In this document: piece after piece, positions 1 through 64,000 of the stretch
Numbering within the stretch: the first letter of the stretch is position 1
Layout of the letters: every line of letters starts with the position of its first letter
DNA from: a virus
Direction: 5' to 3' (one strand)
DNA length: 64,000 bases
IMG/VR virus record: IMGVR_UViG_3300045988_143931
Coordinates: 32,001-96,000 of that record
Notes under the pieces: model-generated
Database searches by the model: none
What the model saw: the letters and a program-made list of their open reading frames with translations, nothing else
What the model was told of the DNA's origin: nothing
Translations under genes and position numbers: made by a program

Positions 1-135
1 AGAATAATCCTTTGCAATAATCATGAGCTCCTTCAGGACATCATATACAGGCTCTTTATACTTTGTAATGTATGTCTTTACTACCTCTCCTAAACTTTCT
101 GGGTTCTCTGCTAATAATCTTAAAATTGTTTCCAT
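1..135 (-). CDS. hypothetical protein, N-terminal part only (gene runs off the window start)
   Basis: ATG at 135 follows a GGAGAAC SD. The frame METILRLLAENPESLGEVVK stays open to base 1. Confidence 0.5.
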   Translation of the reverse strand, partial: METILRLLAENPESLGEVVKTYITKYKEPVYDVLKELMIIAKDYS

Positions 136-163
136 GTTTAATGTTCTCCTTTATAATTTTTTG

Positions 164-457
164 TTATTCTCCAAACTCACAAGTGTCACATGTTGAAAAA
201 TACTTATCGTGATCTATGCAGCATTGTGGTCTGTTATCGTCTTCATCAGTTTCTTCATTAAATTTAATATAAAATGGAGTACAATCACAGACCAATATTG
301 ATGCGATTGACATTCCGTAAATAATGGCAGATTTACACTCTTGATTATCCTTGAATATTGAACAATTGACCATCTTGTTAAATTCTTCAGACCCAATGAA
401 ATTCAATACTGTTTTCTGTAATTCGGTTGAATCAATTAGCTTTTTATAATCATCCAT
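164..457 (-). CDS. hypothetical Cys-rich acidic protein (97 aa)
   Basis: ORF track. SD AAGAGG lies upstream of the ATG. Several Cys pairs are present. Confidence 0.6.
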   Translation of the reverse strand: MDDYKKLIDSTELQKTVLNFIGSEEFNKMVNCSIFKDNQECKSAIIYGMSIASILVCDCTPFYIKFNEETDEDDNRPQCCIDHDKYFSTCDTCEFGE

Positions 458-505
458 TTGATACCTCTTTTCTATAATCCAATGATATGTTGCTTTCCTG
501 TGAAG

Positions 506-1396
506 TTACTCAGATATGATTTTCTGGAACATATCATCTACTGAATCCAATACGTCATATCTCTTATCAAATGCTGCCGTTGAACTTCTTGCAAATTTAC
601 GCTCTACCATGTCTATAAAATAAGTGAAATTGCCATCATCGCCCATATAGAACTCATTCCATTCATCATCAGACATCAATCTTCTAACATTCAACTGGTC
701 AATGGCAAGATTATCAAAGCTAACTACCTTAAATTTCTCAATAATATCTGCAAGATTTTCATATAGCCAATTCTGCTTTACAACAATGTTTTCATGATCT
801 TCTGAATAAAAATCATCACCACGTCTTAAATGTTTATAACCAAGAATCAGCATCTTCAGATCATTATTCTCTAAAGCTTCTACATCCGATGGCTTTAATA
901 CCCCGTTGATTACATGAATGACCGCATTTGGATATTTCTTAATAAGTTCAATAAATTTTTCTGTGGGATTTACAAGTGATACACCAAGACCATAGATAAG
1001 TTTTTCATCAACAAGCTTTTTAATAAGTTCTTGTTTTTTCTCAAAATGAATCTGATTTACAGTCATATTTGCAATGACTTTCTTCTCTTTGAGTTTTTCC
1101 AAGAATGGAATTAAATCAGGATGACTTGTAGCATCACCACCACCAATAGCAACTTCCTGATAAGGATGAAGTGTGTTAATGAATTTCTCATTCAAAATAT
1201 CTCCAAATTTTCCATCTGTTGTGCTACCTTCATGGCAGAATGGACATCCCATATCGCAAAAATTACAAATTTTTATATCCATATTCTCTGCAAAAGCTGG
1301 TACAAACTCATCATCTTCTGTTTCTCTGATCTTTGTTCCATCACTCAGAATAGTAGTGAAAAAGTTACCATTCTTATATCTTCCTAATAATTCCAT
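506..1396 (-). CDS. radical SAM enzyme (296 aa)
   Basis: CDMGCPFC fits the CX3CX2C Fe-S/SAM motif ~45 aa from the N-terminus. A glycine-rich AIGGGDATSHPD segment follows. SD AGGAGG. Confidence 0.8.
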   Translation of the reverse strand: MELLGRYKNGNFFTTILSDGTKIRETEDDEFVPAFAENMDIKICNFCDMGCPFCHEGSTTDGKFGDILNEKFINTLHPYQEVAIGGGDATSHPDLIPFLEKLKEKKVIANMTVNQIHFEKKQELIKKLVDEKLIYGLGVSLVNPTEKFIELIKKYPNAVIHVINGVLKPSDVEALENNDLKMLILGYKHLRRGDDFYSEDHENIVVKQNWLYENLADIIEKFKVVSFDNLAIDQLNVRRLMSDDEWNEFYMGDDGNFTYFIDMVERKFARSSTAAFDKRYDVLDSVDDMFQKIISE

Positions 1397-1412
1397 TCTT
1401 AAATCCTCCTAA

Positions 1413-1796
1413 TTAATTGTAACCATAATATCCAAATGCATATACGGTCTCGCCATTTGCTCCTGTATAAGATTCTTCAAAAGTCTCATACTCTTCAGAA
1501 ACATTGTTCCAATATTCTTCAGAAGTACAATAATCTGATTCTGCTAAAACACGATTAAATTCATCGTCATTATTCCAATCTATGCCAGGATATTTTGGTG
1601 CTTTTGTTCTCCAATCCACTGCTTGTTTGAATTTTTCAATCATCTCTTCTTTTGTATACAGTTTGTGAGAACCCCATCTTTCTATGTACATATTCCCTTT
1701 TTCAAATTCATCATATTCTTTTTTGCTACACATTGTTAAACTATGTGTTGAACTGCTATTTGTTTCAAAAACTCCACGTCTAATCTGTCTCTTCAT
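1413..1796 (-). CDS. hypothetical protein, FETNSSS N-terminal motif paralog A (127 aa)
   Basis: SD GGAGG. The N-terminus MKRQIRRGVFETNSSSTHSL is shared with the next ORF upstream. Confidence 0.7.
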   Translation of the reverse strand: MKRQIRRGVFETNSSSTHSLTMCSKKEYDEFEKGNMYIERWGSHKLYTKEEMIEKFKQAVDWRTKAPKYPGIDWNNDDEFNRVLAESDYCTSEEYWNNVSEEYETFEESYTGANGETVYAFGYYGYN

Positions 1797-1799
1797 ATT

Positions 1800-2531
1800 T
1801 TAATCCTCCATTCCATAATCATCTCTTGGATACTCATGATCAATAGCATCCATATTTACTAATCCTGCTTTCTTCATATCTGACCAATAACAATATTCGT
1901 CACCATCCTGAATAACAACATACTTCTTATTTATCAGATATTCTTCTAATGATATATTCTCTTTTTTGAGGAATCCACTAAGCATATCTTCATCAACATA
2001 CCCTGTATATGGCTTATCAAAATGAAAATATCCATTATCTCCCTCCCAATATTCGATTGTATCAATTTTCCAATCTTTTTCTTTCTGTTCAAGCCACTCA
2101 TTAAGTTCATCCTCTGTCTTACCATACTTTTGTGCATATTCACTATCTTTATTCTCTGGATGATTTTTATCAGCGATTGAATCTGAAATCATAGGAATGA
2201 CAATCTTTTTAAGACCAGGAACATATTTTAATGCAAGTGTTTCAAGTTTCTTATAATTCTCATCATTATATTCATGCACTAATGAAGCACAAGCATACAA
2301 CCATTTATCATGAAAGTTACCCAAAGCTCTAAATGGACTTCTGCCAAATTCCATATCATGATCCCAAATATGCCATTCGCAATCCTTTTCACCAGTTTCT
2401 TTGTCATCCCACAAATAAAAATCCTTAGAAATCTCGTCTGGCGTATAATGTTCATCGTTTTTCATGATACAAAGTGAATGCTGACTTGATGAATTTGTCT
2501 CGAAAACACCTCTACGAATCTGTCTTTTCAA
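1800..2531 (-). CDS. hypothetical protein, FETNSSS N-terminal motif paralog B (243 aa)
   Basis: TTG start 9 nt after GGAGG. N-terminus is MKRQIRRGVFETNSSSQHSL. Confidence 0.7.
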   Translation of the reverse strand: MKRQIRRGVFETNSSSQHSLCIMKNDEHYTPDEISKDFYLWDDKETGEKDCEWHIWDHDMEFGRSPFRALGNFHDKWLYACASLVHEYNDENYKKLETLALKYVPGLKKIVIPMISDSIADKNHPENKDSEYAQKYGKTEDELNEWLEQKEKDWKIDTIEYWEGDNGYFHFDKPYTGYVDEDMLSGFLKKENISLEEYLINKKYVVIQDGDEYCYWSDMKKAGLVNMDAIDHEYPRDDYGMED

Positions 2532-2597
2532 TTTTGTTTACCTCCTTGTTTTTATATTCTCTCTTTGTAACCAAATGAAACCTGAATTTACTTACCT

Positions 2598-2873
2598 CTA
2601 CTTTCTATTAATCCATTCCTTAAACTTATTAAAATCATCTTTTGTAAACACAATATCCGAATAATAAAAATCCTTATTCCTAATAATCGCCCAAATTTTC
2701 TTCAACTTTTCAAAGAATGGTCTTTGCTGAGTATAAAAATTGCCATTCGTATAGGTCAAAAAAGCGTAATCTCCATCTTCATAATCGGCGATTTTAAAAT
2801 GGATACCCTCATCACAACCGCATTTACAGCTTACAATCAACTCATCATCTTTAAAATTCTTAAACATTGCCAT
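2598..2873 (-). CDS. hypothetical protein (91 aa)
   Basis: ORF track. SD GGAGA upstream. Contains a CKCGC motif. Confidence 0.6.
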   Translation of the reverse strand: MAMFKNFKDDELIVSCKCGCDEGIHFKIADYEDGDYAFLTYTNGNFYTQQRPFFEKLKKIWAIIRNKDFYYSDIVFTKDDFNKFKEWINRK

Positions 2874-2884
2874 AATAATCTCCT

Positions 2885-3223
2885 TTACTTGCTGTTTCCA
2901 AGCCCAACCTTATAATCATCTTTCACATCAATAGTAACTTCTCGCTGGAATTTCCCTTCCTTGTCATACAAAGATAAGTAATATCTATTACCACGTTGTT
3001 CTAATACGACATCTTCATTCTCGAATAACTGAACTCGCTTCTGTTTCTGTACTGGTTTATTTTCTACTTTTAAGTTATTTATTGCCTCCTTTGAACCAAC
3101 AAGGATTGGTGATTTTAATTCTTCAAGGATACACCTAATATCATCATCAAGATTGCCATATCTGTTTGTGTGCCTATCAACTGCTTTAATAACATCATTC
3201 TCAAGTAATAATCTGTTTCCCAT
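2885..3223 (-). CDS. hypothetical protein (112 aa)
   Basis: Start moved to MGNRLLL, which has SD AAAGGAGA. The longer track ORF would overlap the upstream gene. Confidence 0.6.
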   Translation of the reverse strand: MGNRLLLENDVIKAVDRHTNRYGNLDDDIRCILEELKSPILVGSKEAINNLKVENKPVQKQKRVQLFENEDVVLEQRGNRYYLSLYDKEGKFQREVTIDVKDDYKVGLGNSK

Positions 3224-3224
3224 T

Positions 3225-3689
3225 TTAATATTCTCCTTTCCACTCTCCCAACTCATAAAAATCATTAATCTGGTCATCTAATTTTCTAACTTGCTTTCTT
3301 AAATCATACTCTTCTTTCTTACTATCTGTTCTCTGACACTTCTTCCGTAATTCAATACGCTGCTTAGTCAGTTCATCATACTTTTCAGATACATCAATCT
3401 CATCTACGACTTCAATCCCAATCTTCTCACCACAGTGCGGACAAAACTGAATTGGATAGTTGTCTGTCTGTACAAATTCGTCTTCATATGATGTAATAAC
3501 TTCTGTATATGAAGTACAGAATCTCGGAATATATCTTTCATCATCCCAACAATCATCACTATAAATTAAATCTTCATCTGTGAAAATGATGGCTTTATCA
3601 TTCTGGATTTCATCACAGCAATGTTTAAATGGCTTGTACTTGTATGAATGTGTATCATTGAATTTTAACTTGATTAGCTCTATCTTCAT
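3225..3689 (-). CDS. hypothetical zinc-ribbon protein (154 aa)
   Basis: Start moved to MKIELIKL, which has SD GGAGAA. Contains HCC and CPHCGEK Cys motifs. Confidence 0.6.
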   Translation of the reverse strand: MKIELIKLKFNDTHSYKYKPFKHCCDEIQNDKAIIFTDEDLIYSDDCWDDERYIPRFCTSYTEVITSYEDEFVQTDNYPIQFCPHCGEKIGIEVVDEIDVSEKYDELTKQRIELRKKCQRTDSKKEEYDLRKQVRKLDDQINDFYELGEWKGEY

Positions 3690-3699
3690 ATTTATTCTC

Positions 3700-4173
3700 C
3701 TAGCTAAATTTCCACCAAAAATCATAAATTTTATGAATATGTTGATAACCTTTGTGTAATTCACCCTTATATCTGCGAATCGCTTTATTGGACTGTCGCT
3801 TCAAATAACTGCTTCTTTTACCTCTATACCATCTTTTATAATATGGTTTTGGATTTTCAACATATCCCAAACCTTTAATCAATATCTTATCTTTATATGT
3901 TACAGCATAAGGATATCTACACGACACTCTTTCTAAATATTTGAGATGATTTTGATGCCTTAAATATCTCTCACGCTTATTCATTCTCTTTTTCTTGGAA
4001 TGATTCTTATGCTTTTCTTCATCGTGTTCATACCAATCACTACAATGACCAAAAGAATAAACCTTGCCACCAACTTTATCGCACCAAACACAGTTCTCAA
4101 TATCTTCTTCGTCAATGTATGATTTATATTTTTCAAAGTCTTCATATCCATAAAGGCAATCTTTACATTTCAT
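3700..4173 (-). CDS. hypothetical Cys-rich basic protein (157 aa)
   Basis: ATG follows SD AGAGGTG. CKDC and CVWC motifs are followed by a Lys/Arg-rich C-terminal half. Confidence 0.6.
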   Translation of the reverse strand: MKCKDCLYGYEDFEKYKSYIDEEDIENCVWCDKVGGKVYSFGHCSDWYEHDEEKHKNHSKKKRMNKRERYLRHQNHLKYLERVSCRYPYAVTYKDKILIKGLGYVENPKPYYKRWYRGKRSSYLKRQSNKAIRRYKGELHKGYQHIHKIYDFWWKFS

Positions 4174-4191
4174 CAAATCACCTCTTTTATT

Positions 4192-4368
4192 TTATTCTCC
4201 TAATTTCCTTCCACACCAAGGACAATACGAAATATATTCTTTCTGATGAACAAATCCATCGTCATATTCATCCCATTCAGAAGTTTCAATATCCAAATAA
4301 TATTCATTTGTCAGTGGATCAACATATATCTGATTGTCAGGTGAATCATAATTACAACGGTTACACAT
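4192..4368 (-). CDS. small zinc-ribbon protein (58 aa)
   Basis: MCNRCNY...YCPWCGRKLGE gives two CxxC pairs. SD GAGG. Paralogous C-terminus with 40895..41158. Confidence 0.55.
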   Translation of the reverse strand: MCNRCNYDSPDNQIYVDPLTNEYYLDIETSEWDEYDDGFVHQKEYISYCPWCGRKLGE

Positions 4369-4372
4369 ACAC

Positions 4373-5257
4373 TTACCTCGCTCTATCACATTCGTTAAAA
4401 TCTAAAAGCATCTTATATTTATATTCTCCAAATCTTTCTTTCCAACGCTGCTTTGCTTTATCAGTATCCCAACTAAAAGGCATCATATGGTAATTGATGA
4501 GGAAACATGTATCTAAAACAACATCAGAATTAACATGATACATAGCTGTCATGTATTGATATGAACCGTAACAATGATGCTGATAATAATGAGCTATCCC
4601 ATCTTCATCAAATGTTTGTGTACTCAATTTGCCTAAATCGTGATACAAAGCACCTATTCTGAATCTTGCAGGATAAGCATATTTTGTAGAAAATAATCTT
4701 GATGCATATTTGCAGTGTTCAAATAAATTCATTGTATGATGCGGACTTTTCTGATCAAATCCTCTCATATCTGGAATATCATTTGGTTCGTAATCATTTA
4801 ATAAATTATGAATAATAATCTCATCGAATCCTTCCTCGTAGAACGGAATCTGAAATTTTCTAATCTGCTTATCCAACACAAAGTCAGGTACAGGATGTTC
4901 TCTATGTAGATTATCTTTTTTACACTGTTCAAATGGCTTTGGAATAATTACACATACTTTTCTGACATTTAAGCCATTTACTTTCATCATAATTGCTCTG
5001 CGAGATTTCATAGTCAGATTAGTCGCATCTGCGATTACATTCTTTTTATTCTCCAAATTCTTACGGATTCTATCATGAAAAATTTTGAATACTTCTTTAT
5101 TATGTTCTTGATTTTCGTAATTACCAGTCAATTCCTCACGAATTGCATCGGATGATACGATTATTGTATTTGGATTCTCATTGGCAATCTGAGTGGTAAT
5201 GGTTGACTTGCCACTACCACTCAAACCACACATAATATACAATGTAGGTTTATTCAT
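4373..5257 (-). CDS. polynucleotide kinase fused to an HD phosphohydrolase (RNA end-healing, Pnk-HD)
   Basis: N-terminal P-loop GLSGSGKST with an AAA_33/T4 Pnk-like layout. C-terminal HD signature: H...LYHDLGK and further His residues. Overlaps the ligase gene by 8 nt. Confidence 0.8.
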   Translation of the reverse strand: MNKPTLYIMCGLSGSGKSTITTQIANENPNTIIVSSDAIREELTGNYENQEHNKEVFKIFHDRIRKNLENKKNVIADATNLTMKSRRAIMMKVNGLNVRKVCVIIPKPFEQCKKDNLHREHPVPDFVLDKQIRKFQIPFYEEGFDEIIIHNLLNDYEPNDIPDMRGFDQKSPHHTMNLFEHCKYASRLFSTKYAYPARFRIGALYHDLGKLSTQTFDEDGIAHYYQHHCYGSYQYMTAMYHVNSDVVLDTCFLINYHMMPFSWDTDKAKQRWKERFGEYKYKMLLDFNECDRAR

Positions 5258-6569
5258 TTAAAGTCTCCTCGAATAACTCTTCAGCTTCTTCCATATCAGG
5301 CACATCAGATGTATCTTTAGCAATCCCCTCAATTACCTTAAATTCAAACACCTTATCCTTATAAGCTGTGAATGTTGCTCTGTTATCAATACGAACAACT
5401 ACACCTTCAGCAACATGTGTCTTACCGATTTCATCTGCTGGCATACCATCAAGATATTTATTTACTCTTTCTTTCAAATCTTCTGGTGTAGTAAAAATAA
5501 ACTTCTCTAAATCAGGTACATGCTTAACGCCCAACTTGTCACACCATACTTCTACAGTTTCCCAAGGCACTTCAACAACTGTTCCGTCTGCTGTTGTCAT
5601 TGTCATTCGATATACATACATCTCATTTTCGCCTTGGTCACAGCCATATGAGAATGTTGTGGTGTCACCAAATTTCTTAGTAAATTCTTTTTCCTTAACT
5701 CCCTTATTAGATACTGAACCCATAATTGGTGTTGTTTCATTTACATATCCGACAATTTCATAGAAAATTTCAGCACCTTCAGGAAGCTTGTCTTTTAATA
5801 AATCGTGGTACTTCTTTCTAAATCTATTATCAGAATAATATCCATCATTCTTTGTCATATCCTTTAACACAACCCTTCTGCTACCAGATACAACAGAAAC
5901 TTCTCTTATAACCTTTGGCTTCATATGTAAAAACTTTCTCAGCTTACTATTCTTCTTTGTAACCTTAACAGTCTTCATAGTACGAGCCGATGTTCCGTGG
6001 AGCTTACGAGTAATATAAATTGTATCTCCTGGCTTAAATGCTGATATATTATATGCAAGCTGTGCAGTATCTTTATGCTCCTCAAAAAATGGATATGATA
6101 CTGTTTCTTTCTGAAACTTATTTTTCTTCTTTAAATTATTTCCATTACCTCTTGAACGATTTTTTCCTCTTGGAATATATTTTTGACAAATCTCATGACC
6201 ACCAAGAACTGTAATCTGATCGCCATCTTTTAATTTTGAAATATCTGTATACTTAGAAAGTGTTTCAACAGGTAATACAAGTCCTTCTGACTTCTCACCT
6301 CTAAGTCTAATAGCGGTTACATTTCTCTTCTCAGCATCCATATAACCACCAATGTTGTTTCCATTCTCATCTTTCTTTCTGACAAGGTTATTATCTGCTG
6401 CATACTCAAGTGATAACTGACCGTCAGATGGGAAGAATACTACTTTCTGTCCTTCCTGATAATTCAAATCTACAATTACATTCTGTCCAAATACCTCTAC
6501 ACACTGTAACCTATCAGCGTTACTATGTTTTCTTAATCCTTTTAATGTTGTGATATAAGCACAATACAT
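5250..6569 (-). CDS. ATP-dependent RNA ligase, Rnl5 (DraRnl/NgrRnl)-like with N-terminal OB domain
   Basis: KLHGTS nucleotidyl-lysine motif I (ITRKLHGTSAR). N-terminal HSNADRL...RLRGEKSEG OB-like domain, as in N-terminal-OB RNA ligases. Confidence 0.7.
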   Translation of the reverse strand: MYCAYITTLKGLRKHSNADRLQCVEVFGQNVIVDLNYQEGQKVVFFPSDGQLSLEYAADNNLVRKKDENGNNIGGYMDAEKRNVTAIRLRGEKSEGLVLPVETLSKYTDISKLKDGDQITVLGGHEICQKYIPRGKNRSRGNGNNLKKKNKFQKETVSYPFFEEHKDTAQLAYNISAFKPGDTIYITRKLHGTSARTMKTVKVTKKNSKLRKFLHMKPKVIREVSVVSGSRRVVLKDMTKNDGYYSDNRFRKKYHDLLKDKLPEGAEIFYEIVGYVNETTPIMGSVSNKGVKEKEFTKKFGDTTTFSYGCDQGENEMYVYRMTMTTADGTVVEVPWETVEVWCDKLGVKHVPDLEKFIFTTPEDLKERVNKYLDGMPADEIGKTHVAEGVVVRIDNRATFTAYKDKVFEFKVIEGIAKDTSDVPDMEEAEELFEETLNE

Positions 6570-6639
6570 AAGTTCCTCTTACCTTAGTAAGTAGTGCGCA
6601 CTTTATCCTATAGGAACTTTTCTATTTTTCCTTTCTTCT

Positions 6640-7263
6640 TTAATCTTCTAATTTGTTACCTTTTGCTTCATTACAAAGCTTACACATTGTTTGATAGTTA
6701 CTAATATCATCAATACCACCTTTTGAGCGTGGCATAATATGATCTTTTGTCATTAAAATTTCATCACCATTATCATCAACTGCATACAAATTTAGATGAT
6801 AACTTTTATCCTGTAAATGTCTTTCTTTTGCAAAATATTTTCCTTCAATTCCACAAACTACGCATTTACAACCTTTAGTAAAAAATGTTTGGTATCTTTG
6901 GCTATTGCCCTTAATCAAATCTCCATCAAAATCAACTTTTGCAAGTTTTTTATCTTTCTCAAATAAAACATCCTTTACTTTATCTCTGACTTCTTCTATT
7001 GAATAGATTTCTTTCCTAAGTAATTTTGTAGGATTAAAATCTTTTAAAAGCGTTTTTACTTCACCTAATTTAAAACATTTTTCAAATAGCGGTTGCTTGT
7101 GCCAAGTTACGGATAATAATTCCGTATCGTTTGTAGGTGACATTGGATTATTATTCTTAGGGAAATCGGTTTCTAAAAAATCCCGTATTGTCTCAAACCT
7201 CAAAGACAATACCTTATCATCGACTTTGTATTGGATTTTAAATTTTTTATCTTTTCTTCGCAT
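6640..7263 (-). CDS. HNH endonuclease (207 aa)
   Basis: C-terminal DHIMPRSKGGIDDISNYQTMCKLCNEAKGN is an H-N-H motif. Start moved to MRRKDKK, which has SD AAGGAG. Confidence 0.85.
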   Translation of the reverse strand: MRRKDKKFKIQYKVDDKVLSLRFETIRDFLETDFPKNNNPMSPTNDTELLSVTWHKQPLFEKCFKLGEVKTLLKDFNPTKLLRKEIYSIEEVRDKVKDVLFEKDKKLAKVDFDGDLIKGNSQRYQTFFTKGCKCVVCGIEGKYFAKERHLQDKSYHLNLYAVDDNGDEILMTKDHIMPRSKGGIDDISNYQTMCKLCNEAKGNKLED

Positions 7264-7348
7264 AAAACATATCTCCTTATAATTTAATGTCGTCACCTAT
7301 GTATTCTCTCTTATTTTTCCAAAACTCCAAAGAAAATGCTTCATTCCT

Positions 7349-7699
7349 CTAACCATGAATATTCATATAAGGATATTTAACTCCCTTATATTCCTTATAA
7401 CCCTTTGTTAATAATCTAAAATTCACATTCTGTTTATAATATCCTTTGTATTTCTTTACTAAAAACAAATGAGTACACCTACATTGAATACAAAATTTGC
7501 TATTTCGTTTGGCTTCATTTTTTGAATAATAATATCCTTGAATTCCACTACAACAAGGGCAGGTTGATACCCATACTTCTCTTGTTAAGTTGTGTATTTC
7601 TTCAAATGGAATTTCATGAAATATTAGACCTTCAGGAGTTACAAGATAATATTTCTTTTCACCAACATCTATACTTTCTGACTCAACTTGACTAATCAT
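7349..7699 (-). CDS. hypothetical Cys-rich protein (116 aa)
   Basis: ORF track. SD GGGAGA. Contains CPCC and CIQCRC motifs. Confidence 0.6.
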   Translation of the reverse strand: MISQVESESIDVGEKKYYLVTPEGLIFHEIPFEEIHNLTREVWVSTCPCCSGIQGYYYSKNEAKRNSKFCIQCRCTHLFLVKKYKGYYKQNVNFRLLTKGYKEYKGVKYPYMNIHG

Positions 7700-7978
7700 T
7701 TATTCTCCCATCTGATCTACAATGCTTTGTAATTTATCAACATATATCTGAGCATCCTTTTTATGTCTAAGCTGCTTAATATCAGCAGGTACAAAAGTCA
7801 ATATTGCTTCACCAAAAACTTTATTGTCAGCGTATAAATTCATAAACTGACACATAGTCTCGACATCAATCCAATTTAAATCTGGCTGAAAACAAATCAC
7901 ATCACCCTTCTGTGGATGCAGTTTTCTAACCTTAATAAGTGTCTGTTTAAATAATTTCTTTCTCTGTCTCTTGTTCAT
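7700..7978 (-). CDS. hypothetical protein (92 aa)
   Basis: ORF track. SD GGAGAA. Abuts the next gene. Confidence 0.6.
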   Translation of the reverse strand: MNKRQRKKLFKQTLIKVRKLHPQKGDVICFQPDLNWIDVETMCQFMNLYADNKVFGEAILTFVPADIKQLRHKKDAQIYVDKLQSIVDQMGE

Positions 7979-7982
7979 ATGG

Positions 7983-8339
7983 TTATTCTCCTAACACTTC
8001 CACATCAATACACAATAAATCACGCAAATTCTTAATCTGTTCATCAGTTGGTTTCTTCCACTGCATTGTTTCGTCTACATTAATTGTAAAAGCACCACCA
8101 CATAATTTGATTTTTGCAATAATACCAGGAGCACCAACAACAGCTACTTTTGGCATTGGAATGTTACAACTTGTTTTTGGTAACTTTGATTTCTGAGCAT
8201 ATTCAAATGCTCTTAACTCATCCTTGCCGAGCCACTTTACCCAAGCACCACAATCATCACAATACAATCCTATATTATTACCTTTTGTTTCTATATGAAG
8301 TGCAACGCTGCCACACTTCTTACAACAATTCTGATACAT
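7983..8339 (-). CDS. hypothetical zinc-ribbon protein (118 aa)
   Basis: Start moved to MYQNCCKKCGS, which has SD GGAGGG. Contains CKKC...CDDC. Confidence 0.6.
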   Translation of the reverse strand: MYQNCCKKCGSVALHIETKGNNIGLYCDDCGAWVKWLGKDELRAFEYAQKSKLPKTSCNIPMPKVAVVGAPGIIAKIKLCGGAFTINVDETMQWKKPTDEQIKNLRDLLCIDVEVLGE

Positions 8340-8349
8340 GATTTCCCTC

Positions 8350-8562
8350 CTAATCAATTTCTTCAAATACAACACTATTGAATTCCACATCTGGAAACTC
8401 TTTTATATATACAATTGTGTGCCAAGAATGAACTACAATATCTTCCAATGTATATTCTTTACCAACTTCCAATAAGTGATGATTTTCACCGCCACCACCC
8501 CATACGTCATCATCGTTTCTAACACATTTAATTTTTCTTCGTTTTGTATTATAAATATCCAT
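8350..8562 (-). CDS. hypothetical protein (70 aa)
   Basis: ORF track. SD GGAGTGG. Confidence 0.55.
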   Translation of the reverse strand: MDIYNTKRRKIKCVRNDDDVWGGGGENHHLLEVGKEYTLEDIVVHSWHTIVYIKEFPDVEFNSVVFEEID

Positions 8563-8805
8563 TTAATTTCCACTCCTCTTCCAAACGCCTATATATTCCT
8601 GTGACTCCTGTTTGAATCTTTTTAACATATCAATTAATGCATCTACTTCTGTCAAATCATCAAAAACAATCTCGACTGGATCTTTTTCTTTTAAATCCAA
8701 TCTTTCTGCGTAAGGAAATGGTTTGATAAAACATTCAAATTTAATATCTCTGCCCTTATGTCTGAGTGTGATTTCATTAACATTTTCTTTGTCACCAATC
8801 CTCAA
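8563..8805 (-). CDS. hypothetical protein (80 aa)
   Basis: TTG start 7 nt after GGAGG. Confidence 0.55.
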   Translation of the reverse strand: MRIGDKENVNEITLRHKGRDIKFECFIKPFPYAERLDLKEKDPVEIVFDDLTEVDALIDMLKRFKQESQEYIGVWKRSGN

Positions 8806-8844
8806 TATTTTGCCTCCTTGTGAAATGCGAGTTTTATTGGATAA

Positions 8845-9276
8845 TTATTCGTACTTATTTCCAGTTGCAGTCGTAACTGAACTAATTGAAAATCCTAAAT
8901 GTTTACCAAAATCATTGATGAAATCAATCTGCCTCTTCTGAAAATCAATATCATAACAGATATTTGACTTCGCATATGTCAAAATCATCTCAAACAAAGT
9001 TTCAATAGATAAATCATCATTTTCATCATTCAACCATCCGTCACCAAAGTTTAAAGGACTTATGCAAGTTTCAGTCTGTACTACAAAATCATTACGCTCA
9101 TCTTTGTAAACACCGCATACATATACATCATCGTCATCATATTCACAATCAAATCTGAATATCTCTAATACACTTGGACAATCTTCTTTATAATCTGCAT
9201 GAACTAACCCATACTCAAAATTATCTGAGTCGATGAACTTTTTAATGTCTTCTAATGTAAAATCTTTATATCTCAT
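8845..9276 (-). CDS. hypothetical acidic protein (143 aa)
   Basis: ORF track. SD GGAGAA. Confidence 0.6.
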   Translation of the reverse strand: MRYKDFTLEDIKKFIDSDNFEYGLVHADYKEDCPSVLEIFRFDCEYDDDDVYVCGVYKDERNDFVVQTETCISPLNFGDGWLNDENDDLSIETLFEMILTYAKSNICYDIDFQKRQIDFINDFGKHLGFSISSVTTATGNKYE

Positions 9277-9280
9277 TTAG

Positions 9281-9541
9281 TTATTCTCCTCTTCGTATAA
9301 TTTCTCCATCTTTATTACATATCATTGCGTTTTCGCATACTTCTCGCATAACATATGGTAAATTATTTTCTTTAAAATATTCATTTGCCATATCAATGAA
9401 TTTATCTCGATTTTCATCAATATGGTTATGTGAATATTCATCCTCAAAATCCCATGTGTCTAAATACTTTGTCTCTATAAAATCATTATTTTCAATATCG
9501 TTTTTTAAATCTTCAAATACTTCATAGCAAATATCTAACAT
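9281..9541 (-). CDS. hypothetical acidic protein (86 aa)
   Basis: Start moved to MLDICYEV, which has SD GGAGGTG. Confidence 0.55.
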   Translation of the reverse strand: MLDICYEVFEDLKNDIENNDFIETKYLDTWDFEDEYSHNHIDENRDKFIDMANEYFKENNLPYVMREVCENAMICNKDGEIIRRGE

Positions 9542-9581
9542 TTCACACCTCCTGACCGAATGAAAGATTTCTTTCAATGTA

Positions 9582-9779
9582 TTATTTGAACTCTATCTTG
9601 TTCCTTTTTAATACTTTAACTGCCTTATCATAATCAGTTTCAGCTACTTTGATATTTTTCATCTTAGTTGGTTTTGGCTTAATCCAATGACGGCATTCAG
9701 TAATGTTTTCGTCATACCACATCAAACCGCTTTCACAATATTTATGCCATTGGCAGTCATTGTTACCACATTTACTCAT
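9582..9779 (-). CDS. hypothetical Cys-containing protein (65 aa)
   Basis: ORF track. SD AAGAGGA lies inside the end of the upstream MTase gene. Confidence 0.55.
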   Translation of the reverse strand: MSKCGNNDCQWHKYCESGLMWYDENITECRHWIKPKPTKMKNIKVAETDYDKAVKVLKRNKIEFK

Positions 9780-10635
9780 TTATGTATCCTCTTACTCTCT
9801 TGCTTCCAACCTCAAAAATATCCTTATCTTTCTCAAAACATATGTAATTCCTATTTGTATTCATAGCTGCGACTGCAGTTGTACAACTTCCTGCACATGA
9901 ATCAAGGACTAAATCGCCTGGATTTGTGTATGTCTTAATCATATACTCGCACAGTGCTAACGGTTTTTGTGTCGGATGCAGACACGATTTTTGTTTGTCG
10001 CTTGCAAAAGTCAGTACACTCCTTGGATAACGGTCGGTTTCACCGCCACCAGATAATTCTTTATTCATTCTTCCATAAATTTCTGTATTATTCTGTGTTT
10101 CTATATACTTTGTATATGAATGAATTGGTGTATGTCCTGTTGTTTTCTGTGGATGATATGTAGGAAGTTTTTTATAGAATATTAAGATGTTTTCATGTGC
10201 CTTCATAGGCATTTTTTTAGCATTTAGATGACCAGTAGCTTGTGTTTTTTCCCATATCCATTTATAACGCAACATACTGAGATTGGAAGCACCTAACACT
10301 TTATCAAAAGGTGTTTGTGCAAATAATGCAATACAACCATTGTCTTTAATAATTCGATTATAATGAGTCCATAAACCGTCTTTTTTATTCTCATAAAACC
10401 AATCTCTTGTATATTCAAGACTACTATTTGTTACTTGAGCCAACTTAAATAAATCTGTTTCATAGAAATATTGTCCTGATAACTCAACGTAATCATTTAA
10501 TGGTAAAACAGAATCCCATTTACAATGAGTTGTTCCATAAGGAAGATCCGTAAGTATAAAATCGACTGACTTATCATCAATCTTTTTCATACCTTCAAGG
10601 CAATCTTCGTTGTATATTTTGTTAATCTCTAACAT
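9772..10635 (-). CDS. beta-class amino DNA methyltransferase (N6-adenine or N4-cytosine)
   Basis: Motif IV DLPYG (FILTDLPYGT) sits near the N-terminus. SAM motif I LVLDSCAGSCTTAVAA sits near the C-terminus. This is the IV-then-I order of beta-class enzymes. Confidence 0.85.
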   Translation of the reverse strand: MLEINKIYNEDCLEGMKKIDDKSVDFILTDLPYGTTHCKWDSVLPLNDYVELSGQYFYETDLFKLAQVTNSSLEYTRDWFYENKKDGLWTHYNRIIKDNGCIALFAQTPFDKVLGASNLSMLRYKWIWEKTQATGHLNAKKMPMKAHENILIFYKKLPTYHPQKTTGHTPIHSYTKYIETQNNTEIYGRMNKELSGGGETDRYPRSVLTFASDKQKSCLHPTQKPLALCEYMIKTYTNPGDLVLDSCAGSCTTAVAAMNTNRNYICFEKDKDIFEVGSKRVRGYINE

Positions 10636-10705
10636 TTCTTACTCAGAGCAAATCCAGATTTAATGCTGCAGCAAATCTCTTGCTCCTTTCATTATTCTTA
10701 TTCTC

Positions 10706-11113
10706 TTAATAGATTTCTGTCCATTCACTAATTTCTACTTTATTATCAGGATAGCCAGATAAACTCCATTCATCGTCGTTATATACTACTTTCCACATAG
10801 CATTCTCTCCATGTGGATTACCTTTAATCTTGCCATAATATAATCCTGAACATGGTGGTAATTCTTCTTCTGTCTTTCTCCAAATTGGCTTCTCATATAC
10901 TTTGTTAATGTCATCTACTGCTTTTGCTAAATCTGTCGCAATTGTATTGAAATATCCTTTTTGTAAATCAATCATTTTTTCTAAATATTCTTTAGTATTA
11001 TTGTTCATTTCAAGTATGTAAGTATGATTAATTTTAAAATCAATTCCAAGCCCAATAAGTGCTCCTATACAAATTCCTAATAATCCAATTAATACTGTTA
11101 AATAAATATCCAT
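10706..11113 (-). CDS. membrane-anchored protein, possible DUF551-like C-terminus (135 aa)
   Basis: N-terminal TM helix LTVLIGLLGICIGALIGLGI. The C-terminal W...LPP...W pattern only loosely recalls DUF551. Confidence 0.55.
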   Translation of the reverse strand: MDIYLTVLIGLLGICIGALIGLGIDFKINHTYILEMNNNTKEYLEKMIDLQKGYFNTIATDLAKAVDDINKVYEKPIWRKTEEELPPCSGLYYGKIKGNPHGENAMWKVVYNDDEWSLSGYPDNKVEISEWTEIY

Positions 11114-11163
11114 ATCTTACCTCACTTTCTTATCATCCGAAGGAAACTTCGGTTTACTGTGGT

Positions 11164-11439
11164 TTATTTTCCATCATACAATTTAACTGTTCCATCTGAA
11201 TTGTAGATAGGAGTGATTGCCATTGAGTTGTTTCCATAAACACATAAATACATTACCTTTGTATTCTCGTCATAAGCAACTACACTTCCATCATTCTTAT
11301 CATAAATTTCATGCATTTTTATATATTTGTTATTAACATTTGAAAAATTACTATCTCCATCTTTAATATAAGCTCCACATCCAGTCAATCCAAAGCACAA
11401 TGTTAATCCTAATACAACCACTAAAATTTTCTTCTTCAT
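11164..11439 (-). CDS. lipoprotein (91 aa)
   Basis: Start moved to MKKKILVVVLGLTLCFGLTGC, which has SD GGAGAA. Signal peptide plus LTGC lipobox. Confidence 0.75.
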   Translation of the reverse strand: MKKKILVVVLGLTLCFGLTGCGAYIKDGDSNFSNVNNKYIKMHEIYDKNDGSVVAYDENTKVMYLCVYGNNSMAITPIYNSDGTVKLYDGK

Positions 11440-11452
11440 ATGATTTATTCTC

Positions 11453-11866
11453 CTATCTACCATACATAATATATTCATCACCAAGTTCAAGATTCATTTT
11501 GTAATTTCCATTGTTATAAACCTGAACTCTCATATTGTAAAATTTACTATCCTGCTCATGAGAATTTGGATCATAAGGATAACTAAAACCTGCTCTTGTT
11601 AGATGTCTAAGAACACGTCTCTCTGTTGTCGCACGACTACATCTTTCTTCAAAAGCTAATTGTCCATTGTCGAGATTTACCAAACTACAATATGTTGATG
11701 TACTGTCACCACCATATTTGTTTTTATTATCTCTGAACGAAATCACTAAATAAACACCTATTACATTGTTATTTTCTTTCTGCACTACGACTGCACCATT
11801 TGTTAATTTGATATTTCTGTCTAAGTCTACACAATCGCAAACTCCTTTAATACTAATATTCTGCAT
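11453..11866 (-). CDS. hypothetical protein (137 aa)
   Basis: ORF track. SD GAGGTG. Confidence 0.6.
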   Translation of the reverse strand: MQNISIKGVCDCVDLDRNIKLTNGAVVVQKENNNVIGVYLVISFRDNKNKYGGDSTSTYCSLVNLDNGQLAFEERCSRATTERRVLRHLTRAGFSYPYDPNSHEQDSKFYNMRVQVYNNGNYKMNLELGDEYIMYGR

Positions 11867-11897
11867 TTATTTACACCTCTTGTTATATTATTCTCTA

Positions 11898-12047
11898 TTA
11901 TTTCTGCCACCAATGTTTCTTTTTATTTTCTTTATAAACATTACAAACATTTGGATAATTACAACTTTTGGTTTCTTCATTGTAATATTCGCAAAAATAT
12001 CCATCTTCACAACCAATATCGCATTCCATTTCAGTATATATTCTCAT
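11898..12047 (-). CDS. small Cys-rich protein (49 aa), hand-called
   Basis: ATG 4 nt after GGAGGG. Product MRIYTEMECDIGCEDGYFCEYYNEETKSCNYPNVCNVYKENKKKHWWQK. Below the track size cutoff. Confidence 0.5.
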   Translation of the reverse strand: MRIYTEMECDIGCEDGYFCEYYNEETKSCNYPNVCNVYKENKKKHWWQK

Positions 12048-12081
12048 AAAACCCTCCTAAACTCCTCAAGAAATCTATGTT

Positions 12082-12246
12082 TCATTGGTTTTCTACATTT
12101 TTTAGCACATGCCATATTTTATTGACAGTATCGTTTTCATCATCATCGACCACCAAAAACCCTTTATTTTCAAGGGTTTCAACGACCTCTTTTGCTTCAC
12201 ATCCGTAATATGCCTTAATTTCAGCGATTTTCTTTAATTTTGCCAT
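12082..12246 (-). CDS. hypothetical protein (54 aa)
   Basis: Start moved to MAKLKKIAEIK, which has SD AAGAGG. The track's GTG start has no SD and overlaps the MTase. Confidence 0.5.
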   Translation of the reverse strand: MAKLKKIAEIKAYYGCEAKEVVETLENKGFLVVDDDENDTVNKIWHVLKNVENQ

Positions 12247-12325
12247 TTTTACCTCTTTTCTAACCCAATGAAATTCCGCTTTCTTGTGGTCTTGATTTTT
12301 ATACAATATATAGTATTTGTTAAAA

Positions 12326-13537
12326 TCATTTAACACTGTATATTGTTATTTGTTTTTTATGTAAATTTCCCGTATTAATTGCTTTATACAGTCTATTTAG
12401 TGCAACTTCAAATGCACCAATGCCAGAAAAGAAGCTACTCACCCTCAAGTTATCAAATAGATATGGCATAGCCGCATACAATTCAATTAAAGTGTAATAA
12501 ATAACTGCAACAACAATACTGTTTCCTGTCTGTTTATACATCTGATGATCACTAATTCCAGCTTCCTTACAAGCATAATAAGCAGAGTCATCAAAATCCA
12601 TCAATCTAAAGCATTCTAATGTTGTTAATTTCCTTAATACTTCGTCTTTTTCAATTTTAGGACAATTGCTATGACCTGCTGTATGTGTTTTCGAAATACC
12701 ATTAGGATCTAAAATTACACCATCTTGTGACGAATTTATCTTTCCTTTTACTAATATCTGTTTTGGTTGTTTGTATGTAGTAGCATCAATTGTTGACATA
12801 TATTCGTTAATGTCATATACCCAATGTCTACTATTTGTACCTTTGCCTGTTCCAACAGTTGTTCCAAGAACCTTATATTCATTCCCACATGGATATTTTT
12901 CACTTTTTTGACTCTCTTTAAATCGTTGGTAATACTCTTCAGATAAATAATACTTATTCTCTACTTCTGATTCTGGTTGCAATAAATCTTTCAATCTTAT
13001 ATCGCTATCAAAAGGTTTATGAAAATGAAACTTACCATTGTCAATATCTTTTCTAATACTTACAATTATTACTCGCTCTCTATTTTGAGGAACACCATAG
13101 TCCTTGGCATTAAGTACTTTCCAATACGAATTATATCCAGCTTGATCTAAATCTGATAAAACTGTCTCAAACTCCTTTTTAAATCTCTTACTAACCAAAT
13201 TCTTGACATTTTCTATAATAGAAAACTTTGGCTGCTTATATTTTAAAATTCTTATCCCTTCGTAATACATGCCACTTCTTGTTTTATTACCACTTTCATC
13301 TATAAATCCTTTTTGACTACCGGCAACTGAAATATCAGTACATGGAAAACCCCAGGTCATCAAATCAAAATCGTTTAATTTTGTTTCATCCACTCTTGTT
13401 ATGTCGCCTAAATTCAGTGACTCATCTACATTATGAATGGCACAATAGCTTTTTGTAGCATATTTATCGAACTCGCAGAAGTTCACTAACTTCCAGTTCT
13501 TCTCACAATAATTATTTTTTTCTTTATTCTCTGTCAA
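12326..13537 (-). CDS. DNA cytosine-5 methyltransferase with motif I relocated to the C-terminus (circular permutation)
   Basis: Motif order along the ORF is: II (NFCEFDKYA); IV (GFPCTDISVAG); VI (ENVKNL); VIII (QNRERV); IX (TLECFRLMDF); X (GNSIVV); then the FxGxG motif I (FFSGIGAFEVAL), 35 aa before the stop. TTG start after AAAGGA. Confidence 0.8.
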   Translation of the reverse strand: MTENKEKNNYCEKNWKLVNFCEFDKYATKSYCAIHNVDESLNLGDITRVDETKLNDFDLMTWGFPCTDISVAGSQKGFIDESGNKTRSGMYYEGIRILKYKQPKFSIIENVKNLVSKRFKKEFETVLSDLDQAGYNSYWKVLNAKDYGVPQNRERVIIVSIRKDIDNGKFHFHKPFDSDIRLKDLLQPESEVENKYYLSEEYYQRFKESQKSEKYPCGNEYKVLGTTVGTGKGTNSRHWVYDINEYMSTIDATTYKQPKQILVKGKINSSQDGVILDPNGISKTHTAGHSNCPKIEKDEVLRKLTTLECFRLMDFDDSAYYACKEAGISDHQMYKQTGNSIVVAVIYYTLIELYAAMPYLFDNLRVSSFFSGIGAFEVALNRLYKAINTGNLHKKQITIYSVK

Positions 13538-13725
13538 AATCCTTTAATCTACAGAGATTGCGCAATCATTTATACCTAGAATTTACTGTTAAATCCTTTC
13601 TTCTTAATATTATTTTGTTGTAAAATCACTCGAAAATGGGCACGTCTGCCTAATCAAATGAAAAAAATATTTCTTGTTACTTTTATTTGGAAAGTTTGGC
13701 TGATCAGCCATGAATAGAATTGCTT

Positions 13726-14019
13726 CTATATTAGATTATTCTCTGTTTGAAACTTCTTTAATTCATCTTGAATAATTTTCTGCATATCTTCTTTGTCAAA
13801 AGATATATTTGCAACTGGAATAATATTTGCATTTAGATTAGCATCACCAACAACGGCTTTATCAAATGCATCTAAAAACATTTCTGCGATTTCTTTTTCA
13901 TAAAACCCACACATTCCATCGCAGTTAATATCTGCAATTACTCTTGAAAAGAAATCTTTGAACTTATCAGCTATAAAATCTCGTTCATATTCTCTTGGAA
14001 TATCAATTGTTATTTTCAC
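13726..14019 (-). CDS. hypothetical protein (97 aa)
   Basis: GTG start 7 nt after GAGG. Tight spacing to the macrodomain gene. Confidence 0.55.
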   Translation of the reverse strand: MKITIDIPREYERDFIADKFKDFFSRVIADINCDGMCGFYEKEIAEMFLDAFDKAVVGDANLNANIIPVANISFDKEDMQKIIQDELKKFQTENNLI

Positions 14020-14023
14020 TCTC

Positions 14024-14467
14024 TCACCTCTTACATACTAAAATCTCAACATCCGTATCTGTAAAAACACTTTTTATCTGTTCTGAGACATCATTCCAGT
14101 TCAGCCTATCTAAACCACAACCAATTACAGGCATTGCAATCTTTTTAATATCGTTCTCTAAACAAATCTGTTTCATCTTTTCGAGCGCAAGTCTCATTGT
14201 GATAATTGTTGGCTTGTTGAAATATCTTTCTTTTGTAATAAGATTAAATACCTTACCTTCTAATAAGCAGTCGCCACTAATTCTCTTATGAGTGTACTGA
14301 TTAAGATAATCTGGATATTTTGACTGCAATTTTCTTTTCAAATCAAATCTTTTATTAAACTCAACTACAATTCCTTTACCCATTCCAAAATCAGCACTAA
14401 TACAATGTGCTAAATTGTAATCTTCTGAAACTGTAAACAAGTCTTTATTCTCTTCACTGTATGTCAT
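14024..14467 (-). CDS. macrodomain protein, TARG1/C6orf130-like (ADP-ribose hydrolase family)
   Basis: LAHCISADFGMGKGIVVEF and IAMPVIGCGLDRLNW closely mirror the TARG1-type macrodomain signature blocks. Size (147 aa) fits. Confidence 0.8.
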   Translation of the reverse strand: MTYSEENKDLFTVSEDYNLAHCISADFGMGKGIVVEFNKRFDLKRKLQSKYPDYLNQYTHKRISGDCLLEGKVFNLITKERYFNKPTIITMRLALEKMKQICLENDIKKIAMPVIGCGLDRLNWNDVSEQIKSVFTDTDVEILVCKR

Positions 14468-14477
14468 TTATTTCACC

Positions 14478-15032
14478 TCACTTATTCGTAATCATATCCA
14501 AAAACAACAACTCATCTTTCTTCAATGTAATATCATAATCTTTCCACTTTTCCATAAGCCCCCTTGTATCAAATCCATGTGGAACTACAATCGCAAACCC
14601 ATGCGGTGTCTTATGACAATTCATATCAATAAGTTTTATACCAGAAAAATGATTAATGTCTGATAAAAAATCTGCTACTAATTCTCTATTATCAGTATCA
14701 AAATCAAATAGCCATTTGCTCTCATCACGATTTTGTACCTGCTGTGCAACAGATGCTAATGTGCGATTTAACCGAGTCATACTTAGTTTATCTCTTAGCA
14801 GACGGATAACAAACTCCTTTCTGATTTTTTCTTCATTTCTTGAATTAACCGACCTATACAACCTTGTCTGTTCACCAGGAACTCCTTTAGCTGCAAAACT
14901 CTTAAAAGCTTCAATTACCTTGTCTTCATTCTCTTTATACTCAAGAATTGTTTTTGCTCGTTCCCTGAAATTTGGAATATCTTTGTTGTCCTTATTACGA
15001 GAACGAATCAGATATACATATAAGTTTGACAT
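14478..15032 (-). CDS. hypothetical protein (184 aa) coupled to the macrodomain gene
   Basis: Start moved to MSNLYVYL, which has SD GGAGAA. Notable motifs are RLYRSVNSR, WLFDFDTD and a duplicated PHGF. No family recognised. Confidence 0.6.
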   Translation of the reverse strand: MSNLYVYLIRSRNKDNKDIPNFRERAKTILEYKENEDKVIEAFKSFAAKGVPGEQTRLYRSVNSRNEEKIRKEFVIRLLRDKLSMTRLNRTLASVAQQVQNRDESKWLFDFDTDNRELVADFLSDINHFSGIKLIDMNCHKTPHGFAIVVPHGFDTRGLMEKWKDYDITLKKDELLFLDMITNK

Positions 15033-15045
15033 TGTATTATTCTCC

Positions 15046-15417
15046 TTAAATCCACCCAATATCTCTTGGTGTAATCTCAACATAACAATTTGGTTCACAT
15101 GATTTTCCAAAATTCACGCCAATGAAAATACTTGTGCCTCTCAATGACATTTCTGTACTTGAAATCTTACAAAATTTTGTAATATACCACGGCAATTTAT
15201 TCTTAATCCATGTCATTCTCATAGTGTTGCTTTCAGAAATTTTCTCATACAGTGAACACATTTCATTTTTCTTTGTTACATGTTCTTTTCTATCCTCAAT
15301 AATTTCATCCATACATTCCTGACGCATCTTGTAGTACTGTTCGTCAAGACTCTTTGACAATTCAGATAACGATGCCTGAATACTTTTTAATCGTTCATAA
15401 CTATTTCTATTTTTCAT
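15046..15417 (-). CDS. hypothetical protein (123 aa)
   Basis: ORF track. SD GGAGG. Confidence 0.6.
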   Translation of the reverse strand: MKNRNSYERLKSIQASLSELSKSLDEQYYKMRQECMDEIIEDRKEHVTKKNEMCSLYEKISESNTMRMTWIKNKLPWYITKFCKISSTEMSLRGTSIFIGVNFGKSCEPNCYVEITPRDIGWI

Positions 15418-15474
15418 GTCTTAACCTCCAAAATTTCATAAGAAATGTGCGTTTCTTTTTAATGTAAAATATAC

Positions 15475-15518
15475 ACCATATATAGTATATATTACTTATT
15501 TTTAATACTATATATGGT
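15475..15518 (-). promoter_or_regulatory. 14-bp perfect inverted repeat (hairpin or operator, possible AT-rich terminator)
   Basis: ACCATATATAGTAT (15475-15488) pairs with ATACTATATATGGT (15505-15518). On the minus strand it is followed by GTATATTTTAC. Confidence 0.4.
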
Positions 15519-15531
15519 ATATATGTAACAA

Positions 15532-15921
15532 TTACTCACTTAATTCTGCAAGTGCCTTATCCAGATCCTCATCAGACATGTTCTCAAGTGCTGCATCCTG
15601 TCTCTTAGCCTTGATTTCAAGCAATCTCTGTCTCATCTCAGTATTTTTCTTAGCGTCTTCTCTCTTCTTTTTCTCATCCAGCTTCACACCAACAATATAC
15701 TTGACAATTTCAATCTTGTTAGAAATCTCCTCATCTTCCTTTGACTTGGTATTCAGAAGACTTTCTTCCTCAAACTTCTTTGCTTCTGCATTGAGTGTCT
15801 TAAACACTGAGTCCAAATTTGTGAGAGATAAATCCCACAAATCAATTACGTTAATCATTCCTCTAAATGGGAACTGATAGTTTGCTCTTGTTGCATTGAT
15901 AAATAATTCATTGTTTGTCAT
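15532..15921 (-). CDS. hypothetical coiled-coil protein (129 aa)
   Basis: ORF track. SD GGAGA. Lys/Glu-rich helical C-terminal half. Confidence 0.6.
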   Translation of the reverse strand: MTNNELFINATRANYQFPFRGMINVIDLWDLSLTNLDSVFKTLNAEAKKFEEESLLNTKSKEDEEISNKIEIVKYIVGVKLDEKKKREDAKKNTEMRQRLLEIKAKRQDAALENMSDEDLDKALAELSE

Positions 15922-15942
15922 AATAGTAATCTCCTTTTCTAA

Positions 15943-18000
15943 TTAAAACTTAATCTTCATTACACGCTCTGTTGCACCCTTAACCTTAATAACTAAATCT
16001 GCTCTCTTTGTCATAGAGAATCCAATTCCTGAAAGCTGATCATCAGTATCCTCTACATGACACTTAGCACCTAATGCTTCAAATACTCTCTTGTGCTTCA
16101 TTAAATCATTGTCAAGGAACTCAAGATAGAATCCATTAGGACTTTCGTTATTCACACAATCCTTCAGGAAGAAGAATAAATGTCTATGACCAATTCCATC
16201 CTGCTCGTCAAAATAGTTTGGACTGTAACTAATTACTGATATAGGAACAAACTGATTTGTATTTACACCCCAAATTTCACGACTTGAAATAGATGAATTT
16301 CCTGCTAACTTCTCCTTAATTGAGAAGTTTCCATTCTCATCAAGTGTTACTTCTGCAACCTGAACCTTTTCATCAGTTCTCATTGACTTATCGTAATCAA
16401 ACTTGTAAATTTCTCCATTAAATTCAATCTCTGCTCTAAATCCATGCCTTACGCTTCCTGAATACTGATGTACAAAAAACTTATAAACACCTGGTTTCAT
16501 TCTTGACAAGTCTTCCCAAGTAATATTCTCTACTGCAACCTTTCCATCTGGATGAATAATATCAACGTCCAACTGACCACCCATTCTTGAAACACTTGGC
16601 TTTCTACAATTACTAAAGAAAATTTCATTCTTATCTGGCTCAATACAATGTGCATCAAGGTCGTAATTATCATGACCATCTTCATTCCACTGAATAGAAA
16701 ATCTGAGTACACCATCGACATTGCCGCCAGCAGCTTTTACATTCTGCTTCATATCAGAGTCAGTAATGTTTCCTGAATAAGCCCAAGATAATCCATTATT
16801 CCATTTGAACATTGTCTTAGCGTCTGGATTAACAGGTGCAATCATAGAAACAAAGTTCTTCTCATGTTTATTTTCTACAAAAGCTTCAATCTCCTTTGCA
16901 GTTGGAAGTACCTTATAAATGAAATCCTGTGCTGAAATCTCTTCAACTTTAGAAAACTTCTTAGGACTTACAGCAATATCCTTTTCCATCTGTCCAAAAA
17001 TATCATCTGCACCAACCATTCTTCTTGCAGCACTTTTATTTGAGAACAGTACATTATTTACAGTAATATCATTCAGATTAGCAAATCTTCTCTGCAATGA
17101 ATCCATATATCCAAGTTCTGTAATGGTCTTCTTTGCATCCTCAAGCATTTTCTTTGTAAAAATAGCCTTTGGTCTTTTATAGTTGCTCGGTGCTGTAATC
17201 TGTTCATACTTCTTAACTGCTGTGTCAAGATCCATATCCTCACTTACATTGATAAGAAGTGTTCCAATAGAATGATTTCTAATTCTACCGATAGCCATAC
17301 CTGCTGTTACTGATTTTTCCCAAGCATATAAGTCCTTTTCAGTATCAGAAGTCAGCTTATCATATTCCTTCTTATACTTCTTGAACTCTGTGAGTACGCC
17401 TTTCCACTCTTCGCCCTTGTAAAGTGTATTTGAATTGATAAGTTCAAAAATTGTATCAAGTGCTTCCATAGTAATCTCATCAAGAGAACGCTTAAATACA
17501 TTTCTTGTGTCTCTGAACTGTCCCTTAACTTCCTCATTTGAACAACTACTTCTATTTACGAACTTGCTTGGAAGCTCTAAGAATAAATGATCCCACTGAT
17601 GAGACTTTCCATTAATTTCCTCAAAGTTAAAATCTGTACCAATCTTAGGGAACTTAGTTGTATAAATATCTGTAACTGTATGCGTCTTTACAAAAGCGTC
17701 AAGTGCATCACATACTGGCTGATATGTTGTATCACCAAGATTCAGTTCCCAAATCGTATGAATCTGGTTGTCCTTGATAGTGACAGCAGAACCAATATTC
17801 TTGATAAACTGTCTACAACAACTGCAATCATGCTCTCTGTGCTCTCTGAAAATCTCATTTGTACCAGCAGGGAAGCTATCAAGATATGTATTCCATAATT
17901 CATCCTTATCTACATTTACCTCAAATAAATGTGTAGCCTCTTTCTGCATTTCATCGAAGTGCTTCTGTAAAGCCTTCTTAAACATCATAAATCCATCCAT
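15943..18000 (-). CDS. large conserved-looking protein of unknown function (685 aa)
   Basis: Longest ORF in the window. SD GAAGAGG. Has an HREHDCSCCRQF motif near the N-terminus and a beta-rich C-terminal domain (LRFSIQWNEDGHDNYDLDAHC...LDVDI). No family assigned. Confidence 0.7.
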   Translation of the reverse strand: MDGFMMFKKALQKHFDEMQKEATHLFEVNVDKDELWNTYLDSFPAGTNEIFREHREHDCSCCRQFIKNIGSAVTIKDNQIHTIWELNLGDTTYQPVCDALDAFVKTHTVTDIYTTKFPKIGTDFNFEEINGKSHQWDHLFLELPSKFVNRSSCSNEEVKGQFRDTRNVFKRSLDEITMEALDTIFELINSNTLYKGEEWKGVLTEFKKYKKEYDKLTSDTEKDLYAWEKSVTAGMAIGRIRNHSIGTLLINVSEDMDLDTAVKKYEQITAPSNYKRPKAIFTKKMLEDAKKTITELGYMDSLQRRFANLNDITVNNVLFSNKSAARRMVGADDIFGQMEKDIAVSPKKFSKVEEISAQDFIYKVLPTAKEIEAFVENKHEKNFVSMIAPVNPDAKTMFKWNNGLSWAYSGNITDSDMKQNVKAAGGNVDGVLRFSIQWNEDGHDNYDLDAHCIEPDKNEIFFSNCRKPSVSRMGGQLDVDIIHPDGKVAVENITWEDLSRMKPGVYKFFVHQYSGSVRHGFRAEIEFNGEIYKFDYDKSMRTDEKVQVAEVTLDENGNFSIKEKLAGNSSISSREIWGVNTNQFVPISVISYSPNYFDEQDGIGHRHLFFFLKDCVNNESPNGFYLEFLDNDLMKHKRVFEALGAKCHVEDTDDQLSGIGFSMTKRADLVIKVKGATERVMKIKF

Positions 18001-18106
18001 ATTTTGTACCTCTTCTTTCTTATATTTATTTTTGTTAATTGTTTCTACTGTTACATTCTCTCTTCTAAAAAATTAAAAGGCTATTGAATTACCTTTGAAT
18101 AAGTCG

Positions 18107-18126
18107 GTAGGCTTTAACACCTACCA
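18107..18126 (-). terminator. hairpin at the end of the ABC/PspA operon (weak terminator)
   Basis: GGTAGG-8 nt-CCTACC stem just after the 29-aa ORF. The U-tract is poor. Confidence 0.3.
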
Positions 18127-18135
18127 ACCCTTACA

Positions 18136-18225
18136 TTATTTTTTCTTACGCTTTCCTACAATAAAACCTGCTCCAAAGCATATACCAAGACAGATTAAGA
18201 AAACTCCAATGTTTAATACAATCAT
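18136..18225 (-). CDS. 29-aa single-TM micropeptide, last gene of the ABC/PspA operon (hand-called)
   Basis: ATG 2 nt after the SBP stop, with SD GAGGAA. Product MIVLNIGVFLICLGICFGAGFIVGKRKKK. Confidence 0.45.
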   Translation of the reverse strand: MIVLNIGVFLICLGICFGAGFIVGKRKKK

Positions 18226-18227
18226 AT

Positions 18228-19784
18228 TTATTCCTCAATAATCTTGAATGATATGTCAGTTCTTCTGTTCTTCTGCATATTAGTTTCTGAATCGTTAGGT
18301 GCAACTGGCTTTGTGCCTCCATTTCCTACTGTAACAATTCTATCTGCACTAATACCATTGAGAACAAAATACTGCTTAACTGTTTCTGCTCTATTTTTCG
18401 AAAGGTTAATACCATCTTCATCATCATTATCAGAAGCTATATTTCCTTCAATCTGAATAATCGAGCCATCCAAGACTTTAGCAATTTCAATAAATTCATC
18501 TAATTTAGAAGTTGCATCGCCTGAATCTAAGAATTTTGCTGTATTAGCAATAAAGTCTACAGAAGTTGACTTTGTGAGTAATGCCTTTGCATTTATTACA
18601 TCATTCTGATTAGATTCATTAACAACAGGCTTTGAATCTGTAGATGTATAACCATTTGAATCATACTTAGATGATAACTTCTGAATATACGTGTCATCGA
18701 AAAGAGTATCTATAAGACCTGTATTAACATTCTCTCCCATTGATGTCCAGACTTTACACATATCATTATAAATAGTCTTTGCTGTACCATTAAAAAGCTT
18801 AAGATTGTCTGCGTATGTAGTAAGTTTAGCAGATGCGCAATTATCCTTGACATCCTGATTAGAAGCTGTTGAGAACATTGGCATAACTGATTTGATTGTT
18901 GTCATATCCTTTTCATATAAATCTGCTGCCTGTAAAGCTCCATCAATAAAAGCTGTTACAACATCAGGATATTTCTTTGCAAAATCATTATTAAATAAAA
19001 TACCGTCCATAATTAAGCTAGAAGAACTTGCTGTACTAAATAATATATGAGCATCTGACATATTCTTTGCCTGAGTTAAGTAAGGCTCCCAAGTGGCAGC
19101 TACATCAATCTGTCCAGCGAAAAATGCCTTTGCAGCATCATCAGGTGTTGAGAACATAATTAAATTATTGATAATCTTCTGCTTATCAGCATCAGATAAA
19201 TCCGACTGATTTACAAACCATACTACAAGAGAGTGAGCTTCTGAAAATTCAGGAACACCAATTTTAGCATTAACCAAATCCGTTACAGATGTAATACCTG
19301 ACTTTGCTATGATTCCATCTCCACCATTTGAGAAATTAGTTATATATGGCATAATTACATCTATTCCTGCCGTCTTAAACTTTTCTGAAAGAAACGCTGT
19401 TCTATTAATTGTATATCCTGCTGCATCTAGCTTTTTACTGATAATCGCATTACTTGACTGTGTTGCATCATTTATAATACTTATGTTTACTTTAATTCCT
19501 AACTTATCATAAATCGAATTTTCTTTAGTAGAAAGACCGCCATTAGCGTCTATGATCGGCTTCCACCCGATCCATTCGTCAAGTGATAAATTAATTGTCT
19601 TATCATCTGACTTATCTGTATTAATAACATTTCCATCTTCATCTGTTGTTATGTTGAAGTGTTTACTTGTGACAAATCCCGACTTTAATCCAGCGAAGAC
19701 ACCACCACCAATTAATGCAATAACTAAAACCACAATTAAAATTTTTGAGGCTTTAGTAAGTCTAAATCTTTTTGTATTACTCAT
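18228..19784 (-). CDS. membrane-anchored substrate-binding protein (NMT1/SsuA/TauA-like) fused to an OmpA/MotB-like peptidoglycan-binding domain
   Basis: N-terminal TM helix ILIVVLVIALIGGGVFAGL. The central region has the layout of NitT/TauT-family binding proteins. The C-terminus LSKNRAETVKQYF...GNGGTKPVAPNDSE..NRRTDISF matches OmpA_C logic. Confidence 0.65.
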   Translation of the reverse strand: MSNTKRFRLTKASKILIVVLVIALIGGGVFAGLKSGFVTSKHFNITTDEDGNVINTDKSDDKTINLSLDEWIGWKPIIDANGGLSTKENSIYDKLGIKVNISIINDATQSSNAIISKKLDAAGYTINRTAFLSEKFKTAGIDVIMPYITNFSNGGDGIIAKSGITSVTDLVNAKIGVPEFSEAHSLVVWFVNQSDLSDADKQKIINNLIMFSTPDDAAKAFFAGQIDVAATWEPYLTQAKNMSDAHILFSTASSSSLIMDGILFNNDFAKKYPDVVTAFIDGALQAADLYEKDMTTIKSVMPMFSTASNQDVKDNCASAKLTTYADNLKLFNGTAKTIYNDMCKVWTSMGENVNTGLIDTLFDDTYIQKLSSKYDSNGYTSTDSKPVVNESNQNDVINAKALLTKSTSVDFIANTAKFLDSGDATSKLDEFIEIAKVLDGSIIQIEGNIASDNDDEDGINLSKNRAETVKQYFVLNGISADRIVTVGNGGTKPVAPNDSETNMQKNRRTDISFKIIEE

Positions 19785-19795
19785 ACTAATTCTCC

Positions 19796-20533
19796 TTACT
19801 TGTTATATTTTCTCTTTAAGCTGTCTAAATAATCGTTACTGCTATTTTTCTTAGCTTCAACTTCTGCTCTTGCAAGTTTAGTTGACATTTTGTTGTTATA
19901 TACCACCTTAGATCCTTCAACAATGGCATCCAAATCTCTGTTTTTATCTCTGACAGAATCGAGAAGTTTATCGGTTGTAGTTACATTCTTTAACTCGTCC
20001 ATATCATCATAGACTTCCTGTAACTGTTTCTTCACTTTCATATTCTCCACAACTTCCTTACTTTCTCTCTTTAATTTACGGAGATTCTTTTCACACATTT
20101 CCTGTGCTTCTTTTGCGGTATTCGCTGCATCTTCATATGCTTTTATTAACTCAGAATATCTCTTAATATCAGCCATAATCTCTTCTCTCTCGTCAGCCTT
20201 TAACTGTGCCAATTCAATTTTATTAGCTTTCACAAGAGACTCACATTCAGATTCGACCTTCTCAAGCTTCGATTTAAGATTCTTCATATCTTTCTGCGCA
20301 TTGCTTAATTTACCAGCAGCTACCTTGTAAGCGTTGTCTGCCTTGTTATAAGCATCCTGAGCTTGATCAATTTTTTCACCATAAATGGCTTCTGCTCCTT
20401 CTGGTGTTGTTGCCATATCTTTGATAAATAATCTTGTAATTCCCGAAAATAATGTTCTTGCTTCAGGAAACAGAATAAAAATCAAAATGACAACCGCAAT
20501 TACTAAGATAATAATTAGCTTTCCAAGTTCCAT
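19796..20533 (-). CDS. PspA/IM30-like coiled-coil protein with N-terminal TM helix (tentative)
   Basis: After the TM helix there is ~200 aa of heptad-rich sequence whose order resembles PspA/LiaH. The ATG overlaps the upstream stop context. Confidence 0.45.
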   Translation of the reverse strand: MELGKLIIILVIAVVILIFILFPEARTLFSGITRLFIKDMATTPEGAEAIYGEKIDQAQDAYNKADNAYKVAAGKLSNAQKDMKNLKSKLEKVESECESLVKANKIELAQLKADEREEIMADIKRYSELIKAYEDAANTAKEAQEMCEKNLRKLKRESKEVVENMKVKKQLQEVYDDMDELKNVTTTDKLLDSVRDKNRDLDAIVEGSKVVYNNKMSTKLARAEVEAKKNSSNDYLDSLKRKYNK

Positions 20534-21064
20534 TTACTCATTTCCTCCTTCAATAAATTTGATAAGTCCAGAAATTCTATCAACCTCTGCATTGATATTA
20601 TTCTCTGAAGTCTTCATCTCTGACTGTTGATCTGCTATCTCTTTCTCAAGTCTAGCAATTTCTTTTTTATGATTTTCAATTTCAGCCTGCTTATCAATGA
20701 CTATATTCTCTCCTTCATTTAATATTTTTGACAAAACACTATTAAGCACATCAACACGCTGTTCGCCATCAAGTGTTACATCAGTAACCGTTAAGCCAAA
20801 CACTCCAAGAGTCGCTAAAACTGAACCTCTCTTTGTCTCTGTAACCATTTCTTTTGGAAGAGAATTAATCAGTTCTTCAATCTTGAAAATTGACTTTGAC
20901 TTATCTGATAACTCGTTTTGAGTATAAATATCCTCGATAAGTGTATCTGTATGCACCTCATCAAGCTCAACTAAAACCTCTGTGTCTTCTACAGAATAAT
21001 CAGTGTCTACATCATAATTCTCTTCTTCTGGAACTTTCTCTACGAAAAAGTCTCTAAATCCCAT
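20534..21064 (-). CDS. hypothetical acidic or coiled-coil protein (176 aa)
   Basis: SD AAGGAGG. Acidic N-terminus and C-terminal coiled coil (KKEIARLEKEIADQQSEM). Confidence 0.6.
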   Translation of the reverse strand: MGFRDFFVEKVPEEENYDVDTDYSVEDTEVLVELDEVHTDTLIEDIYTQNELSDKSKSIFKIEELINSLPKEMVTETKRGSVLATLGVFGLTVTDVTLDGEQRVDVLNSVLSKILNEGENIVIDKQAEIENHKKEIARLEKEIADQQSEMKTSENNINAEVDRISGLIKFIEGGNE

Positions 21065-21081
21065 TTTGTTTCCTCCTTAAA

Positions 21082-21693
21082 TTAAAATTCTATAATCACG
21101 TCACACATTTTTTGTGCTTCTCCTTTGCTATGTGTAACCATAATTATTGTGTTATTTGTTTCTTTATGCTGCTTGATAATCAAATCTTGCATTTTTTGCC
21201 TAGTTTCAATATCTAATGCAGATAATGGCTCATCCATAAGAATTATTTCTGGATTCATAAATAATGTTCTTGCTAAAGCAAGTCTTTGTCTCATACCACC
21301 TGATAGTTGTTTTGGATATTTATTTTCATTACCTTCCAATCCAACAATAGAAATCATTTCTTTTGCTCTATCAATATCACACTTATTTATTCTCCCTTTG
21401 ACTTTCTGTGCTATCAGAATATTGTCTAAACACTTTAACCAATCAAATGAAGTGTAATTTTGATGCATCATGTAAATATTATTTTTACTTGCCTTAGTAA
21501 CTAATTCTCCATTTACAACCGCATTCCCACTTAACGGTTTTATCAAACCTGCAATTGTTCTTAGTAAAGTTGTTTTTCCACAACCAGATTCACCTAATAT
21601 CCCATAAATTTTAGAATCAAATTGATAATTAAAATTCTTCAATAAAGGCTTGTCTCTGCTATAGCCTGTATATAACTCATTCAATTCAATCAT
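21082..21693 (-). CDS. ABC transporter ATP-binding protein (SsuB/TauB-like)
   Basis: Walker A GESGCGKTT, signature LSGGMRQR, Walker B ILMDEPLSALD, H-loop VTHS. Confidence 0.9.
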   Translation of the reverse strand: MIELNELYTGYSRDKPLLKNFNYQFDSKIYGILGESGCGKTTLLRTIAGLIKPLSGNAVVNGELVTKASKNNIYMMHQNYTSFDWLKCLDNILIAQKVKGRINKCDIDRAKEMISIVGLEGNENKYPKQLSGGMRQRLALARTLFMNPEIILMDEPLSALDIETRQKMQDLIIKQHKETNNTIIMVTHSKGEAQKMCDVIIEF

Positions 21694-22432
21694 TTATATA
21701 CCTCCATTTAAAAATATGTTTTACTAACCATTTCGCAGCAAAATCAAATATAACACTTATAATCATGATTACGATAATAGCCATAAAAACTAAATCTGTT
21801 CTTCCTCTTGAAGAAGATTGCTGAATTATATAGCCCAATCCGTATTTTGCATTAATTGTTTCTGCTACTGCTATATATGTAAACCCAATTCCATACATCA
21901 TGATGAAACTATTTAATACTCCTGGTAAAGACGCAGGTATTTGTATTCTCCAAATGGTCTGTATCTTATCCATTCCGATTGTTAGTCCTGTATCAATCAA
22001 ATCACTACTGACTTCCTCTAAACATAAAATGACTGATGGCATCATATATACAAAAGTTGCGATAAATAAAAATACTATTTTCATTATTTCATCTATGCCA
22101 AACCACATAATCAACAGAGGATAAAAAGCTGTAACAGGAATGTATCTCATAACACTGATAATTGGACTTAATATATCTTTTGCTACTTTTGAGTTATAAA
22201 CTAAAATTGCAATAGGAAAGGCAATAAATCCTGATATAAAAGTTGCTATGGTTATTCTCAAAAACGAATATTTGATAGCCATTATCAATTGTCCAGTTTT
22301 TAACATTGCAATTAAATCTGTAAATACTATCTTTGGATCTGGAACAAATAATTGATTTACATGTTGCGATGCAATATTCCAAATTATGAGAATGGCTACA
22401 AGTAATGCTATTCTTTTTAAAATAATTTTCAT
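21686..22432 (-). CDS. ABC transporter permease (SsuC/TauC-like, BPD_transp_1)
   Basis: Six predicted TM segments and an EAA-like loop region. Overlaps the ATPase gene by 8 nt. SD AGAGGTGAGGG. Confidence 0.8.
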   Translation of the reverse strand: MKIILKRIALLVAILIIWNIASQHVNQLFVPDPKIVFTDLIAMLKTGQLIMAIKYSFLRITIATFISGFIAFPIAILVYNSKVAKDILSPIISVMRYIPVTAFYPLLIMWFGIDEIMKIVFLFIATFVYMMPSVILCLEEVSSDLIDTGLTIGMDKIQTIWRIQIPASLPGVLNSFIMMYGIGFTYIAVAETINAKYGLGYIIQQSSSRGRTDLVFMAIIVIMIISVIFDFAAKWLVKHIFKWRYIND

Positions 22433-22531
22433 GCCCTCACCTCTTTCTATATCTATATTCTCTTTTTAATTTGGGAATTTTTATTGAGCTGAATCGCTCA
22501 GAATTTTTTCAAAGGAAACGAAGTTTTCTTG

Positions 22532-22861
22532 CTAATATTCTTCTGCTATATCATCATATTCGCTTGACAGATATTTAATCAAATCTTTATAAATATCCAA
22601 CTGATGGTCGTATAAATAATTACACAATTCAATATCACTATCGAAAAACTCTTCAATAGCTGTGGAATTAGCCCATCTGTCAAAAGCAGTTCTTGTTGAA
22701 ACTCTAAGCATCCATCTATTTTTTGTTCCGCTATGAGGCTCTACTATCATAAAAATAACTGTATCTGTTCTTGCTTCTAAATGACCTTCGTATTCATAAA
22801 TCTCGTAATCCTGACCATTGTTTACTTTGTCATTCTCAAACCATCTTCTTATATTTTCCAT
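22532..22861 (-). CDS. hypothetical protein (109 aa)
   Basis: ORF track. The ATG overlaps the upstream stop (TAATG). Confidence 0.6.
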   Translation of the reverse strand: MENIRRWFENDKVNNGQDYEIYEYEGHLEARTDTVIFMIVEPHSGTKNRWMLRVSTRTAFDRWANSTAIEEFFDSDIELCNYLYDHQLDIYKDLIKYLSSEYDDIAEEY

Positions 22862-23019
22862 TACCTTACCTCTCTTCTATCCAAAATCTTCTGAATGGTT
22901 TTCTTATCTTTCTCAGATAAACTATCCCAATCTAACTTAAAACTCCCACAATTTTTATGGCGATTCCAACCATCATCACAATCATAAGAATAACGGTACG
23001 CACAATAATCACATGCCAT
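22861..23019 (-). CDS. small Cys-rich protein (52 aa), hand-called
   Basis: Product MACDYCAYRYSYDCDDGWNRHKNCGSFKLDWDSLSEKDKKTIQKILDRREVR. SD AGAGAGGTG. The stop overlaps the next ATG. Confidence 0.5.
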   Translation of the reverse strand: MACDYCAYRYSYDCDDGWNRHKNCGSFKLDWDSLSEKDKKTIQKILDRREVR

Positions 23020-23058
23020 TTATTTTCACCTCTCTTCCAAAGAAATCGAACTTTCTTG

Positions 23059-23481
23059 TTATAAAAACATTTTAATTTCCGCTTGATATAGCGAATCATA
23101 TCCTTGCATTAATTTCCAAACACAGAAATTATGATCATTGCCTTTATCTACAAACAACACGCAACTCTCATTTATATCTTCTATACAATAATTCTCTTTG
23201 ATATAATCAATATCAATACCATTTTCTAATTTACAGTAATAGATATTAAATTTTTCTCTATGAATATAATCTCCAATCATCGTTGTTAATAATAAACAAA
23301 GCATAACTGGCAGTTGTAAAAGAAAAAACAGCACTAATACTTCTTCTGTATCTGTTATAAAGAATTGTCTTATTGCACATATCTCTAATAAGATAATCAT
23401 AATCACAAATAAAATTCCAAAAAACAGATACCACTTATTAGCTGACCACACCTCTTTTGTTTTAATTTTTGTTTTATCCAT
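23059..23481 (-). CDS. membrane protein (140 aa, 2-3 TM)
   Basis: Hydrophobic segments WYLFFGILFVIMIILLEICAI and LVLFFLLQLPVMLCLLLTTMI. Confidence 0.6.
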   Translation of the reverse strand: MDKTKIKTKEVWSANKWYLFFGILFVIMIILLEICAIRQFFITDTEEVLVLFFLLQLPVMLCLLLTTMIGDYIHREKFNIYYCKLENGIDIDYIKENYCIEDINESCVLFVDKGNDHNFCVWKLMQGYDSLYQAEIKMFL

Positions 23482-23524
23482 TTATTTTCACCTCACAATC
23501 CAAAGAAATGAAAATTTCTTCCTG

Positions 23525-23806
23525 TTATATTGGAAATCGTTCTTGTGTATTTTCCAAAAACATATCACTGTTTGGTTTCCAGCCTCCTGAATTCGAAAGA
23601 ATATCTTTTCTAATTCGTGCAAATTCGTCTATATGGTTTCTAAAATAATCAATAGCATCTCTTTCTCGTAAAAACTCTGTGTCATATTCCCAAAAGAAAT
23701 GTCTCTGATTTGTAATAAAAAACGAATTAGTATCTAAACAATAAGCAATGATCCATGATGAATATGTATCATTAAAGTTTTCGTTTTGTTTTAATTCTTT
23801 ATACAT
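23525..23806 (-). CDS. hypothetical protein (93 aa)
   Basis: ORF track. SD GGAGGTGG. Confidence 0.6.
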   Translation of the reverse strand: MYKELKQNENFNDTYSSWIIAYCLDTNSFFITNQRHFFWEYDTEFLRERDAIDYFRNHIDEFARIRKDILSNSGGWKPNSDMFLENTQERFPI

Positions 23807-23853
23807 TTAACCACCTCCATTTTTAAAAAACTTTGATATTTGTCCTCAGTTCT

Positions 23854-24132
23854 TCATTTCTTCTTGCCTAAGTCCCATATAAAAAGATATAATGTACCAA
23901 TAATAATAATTAATTCCATTCCATATCCTATAATTATCCCTGGAATGAATAACGTTACAATTACACTACTTAATATTTTTCCCAATATGTTCCTATTATG
24001 AAATAATTTTTCAAACCAGTTTTTTAATGCTTTATGTGGTGTAGAATTGTCTATTCCTATATCTAAAGTAATTATAAATATGATATTGACAACCACTTCA
24101 ATAATTGCAAATATACCCAATAATACTTCCAT
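23854..24132 (-). CDS. membrane protein (92 aa, 3 TM)
   Basis: ORF track. Strongly hydrophobic throughout. SD AAAGGAGA. Confidence 0.6.
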   Translation of the reverse strand: MEVLLGIFAIIEVVVNIIFIITLDIGIDNSTPHKALKNWFEKLFHNRNILGKILSSVIVTLFIPGIIIGYGMELIIIIGTLYLFIWDLGKKK

Positions 24133-24157
24133 AGTTTCTCCTTTCTTAAATATTTAA

Positions 24158-24230
24158 TGTGCCATATGGGAGTTGAACCCATGACACCTCGATTAAAAGT
24201 CGAGTACTCTACCTACTGAGCTAATGGTAC
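24158..24230 (-). tRNA. tRNA-Lys (anticodon UUU)
   Basis: Hand-folded cloverleaf. Acceptor GTACCAT/ATGGCAC has one A3:C70 mismatch. D arm GCTC/GAGT. Anticodon stem CTCGA/TCGAG with loop CTTTTAA. T arm ATGGG-TTCAACT-CCCAT. No encoded CCA. Confidence 0.85.
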
Positions 24231-24234
24231 GAAA

Positions 24235-24307
24235 CTAGACTGGTGGGATTCGAACCCACGAATGACAGAATCAAAATCTGTTGTGTTGACCACTTCACCA
24301 CAGCCCA
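24235..24307 (-). tRNA. tRNA-Gln (anticodon UUG)
   Basis: Hand-folded cloverleaf. U1:A72 with G73 discriminator. Anticodon stem ACAGA/TCTGT with loop TTTTGAT. T arm GTGGG-TTCGAAT-CCCAC. Confidence 0.85.
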
Positions 24308-24348
24308 TTGTCAGGTGTGGAATTTCACCACACCTATATATTCTCTAA

Positions 24349-25218
24349 TTACTTATCAGTTACAACTGTATTATTTGTTCCTGAAATTGTAACCCAACCA
24401 AACTTATTTCTTGCTTCTGCTTCCTTCATTCTAATAAGCTCATCGGTAATAGAAGAACTTAACTTATTGTTAGCTTCTGCCTGTGCTTGAGCTTCTATGA
24501 GCTGTGCATCGGCTTTAGCCTGCGCTTCTGCCTTAGTTACTTCTGCATCTGCTTTTGCCTTATTAATAGCTGTTTGATTATTAATTTCCTGTGTTTCCGC
24601 AGCCTGCTGTGCGGTAATCTTAGCATTAATCGCTTCCATCGTATTTTCATCTACAGTAATATTAATAAGAGATACATTTGTAATATTAATTCCATATGTA
24701 GAAAATCTTTTATTAAGATAATCTGTTAATGCTGCATTAACATTTGCTCTTTCAGAACCGAGAATATCAGATACCTTATACTGCGCCACGACTTCTTTTG
24801 TCCAAGAAATGATATTAGGCTTAATAAAACTATCTCTTACTTCCTTACCAGATTGTCCTCTAAACCTTGTAAATAAATCAGCGACCTTTTCAGTGTTGTA
24901 CTGATATGTAAATGTTAAATCTAATGTCATAGCCTTACCTTCAGATGAACTAGCTGAAAAACTATCATCATCTTTAGAGTCTCCGTCCTTACCTGCTGTA
25001 AGATATGACTGTTCTAAGCTTACAGAATATAATGTAGTCTTTACTGTGGGTGACTTGAAATGCCATCCCTGTGTTAATACATCACCTTTGATTCCACCCG
25101 ACATACTGTACTGGATTGCAACATATCCCGCTGGAACACGAACTGTTGACTTAAATAAAATTATTGCTAAAAATAGTATCACTATGGCAGATACAACGCC
25201 ACCTACAACTTTCTTCAT
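24349..25218 (-). CDS. SPFH/band-7 (prohibitin-like) membrane protein
   Basis: N-terminal TM helix. SPFH core (VRVPAGYVAIQYS...GWHFKSP...). C-terminal Ala/Gln/Glu-rich coiled coil. Confidence 0.8.
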   Translation of the reverse strand: MKKVVGGVVSAIVILFLAIILFKSTVRVPAGYVAIQYSMSGGIKGDVLTQGWHFKSPTVKTTLYSVSLEQSYLTAGKDGDSKDDDSFSASSSEGKAMTLDLTFTYQYNTEKVADLFTRFRGQSGKEVRDSFIKPNIISWTKEVVAQYKVSDILGSERANVNAALTDYLNKRFSTYGINITNVSLINITVDENTMEAINAKITAQQAAETQEINNQTAINKAKADAEVTKAEAQAKADAQLIEAQAQAEANNKLSSSITDELIRMKEAEARNKFGWVTISGTNNTVVTDK

Positions 25219-25376
25219 TGTTGTTTTGTCTCCTTTTCTTCTTTGTTATTTATTTCATCTGTTACAAGATCTTTTATTTTATTAATAGTAGAATTTCCTA
25301 TTTTTTGAAAAAATCTTGACAGTAGAAACCATATAATCATTAATCCAACTGCAATTAATATAAAAAATACTTCCAT
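25215..25376 (-). CDS. 53-aa single-TM protein overlapping the SPFH start (hand-called)
   Basis: Product MEVFFILIAVGLMIIWFLLSRFFQKIG... SD GGAGAA. ATGA stop-start overlap with the SPFH gene. Confidence 0.5.
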   Translation of the reverse strand: MEVFFILIAVGLMIIWFLLSRFFQKIGNSTINKIKDLVTDEINNKEEKETKQQ

Positions 25377-25391
25377 TTAATTATTCTCCTT

Positions 25392-25547
25392 TTACTTATC
25401 ATTCCATTCCATTTCCAATAGCTCGTCATATGTAGCAGCATTATCAGACAGACTCTTTTCTTTTTCTTCTAACAACTTAATACACATCTCAATAAGCTTT
25501 GGTTTAGAATAATTCTGTAATTCTTCTCTTAATTCTTCTTTATTCAT
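25392..25547 (-). CDS. hypothetical protein (51 aa)
   Basis: Start moved to MNKEELREEL, which has SD AAAGGAGA. The longer track form overlaps the upstream gene. Confidence 0.45.
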   Translation of the reverse strand: MNKEELREELQNYSKPKLIEMCIKLLEEKEKSLSDNAATYDELLEMEWNDK

Positions 25548-25557
25548 TATTCTCCTT

Positions 25558-25773
25558 TCACTCCATTTCTTTATTAACATTAAGACTAGTCTTTCGTTTT
25601 TCTTCGCTAGTTAATAAATCAATAAGTTCTAAAACTTGGCTGTATGCCATTAATTGTCCTTTCATTATTAATTCATTATCTTGAGAATGATGCACTTTTA
25701 AACTATCTTCTCCTACCGCAATACAATCATTAATCAAATTTTTTAATTTACTTAAAGTATTCATTTTTAACAC
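25558..25773 (-). CDS. hypothetical protein (71 aa)
   Basis: ORF track. Co-directional tight packing. Confidence 0.55.
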   Translation of the reverse strand: MLKMNTLSKLKNLINDCIAVGEDSLKVHHSQDNELIMKGQLMAYSQVLELIDLLTSEEKRKTSLNVNKEME

Positions 25774-25967
25774 CTCGCCATAATATTATCTACATCACTT
25801 ATAAGAACATCTCCATCCTTAATTACCCACATACACTGATAATCTTTCTCAGCACATAATTTTGTAAAATCCCCATAAGATTGATATTTACCTGGTTTAG
25901 CCATAGCTCTATAACATTGTTTTCTATTCTTACAAGACTTACTTGTACACATCGTAATATCTGGCAT
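25767..25967 (-). CDS. hypothetical Cys-rich protein (66 aa)
   Basis: ORF track. SD GGAGAA. Six Cys residues. Confidence 0.55.
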   Translation of the reverse strand: MPDITMCTSKSCKNRKQCYRAMAKPGKYQSYGDFTKLCAEKDYQCMWVIKDGDVLISDVDNIMARC

Positions 25968-25983
25968 TTATTCATTCTCCTTC

Positions 25984-27453
25984 CTATGCCATTGCAGCAC
26001 AATAATTATCAAAATCTTTCTTAATATATGTATAATTAATTTTCTGTGATGGACTAAAATCAGTCTTTTCATTCTGATAATCTTTCATCCATTTAGAGAA
26101 TTCTATATCTTTCTGAGTTTTATATACATAAGCCATTATTGCAATCAAAGCTGTTTTACATTTCTGATAAATAGGAGAACTTATTCTAACTATATCTTCT
26201 AAATCCTGTTCATAATCATTAATATCTAATTCAGAAATATCTTCACTTACATTATCCTGAACAAACTGTAATACATCAGAACTACCCGTATTCTGTTCTG
26301 ACATATTACTATCTGTTTCATCTTCGTTAGAAGACATAGTATTATTCTCTGTTTCAGATGTGATTTTTTCATTTTCTGAATGAGCTTCTTCCTTATTAAT
26401 ATGTAAATATTCTTCCATAAGCTTGATAAGCATACCAAACTTAGCAAATACAACTTTCTTATCCTTTGTACTTCTGTTACTGTCATATGTATCAAATGAT
26501 TCATTCTCATATTCTTCAAATGTCTTACTATGTAATGTTCTCTGAAATTCATTTAAGAAATCAGCAAACTTAATATCTTCTACATTGTATGAAGTGAATT
26601 TATGAAATGCTGCTAACCAAATAAAACTATTCTTACTATTAAATAACTGTCCGTTTGTGTTTTGATCTATTACATTCTGTAATCTATTAAGTTCCTCTTC
26701 TAATATATTGAATTCCTCTTCTGTGGCATTTTCATTAAGATACTTAGCCATAGCTGCGTTTTTCTTCCAAGAATCAGAATGGAACATTAACATAATAGAT
26801 TCTTCAACCACTCTATTTAGTACTTCTTTCTTGCGCTCTGGAGCTGTGTACTCACCACAATCCAAGAAAAATCTATTCTTTGTTACTCTCTTGAGTGAAT
26901 CTACCACTTTATACATCATTAAAACATTTTTTTGATTTGTATTCATGCTTGTCTGCTTATTATATCTATCAATATGGTAAGCTATTTCTTCATTAGTACA
27001 ATCAAGATGCTTAACTATGTCTACCTGAAAATTATCAAATTCTTCTTTTAATTCATCTGGAAGGTCTTTATACTTCTTACCTCTTAAATCATATTCCACT
27101 ACCTTACCACTGCCATCTTCAGCTTGATATGCAATCATAGGCATTCTCAATGATTTACTTATGGCAAATACATTATTCTTAAACTCTTCTAATACTGTTA
27201 ATCTCTGTAATCCATCAATCAACCAATTTGTAAAACCATCGCCTATTAACTGCTCACATAATTTTACAGAATCAATATCCTCATGCTTAATTACACTGGC
27301 AGCAAGTCCAGATTTTGCCTCGTCCGACCACTGATCAGGCTTTCTCTGTAATGGATGATTCTTATTGATTACATTTGTTCTAAACTGCTTAATCACCGTT
27401 CCTAACATTAACTGTGTCTTTACTACCTTATCTCTTCCTAACATTACTGCCAT
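25984..27453 (-). CDS. DUF262 (GmrSD N-terminal, ParB/Srx-fold) domain protein lacking an obvious DUF1524 nuclease
   Basis: N-terminal WLIDGLQRLT corresponds to the DGQQR signature. The C-terminal third is acidic, Ser/Asn-rich and low-complexity. Confidence 0.7.
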   Translation of the reverse strand: MAVMLGRDKVVKTQLMLGTVIKQFRTNVINKNHPLQRKPDQWSDEAKSGLAASVIKHEDIDSVKLCEQLIGDGFTNWLIDGLQRLTVLEEFKNNVFAISKSLRMPMIAYQAEDGSGKVVEYDLRGKKYKDLPDELKEEFDNFQVDIVKHLDCTNEEIAYHIDRYNKQTSMNTNQKNVLMMYKVVDSLKRVTKNRFFLDCGEYTAPERKKEVLNRVVEESIMLMFHSDSWKKNAAMAKYLNENATEEEFNILEEELNRLQNVIDQNTNGQLFNSKNSFIWLAAFHKFTSYNVEDIKFADFLNEFQRTLHSKTFEEYENESFDTYDSNRSTKDKKVVFAKFGMLIKLMEEYLHINKEEAHSENEKITSETENNTMSSNEDETDSNMSEQNTGSSDVLQFVQDNVSEDISELDINDYEQDLEDIVRISSPIYQKCKTALIAIMAYVYKTQKDIEFSKWMKDYQNEKTDFSPSQKINYTYIKKDFDNYCAAMA

Positions 27454-27471
27454 TGTAATATTCTCCCTTCT

Positions 27472-28128
27472 TTAATCAAATAATAATGATATGTATTCGT
27501 ATGACCTTAGAATCTTCATACAATCTAATAATTGTTGTTCTGTTATATGTAATAATTCCATAATTTCATCTCGATTGTATTCTTGAGAAAATAACTTTGC
27601 TACACCTCTAACTCTTTTAGGTAAATTGCTAAGATATAGTTCAACCTTATCTGTATATTCCTCTGCAATGAGAATATCTTCTATGTTTATCTTAGATGAT
27701 AGTGTCTCTTTTAAATTTTGCGTCTCATCATTATCCATATCAAATGAAACACTATCAATTCTTATAGGTCTTTTCTTGCCATTGATTTCTTCGTATATAA
27801 TCTTTCCATTACCGTCTCTGGCAAGATTGTTTCGGCAACCTGTATACTTATTATCACGAAACCAACTATAAGATGATCTTGAAATATTACCCGTTAGGTA
27901 TGTTTCAAATTTTGCCTTACTTTTAGTGTCATATGTAACTAAAGATTCTATTAATACCTCTATAGCATCATCAAGCAATTCGTCTTCTTCGTAATTATCA
28001 ACCTTACCTTTCCATATTTTATAGCAAATATTTTTTAACTTCTTCATTTCATTTGTCATATATAAATCAAGTATTTCTGACAACTTAGGATTGTTTTTAA
28101 TAACCAACATCATTTCTTTATTAATCAT
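27472..28128 (-). CDS. sigma-70/ECF-like RNA polymerase sigma factor (tentative)
   Basis: Region-2-like block (DDAIEVLIESLVTYD...FETYLTGNISRSSYSWFRDN). Region-4-like HTH near the C-terminus (NRDEIMELLHITEQQLLDCMKIL). Confidence 0.45.
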   Translation of the reverse strand: MINKEMMLVIKNNPKLSEILDLYMTNEMKKLKNICYKIWKGKVDNYEEDELLDDAIEVLIESLVTYDTKSKAKFETYLTGNISRSSYSWFRDNKYTGCRNNLARDGNGKIIYEEINGKKRPIRIDSVSFDMDNDETQNLKETLSSKINIEDILIAEEYTDKVELYLSNLPKRVRGVAKLFSQEYNRDEIMELLHITEQQLLDCMKILRSYEYISLLFD

Positions 28129-28169
28129 GACATCTACCTACCTTTCCATTTATATATTCTCGATTTACT

Positions 28170-28763
28170 TCACACTTTTTCATCTTCTTCTATCTCCGTA
28201 ACACGATACTTATATTTTCTATGTAATAATCCATCAACAGCTTTCTGTATGCGTTCTTTTTGAAAACGTGATGGTTTTATCTCATTTAATACATCAGATA
28301 TAATCATTAGTTCATCCTTTAATTCACGTCTTCTTCTACGATTCTTACGAAGTCTGACATATAACAGATATCCTTTATACATATTCATATCATTTTCCAA
28401 CTCAGCATCATGAACTATATCTATAAGTTCATCATCACAAGTATTAAGTTCGGCTATAAGTATGTTGCTTCTTGCTTCTGCTTCGTTTAACGTCTGTCCA
28501 ATTGAACCGAATTTATCAATCCATTGTGAAACGGATTCGGGTATTTTATATGTATTATTTTCTATAATTTTAGGTGGTATATCAGGTATTGCTTCAACAC
28601 GAAAACCATATCTCTTCAATGTTTTCGGTAATGAACTTAATATATTTTTTGCTTTCGACTCACTAAATATACTTTTCATTTTTTCTGCACATGTTTCTAT
28701 CTTCCCACTGTTTATTCGAAGATAAATTTTCCCACTCCTGATAATATAATCCAAGATAATCAC
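28170..28763 (-). CDS. hypothetical protein with Arg-rich helix (197 aa; true start may be TTG at 28754)
   Basis: ORF track. The GGAG SD is better spaced for the TTG at 28754. Contains RKNRRRRRELKDE. Confidence 0.55.
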   Translation of the reverse strand: MIILDYIIRSGKIYLRINSGKIETCAEKMKSIFSESKAKNILSSLPKTLKRYGFRVEAIPDIPPKIIENNTYKIPESVSQWIDKFGSIGQTLNEAEARSNILIAELNTCDDELIDIVHDAELENDMNMYKGYLLYVRLRKNRRRRRELKDELMIISDVLNEIKPSRFQKERIQKAVDGLLHRKYKYRVTEIEEDEKV

Positions 28764-28864
28764 TCCTCTCTGATTTTTGACGCACTTTAATAAGCCTTGG
28801 GTATACCAAAGAAAAATTAAAATGCTATTAAATTGTTAAAATTTGGAAAAATTCTGCGAATGCA

Positions 28865-28893
28865 TTGATTTTTATATAATTGATATGTATAAT
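28865..28893 (+). promoter_or_regulatory. near-consensus sigma-70 type promoter (TTGATT-17-TATAAT)
   Basis: -35 TTGATT at 28865-28870. 17-nt spacer. -10 TATAAT at 28888-28893. No ORF follows. Confidence 0.6.
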
Positions 28894-28899
28894 TTAAAT

Positions 28900-28984
28900 G
28901 CGTACTAGTCTTTTTCCCCCAAGAAATAGATTTTGTATGTTGCTTGACTAGAAAGTTGGTAGCTGGCTAGTCAAGCATTTTTTA
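28900..28984 (+). ncRNA. candidate ~85-nt small RNA (promoter to intrinsic terminator, no ORF)
   Basis: Bounded by the 28865 promoter and the hairpin TGCTTGACTAG/CTAGTCAAGCA plus T-run. Convergent with the end of the MazF operon. Confidence 0.45.
28941..28984 (+). terminator. rho-independent terminator
   Basis: 11-bp perfect stem (28941-28951 with 28967-28977) followed by TTTTTTA. Confidence 0.7.
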
Positions 28985-29054
28985 TTTTCTTTTCCATTAT
29001 ATTACTCCGAACATGTGTTTGTGTCAATATAAATTCGAACAAAAATTCGAGAAA

Positions 29055-29351
29055 TTATCTTAGCAAAATATCATGCATAATTCCCTTCTTAATAATATTT
29101 TTTATGTCCTGTTCGACATTAAATAGTTGCATATGAGGAATGTACTCATCCTCATTCACAATTATTGTTTTTGATTTTCTAACTAATAAGCACCCATCAT
29201 CAGGTGTTGCAATTTTCTTTGAAGAAGTATTATTATCAAAATCCATTGTAAGTATTACTACATTCTTAGGATTTTTCCCTTCAGCTTTCAGCTTTTGTAA
29301 TCTTTCAATTGCTTCGTCAATTGAGGTATAATCATATGTTTCTGTCTTCAT
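29055..29351 (-). CDS. hypothetical protein (98 aa) co-transcribed downstream of MazF; candidate non-canonical antitoxin
   Basis: SD GGAGAGGAGAG. The ATG is 18 nt after the mazF stop. No family recognised. Confidence 0.6.
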   Translation of the reverse strand: MKTETYDYTSIDEAIERLQKLKAEGKNPKNVVILTMDFDNNTSSKKIATPDDGCLLVRKSKTIIVNEDEYIPHMQLFNVEQDIKNIIKKGIMHDILLR

Positions 29352-29369
29352 GATATTCTCTCCTCTCCC

Positions 29370-29720
29370 TTATATCAAAGCCAAACTTATTTTCATCGCT
29401 TCCATAACCTTTAAACTATCTTCAGCAGATAATTCACCAATTTTAAATTGAATCCGATCTTTATCAATCGTTGTAATCTGCTCTAATGCCACAACAGAAT
29501 CATATTTTAGTCCATTAAGCTCATCTTTATGTATTTCTACATGTGTTGGCAATTCTCTTTTAGACTTGGTTGTTATAATGGCAATTATAGTGGTAGGGCT
29601 AAACTTATTGCCAATATTGTTTTGCAATATTAGTACCGGTCTTTTACCACTCTGTTCTGAGCCTTTAGAATCGTATTTAGTTATATCAGCGAAATATATT
29701 TCACCACGTTTAATTTCCAT
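29370..29720 (-). CDS. mazF: MazF/PemK-family endoribonuclease toxin
   Basis: RGEIYFADI...GSEQSGKRPVLILQNN...PTTIIAIITTK...SVVALEQITTIDKDR follows the PemK/MazF fold signature. SD AGGAGGG. Confidence 0.85.
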   Translation of the reverse strand: MEIKRGEIYFADITKYDSKGSEQSGKRPVLILQNNIGNKFSPTTIIAIITTKSKRELPTHVEIHKDELNGLKYDSVVALEQITTIDKDRIQFKIGELSAEDSLKVMEAMKISLALI

Positions 29721-29764
29721 TATGTTAGCCCTCCTTTCTCTGTTTGTCCCTTTTGATATTTTAT

Positions 29765-29793
29765 ATAATACATCATATTATAATATATGTCAA
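29765..29793 (-). promoter_or_regulatory. promoter of the mazF operon (TTGACA-17-TATTAT)
   Basis: On the minus strand, -35 TTGACA lies at 29793-29788 and -10 TATTAT at 29770-29765. Confidence 0.6.
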
Positions 29794-29800
29794 CATATAT
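29783..29800. promoter_or_regulatory. palindromic operator candidate ATATATG-tcaa-CATATAT
   Basis: 7-bp perfect arms. Covers the -35 of the mazF promoter and sits between the two divergent promoters. Confidence 0.5.
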
Positions 29801-29802
29801 TA

Positions 29803-29831
29803 TTGATTAATATATTATTTTTTACTATAAT
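29803..29831 (+). promoter_or_regulatory. promoter of the XRE gene (TTGATT-17-TATAAT)
   Basis: -35 at 29803-29808 and -10 at 29826-29831. Confidence 0.6.
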
Positions 29832-29861
29832 ACAAATAAATAATATATGAAGAGGTGCTAT

Positions 29862-30068
29862 ATGTACAAGCTTAATGTAAAAAATCTTTTAGATGCAAAA
29901 GGTAAAACACAATATTGGCTTTCTAAACAAACAGGGATATCCGCAAATAATGTAAGCAAAATCTATAATGGAGAAACAATCAATATTAGACTTGATACAA
30001 TTAATAAATTGTGTGAAGCATTAGAATGTACACCATGCGAATTATTTATTAAGGACGATACAAAATAA
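29862..30068 (+). CDS. XRE/Cro-family helix-turn-helix regulator (68 aa)
   Basis: QYWLSKQTGISANNVSKIYNGE...LDTINKLCEALECTPCELF is a classic HTH_3 pattern. The ATG at 29862 has SD AGAGGTG. Confidence 0.85.
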   Translation: MYKLNVKNLLDAKGKTQYWLSKQTGISANNVSKIYNGETINIRLDTINKLCEALECTPCELFIKDDTK

Positions 30069-30082
30069 CTTTGTATCATCCT

Positions 30083-31084
30083 TTACATATTGTTTAACAC
30101 ATCTTTCATCCCCACTGCACCATTTGCATAATTATTAACTGTTGTATTTACATTACTATGTCCTAACTGCTGCTGTACAAATGCAAGATTTCCATTTCTG
30201 TTCATTATACTAGCATAATAATGACGCATCATATGTGGTGTTATACCATTTCCATAATTCTCAAATATCTGTTTGATATTTCTTTCTGTTGTACGAGTTC
30301 CATTTTTATTTACAAACACAGCTTCTGTATCAATAATGTTACTTAATGTGCTTCTGTATTCTAACCACTCTCTTATAGCTTTTAAAGCAGATCCGCTAAG
30401 ATATACCATTCTATTTTGCATTTCTCTGTACACACCTTTACCAAGAATAGTAATATAAGGCATTTCTTCATCTAAATGCAAATTAGATAAATCCAAACCA
30501 GCAAGTTCAGATTCTCTTATTCCAGTTCCTCTTAATACTCGAAAAATAGCAATATTTCTATTTCTTACTGAAATATCCTTTTTCCACATTATTTTTTCTT
30601 CCATATCATTAAGTTGCTTTTCTGTTGGAAGTTTTTTAGTTAAATTGTTTCCAGATGGAATCCCTTTATAAGTTACATCTTTAAAGAATCCATCTTTAAT
30701 TTCAGTTCCCTTCACTCTACTCATATAATCCCAAAAACTACTTATTATATGTTTTCTAGTTTCTAATGTCGTAGGTGACATTCCATTCTGTTCTTTAGTC
30801 TTTAAATATAACGTGATATCTTCTGCCATAATGTCAGTAAAATCTGATGGCTCAATATCTGAAATATTTGTTTTATCAATAAGTTTCTCTTCAATAAACC
30901 AATTGAGCAAATCTACAATAACTCCAAGATAATTTAAAGCACCTGCTTTACTTTCAATTTTAACAGTGAAATATTTTCTCATATATATAGGAAAATTTAA
31001 CTCATCCAACTTCCTATTAAGCTTTTCAGCATTTTTGTTTTGTACTTCTATTTTGTAACACATATTCATCAACCTCACTTTCAT
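30083..31084 (-). CDS. tyrosine recombinase/integrase A
   Basis: Catalytic pattern: GTGIRESEL (R), HMMRHYYAS (HxxR), LGHSNVNTTVNNY (H...Y). The start is uncertain because it overlaps the upstream ORF. Confidence 0.85.
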   Translation of the reverse strand: MKVRLMNMCYKIEVQNKNAEKLNRKLDELNFPIYMRKYFTVKIESKAGALNYLGVIVDLLNWFIEEKLIDKTNISDIEPSDFTDIMAEDITLYLKTKEQNGMSPTTLETRKHIISSFWDYMSRVKGTEIKDGFFKDVTYKGIPSGNNLTKKLPTEKQLNDMEEKIMWKKDISVRNRNIAIFRVLRGTGIRESELAGLDLSNLHLDEEMPYITILGKGVYREMQNRMVYLSGSALKAIREWLEYRSTLSNIIDTEAVFVNKNGTRTTERNIKQIFENYGNGITPHMMRHYYASIMNRNGNLAFVQQQLGHSNVNTTVNNYANGAVGMKDVLNNM

Positions 31085-31331
31085 ATTCGTCTATGTAATA
31101 ATTCTCTCTTTTTATCTTTGCAGCCTCAAAAATTTCTTCATATGAATCACAAAATCTTACTTCGATACACTTCGTTACCTCTCCGCACTTCAAACAATAC
31201 AAATCTTTAATATGTTTTCGTTCTCTTTGTCTCTGTCTCTGAATTCCACTGGCTAACATATTTTCATTCATACATTTCATACATATGAATCTGCTTGCAT
31301 GTTTTGGATTTCCATTCTTATATCTACTCAA
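31026..31331 (-). CDS. zinc-ribbon protein (101 aa)
   Basis: CMKC...CLKCGEVTKC. ORF track. Confidence 0.5.
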   Translation of the reverse strand: MSRYKNGNPKHASRFICMKCMNENMLASGIQRQRQRERKHIKDLYCLKCGEVTKCIEVRFCDSYEEIFEAAKIKRENYYIDEYESEVDEYVLQNRSTKQKC

Positions 31332-31352
31332 AAATTATTCACCTCATTTCCG

Positions 31353-31382
31353 CAATAAAAAAGAAGCAGGTATTTCTGCTTC
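31353..31382 (-). terminator. rho-independent terminator
   Basis: AGAAGCAG/CTGCTTCT 8-bp stem followed by TTTTTTATT on the minus strand. Confidence 0.75.
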
Positions 31383-31438
31383 TAATACTTGTTTCTATAT
31401 TTGATTTGTTTTCAATAAGAAAGCAATTTTTCTTTGGG

Positions 31439-31690
31439 TTATATTTTTTCTCTTAATTTATTACAAAAATCAGAGGAATCAAGTAATGAGCCGTCAAATA
31501 TTTTTTTACCTTCTGATTCATATATTTTCAATGAACCATCGAATCCTATAACAGCATATTCTCCGTTATATTTATTCATATCTGAAAGTTTCCATTTAAC
31601 AACTTTATACTGTGTACTGTCATCCATAGGATCACAATATCCATCATATTCTAAAAGGGCAATTCCAAACATATAAACTATATTATCCAT
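31439..31690 (-). CDS. hypothetical protein (83 aa)
   Basis: ORF track. SD GGAGGTG. Confidence 0.6.
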   Translation of the reverse strand: MDNIVYMFGIALLEYDGYCDPMDDSTQYKVVKWKLSDMNKYNGEYAVIGFDGSLKIYESEGKKIFDGSLLDSSDFCNKLREKI

Positions 31691-31728
31691 TATCTATTCA
31701 CCTCCAAATTTTCAAAAGAAATCGTCAT

Positions 31729-31926
31729 TTACACTGGTTTATATTTTTGACGATTTACTTTCTGTCTTTCTTCAATAATAAGATTCAAAATAATTGTTAG
31801 TCTCCTCTTTTCATTTGAGGAATCAGTCTCTTCATATATCTTAGTCAGTTTACCCTCATATTCTTGTTGTAAGCTACATAATTCTCTTTCATATTCTATC
31901 AATTCTTTTAGTGTCATATTTGTCAT
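31729..31926 (-). CDS. hypothetical protein (65 aa)
   Basis: Start moved to MTNMTLKEL, which has SD GAGGTG. Confidence 0.55.
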   Translation of the reverse strand: MTNMTLKELIEYERELCSLQQEYEGKLTKIYEETDSSNEKRRLTIILNLIIEERQKVNRQKYKPV

Positions 31927-31969
31927 TATATCACCTCGTTTCTTCTGCTCATTAATCAAATCTTATACT

Positions 31970-32257
31970 TCATATACAAAATTTCTGCCCACATTGAGGA
32001 CAATATGTATTTGTAGAATATACATTACTACCACAAATACTACACCGATGTACAATTTTTGATTTTCCCAACAAGCCAAATTCTCTTTCGTTAGTTGTTG
32101 GGATTCTCTTTTGCTTTCTTACACATTCTTCTATAGTATCTATATTAGCCATTAAATCTTTAATATCACCAACAGTTATAACTCCATTTTCATTACTATA
32201 TGCAATTTTAAATTGTTGTATGGAAATCAATGCCGCATTTATTTCTTCTTCATACAT
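31970..32257 (-). CDS. hypothetical protein with C-terminal zinc ribbon (95 aa)
   Basis: CSICGSN...YCPQCGQKF. Confidence 0.6.
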   Translation of the reverse strand: MYEEEINAALISIQQFKIAYSNENGVITVGDIKDLMANIDTIEECVRKQKRIPTTNEREFGLLGKSKIVHRCSICGSNVYSTNTYCPQCGQKFCI

Positions 32258-32267
32258 TTATATCACC

Positions 32268-32474
32268 TCAATCTCCTATTAGCCAATCTTTTCCATCACA
32301 AGATTTGTGTTCTTGGACAATTTCATCAGTTAATTTTATATTTTCAAAAAATCCACTACCAATTGCTGCACAACCATATGAGCAATATTTATCTGTAAAC
32401 CCAGTTCTTACAACAATAATTGAATTTTCAAGTAATGACTTGCCACATGTAGAACATTCCATATATCTTACCAT
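32268..32474 (-). CDS. hypothetical Cys-containing protein (68 aa)
   Basis: ORF track. Abuts the upstream gene. Confidence 0.55.
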   Translation of the reverse strand: MVRYMECSTCGKSLLENSIIVVRTGFTDKYCSYGCAAIGSGFFENIKLTDEIVQEHKSCDGKDWLIGD

Positions 32475-32804
32475 TTATATCACCTCTTCCAATCTTCCCA
32501 ATAAATCATTCTTTACTTCAATTAAAACTTGAATTCTATTTTGCATACTTATAACACCTATATCTCCATTACTCTTGTAATATTTTTGCAATTCATTTTC
32601 ACACCTATTAATTTCCATATCAAGCTCACCAATATATTCTCTTATCTTTTCTCTCATATCTGGTTGATTCTCATACTGATATAGTTTTTGTAGTGGTTCT
32701 TGCATTTTTTGATTAGAATCTAAATCAGCTTCAGCATATACAAACATACACTGATTTTTTATAAATGGCATATTCCAATTTAATTTTTGTATTAATTTAC
32801 CCAT
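32475..32804 (-). CDS. hypothetical protein (109 aa)
   Basis: ORF track. SD AAAGGTGAAAG. Confidence 0.6.
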   Translation of the reverse strand: MGKLIQKLNWNMPFIKNQCMFVYAEADLDSNQKMQEPLQKLYQYENQPDMREKIREYIGELDMEINRCENELQKYYKSNGDIGVISMQNRIQVLIEVKNDLLGRLEEVI

Positions 32805-32816
32805 TATCTTTCACCT

Positions 32817-32954
32817 TTAATCTTCAATTCCAAATGCATCATATAATCTAGTTTTTAATTCCAATATAGCCGTTTGCTCATTTGAATTTTTATCTAGTAG
32901 TTCCATATTTACTGCCTCATCTATAATCATCTTTATATCATCAATATCGTACAT
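32817..32954 (-). CDS. small acidic protein (45 aa), hand-called
   Basis: ATG after GGGAGG. Product MYDIDDIKMIIDEAVNMELLDKNSNEQTAILELKTRLYDAFGIED. Confidence 0.5.
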   Translation of the reverse strand: MYDIDDIKMIIDEAVNMELLDKNSNEQTAILELKTRLYDAFGIED

Positions 32955-32981
32955 ACTATACTACCTCCCAAAACTTGAAAG

Positions 32982-33212
32982 TTAAATTTCTTTGCCTCTA
33001 TGTTCTATGAACCATCTATTTGCTATTGTATGAGTCAATTCAATTTGAAGCATTAATACAGTATTTGCTCCGAAATCTTTTTCATATTCTTTTTTAATTT
33101 TCCCCAATTCGTTATCATCTGGAAAACCAGATATTTTTTCTGCTTCAAGAAATTGTCCGTATAATACAGATAATTCTTCATCCGATTTTGTTTCAAATAT
33201 ATTCACATGCAT
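32982..33212 (-). CDS. hypothetical protein (76 aa)
   Basis: ORF track. SD GGGAGAA. Confidence 0.6.
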   Translation of the reverse strand: MHVNIFETKSDEELSVLYGQFLEAEKISGFPDDNELGKIKKEYEKDFGANTVLMLQIELTHTIANRWFIEHRGKEI

Positions 33213-33252
33213 AATGATTATTCTCCCTTCTTAACTTGAAACTTAGATTTCT

Positions 33253-33525
33253 TTACTTATTCCAACCAGATTTGCTCCATAAAATACTTCCGTTTGCATT
33301 GCAGCTTAATTCAACTCCTTTGTTCTTGAACCATAATTCCATCCAATCAAAGAAATCTCTTGTTGGATTAATTGTAAAACTATCAACACTGTTCATACTT
33401 GGAAGCGTAATCTTTATTTGCGAATTTCCGCTTGTACCATATTCATCATATTCGTATCTAAAAGGACAACCTTTTAATGCAAGTTCATTGTTAAATTCTG
33501 TTACCATTTCTAATGTTATTTTCAT
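33253..33525 (-). CDS. hypothetical protein (90 aa)
   Basis: ORF track. SD AAAGGAAAA. Confidence 0.6.
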   Translation of the reverse strand: MKITLEMVTEFNNELALKGCPFRYEYDEYGTSGNSQIKITLPSMNSVDSFTINPTRDFFDWMELWFKNKGVELSCNANGSILWSKSGWNK

Positions 33526-33570
33526 ATTTTATTTTCCTTTCCACAAGAAACTTGGTTTCCTTAGTTTGCT

Positions 33571-34236
33571 TTATTTTTCACTAAACGAATTATTCTTATT
33601 AGGCATCTCCTCAATGATATCAGAATATTTATTATAGATGTTATTTTCAATTTCTTTTCTAGCTTTAATTGCATCATCTTTGTTAACAAAATAACCTAGA
33701 TGATGATTTTCACCATTAAAATATATTCTAGCCTGCCATTTTTGCTTATCTTTTTTCCATGATACACCAGGATAGCCGCTTGTATTTCTTGAAGTTTTTT
33801 TACCTAAATGAATAAAACTCTCTGCTTTTATGTTGCTATCTGGTAAATATTCTTCAGTTAGACATCCACAAGAATATCTTTTCACTAAATGAGAAATTGA
33901 AAGAGTTATCACATTGCCACATTTACATTTGCATATATACTGTGTACGACCATCTTCTCCTATAGTTGTGTCAATAACGGATAAAAGTCCAAATTTATCA
34001 CCTATTTTAACTCTTCCTTTTCCTAAATGTTTTTCTCTTTGATATTTTTTTTGATAGCACCCACAACTTTTTATTTTTTGCGATGTAATACTACTTGTTT
34101 GTGCATAAAAAATATTACCGCATTCACATTGACATTCCCAATACAATCTATTTTTCCCTTTATATTCTTTATATACTGGTTTAATTACTTTAAAATGTGG
34201 ATATTGTGTATTAGATAACTCTTTTCTCTTTCTCAT
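33571..34236 (-). CDS. AP2-domain DNA-binding protein with duplicated Cys-cluster N-terminus
   Basis: GYPGVSWKKDKQKWQARIYFNGENHHLGYFVNKDDAIKARKE is an AP2 pattern. Two CxCxCG...CGC repeats lie upstream of it. Confidence 0.6.
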   Translation of the reverse strand: MRKRKELSNTQYPHFKVIKPVYKEYKGKNRLYWECQCECGNIFYAQTSSITSQKIKSCGCYQKKYQREKHLGKGRVKIGDKFGLLSVIDTTIGEDGRTQYICKCKCGNVITLSISHLVKRYSCGCLTEEYLPDSNIKAESFIHLGKKTSRNTSGYPGVSWKKDKQKWQARIYFNGENHHLGYFVNKDDAIKARKEIENNIYNKYSDIIEEMPNKNNSFSEK

Positions 34237-34253
34237 TTTCTCTCCTAAAATCA

Positions 34254-34508
34254 CTACTGAAGCTGTTCTTCTATTTCTTTTTCGTTAAGAAATGATAAAT
34301 CATCAATATAAACACACACCTCTTTATTTTCTGTAAGAATCCAAATTACATCTCTTCCATTTCTACAAGTATTTAATGTAATTGTATCATCATTGATCCA
34401 CGATTGAATATTCTCTTCATCCAATTCATAGTTTATTTCATTTAATGCTTCAATAATTGCCTTCTTTTCCCTATCTTCTACCTTTGTGTTTTCGTTCCAT
34501 ACTAACAT
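34254..34508 (-). CDS. hypothetical acidic protein (84 aa)
   Basis: ORF track. SD GGAGGTAAAAG. Confidence 0.6.
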   Translation of the reverse strand: MLVWNENTKVEDREKKAIIEALNEINYELDEENIQSWINDDTITLNTCRNGRDVIWILTENKEVCVYIDDLSFLNEKEIEEQLQ

Positions 34509-34601
34509 ACTCTTTTACCTCCAATTTTCCAATGAATCTATTATTTATTGCTCCTTCCATTCTACATAATATCACCCAACAACTCAACTACTTCATTGCG
34601 T

Positions 34602-35120
34602 TTAATTGAATGGCATATACTCTTCATCCTCTTCACCATTTTCCTTAAAAATATCGTCATCTTCTCCATTATCAATACAAGTATCATAACCATCATTTCC
34701 AATTGTAAAATGTTGAAGAAAATCAACTTCAATAAAATTCGCCATTTCTTGAATTTTTCTTGTGATATTAATATCATTTACACTTGCATCTTTTGAACCA
34801 TTTGGATGATTATGAGCTACAATAAATTTATTCGCACCAGACAATAATAGAAATATTGCAAGCTCTCTCATTTTTATTATAGAAGTATCTGCTGTTCCAT
34901 GTGATAGTTCAAATACTCCTTGTGGAATCATTTGACAATTAAATGACATAATATAAACATATTCTTCTTCAAGATATTTCGTTTCAAATACTTGATTAAA
35001 AAAATCCACCATTTTATCATATGAAGAAAAATCCGAATTCCATTGAATTTTCTCTTTCTCTTTTAACATAGGTAAATTATTCTCTTTATTCCTAAATGTA
35101 ATATATCTTTTAATCTCCAT
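34602..35120 (-). CDS. RadC-like JAB/MPN domain protein
   Basis: The HNHPNGS motif (IVAHNHPNGSKDASVNDINITRKI) matches the RadC HNHPSG signature. Start moved to MEIKRYITF. Confidence 0.8.
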   Translation of the reverse strand: MEIKRYITFRNKENNLPMLKEKEKIQWNSDFSSYDKMVDFFNQVFETKYLEEEYVYIMSFNCQMIPQGVFELSHGTADTSIIKMRELAIFLLLSGANKFIVAHNHPNGSKDASVNDINITRKIQEMANFIEVDFLQHFTIGNDGYDTCIDNGEDDDIFKENGEEDEEYMPFN

Positions 35121-35133
35121 TATATATTCTCCT

Positions 35134-36153
35134 TTAAAAAATAGATTTTGCAATTATATTAGCAGCCATATCATTATACTGATTTAAATTATTTTTCAAA
35201 TATATCTTTGTTGTTTCGGTTCTAGCATGTCCTAATAACTGCTGAACCACATATATATTTTCATCTGTCTTTCCCAACATAATATTTGCAAACGAAGCCC
35301 TTAATTTATGAGGTGTTACTGAATATCCAAGAGCTTCCTTTGTATATTTTATAACAATATCAGATAATGATCTTTGTGTCATACGAGTTTTTGATTTTGA
35401 AATGAATAACGCATCTTCATTTTTATCTATTATTTTTTCTCGATCACACATCCAATCTAAAATAGCCTTTTCTAATTGAGAACTCATAGTAAAAGTCCTG
35501 TCTTTATGCCCCTTCTCAATTACACTTTTAATAATATGATTTTCAAAATCAATATCTTCAACATTGATTTCGCTTAATGCTGTTTCACGTATTCCAGTTT
35601 GCATAAATAACATCATAATTGCTCTGTCTCTTGATTTCCATTTATATTGCATAGCAACTGACCTTCTATTTCCTGCTCCACATTCTACAGCCAATAGTAC
35701 TTCTTTTAAATCATCTTCATCTAAGAATTTTCTATTAACAAAATCTTCTCCACGAACCCTTTTTATTTTATTCATAGGATTTTCAGTTATATAATCATTC
35801 TCCGTTAAGAAATCAAAAAAACTTTTTAATACACTATGATAACATTTCCTGTAAGATAATGAAGATTGTTTTTTATTTCCATTATTATCTGTTATATATT
35901 CTATTGAATCCAAAAAACGAGTAATGTCAAACTTTGTTATTTCAATAACTTTAATATGTTTAATATCACTCGGATTAATGTAATATAAAAATTTTGCTAT
36001 TTTTCTTATATATTCTCTACATGCTGTTGGTTGCCTTCCTGATTTAAATTCATAATAATATTCTGTTACATATTGTGGTAATAAAGACAATATTTCTTTT
36101 ATATTTTTTTCTATTTGTAATGAATGTTCTAATCTACCTTTCATTTTTATCAC
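35134..36153 (-). CDS. tyrosine recombinase/integrase B (start possibly ATG at 36144)
   Basis: Catalytic pattern: QTGIRETAL (R), TPHKLRASFAN (HxLR), LGHARTETTKIYL (H...Y). Confidence 0.85.
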   Translation of the reverse strand: MIKMKGRLEHSLQIEKNIKEILSLLPQYVTEYYYEFKSGRQPTACREYIRKIAKFLYYINPSDIKHIKVIEITKFDITRFLDSIEYITDNNGNKKQSSLSYRKCYHSVLKSFFDFLTENDYITENPMNKIKRVRGEDFVNRKFLDEDDLKEVLLAVECGAGNRRSVAMQYKWKSRDRAIMMLFMQTGIRETALSEINVEDIDFENHIIKSVIEKGHKDRTFTMSSQLEKAILDWMCDREKIIDKNEDALFISKSKTRMTQRSLSDIVIKYTKEALGYSVTPHKLRASFANIMLGKTDENIYVVQQLLGHARTETTKIYLKNNLNQYNDMAANIIAKSIF

Positions 36154-36159
36154 CGTCCT

Positions 36160-36516
36160 TTATAGCAGCATATTATTTAATTTTTCAATATTATTTAATA
36201 AGTTTTTTAAACTGTTAGTGGCATCTTCAATTGTTTTAGATAAATCTTCTACATCTTCATCTTCTTTTTTATCAGTTTCCTTGTTTAAGCAGTCTTCAAA
36301 AACATGACCACCATTTTCAACATACATATTAAACAACATATCACCTGGAACTGTTTCAAATAATTTTCCATTATGATAAATCTCGTAATCAGGTACTTCA
36401 TTTATAGGTGCTTTAAATCTAAATATACATAAAATAGCAAATTGCGTATCATCATAACTGTCGAAATAATTTTTTTTCTCTGGTTTATCACTTGCAATAT
36501 AACACCATTCTTTCAT
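36160..36516 (-). CDS. hypothetical acidic protein (118 aa)
   Basis: Start moved to MKEWCYIAS, which has SD AAAGGAGA. Confidence 0.6.
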   Translation of the reverse strand: MKEWCYIASDKPEKKNYFDSYDDTQFAILCIFRFKAPINEVPDYEIYHNGKLFETVPGDMLFNMYVENGGHVFEDCLNKETDKKEDEDVEDLSKTIEDATNSLKNLLNNIEKLNNMLL

Positions 36517-36529
36517 TATTTTATCTCCT

Positions 36530-37291
36530 TTATTTTTCACTTCGTCTATATTTTACTCTTGCCTCCCCCTCATCTATAAATTTATCTTTTAAAGAGTCAG
36601 CCATTGGGCGTAAAGTTGTTTCGTAATATAATTTTTGTTTATACCACGTACTATATGGTTCAGCCATATGTTCATAATATTCTTTTACATATTTATGGAA
36701 AAATTTATTTATATCTTCTATTAAAGCACCTTGACCAAGCATTTGTTCAATTGTTCCATCTGATAATCGAACAATTTTCTTTGTTTCAGGATTAAATAAT
36801 ACGGAAAATGATTGTTGACAAATTCCATAACCAGACCATAAATGTAACATTTTATAATGTTCTTCAGTAAAAATCATATATCTTTCAACGTATAATTTCC
36901 CCGTTTTAAAATCTTTATATTTTATTCCTGGATATTCCTCTTTTCTATGCTCATTGTCTCCGTATTTAATATGTGTTCTATCACTTTCCCCTCGTAATGC
37001 TTTCGCTTTTTCTTCCTGATATTTTTGCTCAACTCTACCAGCTGTAATATTTTGAGTATATCTACCAGTTTGTGCATCTTTAAGCCAAACATCACCATTA
37101 TAATCTCTCTCAGTTACCATAATATGATTGGTAGACAAGTCTCTTTTGTTCATATTATGATCTAAATAAGTGTTGGTTTCATTGTTTCTATATCTCGTCT
37201 TATGATCATTGTCTTCTATAGCATTTTTTACATCATTGACACCTTTACAACCAATTCCAAATATTGTATAAAATAATCCGAATAAACTCAT
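36530..37291 (-). CDS. hypothetical protein with hydrophobic N-terminus (253 aa)
   Basis: ORF track. SD AAAGGCGG. N-terminus is MSLFGLFYTIFGIG. Confidence 0.65.
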   Translation of the reverse strand: MSLFGLFYTIFGIGCKGVNDVKNAIEDNDHKTRYRNNETNTYLDHNMNKRDLSTNHIMVTERDYNGDVWLKDAQTGRYTQNITAGRVEQKYQEEKAKALRGESDRTHIKYGDNEHRKEEYPGIKYKDFKTGKLYVERYMIFTEEHYKMLHLWSGYGICQQSFSVLFNPETKKIVRLSDGTIEQMLGQGALIEDINKFFHKYVKEYYEHMAEPYSTWYKQKLYYETTLRPMADSLKDKFIDEGEARVKYRRSEK

Positions 37292-37309
37292 ATAATTAAC
37301 CGCCTTTTT

Positions 37310-37465
37310 TATCTATGATTAATTCTATCTTTATAATCTTCACCAAAATTTTTTCTCATAAATTCTTCTGCATTTCTTTCTGCATTATTTTTTTCTTCTT
37401 TTTTATTATCTATAAATATTGTGATTGCAAACATTAATATTATTATACTTATAGCTGTACCCATA
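37310..37465 (-). CDS. 51-aa single-TM protein, hand-called
   Basis: SD AGGAGGA. Product MGTAISIIILMFAITIFIDNKKEEKNNAERNAEEFMRKNFGEDYKDRINHR. Confidence 0.5.
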
Positions 37466-37519
37466 ATCCATATCCTCCTATTTAACTATTCACATCTCAT
37501 TATTACTATTCTAATTCTA

Positions 37520-37744
37520 TCATATGATTTTAAATTTTGCACTATATATCCAAGTATTAAAATGATCCATAGTAATGAATTTTAATACATCCTCAAATCC
37601 CTTTATTACATCGGTTGCAAACAAAAATCCTTTACTGTATCCCTCGTAATTATTATTAGGAATAATTGTAAGATATTTTCCATTCTTATGTATCTCGTGA
37701 CCTCTATTTTCCATCTCTTTCTTGAATTCTTTATAATCTATCAT
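37520..37744 (-). CDS. hypothetical protein (74 aa)
   Basis: ORF track. ATG chosen over the GTG. Confidence 0.55.
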   Translation of the reverse strand: MIDYKEFKKEMENRGHEIHKNGKYLTIIPNNNYEGYSKGFLFATDVIKGFEDVLKFITMDHFNTWIYSAKFKII

Positions 37745-37763
37745 ACTAAACACAACCTTTCTT

Positions 37764-37807
37764 AATAAAAATAAAAGAAGTGAATGACAATATGGTTATT
37801 CACTTCT
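37764..37807 (-). terminator. rho-independent terminator
   Basis: AGAAGTGAAT/ATTCACTTCT 10-bp stem followed by TTTTATTTTTATT on the minus strand. Confidence 0.8.
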
Positions 37808-37843
37808 TTATTCTCCACTATGTATCTATTAAAGAGAAAATGT

Positions 37844-38101
37844 TTATTCCCATTCTCCATTTGTTTTAATCTTGTTAATTACAGGTATTGCTATTTCCTG
37901 CATTACCTGTTTCAGCTCATCCTGCGAAGCTTTTCTTTCCTGTGCTTCGACAAGCTTTGTTGCATCAGTAGGAACTTCACATTTATATTCCATTGAATAT
38001 AATATTATTGCCTCATAAAATTTAGAAACATCTACCGTTTCCACTGCAAACTGAATCTTATGCAACAATTCTGTTTTATTTGCCTGTTCTTCATTAAGCA
38101 T
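37844..38101 (-). CDS. hypothetical protein (85 aa)
   Basis: ORF track. SD AAAGGAGGAG. Confidence 0.6.
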   Translation of the reverse strand: MLNEEQANKTELLHKIQFAVETVDVSKFYEAIILYSMEYKCEVPTDATKLVEAQERKASQDELKQVMQEIAIPVINKIKTNGEWE

Positions 38102-38132
38102 ATTTACTCCTCCTTTCTATTATTATGTATTA

Positions 38133-38351
38133 TTATATCACTATTGCTAATTCCTGCATAGTTTCTATTTTTTCTGTAGCAATTTCTTTACCTTCTGCAA
38201 TAGTCATACAAGAACATAATCTTGTCCATGCATTATAAGCTGTGTTGAATATCATTACATCATACTTCTGATTGAATGAATTAATTTCCATTCCAGCCGT
38301 ATATCTATTCACTATACGTATTTTTATTCCATTTACTCTAAAGTTTCTCAT
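38133..38351 (-). CDS. hypothetical protein (72 aa)
   Basis: ORF track. ATG start chosen. Confidence 0.55.
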   Translation of the reverse strand: MRNFRVNGIKIRIVNRYTAGMEINSFNQKYDVMIFNTAYNAWTRLCSCMTIAEGKEIATEKIETMQELAIVI

Positions 38352-38392
38352 TACAATCACAACCTTTCACTGTAAATTATCCATTCCTTTCA

Positions 38393-38436
38393 ATAAAAAA
38401 AAGAGACTGGATATTTTTTAATCTTTCCAATCTCTT
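38393..38436 (-). terminator. rho-independent terminator
   Basis: 11-bp stem with one mismatch (38401-38411 with 38426-38436) followed by T8 on the minus strand. Confidence 0.75.
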
Positions 38437-38463
38437 AAATGTTCTCTCTAAATTATTCAATTA

Positions 38464-38736
38464 TTACAAAATTTCATTTTGCTTTTCTAATAAAATTAAT
38501 AATGCACTCATTGTCATTTTCTGTATGTATTCATCTTTATCCAATTCTTTTTCAGTTATTGGCTGATCTTCATCAATAAAATCATAATTTACATACAATG
38601 TAACTCCTGAATTATCCTTGCACCATACTGCAACAACTTTGTCACCACCAAATTCTACAATATCTTCTTTAAGCTCTTTGATTAATTCCGAACATTCATA
38701 ACTAATTCCCAAACCTTGTTCATTTATAAATGCCAT
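38464..38736 (-). CDS. hypothetical acidic protein (90 aa)
   Basis: ORF track. SD GGAGGG. Confidence 0.6.
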   Translation of the reverse strand: MAFINEQGLGISYECSELIKELKEDIVEFGGDKVVAVWCKDNSGVTLYVNYDFIDEDQPITEKELDKDEYIQKMTMSALLILLEKQNEIL

Positions 38737-38739
38737 TAT

Positions 38740-39255
38740 TTATCCCTCCAAATTTTTTATAAATCTAAATCCGTTTGCCGTAGTTTTCTTTTTAGAACCA
38801 TCCTTACGATAAAACCAATTGCCTTTTATAATACCTTCTTCAATAACTTCTGTTACTACTGGATGTTTTCTAGTACCAGACCATTCTAAGAAAGCACATT
38901 CCCATCTTTCTTCTGAAGGCTTAGATTCCATTCTTTTCTCTTTTTTATAATCTAAAAGCAATTCCTCAATTTTATCATCTGTCAAATTTTCTATTCTATT
39001 AATATCAAGCGAATAGAATTCTGTTTTATTATAGTGATTACTTGTATGATGCCATAAAGAATATCTCAAGCAAACTTCTTTCAATACTTTTATAGGAAGT
39101 CTTCTTAACTTCTCAATTGAACATTTCAATTCAATTTCTGTATCTTTAATTGTATCAAAAATATTTGCCTTTGTCCACTTACTTAATGGTTTCTCACCAT
39201 CTTCATAAGCTGCAACTGCATTGTTGCTCATCGACCATCCATTATACCCCGCCAT
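38740..39255 (-). CDS. hypothetical protein (171 aa)
   Basis: ORF track. The N-terminus WSMSNNAVAAYEDGEKPLSKW looks like a conserved phage or plasmid motif, but no family is named. Confidence 0.65.
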   Translation of the reverse strand: MAGYNGWSMSNNAVAAYEDGEKPLSKWTKANIFDTIKDTEIELKCSIEKLRRLPIKVLKEVCLRYSLWHHTSNHYNKTEFYSLDINRIENLTDDKIEELLLDYKKEKRMESKPSEERWECAFLEWSGTRKHPVVTEVIEEGIIKGNWFYRKDGSKKKTTANGFRFIKNLEG

Positions 39256-39291
39256 ATTATCAACCTTCTTTCTTACATATTATATCACACT

Positions 39292-39486
39292 TTATTTCTC
39301 ATCCTCAATATCTTCTAAGCTGTCAATTCCTAACTCATCCATAATATCATCACAAAGACAACTTCCATCGCATTCAGCTCCATCATACATAACAGTCATC
39401 TCTTCAATATTTAAAACATAACGACTTTCTTTCTGTTGCTTAAATAATTTTAGTACCTGTCTTAATAAATATTCTTTCCTATCCAT
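39292..39486 (-). CDS. hypothetical acidic protein (64 aa)
   Basis: Start moved to MDRKEYLL, which has SD AAAGGTGG. Confidence 0.55.
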   Translation of the reverse strand: MDRKEYLLRQVLKLFKQQKESRYVLNIEEMTVMYDGAECDGSCLCDDIMDELGIDSLEDIEDEK

Positions 39487-39504
39487 AAATTTTACCACCT
39501 TTCC

Positions 39505-39660
39505 TTAAACAAATTCAATGACAATTGCCTTATAAAATACTCCATCGACATTCTCAATCAATATTGTTTCATCCTGATCGCCTGTCATTATTATTATATC
39601 TTTCACATCTAATTCAATTTCTTCATTATTAAATAATAAGTCTTTAAATCTAATTTTCAT
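39505..39660 (-). CDS. hypothetical protein (51 aa)
   Basis: Start moved to MKIRFKDLL, which has SD GGAGAG. Confidence 0.5.
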   Translation of the reverse strand: MKIRFKDLLFNNEEIELDVKDIIIMTGDQDETILIENVDGVFYKAIVIEFV

Positions 39661-39696
39661 ATAATTTACTCTCCGAAATGTGCTTTTCATCTGGTT

Positions 39697-39906
39697 TTAT
39701 AATTCTAATAAAGAATACGCAACTCTTTCTCTTAATTCATCAATACATTCATTAGGAGTTTTAAATTCTTTAGTTTTTAATCTTGTCCCATTTTTAATTC
39801 CACCACTAACAGAATAAAGTTTCTGTCCTGTTTCCAATGTAATGATATTAATGGAAACACTCTCGTTTTTTACTTCAATAAAGTCTGTTCCAAATATATT
39901 TATCAT
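39697..39906 (-). CDS. hypothetical protein (69 aa)
   Basis: ORF track. SD GGAGG. Confidence 0.6.
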   Translation of the reverse strand: MINIFGTDFIEVKNESVSINIITLETGQKLYSVSGGIKNGTRLKTKEFKTPNECIDELRERVAYSLLEL

Positions 39907-39942
39907 ATTATTAACCTCCGATTCAATCTTGAAATTTCCGTT

Positions 39943-40164
39943 TCATTGCCCAACTTTTATTTCGCTTCTGTCATAATTAGTCTGTATTCCAACAATTCCT
40001 TTTGGACTTTCACATAAAGCCCATCCAAAAGCAAGACAATTATGTAATCTAATGTCAGCTATATCTCTATCGCAACCATAATTATTAACAAGATAATCAA
40101 TTATCTCTTTATCAAAATCTTCTGGATATTTCTGTCCTATATAAAATACTTTTTCTACTTTCAT
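39943..40164 (-). CDS. hypothetical protein (73 aa)
   Basis: ORF track. Confidence 0.55.
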   Translation of the reverse strand: MKVEKVFYIGQKYPEDFDKEIIDYLVNNYGCDRDIADIRLHNCLAFGWALCESPKGIVGIQTNYDRSEIKVGQ

Positions 40165-40180
40165 ATATAATCATTCCTAT

Positions 40181-40411
40181 CTAATTTAATTCCTGTTTAC
40201 ATTCTTCTAACAAATCGTCTACGGTCATTCCATCTGTATTTCTCCACCATAATTGTAAATTATCGTCTTGCGTGTTGACTTCTGCTAAAGGATCATCGAG
40301 CATTGGAATATTTTCATTATCACTTTGCATATCCTGTACAAATGCTTTCTTTGAATCCCATTCGTATTCCACATATTTCCCATCACAATTAATAACAACT
40401 ATATTCAACAT
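40181..40411 (-). CDS. hypothetical acidic protein (76 aa)
   Basis: ORF track. SD GGAGGAA. Confidence 0.6.
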   Translation of the reverse strand: MLNIVVINCDGKYVEYEWDSKKAFVQDMQSDNENIPMLDDPLAEVNTQDDNLQLWWRNTDGMTVDDLLEECKQELN

Positions 40412-40448
40412 AATATTTCCTCCAATCTGTCAGTAAATCATCGTTTCT

Positions 40449-40658
40449 TTAACTTTTCCCGATATTCCAAATATGCATCCGTTTATCTTCACTTACATAT
40501 TCATCTCCCTCTTTCGAGGATTTAGTCCATATAGACACTTTTTCTACTTCTTTCTTTCCATATTCAAGTTCGACATCTGCAAGAAGTTCTGGTAATGTAT
40601 CTATAAAACCATACCCACCATTTCCTGTATCTACTTCAATTCTATATTCATCATTCAT
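40449..40658 (-). CDS. hypothetical protein (69 aa)
   Basis: Start moved to MNDEYRIEV, which has SD GGAGAA. Confidence 0.55.
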   Translation of the reverse strand: MNDEYRIEVDTGNGGYGFIDTLPELLADVELEYGKKEVEKVSIWTKSSKEGDEYVSEDKRMHIWNIGKS

Positions 40659-40689
40659 AATATTTTTCTCCAATCTTCATAGTAAATCC

Positions 40690-40869
40690 TCATTTCATAT
40701 TATTCTCAATTTCTTTTAGTCTCTCTTCTGAACCGCCAAATTCGTAACACTTACATGGTTCATTATCAACAGATACATCCTTTCCGTATTTCTTTCCGAA
40801 ACATCTTCCAAGCCATTCTTTTCTACATAGTTGGCAGTTATGCATATTCATTTCATGTGTTATGTGCAT
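40690..40869 (-). CDS. hypothetical Cys-containing protein (59 aa)
   Basis: Start moved to MHITHEMN, which has SD AAGGAG. Confidence 0.55.
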   Translation of the reverse strand: MHITHEMNMHNCQLCRKEWLGRCFGKKYGKDVSVDNEPCKCYEFGGSEERLKEIENNMK

Positions 40870-40894
40870 AATTATCACTCCTTTTCATATGATT

Positions 40895-41158
40895 TTATTT
40901 TCCTAATTTTCTTCCACATTCGGGACAATACTTAATAGGGATGTAAATAGCACCAACACCTTCGCCATTAAAATAACCAGGACAAGTGAGAATTAATTCT
41001 GGTATAGCTGTTTGGTAATCGTGAATCACACCATCCCATTTATCATTTTCTAATACATTTCCATTCAATCTACCTTCGTTTAGATTATTACTATGGTATG
41101 GAAGTTTCGGTTGTTCCCATCCAAATTTTACATCTGTTCTTCTTTCGCAATATGTGCA
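40895..41158 (-). CDS. zinc-ribbon protein (87 aa), paralog of 4192..4368
   Basis: MCTYCERR...YCPECGRKLGK. SD GGAGGAA. Confidence 0.6.
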   Translation of the reverse strand, partial: CTYCERRTDVKFGWEQPKLPYHSNNLNEGRLNGNVLENDKWDGVIHDYQTAIPELILTCPGYFNGEGVGAIYIPIKYCPECGRKLGK

Positions 41159-41184
41159 CATAATAATTCCTCCAATCTTACCAT

Positions 41185-41385
41185 TCACCTTAATACAATT
41201 AACTTTGTTTCTTCTACATATTTTCTTGCAGCATCATATCCATTTCTATTAAACTCACCTTCAATACTAAACCAAAGTGAATCTAAAAAATTTGGAATAG
41301 ATGCGAAATCTTTATTTGGATATTTTTCTCTATATCGTTTATACGCTATTTTATACAATTCATCTACTAAATCACGTTTCATCAT
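41185..41385 (-). CDS. hypothetical protein (66 aa)
   Basis: Start moved to MMKRDLVDEL, which has SD CGGAGGA. Confidence 0.55.
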   Translation of the reverse strand: MMKRDLVDELYKIAYKRYREKYPNKDFASIPNFLDSLWFSIEGEFNRNGYDAARKYVEETKLIVLR

Positions 41386-41429
41386 ATATCCTCCGTTCTT
41401 ACAAAGAAACTCTTGTTTCAATCCACTAC

Positions 41430-41747
41430 TTACACATACTGTACATACCATCCACAGGGAAGTTGCCATACAGAACCATGTTCATCATCTTCTAATTCTT
41501 TTTTCAGTTCTTCTTCTGTAAGACCGTCACTCTGATCCTTTTCGCTTTCTACAAGGTCTTCCCATGTTTGATATGTATAAAAGCAATCATCATACATATT
41601 TATGTAATCATCTGCTGTCTGTAATTCTTTTCGGGATATTTTGTTGAATAACTCCATTAACTCTTTGACTGCTTGTAAGTTATTCCAGTACACACAATTT
41701 GAAATTCCTTCAGCTACTTTTTTAATTGCTTCATCTGTAATTAACAT
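41430..41747 (-). CDS. hypothetical acidic protein (105 aa)
   Basis: ORF track. SD AGGAGTG. Confidence 0.6.
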   Translation of the reverse strand: MLITDEAIKKVAEGISNCVYWNNLQAVKELMELFNKISRKELQTADDYINMYDDCFYTYQTWEDLVESEKDQSDGLTEEELKKELEDDEHGSVWQLPCGWYVQYV

Positions 41748-41760
41748 ATCTCATCACTCC

Positions 41761-42141
41761 TTAATCTACTTGAATAATTAATCTAATCTGTTTACCACCA
41801 GCACAGTCAATGATAATTCCATTGTCTACTGTTACTAAGCTATCTTTGAATACTCTAACTCTTTCAATATCAGGAGCATCACCTGTTTCCATTTTACTCG
41901 TCAAGAAATCAAATAACTCTTCCTCAACTGATTCCTTTGTAACTTCTTTTACAATCTCAAATCCATTGTGGCAAAAACCAGTCTCATCAGACAACCAATC
42001 AGAAATTTCTTCGGTTGTATACTCTCTATCTGCACTATAATATTCTGCCAATTCATCAGGAATAATCATTTCAGTTGGCAAATCCTGCAATACTTTTTCG
42101 TCTCCGTCTGTGTCCCATTTAATATTTATTGCTTTTAACAT
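41761..42141 (-). CDS. hypothetical acidic protein (126 aa)
   Basis: ORF track. Confidence 0.6.
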   Translation of the reverse strand: MLKAINIKWDTDGDEKVLQDLPTEMIIPDELAEYYSADREYTTEEISDWLSDETGFCHNGFEIVKEVTKESVEEELFDFLTSKMETGDAPDIERVRVFKDSLVTVDNGIIIDCAGGKQIRLIIQVD

Positions 42142-42147
42142 AACTCA

Positions 42148-42492
42148 TCAACCGTCCTTTCTCTCATATAAACATATCTCTTCTGGATATGCAGCCATTT
42201 TATCTCCGTTCTCAAACTGAATGTGCCACATTGGTAAGCATTCAAGATCTGCTCCATTTTCTTTATCTTCCGTAATTTCTTTTACTCTGCCAATCACAGT
42301 AAATTTCATACCCAGATACTTCTTTTCTCCCGTATATGAAGTACCAAAAGTATCTGCAAATCCAATATGTTCATATAATTCGAAACAATCATTTACAAAA
42401 TTTCTTTCTTCACTTTCCGTCAAATCATCCCTTGTTATATATGGATTATCAAATCCATATGCTTTATGTAATTCTTTAAAATTTTTATACAT
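42148..42492 (-). CDS. hypothetical protein (114 aa)
   Basis: Start moved to MYKNFKEL, which has SD GGAGGAA. Confidence 0.6.
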   Translation of the reverse strand: MYKNFKELHKAYGFDNPYITRDDLTESEERNFVNDCFELYEHIGFADTFGTSYTGEKKYLGMKFTVIGRVKEITEDKENGADLECLPMWHIQFENGDKMAAYPEEICLYERKDG

Positions 42493-42533
42493 ATCCAATT
42501 CCTCCAATCTTAAAATGAAATTGCTATTTCTTA

Positions 42534-42716
42534 TTACAAATCATAATCGTAGTCTTCATAATTACAGTTACTTTCTGCACAAAACTCAACTGAAATCCCT
42601 GCGCCAAACTTTGCAATTAAAAGCCCTCCACATTTTGGACACCGATTGTTATTTTCTCTAATATCTTCCACAAATTTTTCATTTCTTCCAAGTTTAATAT
42701 CTTTTCTTGTTTTCAT
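42534..42716 (-). CDS. zinc-ribbon protein (60 aa)
   Basis: CPKCGG...CAESNC. SD AAGGAG lies inside the upstream stop context. Confidence 0.55.
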   Translation of the reverse strand: MKTRKDIKLGRNEKFVEDIRENNNRCPKCGGLLIAKFGAGISVEFCAESNCNYEDYDYDL

Positions 42717-42721
42717 TTCCA

Positions 42722-42970
42722 TCACTCCTTTATCATCATGTTTCTAAAGTATGCAAATACCATTATCATCGCTTTATATTTCCGTGGATGCTTCATAATA
42801 TCCTCAATTTCTTTCTCAAGACCTGCTGTATCTATATCTAATTCGCTTTTTGTAAGAAAGAATCCATTCAATCCACGAAGTTCCTCATTGCCATAAGTTT
42901 CCTTAATTTCTCTTCTTATCATTTTTGCTGTGTCTGTCGCAGCTTGCTCCAATAATTTTTGATCTACCAT
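42722..42970 (-). CDS. hypothetical protein (82 aa)
   Basis: Start moved to MVDQKLLEQ, after the GGAGTGATTAAT junction. Confidence 0.55.
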   Translation of the reverse strand: MVDQKLLEQAATDTAKMIRREIKETYGNEELRGLNGFFLTKSELDIDTAGLEKEIEDIMKHPRKYKAMIMVFAYFRNMMIKE

Positions 42971-42971
42971 A

Positions 42972-43271
42972 TTAATCACTCCAATCTTCTAATAACTCAT
43001 ATACTTCATCCTTGTTGTCATACATGTACTGATTAAAAGCTTTATAATCTCCATCTTTATCAGGAAATTCTTCTACAAACTGTTCGTACATTGTATCTGA
43101 TATAATATTTTCATCGAACAACTTGCCTTTGTATTCAAGTTCTGCGTCTGCCCATTCTCCATGTGAAATATATCCAATATCTTCAATTCCGCAATAGTTT
43201 AGGTATTCTTTCATCGGGAAGCTTGCAATTCCGTTTTTAACTACAAAATCTCTCGTTATTGTGCTTGTCAT
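42972..43271 (-). CDS. hypothetical acidic protein (99 aa)
   Basis: ORF track. SD GAAGAGGTGAG. Confidence 0.6.
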   Translation of the reverse strand: MTSTITRDFVVKNGIASFPMKEYLNYCGIEDIGYISHGEWADAELEYKGKLFDENIISDTMYEQFVEEFPDKDGDYKAFNQYMYDNKDEVYELLEDWSD

Positions 43272-43392
43272 CTTCTCACCTCTTCAATTTAGATAAATAC
43301 AAAAACATTACTGTTCCTTTCCATTTTGTGTTATAATACTAATATAGGAGTGAGGACTTACACGGCTGCGTCACCAGCCGATGCCTCTTGTG

Positions 43393-43497
43393 TTAGTAAT
43401 TCTCTTCTATGTATTCCCATGCTTCTTCCTCAGTTGGAAAAGCATTTGTACAACCTGGTACATAGAAGTCGCCGTACATTTTGTAAGGTTTAATCAC
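43393..43497 (-). CDS. 34-aa ORF, hand-called
   Basis: GTG start 7 nt after GAGGAGG. Product (M)IKPYKMYGDFYVPGCTNAFPTEEEAWEYIEENY. Confidence 0.4.
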   Translation of the reverse strand: MIKPYKMYGDFYVPGCTNAFPTEEEAWEYIEENY

Positions 43498-43520
43498 TCT
43501 AACACCTCCTCATATGTATT

Positions 43521-43555
43521 TATAGAAAAAGCAGAGATAATTAAATCTCTGCTTT
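43521..43555 (-). terminator. rho-independent terminator
   Basis: GCAGAGAT/ATCTCTGC stem followed by TTTTTCT on the minus strand. Confidence 0.7.
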
Positions 43556-43571
43556 AACTATCACTATTAAG

Positions 43572-43628
43572 TTATTCTCCACTGTCTCTTAACTGACCGC
43601 CACCATAACTGATAATATATTTAAACAT
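43572..43628 (-). CDS. 18-aa micro-ORF, hand-called (doubtful)
   Basis: Product MFKYIISYGGGQLRDSGE. It has the same GGAGAGTGATTAAG junction as neighbouring real genes and lies just before the terminator. Confidence 0.3.
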   Translation of the reverse strand: MFKYIISYGGGQLRDSGE

Positions 43629-43633
43629 CTTAA

Positions 43634-43828
43634 TCACTCTCCTTTACAATTTTTCAAATAATCAGCTTTATTTTTTCTATATTCTGCTTCAATTTCGTCC
43701 AATCTTTTCTGTTCTTCATCGCACTCTTCTTGTGATTCAAATACATCATAGTAATGTGTATCTCCATCCCAACGATATCGCACAATTTTATCTTTCTCTT
43801 TATCCGTTAATTGATATACTCTGTACAT
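43634..43828 (-). CDS. hypothetical protein (64 aa)
   Basis: Start moved to MYRVYQLTD. Confidence 0.55.
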   Translation of the reverse strand: MYRVYQLTDKEKDKIVRYRWDGDTHYYDVFESQEECDEEQKRLDEIEAEYRKNKADYLKNCKGE

Positions 43829-43833
43829 TTCTA

Positions 43834-44007
43834 TCACTCTCTCTTCAAATTAGGGCACAATCCAAGACCACCATCAATTTCAGGTACTCTTCTAAATGCT
43901 CCTCTGTGTGGACATTCTTCTCTTTCACACTCTGGGCAATAACATTTCTGATACTCTTCATAACTCATTTTCCAATTTGTTTCTGCAAACCTTTCTCTTG
44001 TCATCAT
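43834..44007 (-). CDS. hypothetical Cys-containing protein (57 aa)
   Basis: Start moved to MMTRERF, after GGAGAGTGATTAAT. Contains CYCPECEREECPH. Confidence 0.55.
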   Translation of the reverse strand: MMTRERFAETNWKMSYEEYQKCYCPECEREECPHRGAFRRVPEIDGGLGLCPNLKRE

Positions 44008-44012
44008 ATTAA

Positions 44013-44339
44013 TCACTCTCCTTTTAATACTTTCTGTACTTTTTCATTAAATTCCCCATACATTGATTTCCATTCCTTAATAATCTCTTCTGTTGGTTCA
44101 CCAATAAGATTGTATCTTTCCTGTCTGTAATGCTCTGGGGTATCAGTATGAACTTCTTCTACATATACCGCATTTCCCATTTTACTTGCATCACATCCAA
44201 ACCCACTTAATGCAAGCACAATCTGATACTTTGCCTCTCTAAATTCTGGCTTGAAAAACTTGCTATCAATTACTACAAGTTTTCCTTCAATGTGATCGCT
44301 TAATGGTCTACATTCACTTTTATCAATTATTGTTTTCAT
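44013..44339 (-). CDS. hypothetical protein (108 aa)
   Basis: ORF track. SD GAAAGGAAGG. Confidence 0.6.
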   Translation of the reverse strand: MKTIIDKSECRPLSDHIEGKLVVIDSKFFKPEFREAKYQIVLALSGFGCDASKMGNAVYVEEVHTDTPEHYRQERYNLIGEPTEEIIKEWKSMYGEFNEKVQKVLKGE

Positions 44340-44382
44340 ATTTATTTACCTTCCTTTCTGATTAAACGGTTCTTTCATTGCC

Positions 44383-45453
44383 TTATGCTACTGACTTCAT
44401 ATCATCATATAATGTTTCGCTTATGCCAAAATCAGAAGCAATTTCCTGGACAAGCTCATCGCCCCATTTGTCACTAAAATATCCCCAACATGAATCTTTT
44501 TCTTCCCAGTCATCAGTGTCTGTATCATATTCTTCTGTGATAATTCCATACACTTCGTCTTGAAGATACATATTGTACAATTCAATCTCTCCTTTAAGAT
44601 TTTCTATTGCAGCTTCTCTCCAATTTTCTTCCGTTACATCAACAAGATTTCCATTTTTGTCTTTGTACCTTGCACCCCAATTGATAAGTGTTTCTTTTAC
44701 ATTTTCTTTTGTTGTATAAATCCAACCTGCTTGACCAGAATCCCATCTATCACCAAATTCAGATACGCTTATTGAAGTTCCACTATGCTCAAATACAAAT
44801 ACTGGAAGAATTACAACGTCTGATTCTTTTAACATTTTCATTGCTTCTTTGTACATTCCTGCACTTGCATAGAAGATATCCCCGTCAAGCAATCCTTCTC
44901 TTAACTCTCCATTAATATAATCCTTGCACTGTTCTTTAGTTCCCTTATACTGAAACCATCCAATATCATTTGCTACTTTGTATTCTTTGGAAAGTCGTAA
45001 GTTTTTCTCGAACTCATCTTCTCGATTTCTCTTATATACATTAGCCATGTTTATGTATCTGGCTGCATCATCTGACAGTTCAAGCTCATTTGCTTTCTCA
45101 GCCATAGCATTATATTTTAAGACTGTACTTCTAATATCCTTTTCATACTCTGCTTTATTTGGTTTTTCTACAGCAGGTGATTCAATCGAAACAATTTCCA
45201 TACGCTTATTAACAAGTGATTCAATCTGTTCTTCTGTTAAATGTTCCATACAAAGTTCTTTAAAGAAATCCTCTGCATCATCCCATTTATTATGTTTATC
45301 TCCAAGATAACCCCAATTATTTCCCCAACATACGATTTTTCCTATATTGCAATCAAAATCTACTCGTGGATTAAGTGGATCATTGTCCTGTTCAATATGT
45401 AGTCTCATAAGCTTTCCGTTATCTTTATAGTATCTGTATTCTTTATCTGCCAT
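44383..45453 (-). CDS. hypothetical protein (356 aa)
   Basis: Start moved to MADKEYRYY, which has SD GGAGG. Conserved-looking blocks are DNDPLNPRVDFD and VFEHSGTSISVSEFGDRWDSGQAGW. No family named. Confidence 0.65.
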   Translation of the reverse strand: MADKEYRYYKDNGKLMRLHIEQDNDPLNPRVDFDCNIGKIVCWGNNWGYLGDKHNKWDDAEDFFKELCMEHLTEEQIESLVNKRMEIVSIESPAVEKPNKAEYEKDIRSTVLKYNAMAEKANELELSDDAARYINMANVYKRNREDEFEKNLRLSKEYKVANDIGWFQYKGTKEQCKDYINGELREGLLDGDIFYASAGMYKEAMKMLKESDVVILPVFVFEHSGTSISVSEFGDRWDSGQAGWIYTTKENVKETLINWGARYKDKNGNLVDVTEENWREAAIENLKGEIELYNMYLQDEVYGIITEEYDTDTDDWEEKDSCWGYFSDKWGDELVQEIASDFGISETLYDDMKSVA

Positions 45454-45470
45454 ATCAATCAACCTCCGTT

Positions 45471-45908
45471 CTATACTTCATAATCACTTACTGGCTCTGT
45501 GTAACCACTGTCAATTTTAATTTCCGTTGAATCATACTCATCATATACACTATTTCGTGTACCTCTTGTATGTATAATCTTTGCAAGCTGCATAATCACA
45601 TATCTGCGTTCGCAGCCATGTTCATCATAAACTTTATGTGGGTAATACAATGCTCTGCCAATACAAGTTGTAAAATTATCAAAGTCTTTTCCGTAGAACT
45701 GCTCACAACTACTTACATGCACATACCGTAATGCATGATTTCTGATGTATTGTTTTTCATTATCTGTCAATTCATCTGCATTATCTAACAATGAAAAATC
45801 AAACAAGATATTTCTCTTACCAGTTTCAACTGAATCGACATATTCCAAGTTATTTTCTTTTGCTGTCTTTTTAGCTGTCTTGTATAATTTATACTCTTTA
45901 ATCTTCAT
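45471..45908 (-). CDS. hypothetical protein (145 aa)
   Basis: ORF track. SD GGAGG. Confidence 0.6.
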   Translation of the reverse strand: MKIKEYKLYKTAKKTAKENNLEYVDSVETGKRNILFDFSLLDNADELTDNEKQYIRNHALRYVHVSSCEQFYGKDFDNFTTCIGRALYYPHKVYDEHGCERRYVIMQLAKIIHTRGTRNSVYDEYDSTEIKIDSGYTEPVSDYEV

Positions 45909-45922
45909 TTTTCACTTACCTC

Positions 45923-46096
45923 CTATACGGTCTGACATATCAACATTTTTTCATTGTAAATTGAATCAATAACCTCATAGTTCTTCACTTTTTTATTAAA
46001 TGGTGTTTTGTCATACTGTCTTATATCTCCAACATGACCATCAACACATATTTTGTTGATTCGTTCACTTTTTGCTACTTCCATTACAGTTTTCAT
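45923..46096 (-). CDS. 57-aa ORF, hand-called
   Basis: Product MKTVMEVAKSERINKICVDGHVGDIRQYDKTPFNKKVKNYEVIDSIYNEKMLICQTV. GGAGG lies 10 nt upstream. Confidence 0.4.
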   Translation of the reverse strand: MKTVMEVAKSERINKICVDGHVGDIRQYDKTPFNKKVKNYEVIDSIYNEKMLICQTV

Positions 46097-46117
46097 TTTT
46101 CATAAACCTCCTACAAT

Positions 46118-46312
46118 TCAAATTTTTCCGACATAATATCTACATTTTCCATATTTCTCATCCTCAATCCAATCACCATTAGCGAAAATCTGTTTCAAGC
46201 ATTCGTTTGCTTCGTATTCTGTATCAAATATAAAAGCACTATCTTCCTCATTTTCCATACAATGACTTAGATAATCTGGAAGTCCATAATATTTTCTATA
46301 TATTGTGTACAT
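46118..46312 (-). CDS. hypothetical protein (64 aa)
   Basis: Start moved to MYTIYRKYYG, which has SD GGAAGGAG. Confidence 0.55.
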   Translation of the reverse strand: MYTIYRKYYGLPDYLSHCMENEEDSAFIFDTEYEANECLKQIFANGDWIEDEKYGKCRYYVGKI

Positions 46313-46332
46313 GTATATTTCGCTCCTTCCAT

Positions 46333-46365
46333 TACAAAAGGCAGACACAATTATTTGCATCTGCC
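46333..46365 (-). terminator. rho-independent terminator (T-rich on both sides, possibly bidirectional)
   Basis: GGCAGA/TCTGCC stem extendable with A:T pairs. Followed by TTTTGTA on the minus strand and TTTATTTATT on the plus strand. Confidence 0.6.
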
Positions 46366-46386
46366 TTTATTTATTCTCTGTTTGAT

Positions 46387-46638
46387 TTACACTTCGATTA
46401 CTTCCCAAGTCCATTCATACTCTCCATCACAAGAAGAAAGATAAGCAGTTCCATCATCGCTTATTGTAAAATCAATCTGTTCCTTTCCTTCTTCGTCAGA
46501 ATTATTCATTTCTTCCTCGTAAGTATTCTGTGCATCCTTTTCGAGAAATGCATAAGCATCATCCTCATTATCGAATGCATCATGACTTGCAATTTCTTTA
46601 TTATGAACCGAATAACAAATTACTACATATTTTTTCAT
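46387..46638 (-). CDS. hypothetical acidic protein (83 aa)
   Basis: ORF track. Confidence 0.6.
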   Translation of the reverse strand: MKKYVVICYSVHNKEIASHDAFDNEDDAYAFLEKDAQNTYEEEMNNSDEEGKEQIDFTISDDGTAYLSSCDGEYEWTWEVIEV

Positions 46639-46676
46639 AATTACTACCTTTGCCTTTCTATTTATATATTTCTTGT

Positions 46677-46844
46677 TTACTCGTTAACTTTCTTTACTTC
46701 AAGGATTTCATACTCAACATCTCCATTATCAAGTCCATAAATTCTTTTACACTCTTCAACGGATGATACTGTGCAACTTTGCGTTCTCCATTCCCAATTA
46801 CTCATTGCGTCTTTGTATCTGAATGTTATATTAAGCATCTGCAT
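46677..46844 (-). CDS. hypothetical protein (55 aa)
   Basis: Start moved to MQMLNITFRY, which has SD AAAGGAGGAAA. Confidence 0.55.
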   Translation of the reverse strand: MQMLNITFRYKDAMSNWEWRTQSCTVSSVEECKRIYGLDNGDVEYEILEVKKVNE

Positions 46845-47343
46845 TTTCCTCCTTTGGTGTAATAAGCTTTGTAATTCTATCTTTATGGAATCTACAATAA
46901 TCATCAATACTGCCATTTCCATATACCCAAAACCACTGTTCTTCATAATCCCAAAACACCATCACTTCATGTCCACATGTTACATTACTGAAAACATATT
47001 CTTTTCTTTTTCCATCTGTCGAATTGAAACAATCGTTGATGCTATTTTCGGTTGCTCCATTTTTGGTTGCCTTGAGGTATAAATATCTTTTAAGATTTTC
47101 CAAATCCTTTTCAGTGTCTACATTAAAAATCTCTACTGTGTCATCATATGAGAAATTATCATTAATTTCGCTTTGTGATATAGTTCCGTTGGTCAACCTT
47201 TTCAATTCCTTACTAATTGCAAACAATGCAGATTCCTCATATTTCTTACATTCTTCTTCAGTTCTAAATACCGTACCATCCTCTGCTACATACTCTGTTC
47301 TTACCACTACTTCTCTTGTTTCTTTTACTTCGTTTGTTCTCAT
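46831..47343 (-). CDS. hypothetical protein (170 aa)
   Basis: ORF track. Confidence 0.6.
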   Translation of the reverse strand: MRTNEVKETREVVVRTEYVAEDGTVFRTEEECKKYEESALFAISKELKRLTNGTISQSEINDNFSYDDTVEIFNVDTEKDLENLKRYLYLKATKNGATENSINDCFNSTDGKRKEYVFSNVTCGHEVMVFWDYEEQWFWVYGNGSIDDYCRFHKDRITKLITPKEENADA

Positions 47344-47364
47344 AATATTTACCTTTTACCTTTC

Positions 47365-47511
47365 TCAGTCTTTGATTTCTATAATTCCATTATCTTCAAG
47401 AATTGTCTTTACCATTTCAAATTGCATATCTCTATCTTCTGTATTTTCAACTGCATCTACAATAGATTCAATTAGCAACTCCATACTTTCACTTGTTAAT
47501 CTAAATTCCAT
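47365..47511 (-). CDS. 48-aa acidic ORF, hand-called
   Basis: Product MEFRLTSESMELLIESIVDAVENTEDRDMQFEMVKTILEDNGIIEIKD. The SD is weak. Confidence 0.4.
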   Translation of the reverse strand: MEFRLTSESMELLIESIVDAVENTEDRDMQFEMVKTILEDNGIIEIKD

Positions 47512-47552
47512 TTCAATCACACTCTTTCTAAGTAAATTACAATTTCCTTTGA

Positions 47553-47876
47553 CTACATTTCTTCATTATTATATGTATAATCAAAATCTCCATATTTTAA
47601 TTCAGACTTAATAATATCCCTTGTTTCGGTTTCCCAATCCTCTCTGAATAGTTTTGCTTGTTGTTTCGGAGTATTCTCTTTTTCTTTACATATAATATGT
47701 TCTCCATCCCAATCATGATAAGTAGTAACTGGTTTATATTCCATGTTACCTTCTTCAATTTCCTTTGAGATTTTCATTTTTAACTTTTGTTGTGATGTTC
47801 CAATGAAAAGAAGTCGCATACTAGAATACTCTTTCCATTCATTACAGCTATGTAAATAATATATTTGCTGTGCCAT
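47553..47876 (-). CDS. hypothetical protein (107 aa)
   Basis: ORF track. SD AGAGGTAGGTG. Confidence 0.6.
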   Translation of the reverse strand: MAQQIYYLHSCNEWKEYSSMRLLFIGTSQQKLKMKISKEIEEGNMEYKPVTTYHDWDGEHIICKEKENTPKQQAKLFREDWETETRDIIKSELKYGDFDYTYNNEEM

Positions 47877-47905
47877 TTATATCACCTACCTCTACTTTCG
47901 TTAAT

Positions 47906-48250
47906 TTACCATTCAGGTTCAGTATCAATCAAACCTAAATAAAACTCATCCTTTTTAGTGTTCCAAAAATACTCACGCAAATCAGTTAATGTCTTATCCC
48001 CGTTTTTTAATGCCTCATAATCTGATAATACATTTTCGTCTGTATAATTTCTGTATTTATTCTGAGCAATACTAAGTCTGAACGTTTCTCCCTTTCTTAT
48101 CCATCCCCATTTATTTGTATTCTTAGCGATTGGATAAGCTCCGATTGTATATCCGTGTAAATCAGGATATTCCTTTGTATTTTCATCATGCCAATCTTCA
48201 ATCTGTATTTTAGTTCCGTCTGGCATTACTGCTCTATCAATGACTCGCAT
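47906..48250 (-). CDS. hypothetical protein (114 aa)
   Basis: Start moved to MRVIDRAVM, which has SD GGGGAGG. Confidence 0.6.
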   Translation of the reverse strand: MRVIDRAVMPDGTKIQIEDWHDENTKEYPDLHGYTIGAYPIAKNTNKWGWIRKGETFRLSIAQNKYRNYTDENVLSDYEALKNGDKTLTDLREYFWNTKKDEFYLGLIDTEPEW

Positions 48251-49214
48251 AATTCTCAACCTCCCCATGTTTTGGAATTTCAATTCCAGACTTTATTTCT
48301 TCTCTCGCAACAATATATGATGAAGTTTTTCTATCAAGTGTATAATATTTTTCTCTTATTTTATTCTGTTCTTCGCTTGCCTCAAAGAAGTCTTTAGTTG
48401 GATCGTCCCAATACCAAACATAATATGTGTGTACAGTATGAGTAATTTCATCATATTTTCTTTTACATCTCATGATGTCACCATTTATCAGGAATGTATC
48501 TTCTTCTAATTTAAGATGATCAAATTCCGTTGGTGATACATGATGCTGTTTCTCTTTCCAAGTCCACACAATGAACTGATTCTGCCAATGTCCTTTGAAA
48601 ATTTCTGCTCTATATGTTCTCAGATAAGCATATAAATCTGTTTTACTTTTCCATGCACAACCTTCTCCAAAATATACATAAGGTGAATCATCTTTAGGAT
48701 TGAATGATATATACTGTTTATCAAAATCCTTTGTTGTGAACTTATATCCATTTTCACTTACAAAAGGATTTTTACTATCTACATATTCCCATAAATTTAC
48801 TTCCGCTATAAAATCAATAGCACCATCTGCACAGCCTCCACAATTACCCCAATCACAAAATCTCTTTTCAATTTTACCTATATATTTTAGTTCTCTTGTT
48901 GGTAAATGTGTCCACGCTCCACCACTTGTATTACAACTAATTCTGCCTTCGTATTCATGAACAAAAGGTGTATATGGTCGTTCACAGATATAAATTTCAT
49001 TCGCATCTGCTTTTTCAATATGAGCTGCTCCATAGTAATCTCCATATTCATTTGTATATCTAACGCAATCACCTATACTTGGAGTCTTTTCAGACCGTGT
49101 ATTTTCTATAAGTTCAACATACATATTTGCCTTATCTACATCGTAATTCATAAGTATATGCGAACTACAAAATCTTGCGTTAATCTCTCTTAATGTATCT
49201 ATTGTATATTTCAT
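48237..49214 (-). CDS. hypothetical protein (325 aa)
   Basis: ORF track. ATG start chosen. Cys/Trp-rich. No family recognised. Confidence 0.65.
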   Translation of the reverse strand: MKYTIDTLREINARFCSSHILMNYDVDKANMYVELIENTRSEKTPSIGDCVRYTNEYGDYYGAAHIEKADANEIYICERPYTPFVHEYEGRISCNTSGGAWTHLPTRELKYIGKIEKRFCDWGNCGGCADGAIDFIAEVNLWEYVDSKNPFVSENGYKFTTKDFDKQYISFNPKDDSPYVYFGEGCAWKSKTDLYAYLRTYRAEIFKGHWQNQFIVWTWKEKQHHVSPTEFDHLKLEEDTFLINGDIMRCKRKYDEITHTVHTYYVWYWDDPTKDFFEASEEQNKIREKYYTLDRKTSSYIVAREEIKSGIEIPKHGEVENYASH

Positions 49215-49232
49215 ACTAATCAACCTGCCTTT

Positions 49233-49643
49233 CTAATTTCTCCAACTTCTTGTTACTGTGTCATATAAAGCTCCGTTTGCATCCTGGTATTCATCATCAT
49301 TTGAATATGTGAATACATAACACTTGTGACCATTAATTATTTTCGTTTCTCTTTCTCCATGCAACATTGCATATCTTTCTCTAAAACTTGCACTATCACA
49401 CATTTCTCTCATTTCTTCATCTCGCTTTGGATTTCCACAAGCTGCTTGTACACAGCCATATAACCATCCATTGAGATAATCAATGTTGTAACAATACTGT
49501 CTCCATGAATCTGAATTATCAGTGAATATATAGAAACTTTCTCCGTCATCTCCTCGCTTAATCCGTGGCTTGCCAAAGTTTGCAATAAATGCCATCAGGT
49601 TGTCTTTAATAATTTCCATTTCATTTTTTGTAAAATCATACAT
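49233..49643 (-). CDS. hypothetical protein (136 aa)
   Basis: ORF track. SD AAGGAGGAA. Confidence 0.6.
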   Translation of the reverse strand: MYDFTKNEMEIIKDNLMAFIANFGKPRIKRGDDGESFYIFTDNSDSWRQYCYNIDYLNGWLYGCVQAACGNPKRDEEMREMCDSASFRERYAMLHGERETKIINGHKCYVFTYSNDDEYQDANGALYDTVTRSWRN

Positions 49644-49665
49644 AATTCATTCCTCCTTGTAATGT

Positions 49666-49705
49666 AATAAAATAGGCAGCTAGGTATTTATTCTCCTAAC
49701 TGCCT
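49666..49705 (-). terminator. rho-independent terminator
   Basis: AGGCAGCTAGG/CCTAACTGCCT stem with one mismatch, followed by ATTTTATT on the minus strand. Confidence 0.65.
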
Positions 49706-49714
49706 TTGCGGTTA

Positions 49715-49930
49715 CTATAAATTTATTGCTTTTCCGTTCTCGTCATATTCAATCGGTGCAATGTGAACCGCATAACCGATTTCTTTTTCTTTATCGTAAA
49801 TCTCCATTGTACCACCTGCACAAAATTCAAATGAGAACCGCTTATCATCCGATTCAAGTAATTTAATCAGATGATCCGTGAGTTCATTTAAGTTCTGTGC
49901 GTCCTCTTTTGATTTTTCAATAGTTGTCAT
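49715..49930 (-). CDS. hypothetical protein (71 aa)
   Basis: ORF track. SD AAAGGAGTG. Confidence 0.6.
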   Translation of the reverse strand: MTTIEKSKEDAQNLNELTDHLIKLLESDDKRFSFEFCAGGTMEIYDKEKEIGYAVHIAPIEYDENGKAINL

Positions 49931-49936
49931 TTCGCT

Positions 49937-50128
49937 TCACTCCTTTTCATAAATCTCTAATTTATGTAACAAATCAAACATTGCTACATATCTACCCTGA
50001 TTCCGTTCTTTGAGTTTATCATTGTCGTTCTGCATTGCATCATCATAATCTTTATTTACTTTTCTAAATTCCTCTGCAATAATTTCAAGAATTTCATCCT
50101 TTGTCTTTTCACATGTATATCTACTCAT
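49937..50128 (-). CDS. hypothetical protein (63 aa)
   Basis: Start moved to MSRYTCEK, which has SD GGAGTG. Confidence 0.55.
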   Translation of the reverse strand: MSRYTCEKTKDEILEIIAEEFRKVNKDYDDAMQNDNDKLKERNQGRYVAMFDLLHKLEIYEKE

Positions 50129-50231
50129 TTCCATCACTCCGTTCCCTATAATTTTCAAATCCAATTCCACCACTATAATTAATAATCATTTGTATATAAT
50201 ATGGTAAAAATTCCGTTCCTTTTTCAATCAT
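50121..50231 (-). CDS. 36-aa ORF, hand-called
   Basis: SD GGAAGGAGAAAG. Product MIEKGTEFLPYYIQMIINYSGGIGFENYRERSDGNE. The stop overlaps the next start. Confidence 0.4.
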   Translation of the reverse strand: MIEKGTEFLPYYIQMIINYSGGIGFENYRERSDGNE

Positions 50232-50267
50232 ATGTTCTTTCTCCTTCCATATTATGAAATCTTAGTT

Positions 50268-50513
50268 TCAATGCCATCTATAAATTTCTTTATTTCCATT
50301 TACAGTGTCAGCAACCAATATGTAATCACCTGTTGCGTAATATTCTCCTGTATACATTGTACGAATAGTATCGTTTATGTATTTTCTAAATGAAAAAGAT
50401 TTGGCAAGTACCTTTTTATCAAAGTCCCTTACAACCGCATATGAAAATAAACCTCTCTTTTCCACATGTGCAATACTTATTTCTCCGAATACTCTAATGT
50501 TTGATTTTTTCAT
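50268..50513 (-). CDS. hypothetical protein (81 aa)
   Basis: Start moved to MKKSNIRVF, which has SD GGAGAA. Confidence 0.55.
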   Translation of the reverse strand: MKKSNIRVFGEISIAHVEKRGLFSYAVVRDFDKKVLAKSFSFRKYINDTIRTMYTGEYYATGDYILVADTVNGNKEIYRWH

Positions 50514-50549
50514 TTTTGATTTCTCCAATCTTCTAAAGAAATGTGAATT

Positions 50550-50699
50550 TCAGACACTCATTATTCCATCTAAATAATCATTTAAGCCTTCAAAATAATC
50601 TTCGTTTGGCTGTTCCTGATGAACAAATTCCTCTTCGCACTGTTCTTCATAAGCTGTTTTCTGTGTCTCTTTATAAATAATTTCATCAATTCTATTCAT
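50550..50699 (-). CDS. 49-aa acidic ORF, hand-called
   Basis: SD GGAGGCAAGAG. Product MNRIDEIIYKETQKTAYEEQCEEEFVHQEQPNEDYFEGLNDYLDGIMSV. Confidence 0.5.
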   Translation of the reverse strand: MNRIDEIIYKETQKTAYEEQCEEEFVHQEQPNEDYFEGLNDYLDGIMSV

Positions 50700-50733
50700 T
50701 TCTCTTGCCTCCAACTCTAACAAACACACAATT

Positions 50734-51018
50734 TCAGTGTTTCTTTTTTCTGCAAGAATAACATCTGCAAGGTGCTTTCATATTCCTATCAGTAAACCAG
50801 ATTCTTTCATCATCTGTTTGCCAAAAATATTTTCCGCATTCCTTACATTTTTTAACATCCTTTAGATCATTTGCGTTATGCTTTTCTACGGCATTATCTG
50901 CATATGTCTTATTAGCCATCCATGAAACAGTTGAATCGCATGGCATCGTCTGAACTTCTGTCGCAGTATTATCTGCTACAAATTTCTCTCCATTAAAATA
51001 AATCTTATATCCTAACAT
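50734..51018 (-). CDS. hypothetical protein with C-terminal Cys cluster (94 aa)
   Basis: Start moved to MLGYKIYFNG, which has SD AAAGGAAA. Contains CKECGKYF...CRCYSC. Confidence 0.55.
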   Translation of the reverse strand: MLGYKIYFNGEKFVADNTATEVQTMPCDSTVSWMANKTYADNAVEKHNANDLKDVKKCKECGKYFWQTDDERIWFTDRNMKAPCRCYSCRKKKH

Positions 51019-51049
51019 ATTATTTCCTTTCTTCCAATGAAACACGCAT

Positions 51050-51199
51050 TTACTTTGCATTTACAGCTTCTACTAACAAATCATGATATAAACAACAATC
51101 AAAATTGTTATTCCAATCTAATTTTCGTCCTACCTTTTTCTCTGCATCTTCCCAAGATAAAAGATAAGAGTATTTACGTTCAAATTCCTGAAAACTCAT
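51050..51199 (-). CDS. 49-aa ORF, hand-called
   Basis: Product MSFQEFERKYSYLLSWEDAEKKVGRKLDWNNNFDCCLYHDLLVEAVNAK. SD AAAGG. Confidence 0.4.
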   Translation of the reverse strand: MSFQEFERKYSYLLSWEDAEKKVGRKLDWNNNFDCCLYHDLLVEAVNAK

Positions 51200-51240
51200 T
51201 ATTTTACCTTTACCTTTCCTTATGAATTATCCATTTCTAA

Positions 51241-51441
51241 TTAATCATTGTTCCATTCACCATTTAACACTTTATTTATTTTTACTTTGTTTATGTCCTG
51301 GTCGTTAAGAGTAATAGATGAAATGCCTTTAAATTTCTCAATTAACTCTTCTCTTGGCATAGTCCAATCAAACACTCTTAAATATGTCATTACATCTTCT
51401 TTTTTCACATATTCTCCGCTCGTGAAATCATTATATTTCAT
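51241..51441 (-). CDS. hypothetical protein (66 aa)
   Basis: Start moved to MKYNDFTSGEY, which has SD GGAGAA. Confidence 0.55.
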   Translation of the reverse strand: MKYNDFTSGEYVKKEDVMTYLRVFDWTMPREELIEKFKGISSITLNDQDINKVKINKVLNGEWNND

Positions 51442-51469
51442 TTTATTTTCTCCAATCTTTCCTATGTTT

Positions 51470-51937
51470 TTATATATCTGCATTATTTGCACCATCAGAG
51501 AATCCATCATCATATCCCTTGTTGTACATAGGATTCTCGAACTTTGTGTTTGCTATTGGACTATCTTCTTCAATACCGAACCACTCTTTCTCTTTATCTG
51601 TCATCTCACAACAATTTTCAAAAAATTCAAACGCACTTTCTCTATCATCGGAAATAAGTCCGTCCTTAAAGGATGTCGCAAGTTCTTCAAGTCTTGTCCG
51701 TGGAATATAATTCTTATTTACTTTTTCAAACAGCTTTTCAGTTGCTTTATTAAGTGCAACTAATTTTTCTTTATCATTTAAAAACATATAATATATACCA
51801 TGTTCCCACTGCTGTCCCCATCTTTCCAAGGCAGAATATCCGCAAGCTACAATATAATTATTATCTGTTTCAATAAGAGAGAATTTTTTACCTTTTTCAT
51901 TTGATACTACTAATATTTCTCTATGATTTTCTTTCAT
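51470..51937 (-). CDS. hypothetical protein (155 aa) immediately downstream of hicA; candidate non-canonical antitoxin
   Basis: The ATG is 2 nt after the hicA stop. No HicB-like RNase H-fold, RHH or HTH motif is evident by eye. Confidence 0.6.
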   Translation of the reverse strand: MKENHREILVVSNEKGKKFSLIETDNNYIVACGYSALERWGQQWEHGIYYMFLNDKEKLVALNKATEKLFEKVNKNYIPRTRLEELATSFKDGLISDDRESAFEFFENCCEMTDKEKEWFGIEEDSPIANTKFENPMYNKGYDDGFSDGANNADI

Positions 51938-51938
51938 C

Positions 51939-52136
51939 TCACACCTCCAAGTTATATTCTTTAATTAATCTCTGTTTTACCATATCATTCAGATCCTTAT
52001 TGACAGGCATTATCCTATGCGTTGTTCGATTAATATATACGAAATGACTCCCCTTACATCTTGTCGGCGTATATCCATTCTTCCGTAATATCACATCAAA
52101 GTCACGCATTCGCTTTGACTTTCTAAAATTGTGCAT
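51939..52136 (-). CDS. hicA: HicA-family mRNA interferase toxin (65 aa)
   Basis: ILRKNGYTPTRCKGSHFVY...IMPVNKDLNDMVKQRLIKEYNL fits the YcfA/HicA pattern, including GSH. Start moved to the ATG with SD AAGGAG. Confidence 0.7.
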   Translation of the reverse strand: MHNFRKSKRMRDFDVILRKNGYTPTRCKGSHFVYINRTTHRIMPVNKDLNDMVKQRLIKEYNLEV

Positions 52137-52201
52137 AAATCTCACTCCTTTCTTTTACCCGTATAGCCTGATAGTGCAGCTTTATATGTATATGTTCTCT
52201 C

Positions 52202-53134
52202 TTATGCTGTTCTCTTTTTAATAAAAATAACCTTTGTACCTTCAATCACTCTTGACTGTTCAAGTCCAAGTCCCTCTACAATCATATCCTCAACATAAAG
52301 AGATACCGCTGTTCTAAAATCTAAAATAGGATATTTTGCACAAGCATTTGCCTTTAAATTCTCTGGTGTAATCTTTCTGAACTCTTCTGATAGAAATTTC
52401 TTTGTTTCGCTTCTGTCTTGAGCATATAACTTATACATATCTCTTAATGCACGAGTTACATAACTTACATATCCACTGTGCTTTCTATCAAATCCAGAAT
52501 CTCTTATTATGTCATATACATATTCTGCACAAGCTCCGTTGTCAATTGAACAGAGACTCAATGCTTCTGTATATGAACCAAGAACTCCACTTCCTCTATT
52601 GCCTGCATTTTCTCTATACTCAAACCCATAGATGTTTTTCATTTTTTCAAGTGTTTCTGTTGCCGGATCATGTAATACAAGCATTGCACCATGCTTCTGA
52701 ATTGGCGTTACCTTTCTAACTGATACACCCTGAAATGCATACAGTTCTGCTTCAAATGCAACTCTTTCAGAATCTTCCGTTGGTGCATTTAAGATTAACT
52801 GCACCTTTAAATCTTTGTATTTGTCTTTATCTACAATCTGACTTGCAATCCATCTTCCATAGCCATCAACTATATACACTTTACCTTCTTCCCAATGTGG
52901 TACACCAAGTAAAGGCATGAGCTTTCTTTCATCCCAATTATTAGTGAGATATTTTAAATCTCTTTCCGTTCTTTCGTCTGTCTGATACCGTGAATCAATT
53001 TCCATTAATTCAACAGGTATTCTAATAATTGCAATGTCTTCATGTATATCAGTGTATGCCTTTGTAAGACCTTCTAACTTGTCAACACTTCCCTTTGACT
53101 TTCTTCCTGTTACTACTTCAAACATTTTGCACAT
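52202..53134 (-). CDS. ParB/Srx-fold N-terminal domain protein (310 aa)
   Basis: IDSRYQ...LKYLTNNWDERKLMPLLGV...VYIVDGYGRWIA follows ParB-like nuclease domain logic. Confidence 0.55.
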   Translation of the reverse strand: MCKMFEVVTGRKSKGSVDKLEGLTKAYTDIHEDIAIIRIPVELMEIDSRYQTDERTERDLKYLTNNWDERKLMPLLGVPHWEEGKVYIVDGYGRWIASQIVDKDKYKDLKVQLILNAPTEDSERVAFEAELYAFQGVSVRKVTPIQKHGAMLVLHDPATETLEKMKNIYGFEYRENAGNRGSGVLGSYTEALSLCSIDNGACAEYVYDIIRDSGFDRKHSGYVSYVTRALRDMYKLYAQDRSETKKFLSEEFRKITPENLKANACAKYPILDFRTAVSLYVEDMIVEGLGLEQSRVIEGTKVIFIKKRTA

Positions 53135-53182
53135 AATTAACTACCTCTTTTCTTTTAATATTTTTGATATGTATTTTGTGTA

Positions 53183-53215
53183 TAAAAATAACGGCTTGCC
53201 TTTTGGTTCGCCGTT
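53183..53215 (-). terminator. rho-independent terminator
   Basis: AACGGC/GCCGTT stem followed by ATTTTTAT on the minus strand. Overlaps the upstream stop codon. Confidence 0.6.
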
Positions 53216-53511
53216 TAGTTACTAAACTTTTCAAGCCATTCATCTGTTTTCAGATAATCTTGATAGTCTATATCAATCAAACCTAATTCATCTGCCATTT
53301 GATATAGCCACTCTTTGCATTCTTCACTTCCATCTTCTGCAAGTAATTTACAAAGTTCCTGAATAACAGGTGTTACCGTTTCTCTTGCCTTTGATTCTTC
53401 AAACTCAACAAGATAATCGTAAGCATTACAAGCAATTTCCTTTGGTGTGAAATTACCCTTCCAGTTTGCATTGCCATATTCTGCAATATCATAAAAATCT
53501 CCATATTCCAT
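53215..53511 (-). CDS. hypothetical acidic protein (98 aa)
   Basis: ORF track. TAATG overlap with the upstream micro-ORF. Confidence 0.6.
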   Translation of the reverse strand: MEYGDFYDIAEYGNANWKGNFTPKEIACNAYDYLVEFEESKARETVTPVIQELCKLLAEDGSEECKEWLYQMADELGLIDIDYQDYLKTDEWLEKFSN

Positions 53512-53633
53512 TATATCTCACCTCTTTCCATTAAATAATTTCTATATGCATTCTCGCTTTCAAACTGCTGATATTTACCTATTGATGGTACAAATCCCAT
53601 ATAAGCAAACCCATTATAATATCCCTTTATCAT
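53511..53633 (-). CDS. 40-aa ORF translationally coupled at both ends, hand-called
   Basis: ATGA overlap with the upstream stop and TAATG overlap with the downstream start. Product MIKGYYNGFAYMGFVPSIGKYQQFESENAYRNYLMERGEI. Confidence 0.55.
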   Translation of the reverse strand: MIKGYYNGFAYMGFVPSIGKYQQFESENAYRNYLMERGEI

Positions 53634-53893
53634 GCTAACGCCTTTCTTAATTTGCATTTAAGAGTGTCGAATATACTCGGCTCTATAACAAGAAAATTGT
53701 CGTCTTGCATACACCTGCTTTCATATACTTGCTGATACTCCATCATCTGCACTGGTGTTAAGCTGTCATATGGAGTTAATAGATTTCTGTCTATAATGTC
53801 GTTTCCATCATTTCCTTTTATGATTCTGAAATTAAACATTCCAGGAACTTCTCTTTTGTGTATGACTTTTGTTTTGCTTTTAAATAGCATCAT
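53630..53893 (-). CDS. hypothetical protein (87 aa)
   Basis: ORF track. SD CAGGAGG. Confidence 0.6.
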   Translation of the reverse strand: MMLFKSKTKVIHKREVPGMFNFRIIKGNDGNDIIDRNLLTPYDSLTPVQMMEYQQVYESRCMQDDNFLVIEPSIFDTLKCKLRKALA

Positions 53894-53898
53894 TTCCT

Positions 53899-54054
53899 TT
53901 ATACCTCCTGTGCTAATCTTGCATCACGCATAATCCGTGATATTTCATTTTCTGTTTTTGCATTATGAATCTGTATTATTACTTCATCCGAATAACACAA
54001 ATCTCTTGCTGTTGTGATTGCTGTTCTCTTGTAATTGTACATTTCTCTTGACAT
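53899..54054 (-). CDS. 51-aa ORF, hand-called
   Basis: SD GGGAGAA. Product MSREMYNYKRTAITTARDLCYSDEVIIQIHNAKTENEISRIMRDARLAQEV. Confidence 0.5.
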   Translation of the reverse strand: MSREMYNYKRTAITTARDLCYSDEVIIQIHNAKTENEISRIMRDARLAQEV

Positions 54055-54072
54055 ATTAATATTCTCCCTTCT

Positions 54073-54408
54073 TTATCTTACAAAACCTGAATATTGAGCT
54101 TTGATAATTGTGTCGTCATATATGATATCTGTATAATTGTCGTGCATTATTAATGAGCAGATATCTCCCTTGTACCAATCTTCGGAATTATCTATAAATG
54201 TCCAAAGGTTTCCGTTGAAATCCTTGGTTGTTATTTCGTTTCCGTTTACACACTCAACCACTGTTGACAGTGGGTATGTGTGTTGATTGTAAGTTGCCTT
54301 TTGAACTGCTCTACCTATAAATAAGGCAGAAATTGAGAGCGTGACTGTTAAGATTACCATGAGCAGTTTTCTCTTTTCCTGATGTGTAAATTTGATTTCT
54401 TTTCGCAT
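54073..54408 (-). CDS. membrane-anchored protein (111 aa)
   Basis: N-terminal TM helix LLMVILTVTLSISALFIG. Confidence 0.6.
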   Translation of the reverse strand: MRKEIKFTHQEKRKLLMVILTVTLSISALFIGRAVQKATYNQHTYPLSTVVECVNGNEITTKDFNGNLWTFIDNSEDWYKGDICSLIMHDNYTDIIYDDTIIKAQYSGFVR

Positions 54409-54445
54409 TGCTTTAGTTTCCTTTCTTGTAGTATTGATTTTGGGT

Positions 54446-54482
54446 ATAAAAATAGCACCCTTTGCGTTTTGCTTTGGGTGCT
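54446..54482 (-). terminator. rho-independent terminator
   Basis: AGCACCC/GGGTGCT 7-bp stem followed by ATTTTTAT on the minus strand. Confidence 0.7.
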
Positions 54483-54492
54483 TTCTTGAATA

Positions 54493-54708
54493 TTATAATT
54501 CTTCTAAGTCTGCAAGATTATGTCTGAATCTTGTTCGACTATTGGTTTTACTGTCTACAACAGTATATTTCCCTTTCTCTTCATTGATATAGAATCCATC
54601 TTTGTTTACTTTTGATGTTTTCCATTTATAGCCTTCGTTTTCACATTCTTTCCATGCCACTTTTTCGGCATTTACTGAATACTGCCTTTTAAGTTCTTCT
54701 TTGTTCAT
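54493..54708 (-). CDS. hypothetical protein (71 aa)
   Basis: Start moved to MNKEELKRQY, which has SD GGAGGG. First gene after the non-coding zone. Confidence 0.55.
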   Translation of the reverse strand: MNKEELKRQYSVNAEKVAWKECENEGYKWKTSKVNKDGFYINEEKGKYTVVDSKTNSRTRFRHNLADLEEL

Positions 54709-54759
54709 AGTATTAACCCTCCTATATAATTTATATTTTATTTTCGACATTAAATGTCA

Positions 54760-54834
54760 ATGTGCTTGTAGGAATCGAACCTACTGATAAGTATAATGTT
54801 GTTAGCATTATATTATTCACCACATATAAGCACA
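54760..54834 (-). tRNA. tRNA-like element: perfect acceptor and T arm, defective D and anticodon arms (possible anticodon AAC)
   Basis: 75 nt. Acceptor TGTGCTT/AAGCACA is 7/7 paired. T arm is GTAGG-TTCGATT-CCTAC. A TAATG-CTAACAA-CATTA stem-loop exists, but the D stem and the variable region do not fit a canonical cloverleaf. Confidence 0.4.
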
Positions 54835-56018
54835 AATAAGATAAGTAGCCCTCACATCCTCTGTTATATATTCACTTATTTCCTATTAGGTAGACCTCAA
54901 ACATTAAATGGTATATTCACTTATTACTTATCATCAGGTGACTAACCCTTATGCAGTCAACAGTTTATTATTTTAATTCGCTCCAACTGTTACGAATACC
55001 TTACACTGTTTTATACAAACCGATTGCAAGACATACGGTTTTATCAGTGACATTATTCTCGAACTGATTACAGAATATACTATCAACCTAGTTACACTAG
55101 ACAGTAGGATTTATAGGCAGGGATTGTACTGCTCATACCTCATACACGAATGTAGATAGATACATTCAACATTAGTGTTACCACTAATTCTTGTGTATTG
55201 TTCCACTAGCAACTTTTCAAATAACCAAGCATAAGTTTTCATCGTTTTACCGAAACGCCAGTCGCTAACTATATACTGAGCTATCGAATCATTGTTAATT
55301 TTTATGATAGTGAATTGTGTCAATCACTCACTATATTTGTACCAAGATGCTATGTGATAGTGTTTACACACTATGTATTATGTACTTGCCACCAGCCACC
55401 ACTTTTCATGCGCTGTTCACCAAGTTTTCCCGAATATAGAGTTTATATTCGCTGACCTAGCCACTTGGGAGTGCTCCGTAACACCCTTGTCAGCCCTATA
55501 CGACATCTCCTCGTTTATGGTTCTCGCAAACCACACCCTTGACCGTTCAATCATATGTATTCTTGTAGTGTTGTGCTGATAGTTTAGAGCAGAACATCTA
55601 CTTGTCCACAAAACCTGAAGTCTATCGTCACCTACTTATTAACGCACACCTCCTAACTAGGTTGTATTTTGTGTAAGTGTATTGATGTCGTGTGTAGGTT
55701 AATCACACTAGAATACACATACAGTAACCTTTATGCATTGCGTCTTTAAATTTTGGGTGACTTTAATAGACCGTTTGGGAAGAACTGTCGTACCTCTACG
55801 GCTTATCACGGTTTTATTTGTATTGTGTTTAATGTTATGTATTTTTATTGACATATGGGTTGAGTAAAAAAGAACCCTATCTTGACGAAAATGTAAGTCA
55901 AAAATAGGGTTGATGATGGAGAACCCATCACAAAATGATGATGTAGATTTTGTGACCTACCCACTCAAAGAGTGGGTAACGCACTAGGCTTGACACGGTT
56001 TATACTCGCCTAGTCGAG
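54835..56018. ncRNA. candidate large structured non-coding RNA region (strand unresolved; minus favoured by context)
   Basis: ~1.2 kb with no SD-led ORF. Visibly higher GC than the flanks. Many nested hairpins, e.g. 55357-55374, 55431-55451, 55677-55718, 55873-55911 and 55958-55978. Confidence 0.45.
55958..55978 (-). other. strong 9-bp hairpin TACCCACTC-aaa-GAGTGGGTA just downstream of the 56019 gene
   Basis: Perfect stem with no U-tract. It could be an RNA 3' stabiliser or part of the structured region. Confidence 0.5.
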
Positions 56019-56447
56019 TTATTTAGCCATACGGCTCTGCTGATTATCCATGAACTTTGTAGCATCTTCGGCAGACTTGAACTCGTAAATCTGCACATAC
56101 TTGTCATCCTTTGCAAGTGCGTCATAGACCTTATCACCCTTGCCAAGCTTAGTTGCACCAAAGTCTTCAGTCGCAGACATCTTGATGGCAAACCTAGCCT
56201 TGCTTGACAGAAATGCACCCTTGACTGTACGGACGAACTTGCCATCGCACTCAAGAGAGCCGACAATCCGTGTAGACTTCTTAGATGCTGTCTTAGGCTC
56301 TGACTTAGGTGTTGTGTCTTTAGGTGTCTCTGTCTTAGGCTGTTCAACTGCTCCAAGTCCTAAGAGTTTAGCGATTTTCTGTGCTTCTGTAGCGTTAATC
56401 TGATAAGCTACTCCATTAACGATAACTGCATTCTTTAATTCTTTCAT
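56019..56447 (-). CDS. hypothetical protein (142 aa), compositional outlier
   Basis: Start moved to MKELKNAVIV, which has SD AAAGG. Noticeably GC-richer codons than every other gene here. Has a Pro/Lys/Thr-rich linker between two domains. Confidence 0.6.
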   Translation of the reverse strand: MKELKNAVIVNGVAYQINATEAQKIAKLLGLGAVEQPKTETPKDTTPKSEPKTASKKSTRIVGSLECDGKFVRTVKGAFLSSKARFAIKMSATEDFGATKLGKGDKVYDALAKDDKYVQIYEFKSAEDATKFMDNQQSRMAK

Positions 56448-56649
56448 AATTACCAACCTTTCTGTCTCATCTTAGAGACTTAAAAAAATATTTTTTGTTC
56501 ACTGAACTGCTCGTCAGCCGTTCAGCTTGGCTACACCTTATCACAAAAAAATTCTGCTTGTTTCGGTGCAAAACTTCCAAAAATGCTTATTTTTCGTGGT
56601 TTTGAGTATGGCGAGAATGGGGGGTGGCAAAAACGGATTAAACCCTTAT

Positions 56650-57480
56650 GAAATGTAAAACCAGGTATAGCAGGTTTATTTACACACCAAGTCAAAAAAT
56701 TTTTTATTAAAAATAAATTATCTTATTCTCAATCCATTAAATCCCCAATAAAATCAAGCAAAATCCCAATTTTCCCATCTCAAACTCCATATCGTACCCC
56801 ATATCGCTCAAACCTACTAACCAAGCCACTTTCACCCATCTTACAACCCAAAAATCAAACTTTCATTTCATTAAAAATTCACTCACAAATCCAAAATTAT
56901 CCTTATTTATAAGCACTTTTACCGATAACCATTTTTAATCCAGAATCATCATTATAATCAATTACATAAATCATAAATCTCTAATCAACAATAAGGGGGC
57001 TACATAAAAACCACATCAAAAAATCTAAAATTACCTATATACATCACAAAAACAGCCAAAAAAATCCAATACAAACCATCAAAAATCCTACTATAACAAT
57101 GCCAAAAACTCCCATCTCTCATCTAATCCCTCTATCATGCCCATATACAGTATTTTTATTTTACCCTACCAATAACACATAAAATCATTTTTACCTACCT
57201 AAATGCTCAAAATACAAGGTCAATTTTTTACATCACCCAAAATCACATTAACTATCTATATATATTCATGCACATTTACTATAAATAATATTATCAATTC
57301 TCACACTTATATAAAAATCAATTCTCATAGCTCAAATTTCAATTTTTACCCTCTACCCTAACAACTAGCCACCTGACATATAAAAATCCAAAATAGACTC
57401 AAAATCATACATTTTTCTCCTTATATTCCATGTAAAGAATTTTATATCAGAACAAATTTAAAAAAGAGAATATAAAATTG
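56650..57480. other. G-depleted (A/C/T-only) non-coding tract at the strand-switch point
   Basis: My hand count finds only about 25-30 G in ~830 nt on the plus strand, while C is several-fold more common. There is no ORF. AAAATC(C/A) words recur. Confidence 0.7.
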
Positions 57481-57511
57481 TATAAATCACATTTCTAAGG
57501 AGGGTTTACAA

Positions 57512-58486
57512 ATGAATACATATTTAATACCAACAACGGCAGCATATTGTTATGAACCATATGATTACATTTATTTTGTTTATGCTGATACACCACAAGA
57601 AGCTTATATAAAAGCATGTACTAAATTACAAGGAGAATATATACCACTTGAATCACAAGAATATGAATCATATCCATTTAAATTGTACAAGCCAGATGAT
57701 ACAACTATTTTTCCATTCCATGAATCAAGAAAATATGATATACTTGCAGAAGCATTTAAAAATACAGAAGGAGCAGAATATATGGCGTATTTCAATGTAA
57801 ACTGGAATGATTATATAGAAGATATAATTAAAATAGCAGATAAAGAAAATTGGTCTAATGATACATACCCTAATAATAAAATTCTTACAAATTATATGGT
57901 TCACACATATAAAAAATTATCTTCTGAAAAGAACGTAATTATTAATAATGAATATGCACTATTTAACACAGGACTTTTTACCGAATTCTATCAACCAATA
58001 TACGCATATCAAGATAAAAGCAAAAATGGATTAAAGTTTCTTACATCATATGATTTAGGAAATATGAATATTTCTGATCGCCCACCAAGAGCAAATTATT
58101 TTGATGATCCATCTCTCTTATTATTTGATTGGCACTACGAAATAAACATTAATTATAAACATATATTGAAAGATATTAATAATATTGAAAGAATTCCCGA
58201 AAAGCTTAAAGATAGCAAAAATATTCTTAACAATCTCAATGGTTCAATAGAAACTATGAAGAAGCGAGTATCAGCTAATTATAAATTGGCAATACCACAA
58301 TATTATGAAAATAAGATTCAGTTGTTACTTCCATTATGCTTAGAGGATGATACTACTCCATCATTAGCTTTAACCGTAACTAAAGTAGGAAATTATTATC
58401 AAGGTCACACATGTTTAACACTTGATATGGCATATAATAATGCTCGTCTTATTGCAAAACCAGAATCTAACTGGTTATCAATATAA
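57512..58486 (+). CDS. DUF3825-like protein (324 aa)
   Basis: SD AAGGAGGG. The C-terminal blocks NTGLFTEFYQPIYAY, NYKLAIPQYYENKIQLLLPL and TCLTLDMAYNNARLIAKPESNWL resemble DUF3825 as I remember it. Confidence 0.5.
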   Translation: MNTYLIPTTAAYCYEPYDYIYFVYADTPQEAYIKACTKLQGEYIPLESQEYESYPFKLYKPDDTTIFPFHESRKYDILAEAFKNTEGAEYMAYFNVNWNDYIEDIIKIADKENWSNDTYPNNKILTNYMVHTYKKLSSEKNVIINNEYALFNTGLFTEFYQPIYAYQDKSKNGLKFLTSYDLGNMNISDRPPRANYFDDPSLLLFDWHYEININYKHILKDINNIERIPEKLKDSKNILNNLNGSIETMKKRVSANYKLAIPQYYENKIQLLLPLCLEDDTTPSLALTVTKVGNYYQGHTCLTLDMAYNNARLIAKPESNWLSI

Positions 58487-58507
58487 ATCAAATAAATATA
58501 AAAAATT

Positions 58508-58540
58508 AACAGGCGGTAATTAAGCTGTCTGTTTTTTATT
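58508..58540 (+). terminator. rho-independent terminator
   Basis: AACAGGC/GTCTGTT stem with one G:U pair, followed by TTTTTATT. Confidence 0.6.
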
Positions 58541-58678
58541 GCATAAATTTATATTATTCTCCACTATTCTATTTAATAATTCTTAAAAACTTAAATCTCT
58601 TTAAGAGAACAATCTATTGTAAATAATCATTACACCACTCTTACCAAATAAAAAAATAAATTTAAAGGAGGATTCTAT

Positions 58679-58768
58679 ATGGGTAACTTAAAACTAATTA
58701 CAACAGAAACATTTAATAACTTATCATGTAACTTTTATAGAAATATATTTGATGAATTAGCATATTAA
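58679..58768 (+). pseudogene. 29-aa remnant resembling the N-terminus of phage antirepressor (ORF6N/KilAC-type) proteins
   Basis: SD AAAGGAGGA. Product MGNLKLITTETFNNLSCNFYRNIFDELAY then a stop. The LxI..ETF..L.C.FY pattern is typical of the antirepressor N-terminus. Confidence 0.3.
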
Positions 58769-58901
58769 ATCACTTCTCAATCTATTTAGGGAGAAAAAAT
58801 CACACCTCACAGAAAAAATTAGCCACTTTTATCTCATACCCTTATAAGTTATCACCTAAGACATAAAAATTGAAATTCACCCTCAAAATCGTTAATTTAC
58901 T

Positions 58902-59027
58902 CCACAGATATGGGGTATGAGAAAACTATATACAAGCTCAAAAAGATAGTATGTGCGTAAGCACAAGATGTAGCCCTTTGATAAGGGCGGTCTTTTCGCA
59001 GCGTTAGCAAGAAAAGAACATCTGTGG
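58902..59027 (+). ncRNA. candidate multi-stem structured RNA leader upstream of the 59069 ORF
   Basis: Closing helix CCACAGAT/ATCTGTGG encloses four helices: ACTAT/ATAGT; TGTGC-GTAA-GCACA (GNRA loop); GCCCTT/AAGGGC; and TCTTTTC/GAAAAGA. Confidence 0.4.
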
Positions 59028-59068
59028 GATAGACAATTGAAGAGAATAATATATCAAAGGAGTAATCT

Positions 59069-59347
59069 ATGATACAAGATGATATATCAAAATATCTTAA
59101 ACAAAAAGAAAGCAATATTTCAAAGAGCAATCGCAAATCAAAGCACAAACATCAATATAAAGAATGTTTAATTCAATTTCCGATTGCATTTACAGGGAAA
59201 ACATTCATAAACACAAAGTTATATGGATATTGTTCCATCTGTGGAAAAATAGGTTCAGTTAAGAATGGAAAATTTAAAACTGAATTAGAGCAATTAGAAA
59301 AATCAAGACAAGGTAACAATAGTTTTCTTATTGCTATATCAGGTTAA
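59069..59347 (+). CDS. hypothetical basic protein (92 aa)
   Basis: SD AAAGGAG. ORF track. Contains CSICGK. Confidence 0.6.
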   Translation: MIQDDISKYLKQKESNISKSNRKSKHKHQYKECLIQFPIAFTGKTFINTKLYGYCSICGKIGSVKNGKFKTELEQLEKSRQGNNSFLIAISG

Positions 59348-59456
59348 AAAATATATGAAAGATATCATAATAAGTTACCTATATTTTTTATTGAAGATTC
59401 ATTTGCTGATTATGTTGTTTTAGAAAAAGAGAATAATTCAAAAGGAGAATGATATT

Positions 59457-59663
59457 ATGAAAAAATCAATTTTATTTAAAAGAACAAGAAAATCCGTTGC
59501 CAAGAAACTATCTAATCATATTTATATAGATATTATTAATAGCCATGATACAAAATTAATAATAGATAACTTTACATTATTAGAACTTATTTATATTGAA
59601 AGAGCATTAAAGAAATTGGATTCTATGTCAGAAGAAGAAATTCAAGAATTAAATATAGAATAA
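59457..59663 (+). CDS. hypothetical protein (68 aa)
   Basis: SD AAAGGAGAA. ORF track. Confidence 0.6.
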   Translation: MKKSILFKRTRKSVAKKLSNHIYIDIINSHDTKLIIDNFTLLELIYIERALKKLDSMSEEEIQELNIE

Positions 59664-59672
59664 TTTCACATA

Positions 59673-59916
59673 GGTACATCTCATATGTACCCAAATGAAA
59701 ACGTTAATCAAAAACACCATGTACCTAAACCAATCAATAACAATCAAACAAAAAATTATAGAGCTTGTATGAAGCGTAAGCGAAATACAAGCGTAATATT
59801 CTTCTCTTGATAATATGAGTCTATATAGATATTGACCTACACAAATCCACACCTGACATGTACCCAAATGAAGAAATTTTTTACTTTTGGGTACGTCATA
59901 CATGTACCCAAATGAA
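59673..59916 (+). repeat. iteron-like array: three exact copies of ATGTACCCAAATGAA plus a degenerate copy and inverted half-sites
   Basis: Exact copies at 59685-59699, 59858-59872 and 59902-59916. Degenerate copy ATGTACCTAAAC at 59719-59730. Inverted halves GGTACAT at 59673-59679 and TTTGGGTAC at 59886-59894. Confidence 0.85.
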
Positions 59917-60051
59917 TTTTTGACAATTTCATAAATGTAAAAATTCACGACTTTTAGAAGTCAAGATGGAGAATATACTATTGTACCACTTACAATACTC
60001 TCATCTCACAAATTGTAACTGTAAATTATATTTTAGAAGAAAGGAAAGAAA

Positions 60052-61026
60052 ATGGAACAAAAAGAATTAAAAATCGATCCTGAATTAAGGGATTTATTAC
60101 CACCACTTACTGATGATGAGTACAAACAGCTCGAAAAAAATATTGTAGAAAATGGATTTGATAAAAATTTTCCTATTATGGAATGGCATGGATTCATTGT
60201 GGATGGACACAATCGCTATTCTATCTGTAAAAAACACAATATTGAGTACGTTGTTGGTACTCTTGGGTATGAGACGAAGGATGAAGTTATGGAATGGATG
60301 TTGGATATCCAACTTGGCAGACGCAACTTATCTCCTATTCAAAGAATTGCTGTGGCTGAAAAGTATCGACCTATTTATGAAAAGCAAGCAAAAGAAAGAC
60401 AGGCTACTTCAACTGGTGGAGCTAATCCACAGCTTACACCAAATCTGGTGGAAGCTGACAAAACTAATAATCGTTCAGAAAATGAAACCAATTCAAAGTT
60501 GGCTAAAATTGCAAATGTTGGAAAAGAAACTTATAGACAAGCAAAACGTGTTCTTGATTCAAATAATGAAGAACTTAAGAATCGTGTTTTATCAGGTAAA
60601 ACTTCTATTAGTGCTGGCTATAAAGAATTACAGAATGAGAAGAAAAAAGAACAAATATCTGATAATAAAGATAGAGAATATAATACTGAACCACCAACCA
60701 CACCCTCTCCTACTATTCAACCTTCTCAATCGTCTCAAAAAAATCAAGTTAGTGAAGAGGTAAGGCAAATATGCGAAGACCTTAAAACTGAAAAGTCAAA
60801 AGAATATCTTGATTCTATTTGGAATTACAAGATTGACATAATTGAATGTATGAATACTGGATTTGAAAGATTTTATGATGGATTTGTTAGTATTCTTAAT
60901 GATATGGAAAATCGTGTAACTAAATCAGAATTAGATGAATGCATTACCAATGCGGAGAATAATATAGCAAAACTATTAACCGCTATTGAATTAGCAAAAA
61001 AAATAACATTAAAAACGGAGGATTAG
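60052..61026 (+). CDS. ParB/Srx-fold N-terminal domain protein with C-terminal HTH-like region (324 aa)
   Basis: LLPPLTDDEYKQLEKNIVENGF..PIMEW.GFIVDGHNRYSICKKH is a typical ParB-N block. SD GAAAGGAAAG. Confidence 0.7.
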   Translation: MEQKELKIDPELRDLLPPLTDDEYKQLEKNIVENGFDKNFPIMEWHGFIVDGHNRYSICKKHNIEYVVGTLGYETKDEVMEWMLDIQLGRRNLSPIQRIAVAEKYRPIYEKQAKERQATSTGGANPQLTPNLVEADKTNNRSENETNSKLAKIANVGKETYRQAKRVLDSNNEELKNRVLSGKTSISAGYKELQNEKKKEQISDNKDREYNTEPPTTPSPTIQPSQSSQKNQVSEEVRQICEDLKTEKSKEYLDSIWNYKIDIIECMNTGFERFYDGFVSILNDMENRVTKSELDECITNAENNIAKLLTAIELAKKITLKTED

Positions 61027-61029
61027 ATA

Positions 61030-61875
61030 ATGAAATTAAAAGACTTAGTAAAAGGAACAAAAGTAACAGATAATAAGATTGCACATAAGGAAGTACCAAT
61101 TGATAAATTGGATGCAATGCTTAACTATCAGAGAGATATTGATATGAAACGTGTAGAAAAACTTAGTAGTGATGAATATTTTGATGAAAACGAAGTAGAT
61201 GAAGTAAAAGTTAGCGTTAGAGAAGATGGTTCTATGAAAGTATGTGATGGTCAGCATACTATTGCAATTTTAAAGATGAGAGGATGGACGACTGTACCGT
61301 GTGAACTTCGTTATGGTTTAACTATTGAGGAAGAGAATGATTGGTTTACCATAACTAATACAAAAGAAAAGCCACAGAATAGAAAACGCACACTTACATC
61401 TCAGATTAATGGTACATATGAAAAAAATAAGATTGAACAGGATTTTAATAATTGCATAAAAGCACTTGGCTTTAAGTTAGATATTTTTGGAGAAGAACCA
61501 GGAAATGATTATAAAATTAAGTGTCCTGCAAAACTATTAGATATGTATAAGGAATATTCGTCAAGAAATGACGTAGATGGCTTTATTGAATGTATGGATT
61601 TAGTCAAGGGCTGTTGGAATGGAAATTCAAAATCATTGCAGTGGAATTATATTAGGGGAATGTTTGACTTTTATGAAACATATAAAGGTATTTTTGACAA
61701 TAAGAGACTTATTACTTCTGTCGGGAAAAAATCCCCATCTATCATTAAAGAAATTGCAGATAATGATAAATATACAAAGAAACCATCTTTAAAATATGCA
61801 AAGATTTATGTAAATGAATACAATTCTGGTTTAAATAAGAACAAAAGATTAAAAATGTCCTTATTAGAAGATTAA
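61030..61875 (+). CDS. ParB/Srx-fold domain protein (281 aa)
   Basis: VPIDKLDAMLNYQRD...KVCDGQHTIAILK carries the DGQH(R/T) motif. Starts 4 nt after the previous gene. Confidence 0.6.
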   Translation: MKLKDLVKGTKVTDNKIAHKEVPIDKLDAMLNYQRDIDMKRVEKLSSDEYFDENEVDEVKVSVREDGSMKVCDGQHTIAILKMRGWTTVPCELRYGLTIEEENDWFTITNTKEKPQNRKRTLTSQINGTYEKNKIEQDFNNCIKALGFKLDIFGEEPGNDYKIKCPAKLLDMYKEYSSRNDVDGFIECMDLVKGCWNGNSKSLQWNYIRGMFDFYETYKGIFDNKRLITSVGKKSPSIIKEIADNDKYTKKPSLKYAKIYVNEYNSGLNKNKRLKMSLLED

Positions 61876-61894
61876 CATAGTGAGGTGATACGTC

Positions 61895-62680
61895 TTGCCA
61901 AACTATGTAAAAATTCCACGAGAAATCATCTATGATAAAGATCTCTCATCTAAGCGTGTAATAATCTTCTCATATCTTTGCACAAGACGTTCACTTGATG
62001 ACACGGTGGCATTTTCTACAACAGAACTTTGTCACTGGTCTAAACTGAAACCTAATTACAGAGATGGGAAAATAAATCAAAAATATTATGAAGTTCTATT
62101 ACTTCTCTCTCATTATGGATATTTTGAATCATGTCCTGATTTTGAGAAGTGTCTAAAAGAAAACACCAATTCGGTGAAATATCAGCAAGTACAACTAAAT
62201 ATTGAAAAATTCGATGTGCCTGATAATTTTGGAATCATTTATTTTGATGAATTGGATAAAATATTGAATTTTAAGGAAGAGTTAAAAGGTAAAAATATAG
62301 ACCTTGCGAGAATGTCATCTGCTTATATCTTACTCTTACTTTCCTATATTCGTGTCAATTTGAATCGTATAGAAGATAAACCCCTCTGTTGCTATCGGTA
62401 TTTCAAAACGATTTCAGAAGATATTGGACTTTCTGAGAGATATATAGGACGCATAGTTGATATTTTGGAAGAATTAAAAATTATAAAATGTCAACCTATG
62501 AAGAGAGAAAAATATATTAAAGATGGGAAAGAAAAATATTTAACTACTCCAAAGGTATTTGTTGATTATAGACATTTTATAAATGATGAGCATGGTCAAA
62601 GAATTGATAATAAATATGATCCATGTGAGGAAATCAAAAAACAAATAGAGATTTTGGAGAACAATAAGTTAAGAACATAA
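61895..62680 (+). CDS. putative replication initiator or winged-helix DNA-binding protein (RepA_N/DnaD-like, tentative)
   Basis: TTG start after GAGGTG. The N-terminus YVKIPREIIYDKDLSSKRVIIFSYL resembles RepA_N-type openings. A second wHTH-like segment is LSERYIGRIVDILEELKIIK. Confidence 0.35.
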   Translation: MPNYVKIPREIIYDKDLSSKRVIIFSYLCTRRSLDDTVAFSTTELCHWSKLKPNYRDGKINQKYYEVLLLLSHYGYFESCPDFEKCLKENTNSVKYQQVQLNIEKFDVPDNFGIIYFDELDKILNFKEELKGKNIDLARMSSAYILLLLSYIRVNLNRIEDKPLCCYRYFKTISEDIGLSERYIGRIVDILEELKIIKCQPMKREKYIKDGKEKYLTTPKVFVDYRHFINDEHGQRIDNKYDPCEEIKKQIEILENNKLRT

Positions 62681-62846
62681 AGAGATACTGCCACTTACGA
62701 CAATATCTCTTTACCATAAATTTGCGCAATGAGTGTTACACTAAACACTCTAATTTGCAGTGAGGCTTCTAATTCACTGGTGAATTATTGTTAAAAAAGT
62801 TACTATAAGAAATGAATACAATAGTAATTCACGTACCTACTATATC

Positions 62847-63008
62847 CTATTTCTTATATGATATGCCATTTTTCGTGATGGCGACACGTTCTTTTCCTGA
62901 AGTTACAAGTAGCTTCAATTCTTTATACCGTGTAAAACACTTAACACAATATTTAACAAGATTCAAAACTGCGATTATAACAGCTGGTGTAAGAATAATG
63001 ATTAGCAA
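62847..63008 (-). CDS. 53-aa hydrophobic ORF, hand-called (doubtful)
   Basis: TTG start 9 nt after AAAGGAGG. Product (M)LIIILTPAVIIAVLNLVKYCVKCFTRYKELKLLVTSGKERVAITKNGISYKK. It overlaps an equally doubtful plus-strand track ORF. Confidence 0.3.
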   Translation of the reverse strand: MLIIILTPAVIIAVLNLVKYCVKCFTRYKELKLLVTSGKERVAITKNGISYKK

Positions 63009-63323
63009 TATCTACAATCCTCCTTTCATAATAAGACACTATTAAAATAGGAAAGATTATAGATTTCACTATTTTTAATGTGCATAATCACACCTCCGTA
63101 CCTGATATAAGAATCAGTCGTGACTTTAGTTAATGAGTTACAAGTGTATATACACATCTTAATGATTATACCATATCAGTGAATTAGAACAAACCCTCAT
63201 ATTTTAATTTTTTAATAAAACCCTTTTGCAATAAGGGAATATATAAAAGTAACACATAAACCGTATCACACTATATATAAAGGAGCGATGATATGAACTA
63301 TTTAACAAGGAGAACAAATATTT

Positions 63324-63575
63324 ATGACAAAGGAAACAGAAAATCATGTAGCAAGAAGAACAATGGAACTTAAGAGAAAGAATAAGCTTGTATGCTATCC
63401 CAAGCTAGTCGAATCAGATTTCGGTGGCTGTGGAGTTAATATTGCCAGTCGTATAGCGGCAGATTTTAAGTTTGATGAAACCAAAAAGAGAGAATGTACA
63501 ACTAGAGATTATAACAAAAAGCTTAAGGCTTGTGAAGAAAGACAAAATTTAAAGGAGGAAGCGGTACATGCTTAG
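63324..63575 (+). CDS. hypothetical basic protein (83 aa)
   Basis: SD AAGGAGAA. ORF track. Confidence 0.6.
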   Translation: MTKETENHVARRTMELKRKNKLVCYPKLVESDFGGCGVNIASRIAADFKFDETKKRECTTRDYNKKLKACEERQNLKEEAVHA

Positions 63576-63906
63576 ATACGAAATTATTGCTAATGTTGGT
63601 ATTAGCGTAGACTTACATAATAATTACACAGTGGTTACCTTGGCAAAATGGAATAAAGAGAAAGAATCTTATTTAGCTACTTTCTACATTAAACAGACAG
63701 ATATTGACCATTTAGATCTTATGGATGACCAGATTGAAATAGAGTTTTCTTCTGAGATAAAAACAATCAAGAATGATTTAGTGAAATATATTGAAATGCT
63801 TATAGAAAGAGGAATTATTCAGAGATATATGGACAGATACAAATATGAACTTGATTGTATTGATAGAGGAACTGCTATGTTTGAGTTAGAGAGAAATGTT
63901 AAGTAA
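63568..63906 (+). CDS. hypothetical protein (112 aa)
   Basis: SD AAGGAGGAAG. Overlaps the previous gene by 8 nt. Confidence 0.6.
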   Translation: MLRYEIIANVGISVDLHNNYTVVTLAKWNKEKESYLATFYIKQTDIDHLDLMDDQIEIEFSSEIKTIKNDLVKYIEMLIERGIIQRYMDRYKYELDCIDRGTAMFELERNVK

Positions 63907-64000
63907 ATCAGATTATAGATATTTTAAAAAAGCTAAAATGGCTGCTACCATCTCGGATTATAAAAAAACACATATAGGGTGCATAGCCGTTTACCAAGGA
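63896..64000 (+). CDS. probable dCMP/cytidine deaminase-family protein, N-terminal 35 aa only (runs off the window end)
   Basis: MLSKSDYRYFKKAKMAATISDYKKTHIGCIAVYQG fits the YF..A...A..S.....vGaviv..G opening of ComEB/dCMP deaminases. Too short to be sure. Confidence 0.35.
   Translation, partial: MLSKSDYRYFKKAKMAATISDYKKTHIGCIAVYQG

Follow-up and report, generated by a model that had tools for sequence, protein, structure and literature searches.

Motif I behind motif X: a conserved family of natural, circularly permuted DNA (cytosine-5) methyltransferases predicted from a phage genome fragment

[quoted passage not shown] Natural permuted enzymes have been described in prokaryotes (M.BssHII and others, together with ~22 relatives in REBASE), all of which are broken in the variable region (PMC5944983). 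The M.BssHII group is variously named "Type H", class F of Samokhina and Alexeevski, and the zeta class, and a topology classification from 2025 distributes m5C enzymes among two classes only, C (canonical) and F (M2.Eco31I-like). Ten permutation types were engineered in 2018, leading to the conclusion that nature uses just one, and the REBASE survey of that year contained no natural enzyme in which motifs II-X precede motif I (PMC5944983). The engineered enzymes cp35M.MpeI and cp33M.SssI, whose new N-terminus lies in the loop between motifs I and II, are active in vivo (Slaska-Kiss et al. 2018, PMC5944983). M.MpeI was cut at N35 (...ARSK/NWEIQ...), and the resulting cp35M.MpeI is poorly soluble (PMC5944983).

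The window analyzed here, a stretch of 64,000 nucleotides from a viral record (IMG/VR IMGVR_UViG_3300045988_143931, positions 32,001 to 96,000), encodes on its minus strand a C5-MTase-like protein with the II-X,I order. Features of the locus are given in window coordinates, with their basis in brackets.

13538..13725, minus strand: non-coding upstream region of 188 nt, no motif I encoded (contig comparison, six-frame translation)
12326..13537, minus strand: whole ORF, permuted C5 DNA methyltransferase of 403 amino acids, TTG start, stop codon included (ORF call, PF00145, TIGR00675)
13457..13495, minus strand: motif II (WKLVNFCEFDKYA, aa 15–27), strand β2, the first structured element, with invariant E22 (sequence, family alignment, AF2 model)
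13319..13351, minus strand: motif IV (GFPCTDISVAG, aa 63–73) with catalytic Cys66 (sequence, family alignment, M.HhaI alignment)
13205..13213, minus strand: motif VI (ENV, aa 109–111) (sequence, family alignment)
13070..13087, minus strand: motif VIII (QNRERV, aa 151–156) (sequence, family alignment)
12749..12877, minus strand: variable-region module A (YKVLGTTVGTGKGTN...KQPKQILV, aa 221–263), common to canonical JBP901 gp139 (alignment, module comparison)
12650..12748, minus strand: variable-region module B (KGKINSSQDGV...CPKIE, aa 264–296), low model confidence (alignment, module comparison, AF2 model)
12593..12637, minus strand: motif IX (LRKLTTLECFRLMDF, aa 301–315) (sequence, M.HhaI alignment)
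12467..12526, minus strand: motif X (GNSIVV, aa 338–343) and its helix (aa 338–357) (sequence, AF2 model)
12449..12466, minus strand: family-specific linker PYLFDN (aa 358–363) between the former C-terminus and the former N-terminus (family alignment, 4ONJ comparison)
12398..12448, minus strand: motif I (LRVSSFFSGIGAFEVAL, aa 364–380), comprising strand β1, the AdoMet loop, and the start of helix A (sequence, M.HhaI alignment, AF2 model)
12329..12376, minus strand: C-terminal tail past helix A (aa 388–403) (contig comparison)

Every motif string quoted in the original prediction was located in the ORF, and the order stated there, II to X and then I, was upheld. The accompanying distance of 35 residues between motif I and the stop is approximate: LRVSSFFSGIGAFEVAL starts 40 amino acids and FSGIG 30–34 amino acids before the stop, and LRVSSFFSGIGAFEVAL (aa 364–380) ends 23 residues short of the protein end. 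Residues required for DNA m5C catalysis and those of motif X are present (P65-C66, E109-N110-V111, Q151/R153/R155, and G338-N339), as is the AdoMet-binding FSGIG (FxGxG) sequence, located C-terminally at aa 370–374.

Comparison with profiles and with canonical enzymes revealed how the chain is rearranged. PF00145 matched the protein with E = 6e-69 and 233 bits (cut-off 22), and profile positions 22–318 of 324 only were aligned, on aa 15–349. TIGR00675 scored 241.7 bits (cut-off 100.65) over profile positions 20–322 of 329 only. Nothing at the N-terminus of the protein corresponds to the motif I portion of either profile. Instead, a phmmer search of the PDB that matched M.HhaI (E = 4e-38) aligned aa 363–381 to M.HhaI residues 11–29, which correspond to motif I. 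A doubled query matched residues 2–330 of JBP901 gp139 in a single HSP (E = 3e-107) that enters copy 1 at residue 362, crosses the junction, and leaves copy 2 at residue 354. The de-permuted sequence (aa 362–392 joined to aa 14–361) aligned end to end with JBP901 gp139 at 49% identity; its 31% identity to M.HhaI residues 12–327, obtained with an M.HhaI sequence that agrees with the PDB-aligned segments, is supportive only. The canonical linear order I to X is therefore absent from the protein, given that the profiles start at positions 20–22 and the doubled query aligns across the junction. A wrap-around alignment to PF00145 and to non-permuted phage homologues had been expected; it was seen with JBP901 gp139, which crosses the junction, and the PF00145 match enters the profile at position 22. 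These results are well outside what chance would produce and confirm that the ORF is a true circular permutation of order II-X then I.

It had also been claimed that non-coding DNA occupies the normal position of motif I and that the start codon was not mis-called. Both statements were borne out. The 188-nt gap (13538–13725) contains no ORF, and two independent metagenome contigs carry an almost identical version of its proximal ~150 nt. The start itself, along with the upstream DNA, is shared by these two other assemblies, and homologues begin 14–19 amino acids before motif II. An upstream exon encoding motif I, an intron, or a split gene was considered and rejected, since a motif-I-like (FxGxG-like) peptide is absent from all six frames of 13538–14400 and the homologues start just before motif II. 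A Shine-Dalgarno-like AAAGGA lies merely 2 nt upstream of the TTG start, which is unusually close. A scan for promoters and terminators returned sites no commoner than in shuffled sequence.

Errors in assembly or sequencing, or an isolated rearranged pseudogene, could produce such an arrangement and make the permuted order biologically meaningless. A gene 99% identical to that of the window, with the same TTG start, upstream DNA, and downstream small gene, is present on two metagenome contigs, each from a different sample. Three independent assemblies thus agree on the permuted arrangement, and the reading frame is intact. The sole difference in the gene is a homopolymer beyond helix A (window 12353–12358) that consists of A6 in the window and A5 in the two contigs; the additional base in the window alters the last residues (NLHKKQITIYSVK versus NLHKNK). 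This difference at the extreme 3' end lends the artefact explanation some footing in that it makes part of the tail sequence uncertain.

Against an artefact stands the conservation of the arrangement across a large family. The permuted order was found in 120/120 of the best homologues, selected from more than 8000 candidates in a protein search; in all 120, motif IV lies near residue 60 and motif I follows exactly 30 residues after motif X. These best 120 proteins are 377–679 amino acids long and share 49–99% identity with the query over the best local alignment. For 105 of the 120, the C-terminus lies 31 residues beyond the first residue of motif I, and the conserved tail reads ...DRLYESINTGNFTKPQVE. 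We also scanned 1.84 billion cluster representatives by full HMMER with the last 108 amino acids, which contain motifs IX and X, the linker, and motif I. The scan yielded 257 clusters (50% identity) at E <= 1e-10, and all of the top 150 of these align continuously over the X-to-I junction, so at least 150 clusters carry a contiguous junction. In an alignment of 78 diverse members, which extends down to 34% identity, the C-terminal motif I shows no variation at S371, G372, G374, and E377, linker residues P358 and F361 are ≥90% conserved, and the catalytic residues are invariant or ≥90% conserved. Such conservation of motif I, linker, and catalytic residues indicates a functional element under selection. 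Together, the independent assemblies, the invariant spacing, the family-wide catalytic and AdoMet residues, and the intact frame point to biology rather than artefact. The artefact explanation is effectively refuted already, and we give it a negligible probability.

Members of the family, which comprises phage and prophage enzymes of gut Firmicutes, occur in genomes and MAGs of Clostridia, Lachnospiraceae, Lacrimispora, Romboutsia, and Megamonas, as well as on Caudoviricetes contigs. One member resides on a contig of 1.8 Mb, consistent with a copy that is carried on a chromosome, possibly in a prophage. Megablast of the region against GenBank phages returned no match; thus, that collection holds no annotated close relative.

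Structure prediction offered a second view of the rearrangement. The AF2 model that we retained was built from the diverse alignment of 78 permuted members and has a pLDDT of 85.7 and a pTM of 0.85. An earlier model from a shallow alignment of 36 sequences (pLDDT 60.7), in which β2 was not formed, was discarded. The retained model contains a strand at residues 15–21 (β2), a strand at 364–369 (β1), and a helix at 375–389 (helix A); pLDDT values for aa 360–390 are 94–97. Low confidence is limited to the first 9 residues, module B (aa 267–295), and the last 3 residues. The closest Foldseek matches are M.HhaI complexes, with a probability of 1.00 and TM scores of 0.74–0.78 normalized by target length; weaker matches include Dnmt2 tRNA methylases and a C5-carboxymethyltransferase. 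A BFVD structure search gave nothing informative on topology. The predicted structure has the two-domain C5-MTase fold and, judging from model confidence and secondary structure, we infer that β1 sits between β2 and β4. The original prediction had argued that the permutation is structurally plausible and had suggested comparison of a predicted structure with M.HhaI. The confident model and its M.HhaI matches, the X-to-I junction of plant DRM enzymes, and the activity of engineered cp35M.MpeI and cp33M.SssI all support that argument.

According to the model, the chain would start at β2 (motif II) and proceed through motifs IV, VI, and VIII to a pair of target-recognition modules, followed by motifs IX and X. 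The PYLFDN linker would then lead the motif X helix into β1, the FSGIG AdoMet loop, and helix A, with which the chain ends. The break would thus fall in the surface loop between helix A and β2, and the old N- and C-termini would be joined. Because the break lies in a surface loop and the old termini are connected, the folded enzyme should equal the canonical one. By analogy with the mechanism of the family, AdoMet would be held by the C-terminal motif I, E22 of motif II, and motif X; the target cytosine would be flipped out and attacked at C6 by Cys66, with assistance from E109 and R153/R155. We conclude that the protein is very probably a functional single-chain DNA (cytosine-5) methyltransferase, a natural circular permutant that belongs to a conserved family.

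Pairing of the two ends could in principle occur between chains. The elements that must come together are located at opposite ends of the polypeptide and the linker is short (6 residues), which would suit an enzyme that is active only as a domain-swapped homodimer, the C-terminal β1/helix A of one chain completing the AdoMet site of the other. Plant DRM enzymes, which have the same X-to-I junction, crystallize as dimers. The AF2 monomer, however, is confident for aa 360–390 in cis, and engineered cp35M.MpeI and cp33M.SssI were made without any special linker. Moreover, the termini are adjacent in canonical enzymes (PMC5944983). We therefore regard obligate domain swapping as unlikely and favor the single-chain enzyme.

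Even less likely, in our estimation, is a degenerate or repurposed homologue that acts on RNA, transfers another group, or binds DNA and no longer methylates that of the phage. The C5-MTase fold does host such activities, as the weaker structural matches to Dnmt2 tRNA methylases and a C5-carboxymethyltransferase illustrate. On the other hand, all catalytic motifs of DNA m5C enzymes are intact and conserved, the nearest relatives are the classical DNA m5C methylases M.HhaI (the E = 4e-38 match), phi3T, and JBP901, and the modules of the target-recognition type resemble those of DNA enzymes. These features favor a DNA methyltransferase.

Target specificity of a DNA methyltransferase of this kind would be determined by the variable region, which occupies approximately aa 196–298 between motifs VIII and IX. 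Module A is found alone in the 333-aa JBP901 gp139, relative to which module B constitutes a 34-aa insertion that recurs in other family members. Across the best 120 of the more than 8000 candidates, eight recurring modules appear in more than 30 combinations of one to six. Multispecific phage C5-MTases of the SPR/phi3T/rho11s type contain several tandem target-recognizing domains with one specificity each; the window protein has A and B. Such a pattern of recombined modules is known from the multispecific methylases of Bacillus phages; the window enzyme is therefore probably bi-specific.

The surroundings of the gene are those of a phage or a large mobile element: many genes match PHROGs only, and others encode an RNA ligase, two tyrosine integrases, and a macro-domain-like protein. 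At a distance of 1.7 kb from the permuted methylase lies a gene for an N6/N4 methylase (PF01555). Pfam and PHROG searches found no recognizable endonuclease adjoining the gene; the small flanking ORFs at 12082–12336 and 13726–14019 have no Pfam or PHROG match, which leaves room for an unrecognized nuclease. On sequence and context, the protein is most likely an active orphan anti-restriction methylase of a phage. It would methylate phage DNA at one or two short targets set by modules A and B and would thereby protect it against Type II restriction by the host.

How might such a topology arise? The C-terminus of JBP901 gp139 (GNSIVVDVAEEILHNLFKV, followed by its stop) and its N-terminus (MEKIKLLSLFSGIG), placed head to tail, reproduce the window junction within approximately five residues. 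The JBP901 genome has a direct tandem array of three C5-MTase genes, and the phi3T N-terminus KLRVMSLFSGIGAFEAAL is close to NLRVSSFFSGIGAFEVAL of the window protein. The junction geometry, the tandem genes of related Bacillus phages, and the likeness to phi3T make an origin by tandem duplication or fusion followed by trimming plausible. Conservation of the PYLF linker suggests that this happened once. By the likely route, two tandem SPbeta/phi3T/JBP901-like methylase genes would have fused in frame, after which the first motif I and everything beyond the second motif I would have been lost. From there, the permuted gene may have passed among phages and prophages whose hosts are Bacillota, gut Clostridia among them.

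In a regular-expression screen for duplication intermediates (X-I-II), six matches proved to be false positives on inspection, and only P0230 was genuine. No clean intermediate was found. A low-coverage contig, L086, encodes a contiguous IX-X-I-II-IV-VI-VIII order with TRD-like pieces on both sides and is the sole candidate intermediate. Members in which IX-X-I is followed by II-VIII or by TRD-like modules hint at further rearrangement.

The arrangement was originally put forward as a novel circular permutation. That description holds insofar as the natural class has apparently gone unrecognized; it needs correction in that the topology is not peculiar to this phage, belongs to a large family in public databases, and has a published engineered equivalent. 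Members of the family are already deposited, annotated as ordinary C5 methylases. None of the 27 natural permutants in the S5 Dataset of PMC5944983 belongs to the family, and the REBASE regular expressions of that study would match its motifs. No account of a natural enzyme with the II-X,I order emerged from full-text literature searches; prior art may exist in REBASE or in subscription journals. The topology thus appears to represent an undescribed natural class, while the function of the enzyme appears ordinary. We lean slightly toward a broader interpretation in which II-X,I is a third natural class of prokaryotic C5-MTases beside the canonical and M.BssHII-type classes, with one phage origin by fusion of tandem methylases and an X-to-I module that may serve as the base for other forms.

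A break within the catalytic (AdoMet-binding) domain, and not at the domain boundary as in the one natural prokaryotic exception described, contradicts the published generalization that natural permutation occurs in the variable region only, and the family shows that evolution has reached at least one of the topologies considered "laboratory-only". It also allows the duplication-fusion-truncation model of circular permutation to be tested on a natural example. Annotation or classification pipelines that rely on motif order or are anchored at the N-terminus mis-describe hundreds of phage methylase clusters. The role of such enzymes is unaltered by their topology: phage DNA is protected from restriction.

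The window protein shares all ten motifs, the catalytic residues, and the predicted fold with canonical M.HhaI, JBP901 gp139, and phi3T/SPbeta-type enzymes. JBP901 gp139 is 50% identical to it over motifs II-X and has a recognition module A of the same type. The putatively orphan phage context of the gene is likewise that of canonical phage methylases, and its modular variable region resembles that of the multispecific Bacillus phage enzymes. The difference lies in motif I, β1, and helix A, which are N-terminal in canonical enzymes and in the window protein follow motif X at the C-terminus, with a PYLF(D/E) linker joining the old termini.

The engineered permutants come closest in topology. 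The break in cp35M.MpeI (...ARSK/NWEIQ...) is equivalent to that in the window protein (...EK/NWKLVNF...), and direct fusion of the old termini is a further common feature. Unlike the window protein, a member of a large natural family in which linker and tail are conserved, cp35M.MpeI and cp33M.SssI are laboratory constructs specific for CG.

M.BssHII, M.Alw26I, M2.Eco31I, M.Esp3I, and M2.BsaI are natural permutants that, like the window protein, have motif I covalently attached behind motif X. Their N-terminus falls in the variable region, so that IX-X precede I-VIII; the window protein starts at motif II, and its IX-X (aa 301–343) follow VIII. The motif order thus substantiates the distinction from the M.BssHII type made in the original prediction: the M.BssHII-type chain is broken in the variable region, whereas the break in the window chain separates motif I from motif II within the catalytic domain. 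Finally, plant DRM1/DRM2 (4ONJ, 7L4C) resemble the window protein in that the motif X helix is contiguous with β1 of motif I, through a linker 3 residues shorter. Indeed, the X-to-I segment of the tobacco crystal structure (NtDRM, 4ONJ) aligns directly to aa 325–390. The DRM chain is broken between motifs V and VI to give the order VI-X, I-V, whereas II-V precede VI in the window protein. DRM enzymes are eukaryotic, contain UBA domains, and act in RNA-directed DNA methylation; the X-to-I junction is all that they have in common with the window protein.

The C5 methylase gene begins with a TTG codon, and no in-frame ATG precedes residue 60.

13535-13545, minus strand: start region of the methylase gene

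AAAGGA lies upstream of the TTG with a spacer of just 2 nucleotides, an unusually small distance for a Shine-Dalgarno sequence. This layout is kept in L002 and L003, two metagenome contigs from other samples that carry a near-identical gene. The 3' end differs from that in these contigs: a homopolymer in the window (12353-12358) is one base longer, and the extra base alters the C-terminal residues by shifting the frame of the last codons, so that the window protein (403 amino acids) ends in NLHKKQITIYSVK and its counterparts (396 amino acids) end in NLHKNK. The difference lies past helix A, the helix that follows the C-terminal motif I, and is probably harmless to the enzyme. It could be a true polymorphism or a homopolymer sequencing error.

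In L002 and L003, the 99%-identical methylase gene is followed by a small downstream gene and then by an IS605-type TnpB gene (OrfB_IS605 and Cas12f1-like_TNB domains). In the window, a TnpB-sized ORF is absent directly past the small gene. Downstream of the C5 methylase gene, at a distance of 1.7 kb, is a second methyltransferase gene, which brings the element to at least two apparently orphan methylases.

L002, 4776-6005: IS605-type TnpB gene
L003, 2463-3698: IS605-type TnpB gene
Window, 9772-10635, minus strand: amino-type (N6/N4) DNA methyltransferase gene (PF01555, E = 2e-27; phrog_67)

A temperate phage or a phage-plasmid is a possible identity for the element. The window contains two integrase-like genes (phrog_1 / phrog_216), separated by approximately 4 kb, as well as a gene for a ParB-like nuclease.

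30083-31084, minus strand: tyrosine-recombinase/integrase-like gene
35134-36153, minus strand: tyrosine-recombinase/integrase-like gene
60052-61026, plus strand: ParB-like nuclease gene

Among the other proteins of the permuted family, some (P0188, P0214, and P0142) have motif IV interrupted, precisely at its catalytic Pro-Cys, by an intein (Pfam Hint_2 / Intein_splicing). In P0142 there is an additional HNH-plus-AP2 endonuclease-like insertion within helix A, past the C-terminal motif I. A different arrangement is found in P0230, which is encoded by L086, a contig at 3.5x coverage.

L086, 204-1292: single ORF (P0230) arranged as IX-X-(PYLF linker)-I-II-IV-Zn ribbon-VI-VIII

Pieces of peptide resembling the target-recognition domain (TRD) occur in the ORFs directly upstream and downstream of P0230. 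This locus could represent a fused tandem, that is, a duplication intermediate; it could also be a permutation in a different frame, or the product of frameshift errors. In P0213, P0262, and P0127, TRD-like modules lie C-terminal to motif I and helix A, and P0213 seems to be made up of nothing but IX-X-I and such modules. These architectures hint at versions of the enzyme that are split into subunits or rearranged further.

Follow-up and report, generated by a model that had tools for sequence, protein, structure and literature searches.

A phage-borne operon couples an ABC importer to a PspA-like protein and a substrate-binding protein–OmpA fusion

Gene content and layout

Six co-directional, tightly packed open reading frames (ORFs) occupy positions 18136-22432 on the minus strand of the window, the 64,000-nucleotide stretch of viral DNA analysed here. 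All six were confirmed at the coordinates given in the original prediction, with boundaries between an 8-nt overlap and a 17-nt gap. In gene order, the features are as follows.

21686..22432, minus strand: ABC importer permease, TauC/SsuC/SaoP-like, 248 aa (BPD_transp_1, 2.8e-22)
21082..21693, minus strand: minimal ABC ATPase without a C-terminal regulatory domain, 203 aa (ABC_tran, 4.2e-28)
20534..21064, minus strand: p176, acidic coiled-coil protein of an uncharacterised family, predicted to be cytoplasmic, 176 aa
19796..20533, minus strand: TM-anchored PspA/IM30 (ESCRT-III superfamily)-like protein, 245 aa (PF04012, Vipp1 profile match, phrog_33389)
18228..19784, minus strand: signal-anchored NitT/TauT-type substrate-binding protein (SBP) with an OmpA-like domain, 518 aa (NMT1 and OmpA above the Pfam cut-offs)
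18136..18225, minus strand: TM micropeptide with a basic C-terminal tail, a conserved small TM ORF, 29 aa
18101..18130, minus strand: stable hairpin with a 12-bp stem, directly past the last stop codon of the operon

The permease and ATPase genes are those that overlap, 17 nt separate the ATPase and p176 genes, the p176 and PspA-like genes abut, and gaps of 11 and 2 nt precede the SBP-OmpA and micropeptide genes, respectively. The six genes form one operon, and all of them, the 29-aa peptide included, are under purifying selection, with dN/dS values of 0.02-0.2 at informative divergence. The sole higher value, 0.43 for p176, comes from the comparison with a 95%-identical relative (L005), where dS is only 0.03. 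The hairpin at the operon end (-18.2 kcal/mol, z = -4.06) folds better than any of 200 shuffled sequences. Its tail is just partly U-rich and a simple terminator scan did not call it; it is possibly a terminator or a 3'-end stabiliser.

Properties of the encoded proteins

Profile matches and intact motifs show that the operon encodes a complete type I ABC importer of the NitT/TauT type, as predicted, with a minimal ATPase that is predicted to be catalytically intact. The top NCBIfam matches of the permease are TauC, SaoP and SsuC, all far under their equivalog cut-offs (107 bits against 342 bits for TauC). Since no NCBIfam match of any module protein reached an equivalog cut-off, no substrate can be assigned to the importer. 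The EAA-type coupling loop of the permease ('DTGLTIGMDKIQTIWRIQIP') is retained in 55 of 62 unique homologues, and its ATG is preceded by the Shine-Dalgarno-like AGAGGTGA. All 63 unique ATPase sequences contain the LSGG[MQE] signature and Walker B, and 62 of them contain the H-loop, while Walker A, [AG]xxGxGKT, is missing only from two truncated ORFs (102 and 141 aa). Full-length homologues measure 186-218 aa, except for one of 286 aa and the Lak ATPase of 329 aa, and the dN/dS of the ATPase gene is ~0.06. Two related loci keep the other genes of the cluster but have no ATPase gene there, so the module may not strictly need ATP-driven transport.

The predicted fusion of an N-terminally anchored SBP to an OmpA-like domain was borne out by profiles (NMT1, 34.3 bits against a cut-off of 20.5; OmpA, 52.4 bits against 27.2; SsuA_fam, 6e-22), by an AF2 model and by Foldseek. 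The model (pLDDT 80) places a TM helix at residues 11-35, the SBP at 64-368, a disordered linker at ~376-396 and the OmpA-like domain at ~393-514. The SBP fold is nearest to TauA (6ssy, 1e-14), SsuA (2x26, TM-score 0.79), ThiY, Thi5, NrtA and CmpA; the OmpA-like domain was compared with PA0833, YiaD and Pal. Among PHROGs, the protein matches phrog_25518 (2e-214). Phage and cellular versions, at ~20% identity, have in common the invariant SBP residues D69, W71, D106, S152, G154, G155, D156, W232, E233, P234 and D260, polar and aromatic ones among them, which suggests a conserved ligand site. Within the peptidoglycan-binding motif of the OmpA-like domain, the canonical Asp is not strictly retained: the window's protein reads GNIASD and that of phage G reads GNVNNTG. 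A small TM ORF lies 3' of SBP-OmpA in 63 of 87 loci; its motif MI(V/I)LNIGxF...G(Y/F)IxGKRK recurs even in the distant L002 and L010, and its dN/dS is 0.05-0.07.

The PspA-like assignment is supported at the family level, on profile evidence, and fell short for the window's protein taken alone. The latter scores 25.2 bits against PF04012, under the 33.9 cut-off, over profile positions 13-217 of 220, whereas 10 of 12 family members match PF04012, with a best E-value of 8.1e-13. The family profile also matches Vipp1 structures (8qhv, E = 0.0038, over 165 residues), and the window's protein matches phrog_33389 at 3.9e-113. An N-terminal hydrophobic helix is present in all homologues and is followed by basic residues, implying an N-out/C-in topology; the dN/dS of this gene is 0.02-0.12. 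For p176, a search of Pfam, NCBIfam, PHROG and PDB families detected no homology. An ORF nevertheless occupies its position in 87 of the 88 loci that have the PspA-like gene, with conserved blocks running from an N-terminal MGxFKxxGLVE through an acidic linker to IYxQNxLxDxSxSIFKVEELIxSLPxEM. Its AF2 model comprises one long helix (residues 93-171, pLDDT >90), with low confidence elsewhere.

Distribution and genomic setting

The search for synteny proposed with the original prediction recovered the five larger genes with order and spacing unchanged in ~85 of 93 related loci, down to ~50% identity and with varying flanks. Hundreds of large phages keep the module together as a unit. Among the carriers are IMG/VR contigs of 100-215 kb, prophages of cultured Lachnospiraceae and Oscillospiraceae, and the virulent Bacillus phage G, in which the module corresponds to gp243-250 and for whose homologues PHROGs already has families. 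When both collections were scanned alike, 185 IMG/VR contigs proved to carry the module, versus 6 full-length matches in 185,579 species genomes. In Lak megaphages the module is rearranged and very divergent; SBP-OmpA, permease and ATPase are retained there and in a 735-kb phage. Just upstream, Lak-B5 encodes proteins with p176-like and TM coiled-coil architectures, the latter resembling the PspA-like family no more than weakly (18% probability by hhalign).

In the window, phage-type genes lie on both sides of the module, namely DUF8224 (found in 555 phage records), tRNAs, methylases and RNA ligase, and an SPFH/Band-7 gene lies 2 kb upstream. These flanks uphold the claim that the operon is phage-borne, and the element in the window is supported as a phage or phage-like mobile element. 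The bacterial matches L004, L006 and L007 carry the module amid phage-type replication and NAD-salvage genes, and L008 and L011 share the L007 layout; NAD-salvage genes adjoin the module in several relatives. Among the bacterial matches whose flanks could be judged (L010, a 7.9-kb contig, has too short a flank), only L009, a Lachnospiraceae MAG, is a chromosomal case. Here the five genes stand alone between MecA-PFL-PflA and DnaB-RplI-GdpP, with host-like GC content and no phage genes nearby. Overall, the module is best explained as a self-contained accessory envelope unit found mainly in large phages and prophages.

Possible roles and related systems

We tentatively favour a role in stabilising, repairing or remodelling the envelope, linked with the uptake or sensing of a solute, and give it somewhat less than an even chance. 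The signal anchor would hold SBP-OmpA in the membrane while the OmpA-like domain ties it to peptidoglycan, and the TM helix of the PspA-like protein would keep it at the inner face of the membrane; this topology is read from the basic residues that flank the TM helices. The parts could then work together at the membrane–wall interface, where the wall-tethered SBP would capture or sense a small ligand and dock on the permease for ATPase-driven uptake. With p176 as its probable organiser, the PspA-like protein may assemble on the inner leaflet at transporter sites, where it would reshape, repair or stabilise the host membrane while a large phage goes through its long infection cycle or while the host is lysogenic. 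PspA and TelA are membrane-stress proteins. We favour this role because gene order, spacing, purifying selection and the ATPase and permease motifs are conserved across phages, and because cellular operons with PspA/TM-Snf7 or TelA couple the same transporter parts independently. Counted against it are the sub-threshold Pfam score of the window's PspA-like protein, p176's lack of homology, the variable OmpA-like Asp, the two ATPase-less loci, the weak similarity of the Lak TM coiled-coil protein to the PspA-like family, the absence from the phage module of the AAA+ ATPase of cellular PspA-type operons, and the fact that co-operonic genes need not form one complex.

A plain auxiliary importer of one compound for phage replication, with the PspA-like protein just offsetting the stress of membrane-protein insertion, is a rather unlikely alternative that draws on the full transporter with intact motifs, the SBP fold and its invariant putative ligand residues. 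Candidate ligands are sulfonate/taurine, nitrate/bicarbonate, a thiamine/pyrimidine precursor and a cationic osmolyte/polyamine. The neighbouring NAD-salvage genes of several relatives would fit, as would the tandem SBP-OmpA duplicates of phage G (gp249/250) and ~10 other loci, since SBPs of differing specificity also occur in this way. However, such an importer has no assignable substrate and offers no reason for a peptidoglycan tether. Nor does it account for the PspA-like gene, p176 and the micropeptide, which match the transporter in conservation and are never parted from it, for the ATPase-less variants that retain the other genes, or for the cellular cousins, whose transporter is always paired with PspA, Snf7 or TelA. 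We consider it improbable that the module is a superinfection- or competitor-exclusion device, in which a wall-anchored surface complex senses or blocks envelope breach by other phages, bacteriocins or lysins. The cassette is mobile on phages and prophages with variable flanks, a related operon occurs on plasmids, a nearby gene has a PADLOC NsnA match, and the OmpA/MotB-like anchor resembles Zorya ZorB, at the domain level only. Furthermore, operons that share 87-97% identity in their remaining genes have had SBP-OmpA swapped for a divergent allele (63% identity), a pattern typical of surface proteins in conflicts but equally explicable by changed ligand specificity. Apart from generic domains, no protein gave a match to a known defence system, the module contains no effector-like part (nuclease, pore-former or NADase), and virulent phage G carries it as well.

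PspA-family proteins counter proton-motive force loss and membrane lesions, and the module links membrane and wall; on these grounds the PspA-like protein might delay membrane collapse until assembly is done, or shield the envelope from the holin and endolysin that the phage itself makes. We hold such lysis control to be very improbable: no holin, endolysin or spanin gene adjoins the module in the window or the relatives examined, it is not obvious where the ABC importer would fit in, and the chromosomal copy and cellular cousins occur without any lysis genes. Just as little probability attaches to the reading that an ordinary host operon at the edge of a prophage was captured passively and does nothing specific to the phage. 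The stand-alone L009 copy would agree with it, but it is largely refuted by the phage-type flanks in the window and in the other bacterial matches examined and by the phage-biased distribution, and purifying selection and conservation over deep phage divergence, phage G included, also oppose it.

The closest published counterparts are cellular. Ravi et al. 2024 (mSystems, PMC11237479) described operons with PspA, a TM-anchored Snf7/PspA homologue, an ABC ATPase, a permease and PBP+OmpA, for example OGG56892.1 (Cand. Handelsmanbacteria) and AKJ06548.1 (Archangium), and inferred membrane remodelling tied to solute transport, with OmpA binding peptidoglycan. By described parts, these operons share with the phage module a membrane-anchored ESCRT-III/PspA-superfamily protein, the ATPase, the permease and a signal-bearing SBP fused to OmpA. 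In addition, they have a soluble PspA as a protein of its own and an AAA+ ATPase tandem, one inactive and one active, both absent from the phage module, whereas the latter adds p176 and the micropeptide and has a different gene order. The words 'virus' and 'bacteriophage' do not occur in PMC11237479.

Our searches further recovered a TelA-vWA-SBP/OmpA-ABC operon from Vibrio alfacsensis pSEA2, Marinomonas sp. THO17, Desulfobacter and a Parcubacteria MAG; the literature searched yielded no description of it. The operon is widespread in cells, and sequence comparison shows its transporter parts to be homologues of those in the phage module, with E = 9e-28 for SBP-OmpA (family profile, over both domains), 39% identity for the ATPase and 23% for the permease. 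It resembles the phage module in having more than one SBP-OmpA paralogue, a membrane-stress-type helical protein, with TelA in the place of PspA, and a TM and coiled-coil protein directly past SBP-OmpA, for which homology to the phage PspA-like family was not detectable. Unlike the phage module, it encodes a free SBP of the 'urea-type' as well as a vWA protein, and it resides on chromosomes or plasmids of Gram-negative and CPR bacteria. The original prediction, which implied that the arrangement lacked precedent, therefore overstated its novelty: cellular PspA/Snf7, ABC and PBP-OmpA operons were already published (PMC11237479), NCBI already uses the name 'phosphate ABC transporter substrate-binding/OmpA family protein' for such fusions, and the PHROGs families and the chromosomal L009 copy point the same way. 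The phage version of the module appears to be previously undescribed.

The Bacillus subtilis envelope-stress systems PspA-YdjGHI and LiaIH also bring a PspA homologue to the membrane through dedicated membrane partners; there, PspA is soluble and partner-recruited, whereas the phage protein is anchored by a TM helix of its own and occurs coupled to an ABC importer. Ravi et al. list Band-7 among the recurrent partners of PspA, and the ydj operon links PspA with an SPFH/Band-7 protein (as cited in PMC11237479), paralleling the SPFH gene upstream of the module in the window. The NitT/TauT type I importers (TauABC, SsuABC, NrtABCD/CmpABCD, ThiXYZ) have the permease family, ATPase motifs and SBP fold in common with the module, but the phage SBP is membrane-anchored and OmpA-fused, and the phage ATPase has no C-terminal domain at all. 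Cyanophage pstS encodes a lone phosphate-binding SBP that plugs into the host PstCAB. It is likewise a phage-encoded periplasmic binding protein serving an ABC importer, whereas the module described here brings its own permease, ATPase and membrane-stress components.

Organization and genomic setting of the operon

The original prediction placed six co-directional genes at 18136–22432 of the window, and all six open reading frames (ORFs) were found exactly as described, head to tail on the minus strand. They encode a permease, an ATPase, an acidic coiled-coil protein (p176), a PspA-like protein, a fusion of a substrate-binding protein (SBP) with an OmpA-like domain, and a transmembrane (TM) micropeptide.

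Genes and signals of the operon (window coordinates)
21686–22432, minus strand: permease, 248 aa
21082–21693, minus strand: ATPase, 203 aa, 8-nt overlap with the permease gene
20534–21064, minus strand: p176, 176 aa
19796–20533, minus strand: PspA-like protein, 245 aa, abutting p176
18228–19784, minus strand: SBP-OmpA protein, 518 aa
18136–18225, minus strand: micropeptide, 29 aa, 2 nt past SBP-OmpA
18101–18130, minus strand: hairpin, 12-bp stem, −18.2 kcal/mol, z = −4.1, directly 3′ of the operon's last stop codon

Pairwise comparison with relatives at 80–85% DNA identity gave dN/dS values of 0.02–0.2 for all six genes, including the micropeptide; the sole higher value, 0.43 for p176, was obtained against the 95%-identical locus L005, where dS is 0.03. 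Because these ratios are low, we regard all six as real, constrained coding genes. A Shine-Dalgarno-like AGAGGTGA lies upstream of the permease start, and promoter and terminator consensus scans of the window gave counts no better than those in shuffled sequence.

The window is AT-rich (~31% GC), with nearly all transcription on one strand up to ~56 kb. It encodes tRNAs, two DNA methylases, an RNA ligase, a radical-SAM protein, two tyrosine recombinases, three ParB-like proteins and one Rep-like protein, and phage structural genes are absent from its 64 kb. The operon also occurs on a 117-kb IMG/VR contig (UViG_3300045988_145490), where 7.1 kb align at 97.9% DNA identity and none of the six operon proteins differs from that of the window. 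The gene content, the neighboring DUF8224 gene and this near-identical contig together indicate a large phage or phage-like element, which is possibly temperate or plasmid-like. A DNA-level search of the phage collection gave no match.

Features surrounding the operon (window coordinates)
15943–18000, minus strand: DUF8224 protein (phrog_1735), 685 aa, directly downstream of the operon
24158–24307, minus strand: tandem tRNA-Lys(UUU) and tRNA-Gln(UUG) genes, separating the SPFH gene from the operon
24349–25218, minus strand: SPFH/Band-7 membrane protein (Band_7 6e-25; phrog_200)
25984–27453, minus strand: 489-aa protein adjoining the SPFH gene, PADLOC NsnA match (3.6e-13, residues 10–350)
30083–31084 and 35134–36153, minus strand: tyrosine recombinases (Phage_integrase), 4 kb apart
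33571–34254: HNH endonuclease, between the two recombinase genes
~38000–56000, minus strand: long head-to-tail array of small ORFs (60–130 aa) with almost no family matches
52202–53134, minus strand; 60052–61026 and 61030–61875, plus strand: ParB-like ORFs
54760–54834, minus strand: tRNA-Val(AAC)
61895–62680, plus strand: weak Rep-like ORF

The DUF8224 protein has full-length homologues in 555 phage records, spread over phages of Bacillus, Salmonella, Klebsiella, Caulobacter and Microcystis and inconsistently annotated as 'galactose-binding domain-like' or 'putative RNA polymerase'. The SPFH gene lies 2 kb upstream of the operon, with small ORFs and the two tRNA genes between; of 93 related loci, 11 have a gene of this type no more than 10 kb from the module. 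In bacteria, Band-7 proteins recur as partners of PspA (PMC11237479). The 489-aa protein belongs to no Pfam or PHROG family, and its NsnA match makes it a candidate defence-related gene. For the module itself, PADLOC returned generic ABC and MotB-domain matches only, and assignment to a known defence system was discarded. The ParB-like and Rep-like ORFs, which flank a switch of coding strand and GC skew at ~56–58 kb, suggest plasmid-like replication and partition and a possible phage-plasmid lifestyle. An alternative genetic code was considered for the ORF-poor appearance of the 38–56 kb region; since the standard code already yields a dense array of small ORFs there, stop-codon recoding need not be invoked. 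In several other phages and prophages, the module adjoins NAD-salvage genes encoding a nicotinamidase-like isochorismatase, phosphoribosyltransferases, NAPRTase and NAD synthase (loci L004 2881–6394, L006 13462–17556, L007 225–3523 and L087 341–1090); these genes are absent from the window. L006 also has a tRNA-Gln just upstream of the module.

Domain architecture of the module proteins

The module has the features of a NitT/TauT type I ABC importer, namely a BPD_transp_1 permease, a motif-complete ATPase and an SBP of the NMT1/SsuA/TauA fold. In profile searches the permease matched BPD_transp_1 at 2.8e-22, with TauC, SaoP and SsuC as best named relatives, and the motif of its EAA-type coupling loop is kept in 55 of 62 homologues. 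The ATPase matched ABC_tran at 4.2e-28. All 63 unique sequences have the signature and Walker B motifs, and 62 have the H-loop. Walker A ([AG]xxGxGKT) is absent solely from two truncated ORFs (102 and 141 aa). Full-length ATPase homologues are short (186–218 aa) and carry no regulatory domain, the exceptions being one of 286 aa and that of Lak phages, of 329 aa. Orthology to transporters of known substrate (TauABC, SsuABC, Nrt) received no support, as no equivalog cut-off was reached (107 of 342 bits for TauC, 84 of 347 for SsuC, 78 of 163.5 for SsuA_fam and 43 of 304 for TauA). In two loci, L002 (MT835556, 1469–5644) and L010 (140–4237), the ATPase gene is missing between permease and p176, every other component including the micropeptide being kept; L002 has merely a 61-aa ORF in the ATPase slot. 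Such clusters argue against transport as the whole story.

The 518-aa protein combines an SBP (NMT1, 34.3 bits against a cut-off of 20.5; SsuA_fam, 6e-22) with an OmpA-like domain, and the latter assignment, proposed beforehand, was borne out by profile search (PF00691, 52.4 bits against a cut-off of 27.2). The AF2 model (pLDDT 80) comprises a TM helix (residues 11–35), a bilobed SBP (64–368), a disordered linker and the OmpA-like domain (~393–514). The closest structures are TauA, SsuA, PqqT, Thi5, ThiY, CmpA and NrtA (Foldseek with the SBP: TauA, 1e-14; SsuA, TM-score 0.79), and the OmpA-like domain matches PA0833, YiaD, Pal and MotS in the PDB. Given the basic N-terminus, the protein is probably oriented N-in, which would place both the SBP and the OmpA domain outside the membrane. 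Acidic and aromatic SBP residues are conserved and common to phage and cellular versions. OmpA_C-like domains contact diaminopimelate (DAP) through an Asp (G-x-T-D) and an Arg (LSxxRA). In the present family R465, R482 and R508 are invariant, and the canonical peptidoglycan-motif Asp is variable (GNIASD in the window, GNVNNTG in phage G, GNTD in Lak and P0082).

An exhaustive search showed that SBP/OmpA fusions form a large family, with 93 cluster representatives at E < 1e-30, many of them full length at 24–60% identity, although looking up the cluster members of distant representatives yielded no useful taxonomy; NCBI annotates such fusions as 'phosphate ABC transporter substrate-binding/OmpA family protein'. 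Tandem SBP-OmpA duplicates occur in phage G (gp249/gp250; L001 5815–9020) and in about ten gut-phage loci (L039, L042, L056, L057 and L060–L065). In loci L024–L030, the permease, the ATPase, p176, the PspA-like protein and the micropeptide show 86–97% identity to those of the window, against 63% for SBP-OmpA (79, 65, 35 and 61% for the SBP lobes, the linker and the OmpA domain). As both dN and dS of SBP-OmpA are raised in these loci, the pattern points to replacement by another allele, apparently through recombinational swapping of the extracytoplasmic component.

The PspA-like assignment fared unevenly in profile searches: it held for the family, and the window sequence itself, at 25.2 bits, fell under the PF04012 cut-off of 33.9, although the match covers profile positions 13–217 of 220. 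PF04012 was matched by 10 of 12 homologues (best E = 8.1e-13), and a profile built from the 12 aligned with the Vipp1 chains 8qhv and 7o3w over ~165 residues (E = 0.004–0.006). Judged from these alignments, assignment to PspA/IM30/Vipp1 appears solid at the family level and borderline for the window sequence alone. Every homologue opens with a hydrophobic TM helix, after which come basic residues, and is therefore a membrane-anchored variant, differing from the soluble form with an N-terminal amphipathic α0 that is canonical for PspA; an α0-like stretch, LFSGITRLFIKD, follows the TM helix. By the positive-inside rule, the short N-terminus, TM helix and basic residues suggest an N-out/C-in topology with a cytoplasmic PspA core. 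The PspA-like protein had no match among plasmids, and a BFVD structural search returned no full-length viral match.

p176 lacks a TM segment and is predicted to consist of a disordered acidic N-terminal part and one long confident helix (residues 93–171; AF2, pTM 0.30). Its N-terminal MGxF..GLVE motif is reminiscent of the PspA/Vipp1 α0. The idea that p176 is a divergent PspA found no support: searches of Pfam, NCBIfam, PHROGs and the PDB assigned it to no family, and hhalign against the PspA-like family gave 0.2% probability. In 87 of 88 loci the p176 position is occupied by an ORF of the same architecture, and in 63 of 87 SBP-OmpA is followed by a small TM peptide bearing the motif MI(V/I)LNIG...GKRK.

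Distribution among phages and possible roles

A tblastn search of GenBank phages with SBP-OmpA retrieved gp249 and gp250 of Bacillus phage G (44–49% identity), a human faecal phage contig (50%), a 735-kb phage and, at 23–27% identity over the full length, all Lak megaphages. In phage G the gene order is unchanged (gp243 permease, gp245 ATPase, gp246, gp247, gp249, gp250). Pattern scanning identified 185 module relatives in IMG/VR and 6 full-length hits in the same kind of scan across 185,579 bacterial and archaeal species, with one genome per species. The module is abundant in human-gut phages. Synteny in related phages had been named beforehand as a test, and the order permease–ATPase–p176–PspA-like–SBP-OmpA is kept with near-equal spacing in about 85 of 93 loci, down to ~50% identity. 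The neighboring genes mostly differ among loci, indicating that the module moves as a cassette.

Lak phages show a rearranged version. In Lak-B5 (L003 4320–9864) and Lak-A2 (L099) the order is cc229, a 355-aa protein, a 113-aa ORF, SBP-OmpA, small ORFs, permease and ATPase; three paralogous ~150-aa ORFs separate SBP-OmpA from the permease in Lak-B5, and Lak-A2 has room for one. The cc229 protein has the architecture of p176, with an N-terminal MGFNIKSLFVVEED, an acidic linker and a coiled coil, while the 355-aa protein upstream of SBP-OmpA is multi-TM with a coiled coil. Signals of homology to the PspA-like protein and p176 were weak (hmmsearch E = 0.004; hhalign 18% and 2.6%), and these proteins are architectural and positional analogues only.

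Of the readings considered, we tentatively prefer that of an envelope module, in which a wall-tied importer would be combined with PspA-like membrane protection or reshaping. With its presumed membrane anchor and wall tether, the SBP would capture or sense a ligand and dock on the permease, with uptake powered by the ATPase; the TM-anchored PspA-like protein and p176 would act at the same place on the inner leaflet, where the membrane would be protected or reshaped. Gene content, domain identities, intact catalytic motifs and constraint on all six genes are established, as are co-inheritance across very distant phages and the independent pairings seen in cells. We infer physical association of the products, their topology and a membrane-protective role. 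A more ambitious version, which we consider conceivable but doubtful, is that large phages of Gram-positive and Gram-negative hosts (gut Clostridia phages, Bacillus phage G and Lak megaphages) carry an ESCRT-III/PspA-type remodelling or repair device built physically around a peptidoglycan-tethered ABC transporter, which senses or imports a wall-space ligand and reshapes or protects the host membrane in response.

A plain nutrient importer, which we think rather unlikely, would account for the intact importer, the conserved acidic and aromatic SBP residues common to cellular versions and the tandem SBP duplications; the clusters of L002 and L010, however, contain no ATPase gene. Replacement of the surface-exposed SBP-OmpA allele, at 63% identity and with correspondingly higher dS, favours a device for superinfection exclusion or competitor exclusion, a reading we consider improbable. 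Control of lysis timing seems very improbable.

That the phages passively carry a host operon is likewise a very slim prospect. A five-gene module does stand alone on a chromosomal contig of a Lachnospiraceae MAG (DAMAMW010000009.1; L009 7270–11548), between MecA-PFL-PflA-peptidase C26 and DnaB-RplI-GdpP; its GC content is host-like, and its surroundings lack tRNA and phage genes. The phage module could derive from this copy, or the copy could be a phage cassette that became domesticated; a stand-alone chromosomal copy thus exists, yet the module is overwhelmingly phage-borne. Against passive carriage, a 71%-identical copy on a 3.5-Mb contig of Clostridium sp. 12(A) is bordered at one end by DUF8224 together with NAD-salvage genes and at the other by SSAP, DnaB, primase, a PD-(D/E)XK nuclease and PolIII-alpha, phage-type flanks that identify it as a prophage, and the isolates Hominicoprocola and Dysosmobacter carry the module in similar phage contexts. 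The concern that the cluster is an ordinary host operon at a prophage edge is thereby largely answered.

If the parts of the envelope module work together, they would constitute a phage-encoded member of the PspA/ESCRT-III membrane-stress family wired to a transporter and the cell wall, a link so far proposed for cells, from gene neighbourhoods only. The trans-envelope device of large phages, if real, would rank as the first PspA system encoded by a phage and would give tractable access to the uncharacterised PspA/TelA-ABC-OmpA operons of cells. With five proteins, a micropeptide and no AAA+ ATPase, the phage version is compact; it is common to gut phages, phage G and Lak megaphages, and occurs in culturable hosts. 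For experiments it is accessible in phage G and its Bacillus host, and in prophages of cultured Dysosmobacter, Hominicoprocola and Clostridium sp. 12(A). Work on it could therefore reveal what the cellular operons do and by what means very large phages maintain a working host envelope during a long infection. Even as a mere nutrient importer, it would be among the few complete ABC importers on phages.

Relation to cellular importer operons

Cellular operons combining PspA/Snf7, ABC and PBP-OmpA components have been described by Ravi et al. (2024, mSystems, PMC11237479), with OGG56892.1 of Cand. Handelsmanbacteria and a related Archangium locus as examples; a role in membrane remodelling linked to solute transport was proposed, with OmpA binding peptidoglycan, and phages were not mentioned. 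Compared by description, as gene content against Table S3 and Text S2.2 of that paper, this class and the phage module share a TM-anchored PspA/Snf7-superfamily protein, an ABC ATPase, a permease and SBP-OmpA in one operon. The cellular class has a tandem AAA+ ATPase and a separate soluble PspA, whereas the phage module has neither: no AAA+ gene occurs in the operon or its neighbours, and p176 is not detectably PspA-like. Conversely, the phage module adds p176 and the micropeptide.

A second cellular form was found on the Vibrio alfacsensis plasmid pSEA2 (L094 4975–15860) and on chromosomes of Marinomonas (L095), Desulfobacter (L096) and a Parcubacteria MAG (L097).

Gene order of the TelA-type operon
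1: hypothetical protein of ~200 aa (Vibrio and Marinomonas loci)
2: ABC ATPase (in Desulfobacter and Parcubacteria, it follows the permease instead)
3: SBP of 560–590 aa with a weak OmpA match
4–6: vWA protein; SBP-OmpA; TM and coiled-coil protein
7–9: TelA; free SBP; permease

Only SBP-OmpA (profile E = 9e-28), the ATPase (39% identity) and the permease (23% identity) are homologous between this operon and the phage module. Neither a TelA nor a vWA gene is present in the window, and homology of the TelA-operon TM coiled-coil protein to the PspA-like protein was rejected (hhalign 1.8%). The fusion protein of the TelA-type operon forms ~105 clusters at 90% identity across many phyla. We found no description of a TelA-vWA-SBP/OmpA-ABC operon in the searchable literature, and literature searches on ABC, PspA or OmpA genes of phage G, Lak and huge or jumbo phages brought up nothing relevant but Ravi et al. 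The FtsZl1-vWA-OmpA system of Makarova and Koonin (2010) is a different one.

The original prediction was thus right about a phage-borne operon and its domain architecture and wrong about the lack of precedent, given Ravi et al. and the NCBI names for such fusions. What is new is the phage-borne form of a gene-neighbourhood class so far noted only bioinformatically. Across these systems, domain assignments suggest a recurring theme, in which a putatively wall-tethered NitT/TauT-type importer is paired with a helical membrane-stress protein (PspA, Snf7 or TelA), and the phage module is a compact variant of that theme without the AAA+ ATPase.

Follow-up and report, generated by a model that had tools for sequence, protein, structure and literature searches.

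A conserved large structured non-coding RNA of gut phages, bounded by a predicted Pistol ribozyme and a tRNA-like element

The minus strand of positions 54760-56019 of the window (the whole stretch of DNA analysed, 64,000 nt of an IMG/VR virus record) encodes a large, structured and conserved non-coding RNA. Our preferred reading, to which we give a probability of about 0.8, is that a large-genome human-gut phage here carries the gene for a structured, multi-domain non-coding RNA, released by a ribozyme and by RNA processing. The predicted mature RNA, ~1121 nt long (54835..55955, minus strand), runs from the cut of a Pistol ribozyme to the 5' edge of a tRNA-like element, and is defined by covariation, by a strand test and by the lack of a conserved open reading frame. 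Both of its ends are inferred, since the cleavage events are themselves inferred; there are no expression data and no transcript has been observed. A sequence-only reading of the same DNA had proposed a large ornate RNA, perhaps from a class not yet described, with a tRNA-like minihelix at its end, and this proposal is supported by covariation over 41 helices in 18 homologues, by strand-specific G-U pairing and by covariation inside the tRNA-like element itself.

The alignment comprises 18 non-redundant homologues from human-gut phage contigs (mutual identity <98.5%); it was built by MAFFT from sequence alone and is therefore not fitted to structure. The consensus structure contains 271 pairs in 41 helices, of which 96.4% are paired over the 18 sequences, compared to 32-41% in slid controls. 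Covariation among homologues had been named in the sequence-only reading as a check on the RNA, and it came out far above the slid controls: 89 pairs are changed on both sides, vs 10-16 in slid alignments and 48.6±3.9 in shuffled ones (none of 500 shuffles as high), and the covariation score reaches 0.229, vs 0.03-0.055 in slid controls. Note that the family is limited to one phage clade, so that many of these compensatory changes are co-inherited rather than independent events. The identity of the RNA core remains at 72-80% where that of third-codon positions in the adjacent gene drops to 50-56%. All five hairpins listed in the sequence-only reading were found. Three of them (55357-55374, 55431-55451 and 55677-55718) match covarying helices, at 55374..55357, 55455..55428 and 55725..55670, respectively; the one at 55873-55911 is present in the window and belongs to a lineage-variable insert absent in 5 of the 18 relatives; the last, at 55958-55978, is in fact stem P3 of the Pistol ribozyme.

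The RNA is read from the minus strand, as indicated by both G-U pairing and fold stability. In the minus-strand sense, the consensus pairs include 374 G-U cells and 170 non-pairs, compared to 56 and 488 on the opposite strand, and the minus strand folds more stably than its shuffles (z = -3.24, 0/100 shuffles as stable), vs z = -0.83 for the plus strand. This asymmetry bears directly on the possibility that the block is a DNA-level element, i.e. a replication origin, a packaging site or the genome terminus, whose hairpins act in DNA. Such an element could be suspected in a block that is long, ORF-free and hairpin-rich, with a divergent intergenic region ~0.5 kb away and ParB-like and replication-initiator genes beyond it. 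The excess of G-U pairing on one strand is however of the RNA type, the 41 helices are kept by compensatory changes, and at each edge of the block lies an RNA-processing element, both pointing the same way. Neither iterons nor repeat arrays were found in the block, its sole repeat being one internal 45-nt duplication; the cumulative GC skew runs straight through it without a turning point and turns only near 58.8 kb; and the locus is interior to contigs of 71-183 kb rather than at contig ends. The replication origin and the genome terminus, which the sequence-only reading had kept as alternatives, are thus not borne out, and we leave a DNA-level element only a very slim chance.

Within 54760-56018, the longest ORFs encode 70, 68 and 64 aa. 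The length of the block would fit a protein of ~370 aa, and some phages reassign stop codons, so that a decayed or recoded protein-coding gene has to be considered. All three stop codons (TAA, TAG and TGA) are nevertheless frequent in all six frames, leaving no recoded ORF, and no in-frame conserved open stretch (>=30 stop-free codons, i.e. at least 30) was found in most of the 13-17 relatives compared: the best-conserved stop-free stretch stays open in 8 of 16 relatives, and most others in 1-4. Indels in the alignment track helix boundaries and not codons, and substitutions in stems are compensatory. A coding origin is, on this evidence, scarcely conceivable, and the earlier description of the block as ORF-free holds on all three counts of ORF length, stop frequency and lack of a conserved frame. 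The GC enrichment that had also been claimed is real but modest, with a GC content of 0.364 over 54835-55955 (window, 0.314; left flank, 0.328) and a maximum of 0.42-0.43 at 55250-55700.

At the 5' edge of the RNA, the segment 55951..56019 (minus strand) is classed as a Pistol self-cleaving ribozyme (Rfam RF02679), with a predicted scissile bond between G55956 and U55955. It scores 60.0 bits against a gathering score of 34.5 (E=2e-8) and covers model positions 1-68 of 68. All examined homologues in which this part exists reach the gathering score too, the relatives scoring 38-74 bits. Over 15 sequences, the 24 pairs that make up its stems (P1, P2 and P3) and the pseudoknot between the P1 loop and the downstream strand are formed in 98.6% of cases, and eight of them are changed on both sides (3/4 in P1, 1/7 in the pseudoknot and 4/10 in P3), the three base pairs of P2 being invariant. 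By model score and helices the element is thus a bona fide member of the Pistol class, although its Mg2+-dependent self-cleavage is only predicted. The position of the cut, 55956|55955, is inferred from the alignment to the model, in which the G-U dinucleotide of the P3-P2 linker falls on the ',,' positions; this dinucleotide is invariant in all sequences. The copy in the window departs from the Rfam consensus at three well-conserved positions. The ribozyme had been overlooked in the sequence-only reading.

At the 3' edge lies a tRNA-like element (54760..54834, minus strand), defined by an ARAGORN call and by covariation, and scoring below the Rfam tRNA threshold. It is composed of a 7-bp acceptor stem, a 5-nt spacer, an anticodon-like rod of ~13 bp and a canonical T arm, without a D arm, a variable loop or an encoded CCA. 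ARAGORN, which had been suggested as a check of this end, calls tRNA-Val(aac) at 54760-54834 on the minus strand, placing the anticodon at position 32 and not 34-35. The canonical tRNA model (RF00005) is not matched at its gathering threshold (29 bits), the only tRNA-type match at E<=10 being tRNA-Sec (18.9 bits, E=1.7), and the corresponding elements of six relatives match no Rfam model at E<=1; two true tRNAs elsewhere in the window score 63-66 bits. Across the family, 9 of the 25 consensus pairs stay paired through changes on both sides. In the acceptor stem, UGUGCUU/AAGCACA, UU/AA is replaced by AA/UU in L031 and L039, and the T stem alternates between A-U and G-C (8 G-C and 4 A-U in 12 sequences) below a UUCGAUU loop. 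A 7-bp acceptor stem on a 5-bp T stem with a UUCRANY-type T loop is what defines a minihelix, and the element has all three. It had been described as a perfect acceptor stem and T arm with broken D and anticodon arms: the first two are intact and covarying, and the D arm is indeed unsupported, but the anticodon arm is not broken, being a conserved, covarying and extended rod with an almost invariant CUAACAA loop. L050 lacks the element, and L013 and L035 have a shortened form of it; since it is not universal, the mechanism of 3'-end formation may vary or be dispensable. In some relatives, a terminator-like hairpin and a T run lie directly 3' of it.

Between these two elements, the RNA is organised in four conserved domains and several variable parts, all on the minus strand. 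The 5'-terminal hairpin of the released RNA (55927..55955) is formed by 55955..55947 with 55936..55927. It corresponds to helix 4 (A3 columns 72-83 with 95-106), is 96% paired, and shows A-U replaced by G-C in five sequences and by U-A in three. The CAC of P2 in the Pistol ribozyme is thereby used a second time, so that the hairpin would be an alternative fold arising after cleavage. It is followed by a GGGUU/AACCC helix (helix 5, 55857..55926) closing the lineage-variable hairpin insert (55873-55911), which is missing in L031, L039, L045, L047 and L052.

Domain 1 (55485..55811; helices 6-18) is multi-branched and closed by long-range helices between 55811..55779 and 55511..55485, a closure also given by the single-sequence minimum-energy fold. 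It contains the invariant blocks CGUGAUAAGCCGUAGA, UUCCCAAACGGUCU and AGGAGGUGUGCGU, is recovered by nhmmer with E=1e-74, and is present as a single copy in the window. Domain 2 (55307..55484; helices 19-24) comprises five helices with covariation, among them two of the hairpins from the sequence-only reading (55431-55451 and 55357-55374). Of its 55 pairs, 30 have changed on both sides; the terminal loop, AUUGACA, is invariant. The variable 'expansion' segment that follows (55199..55306), delimited from the alignment and from folds of sub-alignments, is ~110 nt long in the window and in its near-identical relative L001, ~200-250 nt with a UAUCC/GGAUA closing helix in 11 other relatives, and intermediate in five (L010, L041, L045, L052 and L037). 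Domain 3 (55106..55198; helices 27-31) consists of three hairpins, and 16 of its 31 pairs have changed on both sides; its invariant features are a GUAA tetraloop of the GNRA type (55181..55178) and a UACAAUCC loop.

Domain 4 (54937..55083; helices 32-38) is highly conserved and contains a candidate H-type pseudoknot, with stems S1 (54997..54992 with 54981..54976) and S2 (54991..54985 with 54965..54959). The case for S2 rests on L008 and L011, where C-G has become U-A and the nested alternative is thereby broken; judged from these substitutions, the pseudoknot is probable. When stacked covarying columns were searched systematically for other pseudoknots, the result was mostly noise, and only that of domain 4 and an invariant GAUUG/CAAUC loop-loop candidate were retained. 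The 3' accessory domain (54835..54936), with an AAGUA/UACUU closing helix in which C-G changes to U-A, is found in 11 of 18 relatives and holds the tandem 45-nt duplication (54842-54931). Domain 4 is absent from L047 and partly absent from L006, and contig L004 carries only the 5' 668 nt of the RNA, fused to nrdD. From the missing domain 4 in L047 and the truncation in L004, it follows that either the RNA is partly dispensable or some assemblies are chimeric.

The gene directly 5' of the ribozyme (56019..56456, minus strand) encodes a conserved 145-aa protein, identified by its ORF and by conserved linkage; the last base of its stop codon is the first base of the Pistol ribozyme. Wherever the RNA occurs, the ribozyme has this gene upstream of it, even at loci found by an RNA pattern alone, a linkage which the sequence-only reading had not noticed. 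The protein is basic; a K/T/P/E-rich linker, whose length varies, joins its N-terminal mini-domain to a C-terminal domain of ~85 aa. It has no match in Pfam, PHROGs or a PDB profile search, and its AlphaFold model is poor (pLDDT 53). About 360 clusters, without a name, are present in the protein database; when distant relatives were sought, by an alignment-based search of loci and by another protein search, only the same compact family came back.

No excess of promoters over the shuffled expectation and no intrinsic terminator were found in 54300-57700. One promoter candidate, TTGACT...TATACC near 56695, was dropped because of its 20-nt spacer. As the RNA has no evident promoter or terminator of its own, its ends are taken to be made by processing. 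In the scheme that we propose, the RNA would be transcribed from the minus strand inside an operon led by the 145-aa gene. Pistol would cut between G55956 and U55955, parting the downstream RNA from the mRNA, on which the ribozyme would remain as a 3' cap. The new 5'-OH end (UCACAAAAU...) would then leave the 3-bp P2 and pair with ...AUUUUGUGA in a flush hairpin of 9-10 bp, which should render cleavage irreversible and shield the 5' end. The acceptor/T-arm minihelix is the part that RNase P, RNase Z and the CCA-adding enzyme would recognise; cleavage by RNase P at the predicted site 54835|54834 would yield the ~1121-nt RNA, following the logic of MALAT1/mascRNA in animals. Cleavage by RNase P or RNase Z and CCA addition are inferred, with no enzymatic data. 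The product would comprise the four conserved domains, lineage-specific expansion segments, a GNRA tetraloop, invariant loops and the probable pseudoknot.

The same arrangement could be read as a cis-acting part of an mRNA, either a giant structured 3' UTR (or stabiliser) belonging to the 145-aa gene, or else a leader that is processed and controls the genes downstream: the block is embedded in an operon without an evident promoter or terminator, and the Pistol stem-loops would stay on the upstream mRNA. However, the predicted Pistol cleavage would free ~1.1 kb of the structure from that mRNA, and the tRNA-like element should likewise free it from the downstream one. The terminator-like hairpin and T run after the tRNA-like element in some relatives likewise speak against a leader or UTR, and the RNA is conserved in relatives whose downstream genes are not the same (these include an 85-aa gene, HicA and RelE/HTH). 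We know of no cis-regulator with ~40 conserved helices. We therefore hold a cis-acting role to be unlikely, though less easily set aside than the other alternatives, and retain the reading of a released non-coding RNA.

Its size, ornate fold, phage location and tRNA-like linkage recall GOLLD and ROOL, and a divergent member of these or of another known large family (OLE, HEARO, group I/II introns, RNase P RNA or tmRNA) was considered. The region 54300-56500 (2.2 kb) was searched by cmscan with all 4227 Rfam 15 models, using permissive filters and E<=10. Neither GOLLD (RF01998) nor ROOL (RF03087) matched at E<=10 in this region, nor at E<=1 in six divergent relatives, and the same searches gave no match to OLE, HEARO, RNase P RNA, tmRNA or group I/II introns. 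Besides Pistol, the only above-threshold match in the block, four weak sub-threshold matches appeared (snoR09, Plastid-ycf2, tRNA-Sec and algC), none of them a large RNA family, which we take as chance. ARAGORN found no tmRNA, and no reverse transcriptase or intron-encoded protein adjoins the block. The Rfam search proposed in the sequence-only reading thus returns no large-RNA family, and that reading was right to leave GOLLD or ROOL membership open, as this was tested and not met. Membership of a known family retains only a slim chance. By these model searches the RNA matches no catalogued family, its closest analogues being the phage-borne GOLLD and ROOL. It does fit the descriptive kind "large ornate phage RNA", being >500 nt long, non-coding, phage-borne, linked to a tRNA(-like) element and rich in covarying helices.

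GOLLD is an ornate RNA of >800 nt from phages and prophages, often beside tRNAs and sometimes with tRNAs in its linker, has a conserved and a variable region, and is of unknown function (PMC12286853). The RNA described here is likewise a very large covariation-supported phage RNA with a tRNA linkage and with conserved and variable parts. It differs in having no sequence or structure match to GOLLD, in its greater length (~1121 nt), in the Pistol ribozyme at its 5' end, in a non-canonical tRNA-like element in place of true tRNAs, in its one specific upstream protein gene and in its limitation to one clade of gut phages. ROOL, also a large RNA of phages or prophages, lies near tRNA islands, has many multistem junctions and pseudoknots but no identified protein partner, and forms an RNA-only nanocage; both GOLLD and ROOL assemble into homo-oligomeric cages (PMC12286853; PMC5737381). 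In contrast to the present RNA, which fails the ROOL model, ROOL averages 581 nt and occurs in several phyla, and we found no report of a ribozyme-defined end. Theta (HDV-like) ribozymes, found beside tRNA genes in the genomes of gut phages, have been implicated in tRNA-based recoding (PMC10879173). They resemble the present case as small self-cleaving ribozymes of gut phages with a tRNA linkage, but are of another class and adjoin tRNAs, whereas Pistol here lies 1.1 kb upstream of the tRNA-like element with the large RNA between them.

Other parallels concern the tRNA-like end. The 3' ends of the vertebrate long non-coding RNAs MALAT1 and MEN-beta are cut by RNase P at a downstream tRNA-like structure (mascRNA), and it is from such RNAs that a 3' end of this kind is otherwise familiar. 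If our scheme is true, the present RNA is a phage instance of it: a long non-coding RNA stands directly 5' of a tRNA-like element offering an RNase P site, giving a 3' end without a terminator. The likeness is functional only, MALAT1 being eukaryotic, nuclear and without a 5' ribozyme, and cleavage is here only proposed. Bacterial Y RNAs, encoded beside the Ro60 gene, are far smaller (~100-200 nt); no Ro60-like gene was found among the neighbouring genes scanned. They share with the present RNA a tRNA-mimicking domain, the non-coding YrlA RNAs carrying such a module as one of their domains (PMC4201824).

Pistol ribozymes are said to occur often close to phage-related genes, with no biological role given (PMC4604425). 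The context here suggests one, namely to form the 5' end of a large non-coding RNA while detaching that RNA from an mRNA; if true, freeing a structured RNA and passing its 5' end to a protective hairpin would be the first concrete biological role for Pistol. What the RNA itself does can only be inferred, with low confidence and in the absence of functional data: it would act in trans as a stable architectural RNA, probably early in infection. It could be an assembly made of RNA alone, by analogy with the ROOL and GOLLD cages, or alternatively a ribonucleoprotein with the 145-aa protein, again with low confidence. We see about even odds for the fuller proposal, that of an undescribed class of ornate phage RNA of >1.1 kb, excised by Pistol and RNase P, that works as an autonomous RNA-only machine or as an RNP with the 145-aa protein. 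The hairpin loops contain only 4-nt self-complementary runs (UUAA, UAUA, UGCA and UCGA). The window also encodes a phage polynucleotide kinase and an RNA ligase (4376-6569); it is speculative that these modify or circularise the RNA, for which they would need 5'-OH/3'-OH ends.

Large intricate non-coding RNAs are rare and have repeatedly proved to be ribozymes or unexpected RNA-only assemblies. If the reading is true, this RNA ranks among the largest structured RNAs known outside ribosomes and introns, and a class of ~1.1 kb with some 40 covariation-supported helices is a ready target for cryo-EM and biochemistry, the invariable pairing with one small uncharacterised protein being a handle on its function.

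We found no published description of the RNA, part of which could lie among the 10,006 candidates of a phage structured-RNA survey (PMC10690425). It was not found in INPHARED phages (blastn, near and distant modes), in PLSDB plasmids (blastn) or in GTDB representative genomes (two different RNA patterns). A looser domain-2 pattern matched 37 stretches of IMG/VR, of which all those outside the known contigs were chance according to nhmmer; L046, from a metagenome scan, was also a chance match. The RNA is known from one clade of gut phages and is present in many human-gut metagenome assemblies, and is therefore likely to be abundant in a medically relevant ecosystem. The sole hint of a host is one 685-aa phage protein with 62% identity to Bacillus phages of ~155-165 kb.

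The minus strand through the block at 54760-56018 and its flanks reads, in order, the gene of a 145-aa protein (56456..56019), a Pistol ribozyme (56019..55951) that begins on the final base of that gene's stop codon, ~1.1 Kbp of non-coding sequence, a tRNA-like element (54834..54760) and the next gene (54750..54493). No ORF longer than 70 aa was found in the block on either strand, in keeping with the short ORFs described in the sequence-only reading. TAA, TAG and TGA are all frequent in its six frames, so reassigning a stop codon would not open an ORF, and no open frame is conserved across its relatives; a coding or recoded gene was excluded on these grounds. The GC enrichment described earlier is real, at 0.364 compared to 0.314 window-wide and with a maximum of 0.42-0.43 at 55250-55700, but modest in extent.

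We then examined base pairing in 18 homologous sequences, less than 98.5% identical to one another and aligned with MAFFT from sequence alone (alignment A3). RNAalifold returned a consensus of 271 pairs in 41 helices, in which 96.4% of the cells are paired, against 32-41% when the partners were slid by 1-3 columns and 90.4% in shuffled alignments. Changes on both sides were observed in 89 pairs (slid, 10-16; shuffled, 48.6±3.9, with 0/500 reaching 89) and in 328 cells (slid, 20-31; shuffled, 99.8), and the covariation score was 0.229 (slid, 0.03-0.055; shuffled, 0.120). The consensus includes a multi-branch domain of ~330 nt closed by long-range helices (55811..55779 with 55511..55485), and the window sequence, folded by itself for minimum energy, shows the same closure. 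Read in the minus-strand sense, the consensus contains 374 G-U cells and 170 non-pairs, compared to 56 and 488 for the complement, and the fold z of a 505-nt core is -3.24 on the minus strand versus -0.83 on the plus strand; the RNA strand is unambiguously the minus strand. The two-sided changes and this asymmetry bear out the proposal of a large structured RNA, which the Pistol ribozyme at 56019..55951 extends. A DNA element, either a replication origin, a pac site or the genome terminus, two of which had been kept as alternatives, is contradicted by the RNA-type strand asymmetry of pairing, by the lack of iterons and by a GC skew whose only turning point is near 58.8 Kbp, outside the block; the locus also lies well within long contigs, which again speaks against such an element.

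Insertions and deletions among the relatives are modular, with entire hairpins or domains gained or lost. The identity of the RNA core reaches a plateau at 72-80%, whereas the neighbouring gene drops to 50-56% at its third-codon positions, and, between the homologous loci L006 and L008, the gene is 93-94% identical and the RNA only 74-75%. This plateau and this incongruence indicate that the RNA is under purifying selection and that mosaic recombination has taken place. Overall, we consider it highly probable (about 0.9) that the block truly encodes a large structured RNA under selection, with a Pistol ribozyme on one side and a tRNA mimic on the other.

The 5' element belongs to the Pistol family: it is full length, and its 60 bits exceed the Rfam gathering score of 34.5. 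A TACCCACTC/GAGTGGGTA hairpin picked out from the sequence is indeed present, but it is the P3 stem of this ribozyme, which had not been anticipated. P1, the pseudoknot, P2 and P3 are 98.6% paired over 15 sequences, with eight covarying pairs, and the invariant G-U linker aligns to the cleavage-site positions of the Pistol model, from which cleavage is predicted between 55956 and 55955. The first nine nucleotides past the predicted cut, UCACAAAAU, pair with AUUUUGUGA at 55936..55927. This 5' hairpin (helix 4) covaries, with A-U replaced by G-C in five sequences and by U-A in three, and shares its CAC with the 3-bp P2 stem of Pistol; we infer a conformational switch that follows cleavage and seals the new 5' end.

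At the opposite edge, ARAGORN calls a tRNA-Val(aac) at 54834..54760 (-), and the Rfam tRNA model remains below threshold there. In the consensus, five unpaired bases separate a 7-bp acceptor stem from a ~13-bp rod whose CUAACAA loop is almost invariant, the 5-bp T stem carries a UUCGAUU loop, and there is neither D arm nor variable loop; 9 of its 25 pairs stay paired through two-sided changes, including UU/AA to AA/UU in the acceptor stem. The element is thus tRNA-like and not a canonical tRNA, since it fails tRNA family membership, and the tRNA-like end inferred from the sequence stands with its acceptor stem and T arm. The acceptor/T-arm minihelix that it retains is the unit by which RNase P, RNase Z and the CCA-adding enzyme recognise their substrates.

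Between these two elements, all on the minus strand, a variable hairpin (55873-55911), closed by a GGGUU/AACCC helix, is missing in five relatives and is followed by domain 1 (55811..55485) and domain 2 (55484..55307). A variable expansion segment (55306..55199) measures ~110 nt in the window and in the L001 locus, ~200-250 nt with a UAUCC/GGAUA closure in 11 other relatives, and an intermediate length in five. In domain 3 (55198..55106), a GUAA tetraloop and a UACAAUCC loop are both invariant. Domain 4 (55083..54937) contains a candidate H-type pseudoknot, whose stem S2 is preferred over a nested alternative on the basis of L008 and L011, where U-A replaces C-G. The 3' accessory domain (54936..54835), with a covarying closing helix, contains a 45-nt tandem duplication (71% identity, 54842-54931) just before the tRNA-like element. 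Of the invariant hairpin loops, AUUGACA in domain 2 (with its preceding base, 55325..55321) and UACAAUCC in domain 3 (55126..55122) could form a 5-bp GAUUG/CAAUC kissing contact, a putative pairing without covariation as neither loop varies. Domain 1 also harbors AGGAGGUG (~55657..55650), kept in all relatives except L013, L035 and L050, which have AGGUGGUG; stop codons follow it, with no conserved ORF, and we take it to be fully complementary to the 3' end of 16S rRNA.

Membership of the body in known families was excluded with Rfam models at permissive thresholds: none of the 4227 Rfam 15 families, including GOLLD, ROOL, OLE and HEARO, accommodates it, in line with the possibility left open earlier that it lies outside GOLLD and ROOL. 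We class the RNA with the large ornate phage RNAs, among which it forms a new sequence and structure family. Pistol ribozymes are frequently found near phage-related genes, the sole context given in the biochemical paper (PMC4604425). We found no literature linking Pistol to a large RNA or a tRNA-like element, although part of the present RNA may be listed somewhere without a name.

No match to the region was obtained by blastn in 50,697 deposited phage genomes or in PLSDB plasmids. With the upstream 145-aa protein as query, 13 loci were retrieved from IMG/VR, and two more came from an alignment-based search. An RNA-derived DNA pattern, GATAAGCCGTAG-N12-20-CCCAAACGG, recovered the same viral contigs in IMG/VR and 22 stretches in metagenome contigs, one of which (L046) is a chance match; the named records among the others are human-gut assemblies. 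In all RNA-bearing loci, Pistol is found at gathering score in the same position and the 145-aa gene lies directly upstream, while downstream genes vary. In most loci the tRNA-like element is called by ARAGORN, but L013 and L035 have a shortened form and L050 has none. Each RNA domain is single-copy in the window by profile searches. In the locus L004/L029 (IMGVR_UViG_3300029477_000234; L004:6438-9650), the first 668 nt of the RNA are 99% identical to the window, after which the RNA ends, fused directly to nrdD and nrdG, which encode anaerobic ribonucleotide reductase functions; the contig is either an assembly chimera or a natural variant in which a deletion has left domains 1 and 2 alone.

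Neither a promoter-like excess nor an intrinsic terminator was found in 54300-57700, and the RNA therefore appears to be made within the operon that starts with the 145-aa gene. To obtain defined ends, an operon-embedded RNA would need elements of this very kind, a ribozyme on one side and an RNase P-type substrate on the other. In the pathway inferred from these elements, Pistol would self-cleave at 55956|55955, the new 5' end would be captured in its hairpin, and RNase P would cut at 54835|54834, leaving an RNA of ~1121 nt. We hold this processing with moderate confidence; besides the new family, the proposed novelty of the RNA is this self-contained way of making its own ends. A cis-regulatory UTR is unlikely, as the two elements, if cleaved as predicted, separate the RNA from both neighbours, and as the downstream genes are variable. 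Note that L006, L008 and L010 display a GC-rich hairpin then a T run, resembling an intrinsic terminator, just 3' of the tRNA-like element (columns ~1508-1545 of alignment A1), a site that the window lacks; some phages may thus terminate transcription at the RNA and others continue past it.

GOLLD and ROOL form RNA-only cages of unknown function (PMC12286853; PMC5737381). By analogy, we favour a stable architectural RNA, function being the weakest part of our interpretation and confidence in any particular one being low. A contact with the ribosome via AGGAGGUG is conceivable because GOLLD was reported to bind ribosomes in pull-down assays (PMC12286853). The RNA might act alone or with the lysine-rich 145-aa protein, which is invariably co-encoded with it. 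This protein family, which has neither a Pfam domain nor a name, forms ~360 clusters (90% identity) in a database of 5.8 billion proteins, and all further contexts retrieved for its gene display the same gene-free gap, of 1.3-1.5 Kbp. Within the gene, 15-nt tandem repeats (56298-56345) encode a K/T/P/E-rich linker whose length differs among relatives through repeat gain or loss.

The module is first in its operon, adjoins a divergent intergenic region and has toxin-antitoxin-like, Bro-N and YonV_C genes among its neighbours; an early, host-interaction role would fit this position and these genes, which is speculation. Three ParB-like, two tyrosine-integrase-like and one replication-initiator-like genes (52205-53134, 60052-61872, 30086-31084, 35137-36153 and 61895-62677) suggest that the element may be temperate or plasmid-like, against which neither the RNA-derived DNA pattern used above nor a second one matched any GTDB representative genome. 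The ~720-nt intergenic region upstream of the 145-aa gene (56700-57420), between divergent gene blocks, is nearly C-free on the minus strand (3.3% C, 25% G, 41% T), with a plus-strand GC skew of -0.72 to -0.78; its equivalent in more distant relatives is only moderately C-poor (~10-11% C). The same phage carries tRNA-Lys(UUU) and tRNA-Gln(UUG) at 24158-24307, tRNA-Lys being the classic target of bacterial anticodon nucleases. It also carries a polynucleotide-kinase-like gene beside an RNA ligase gene (4376-6569, minus strand), a T4-style RNA-repair pair whose chemistry would fit the predicted 5'-OH and 3'-OH ends of the large RNA.
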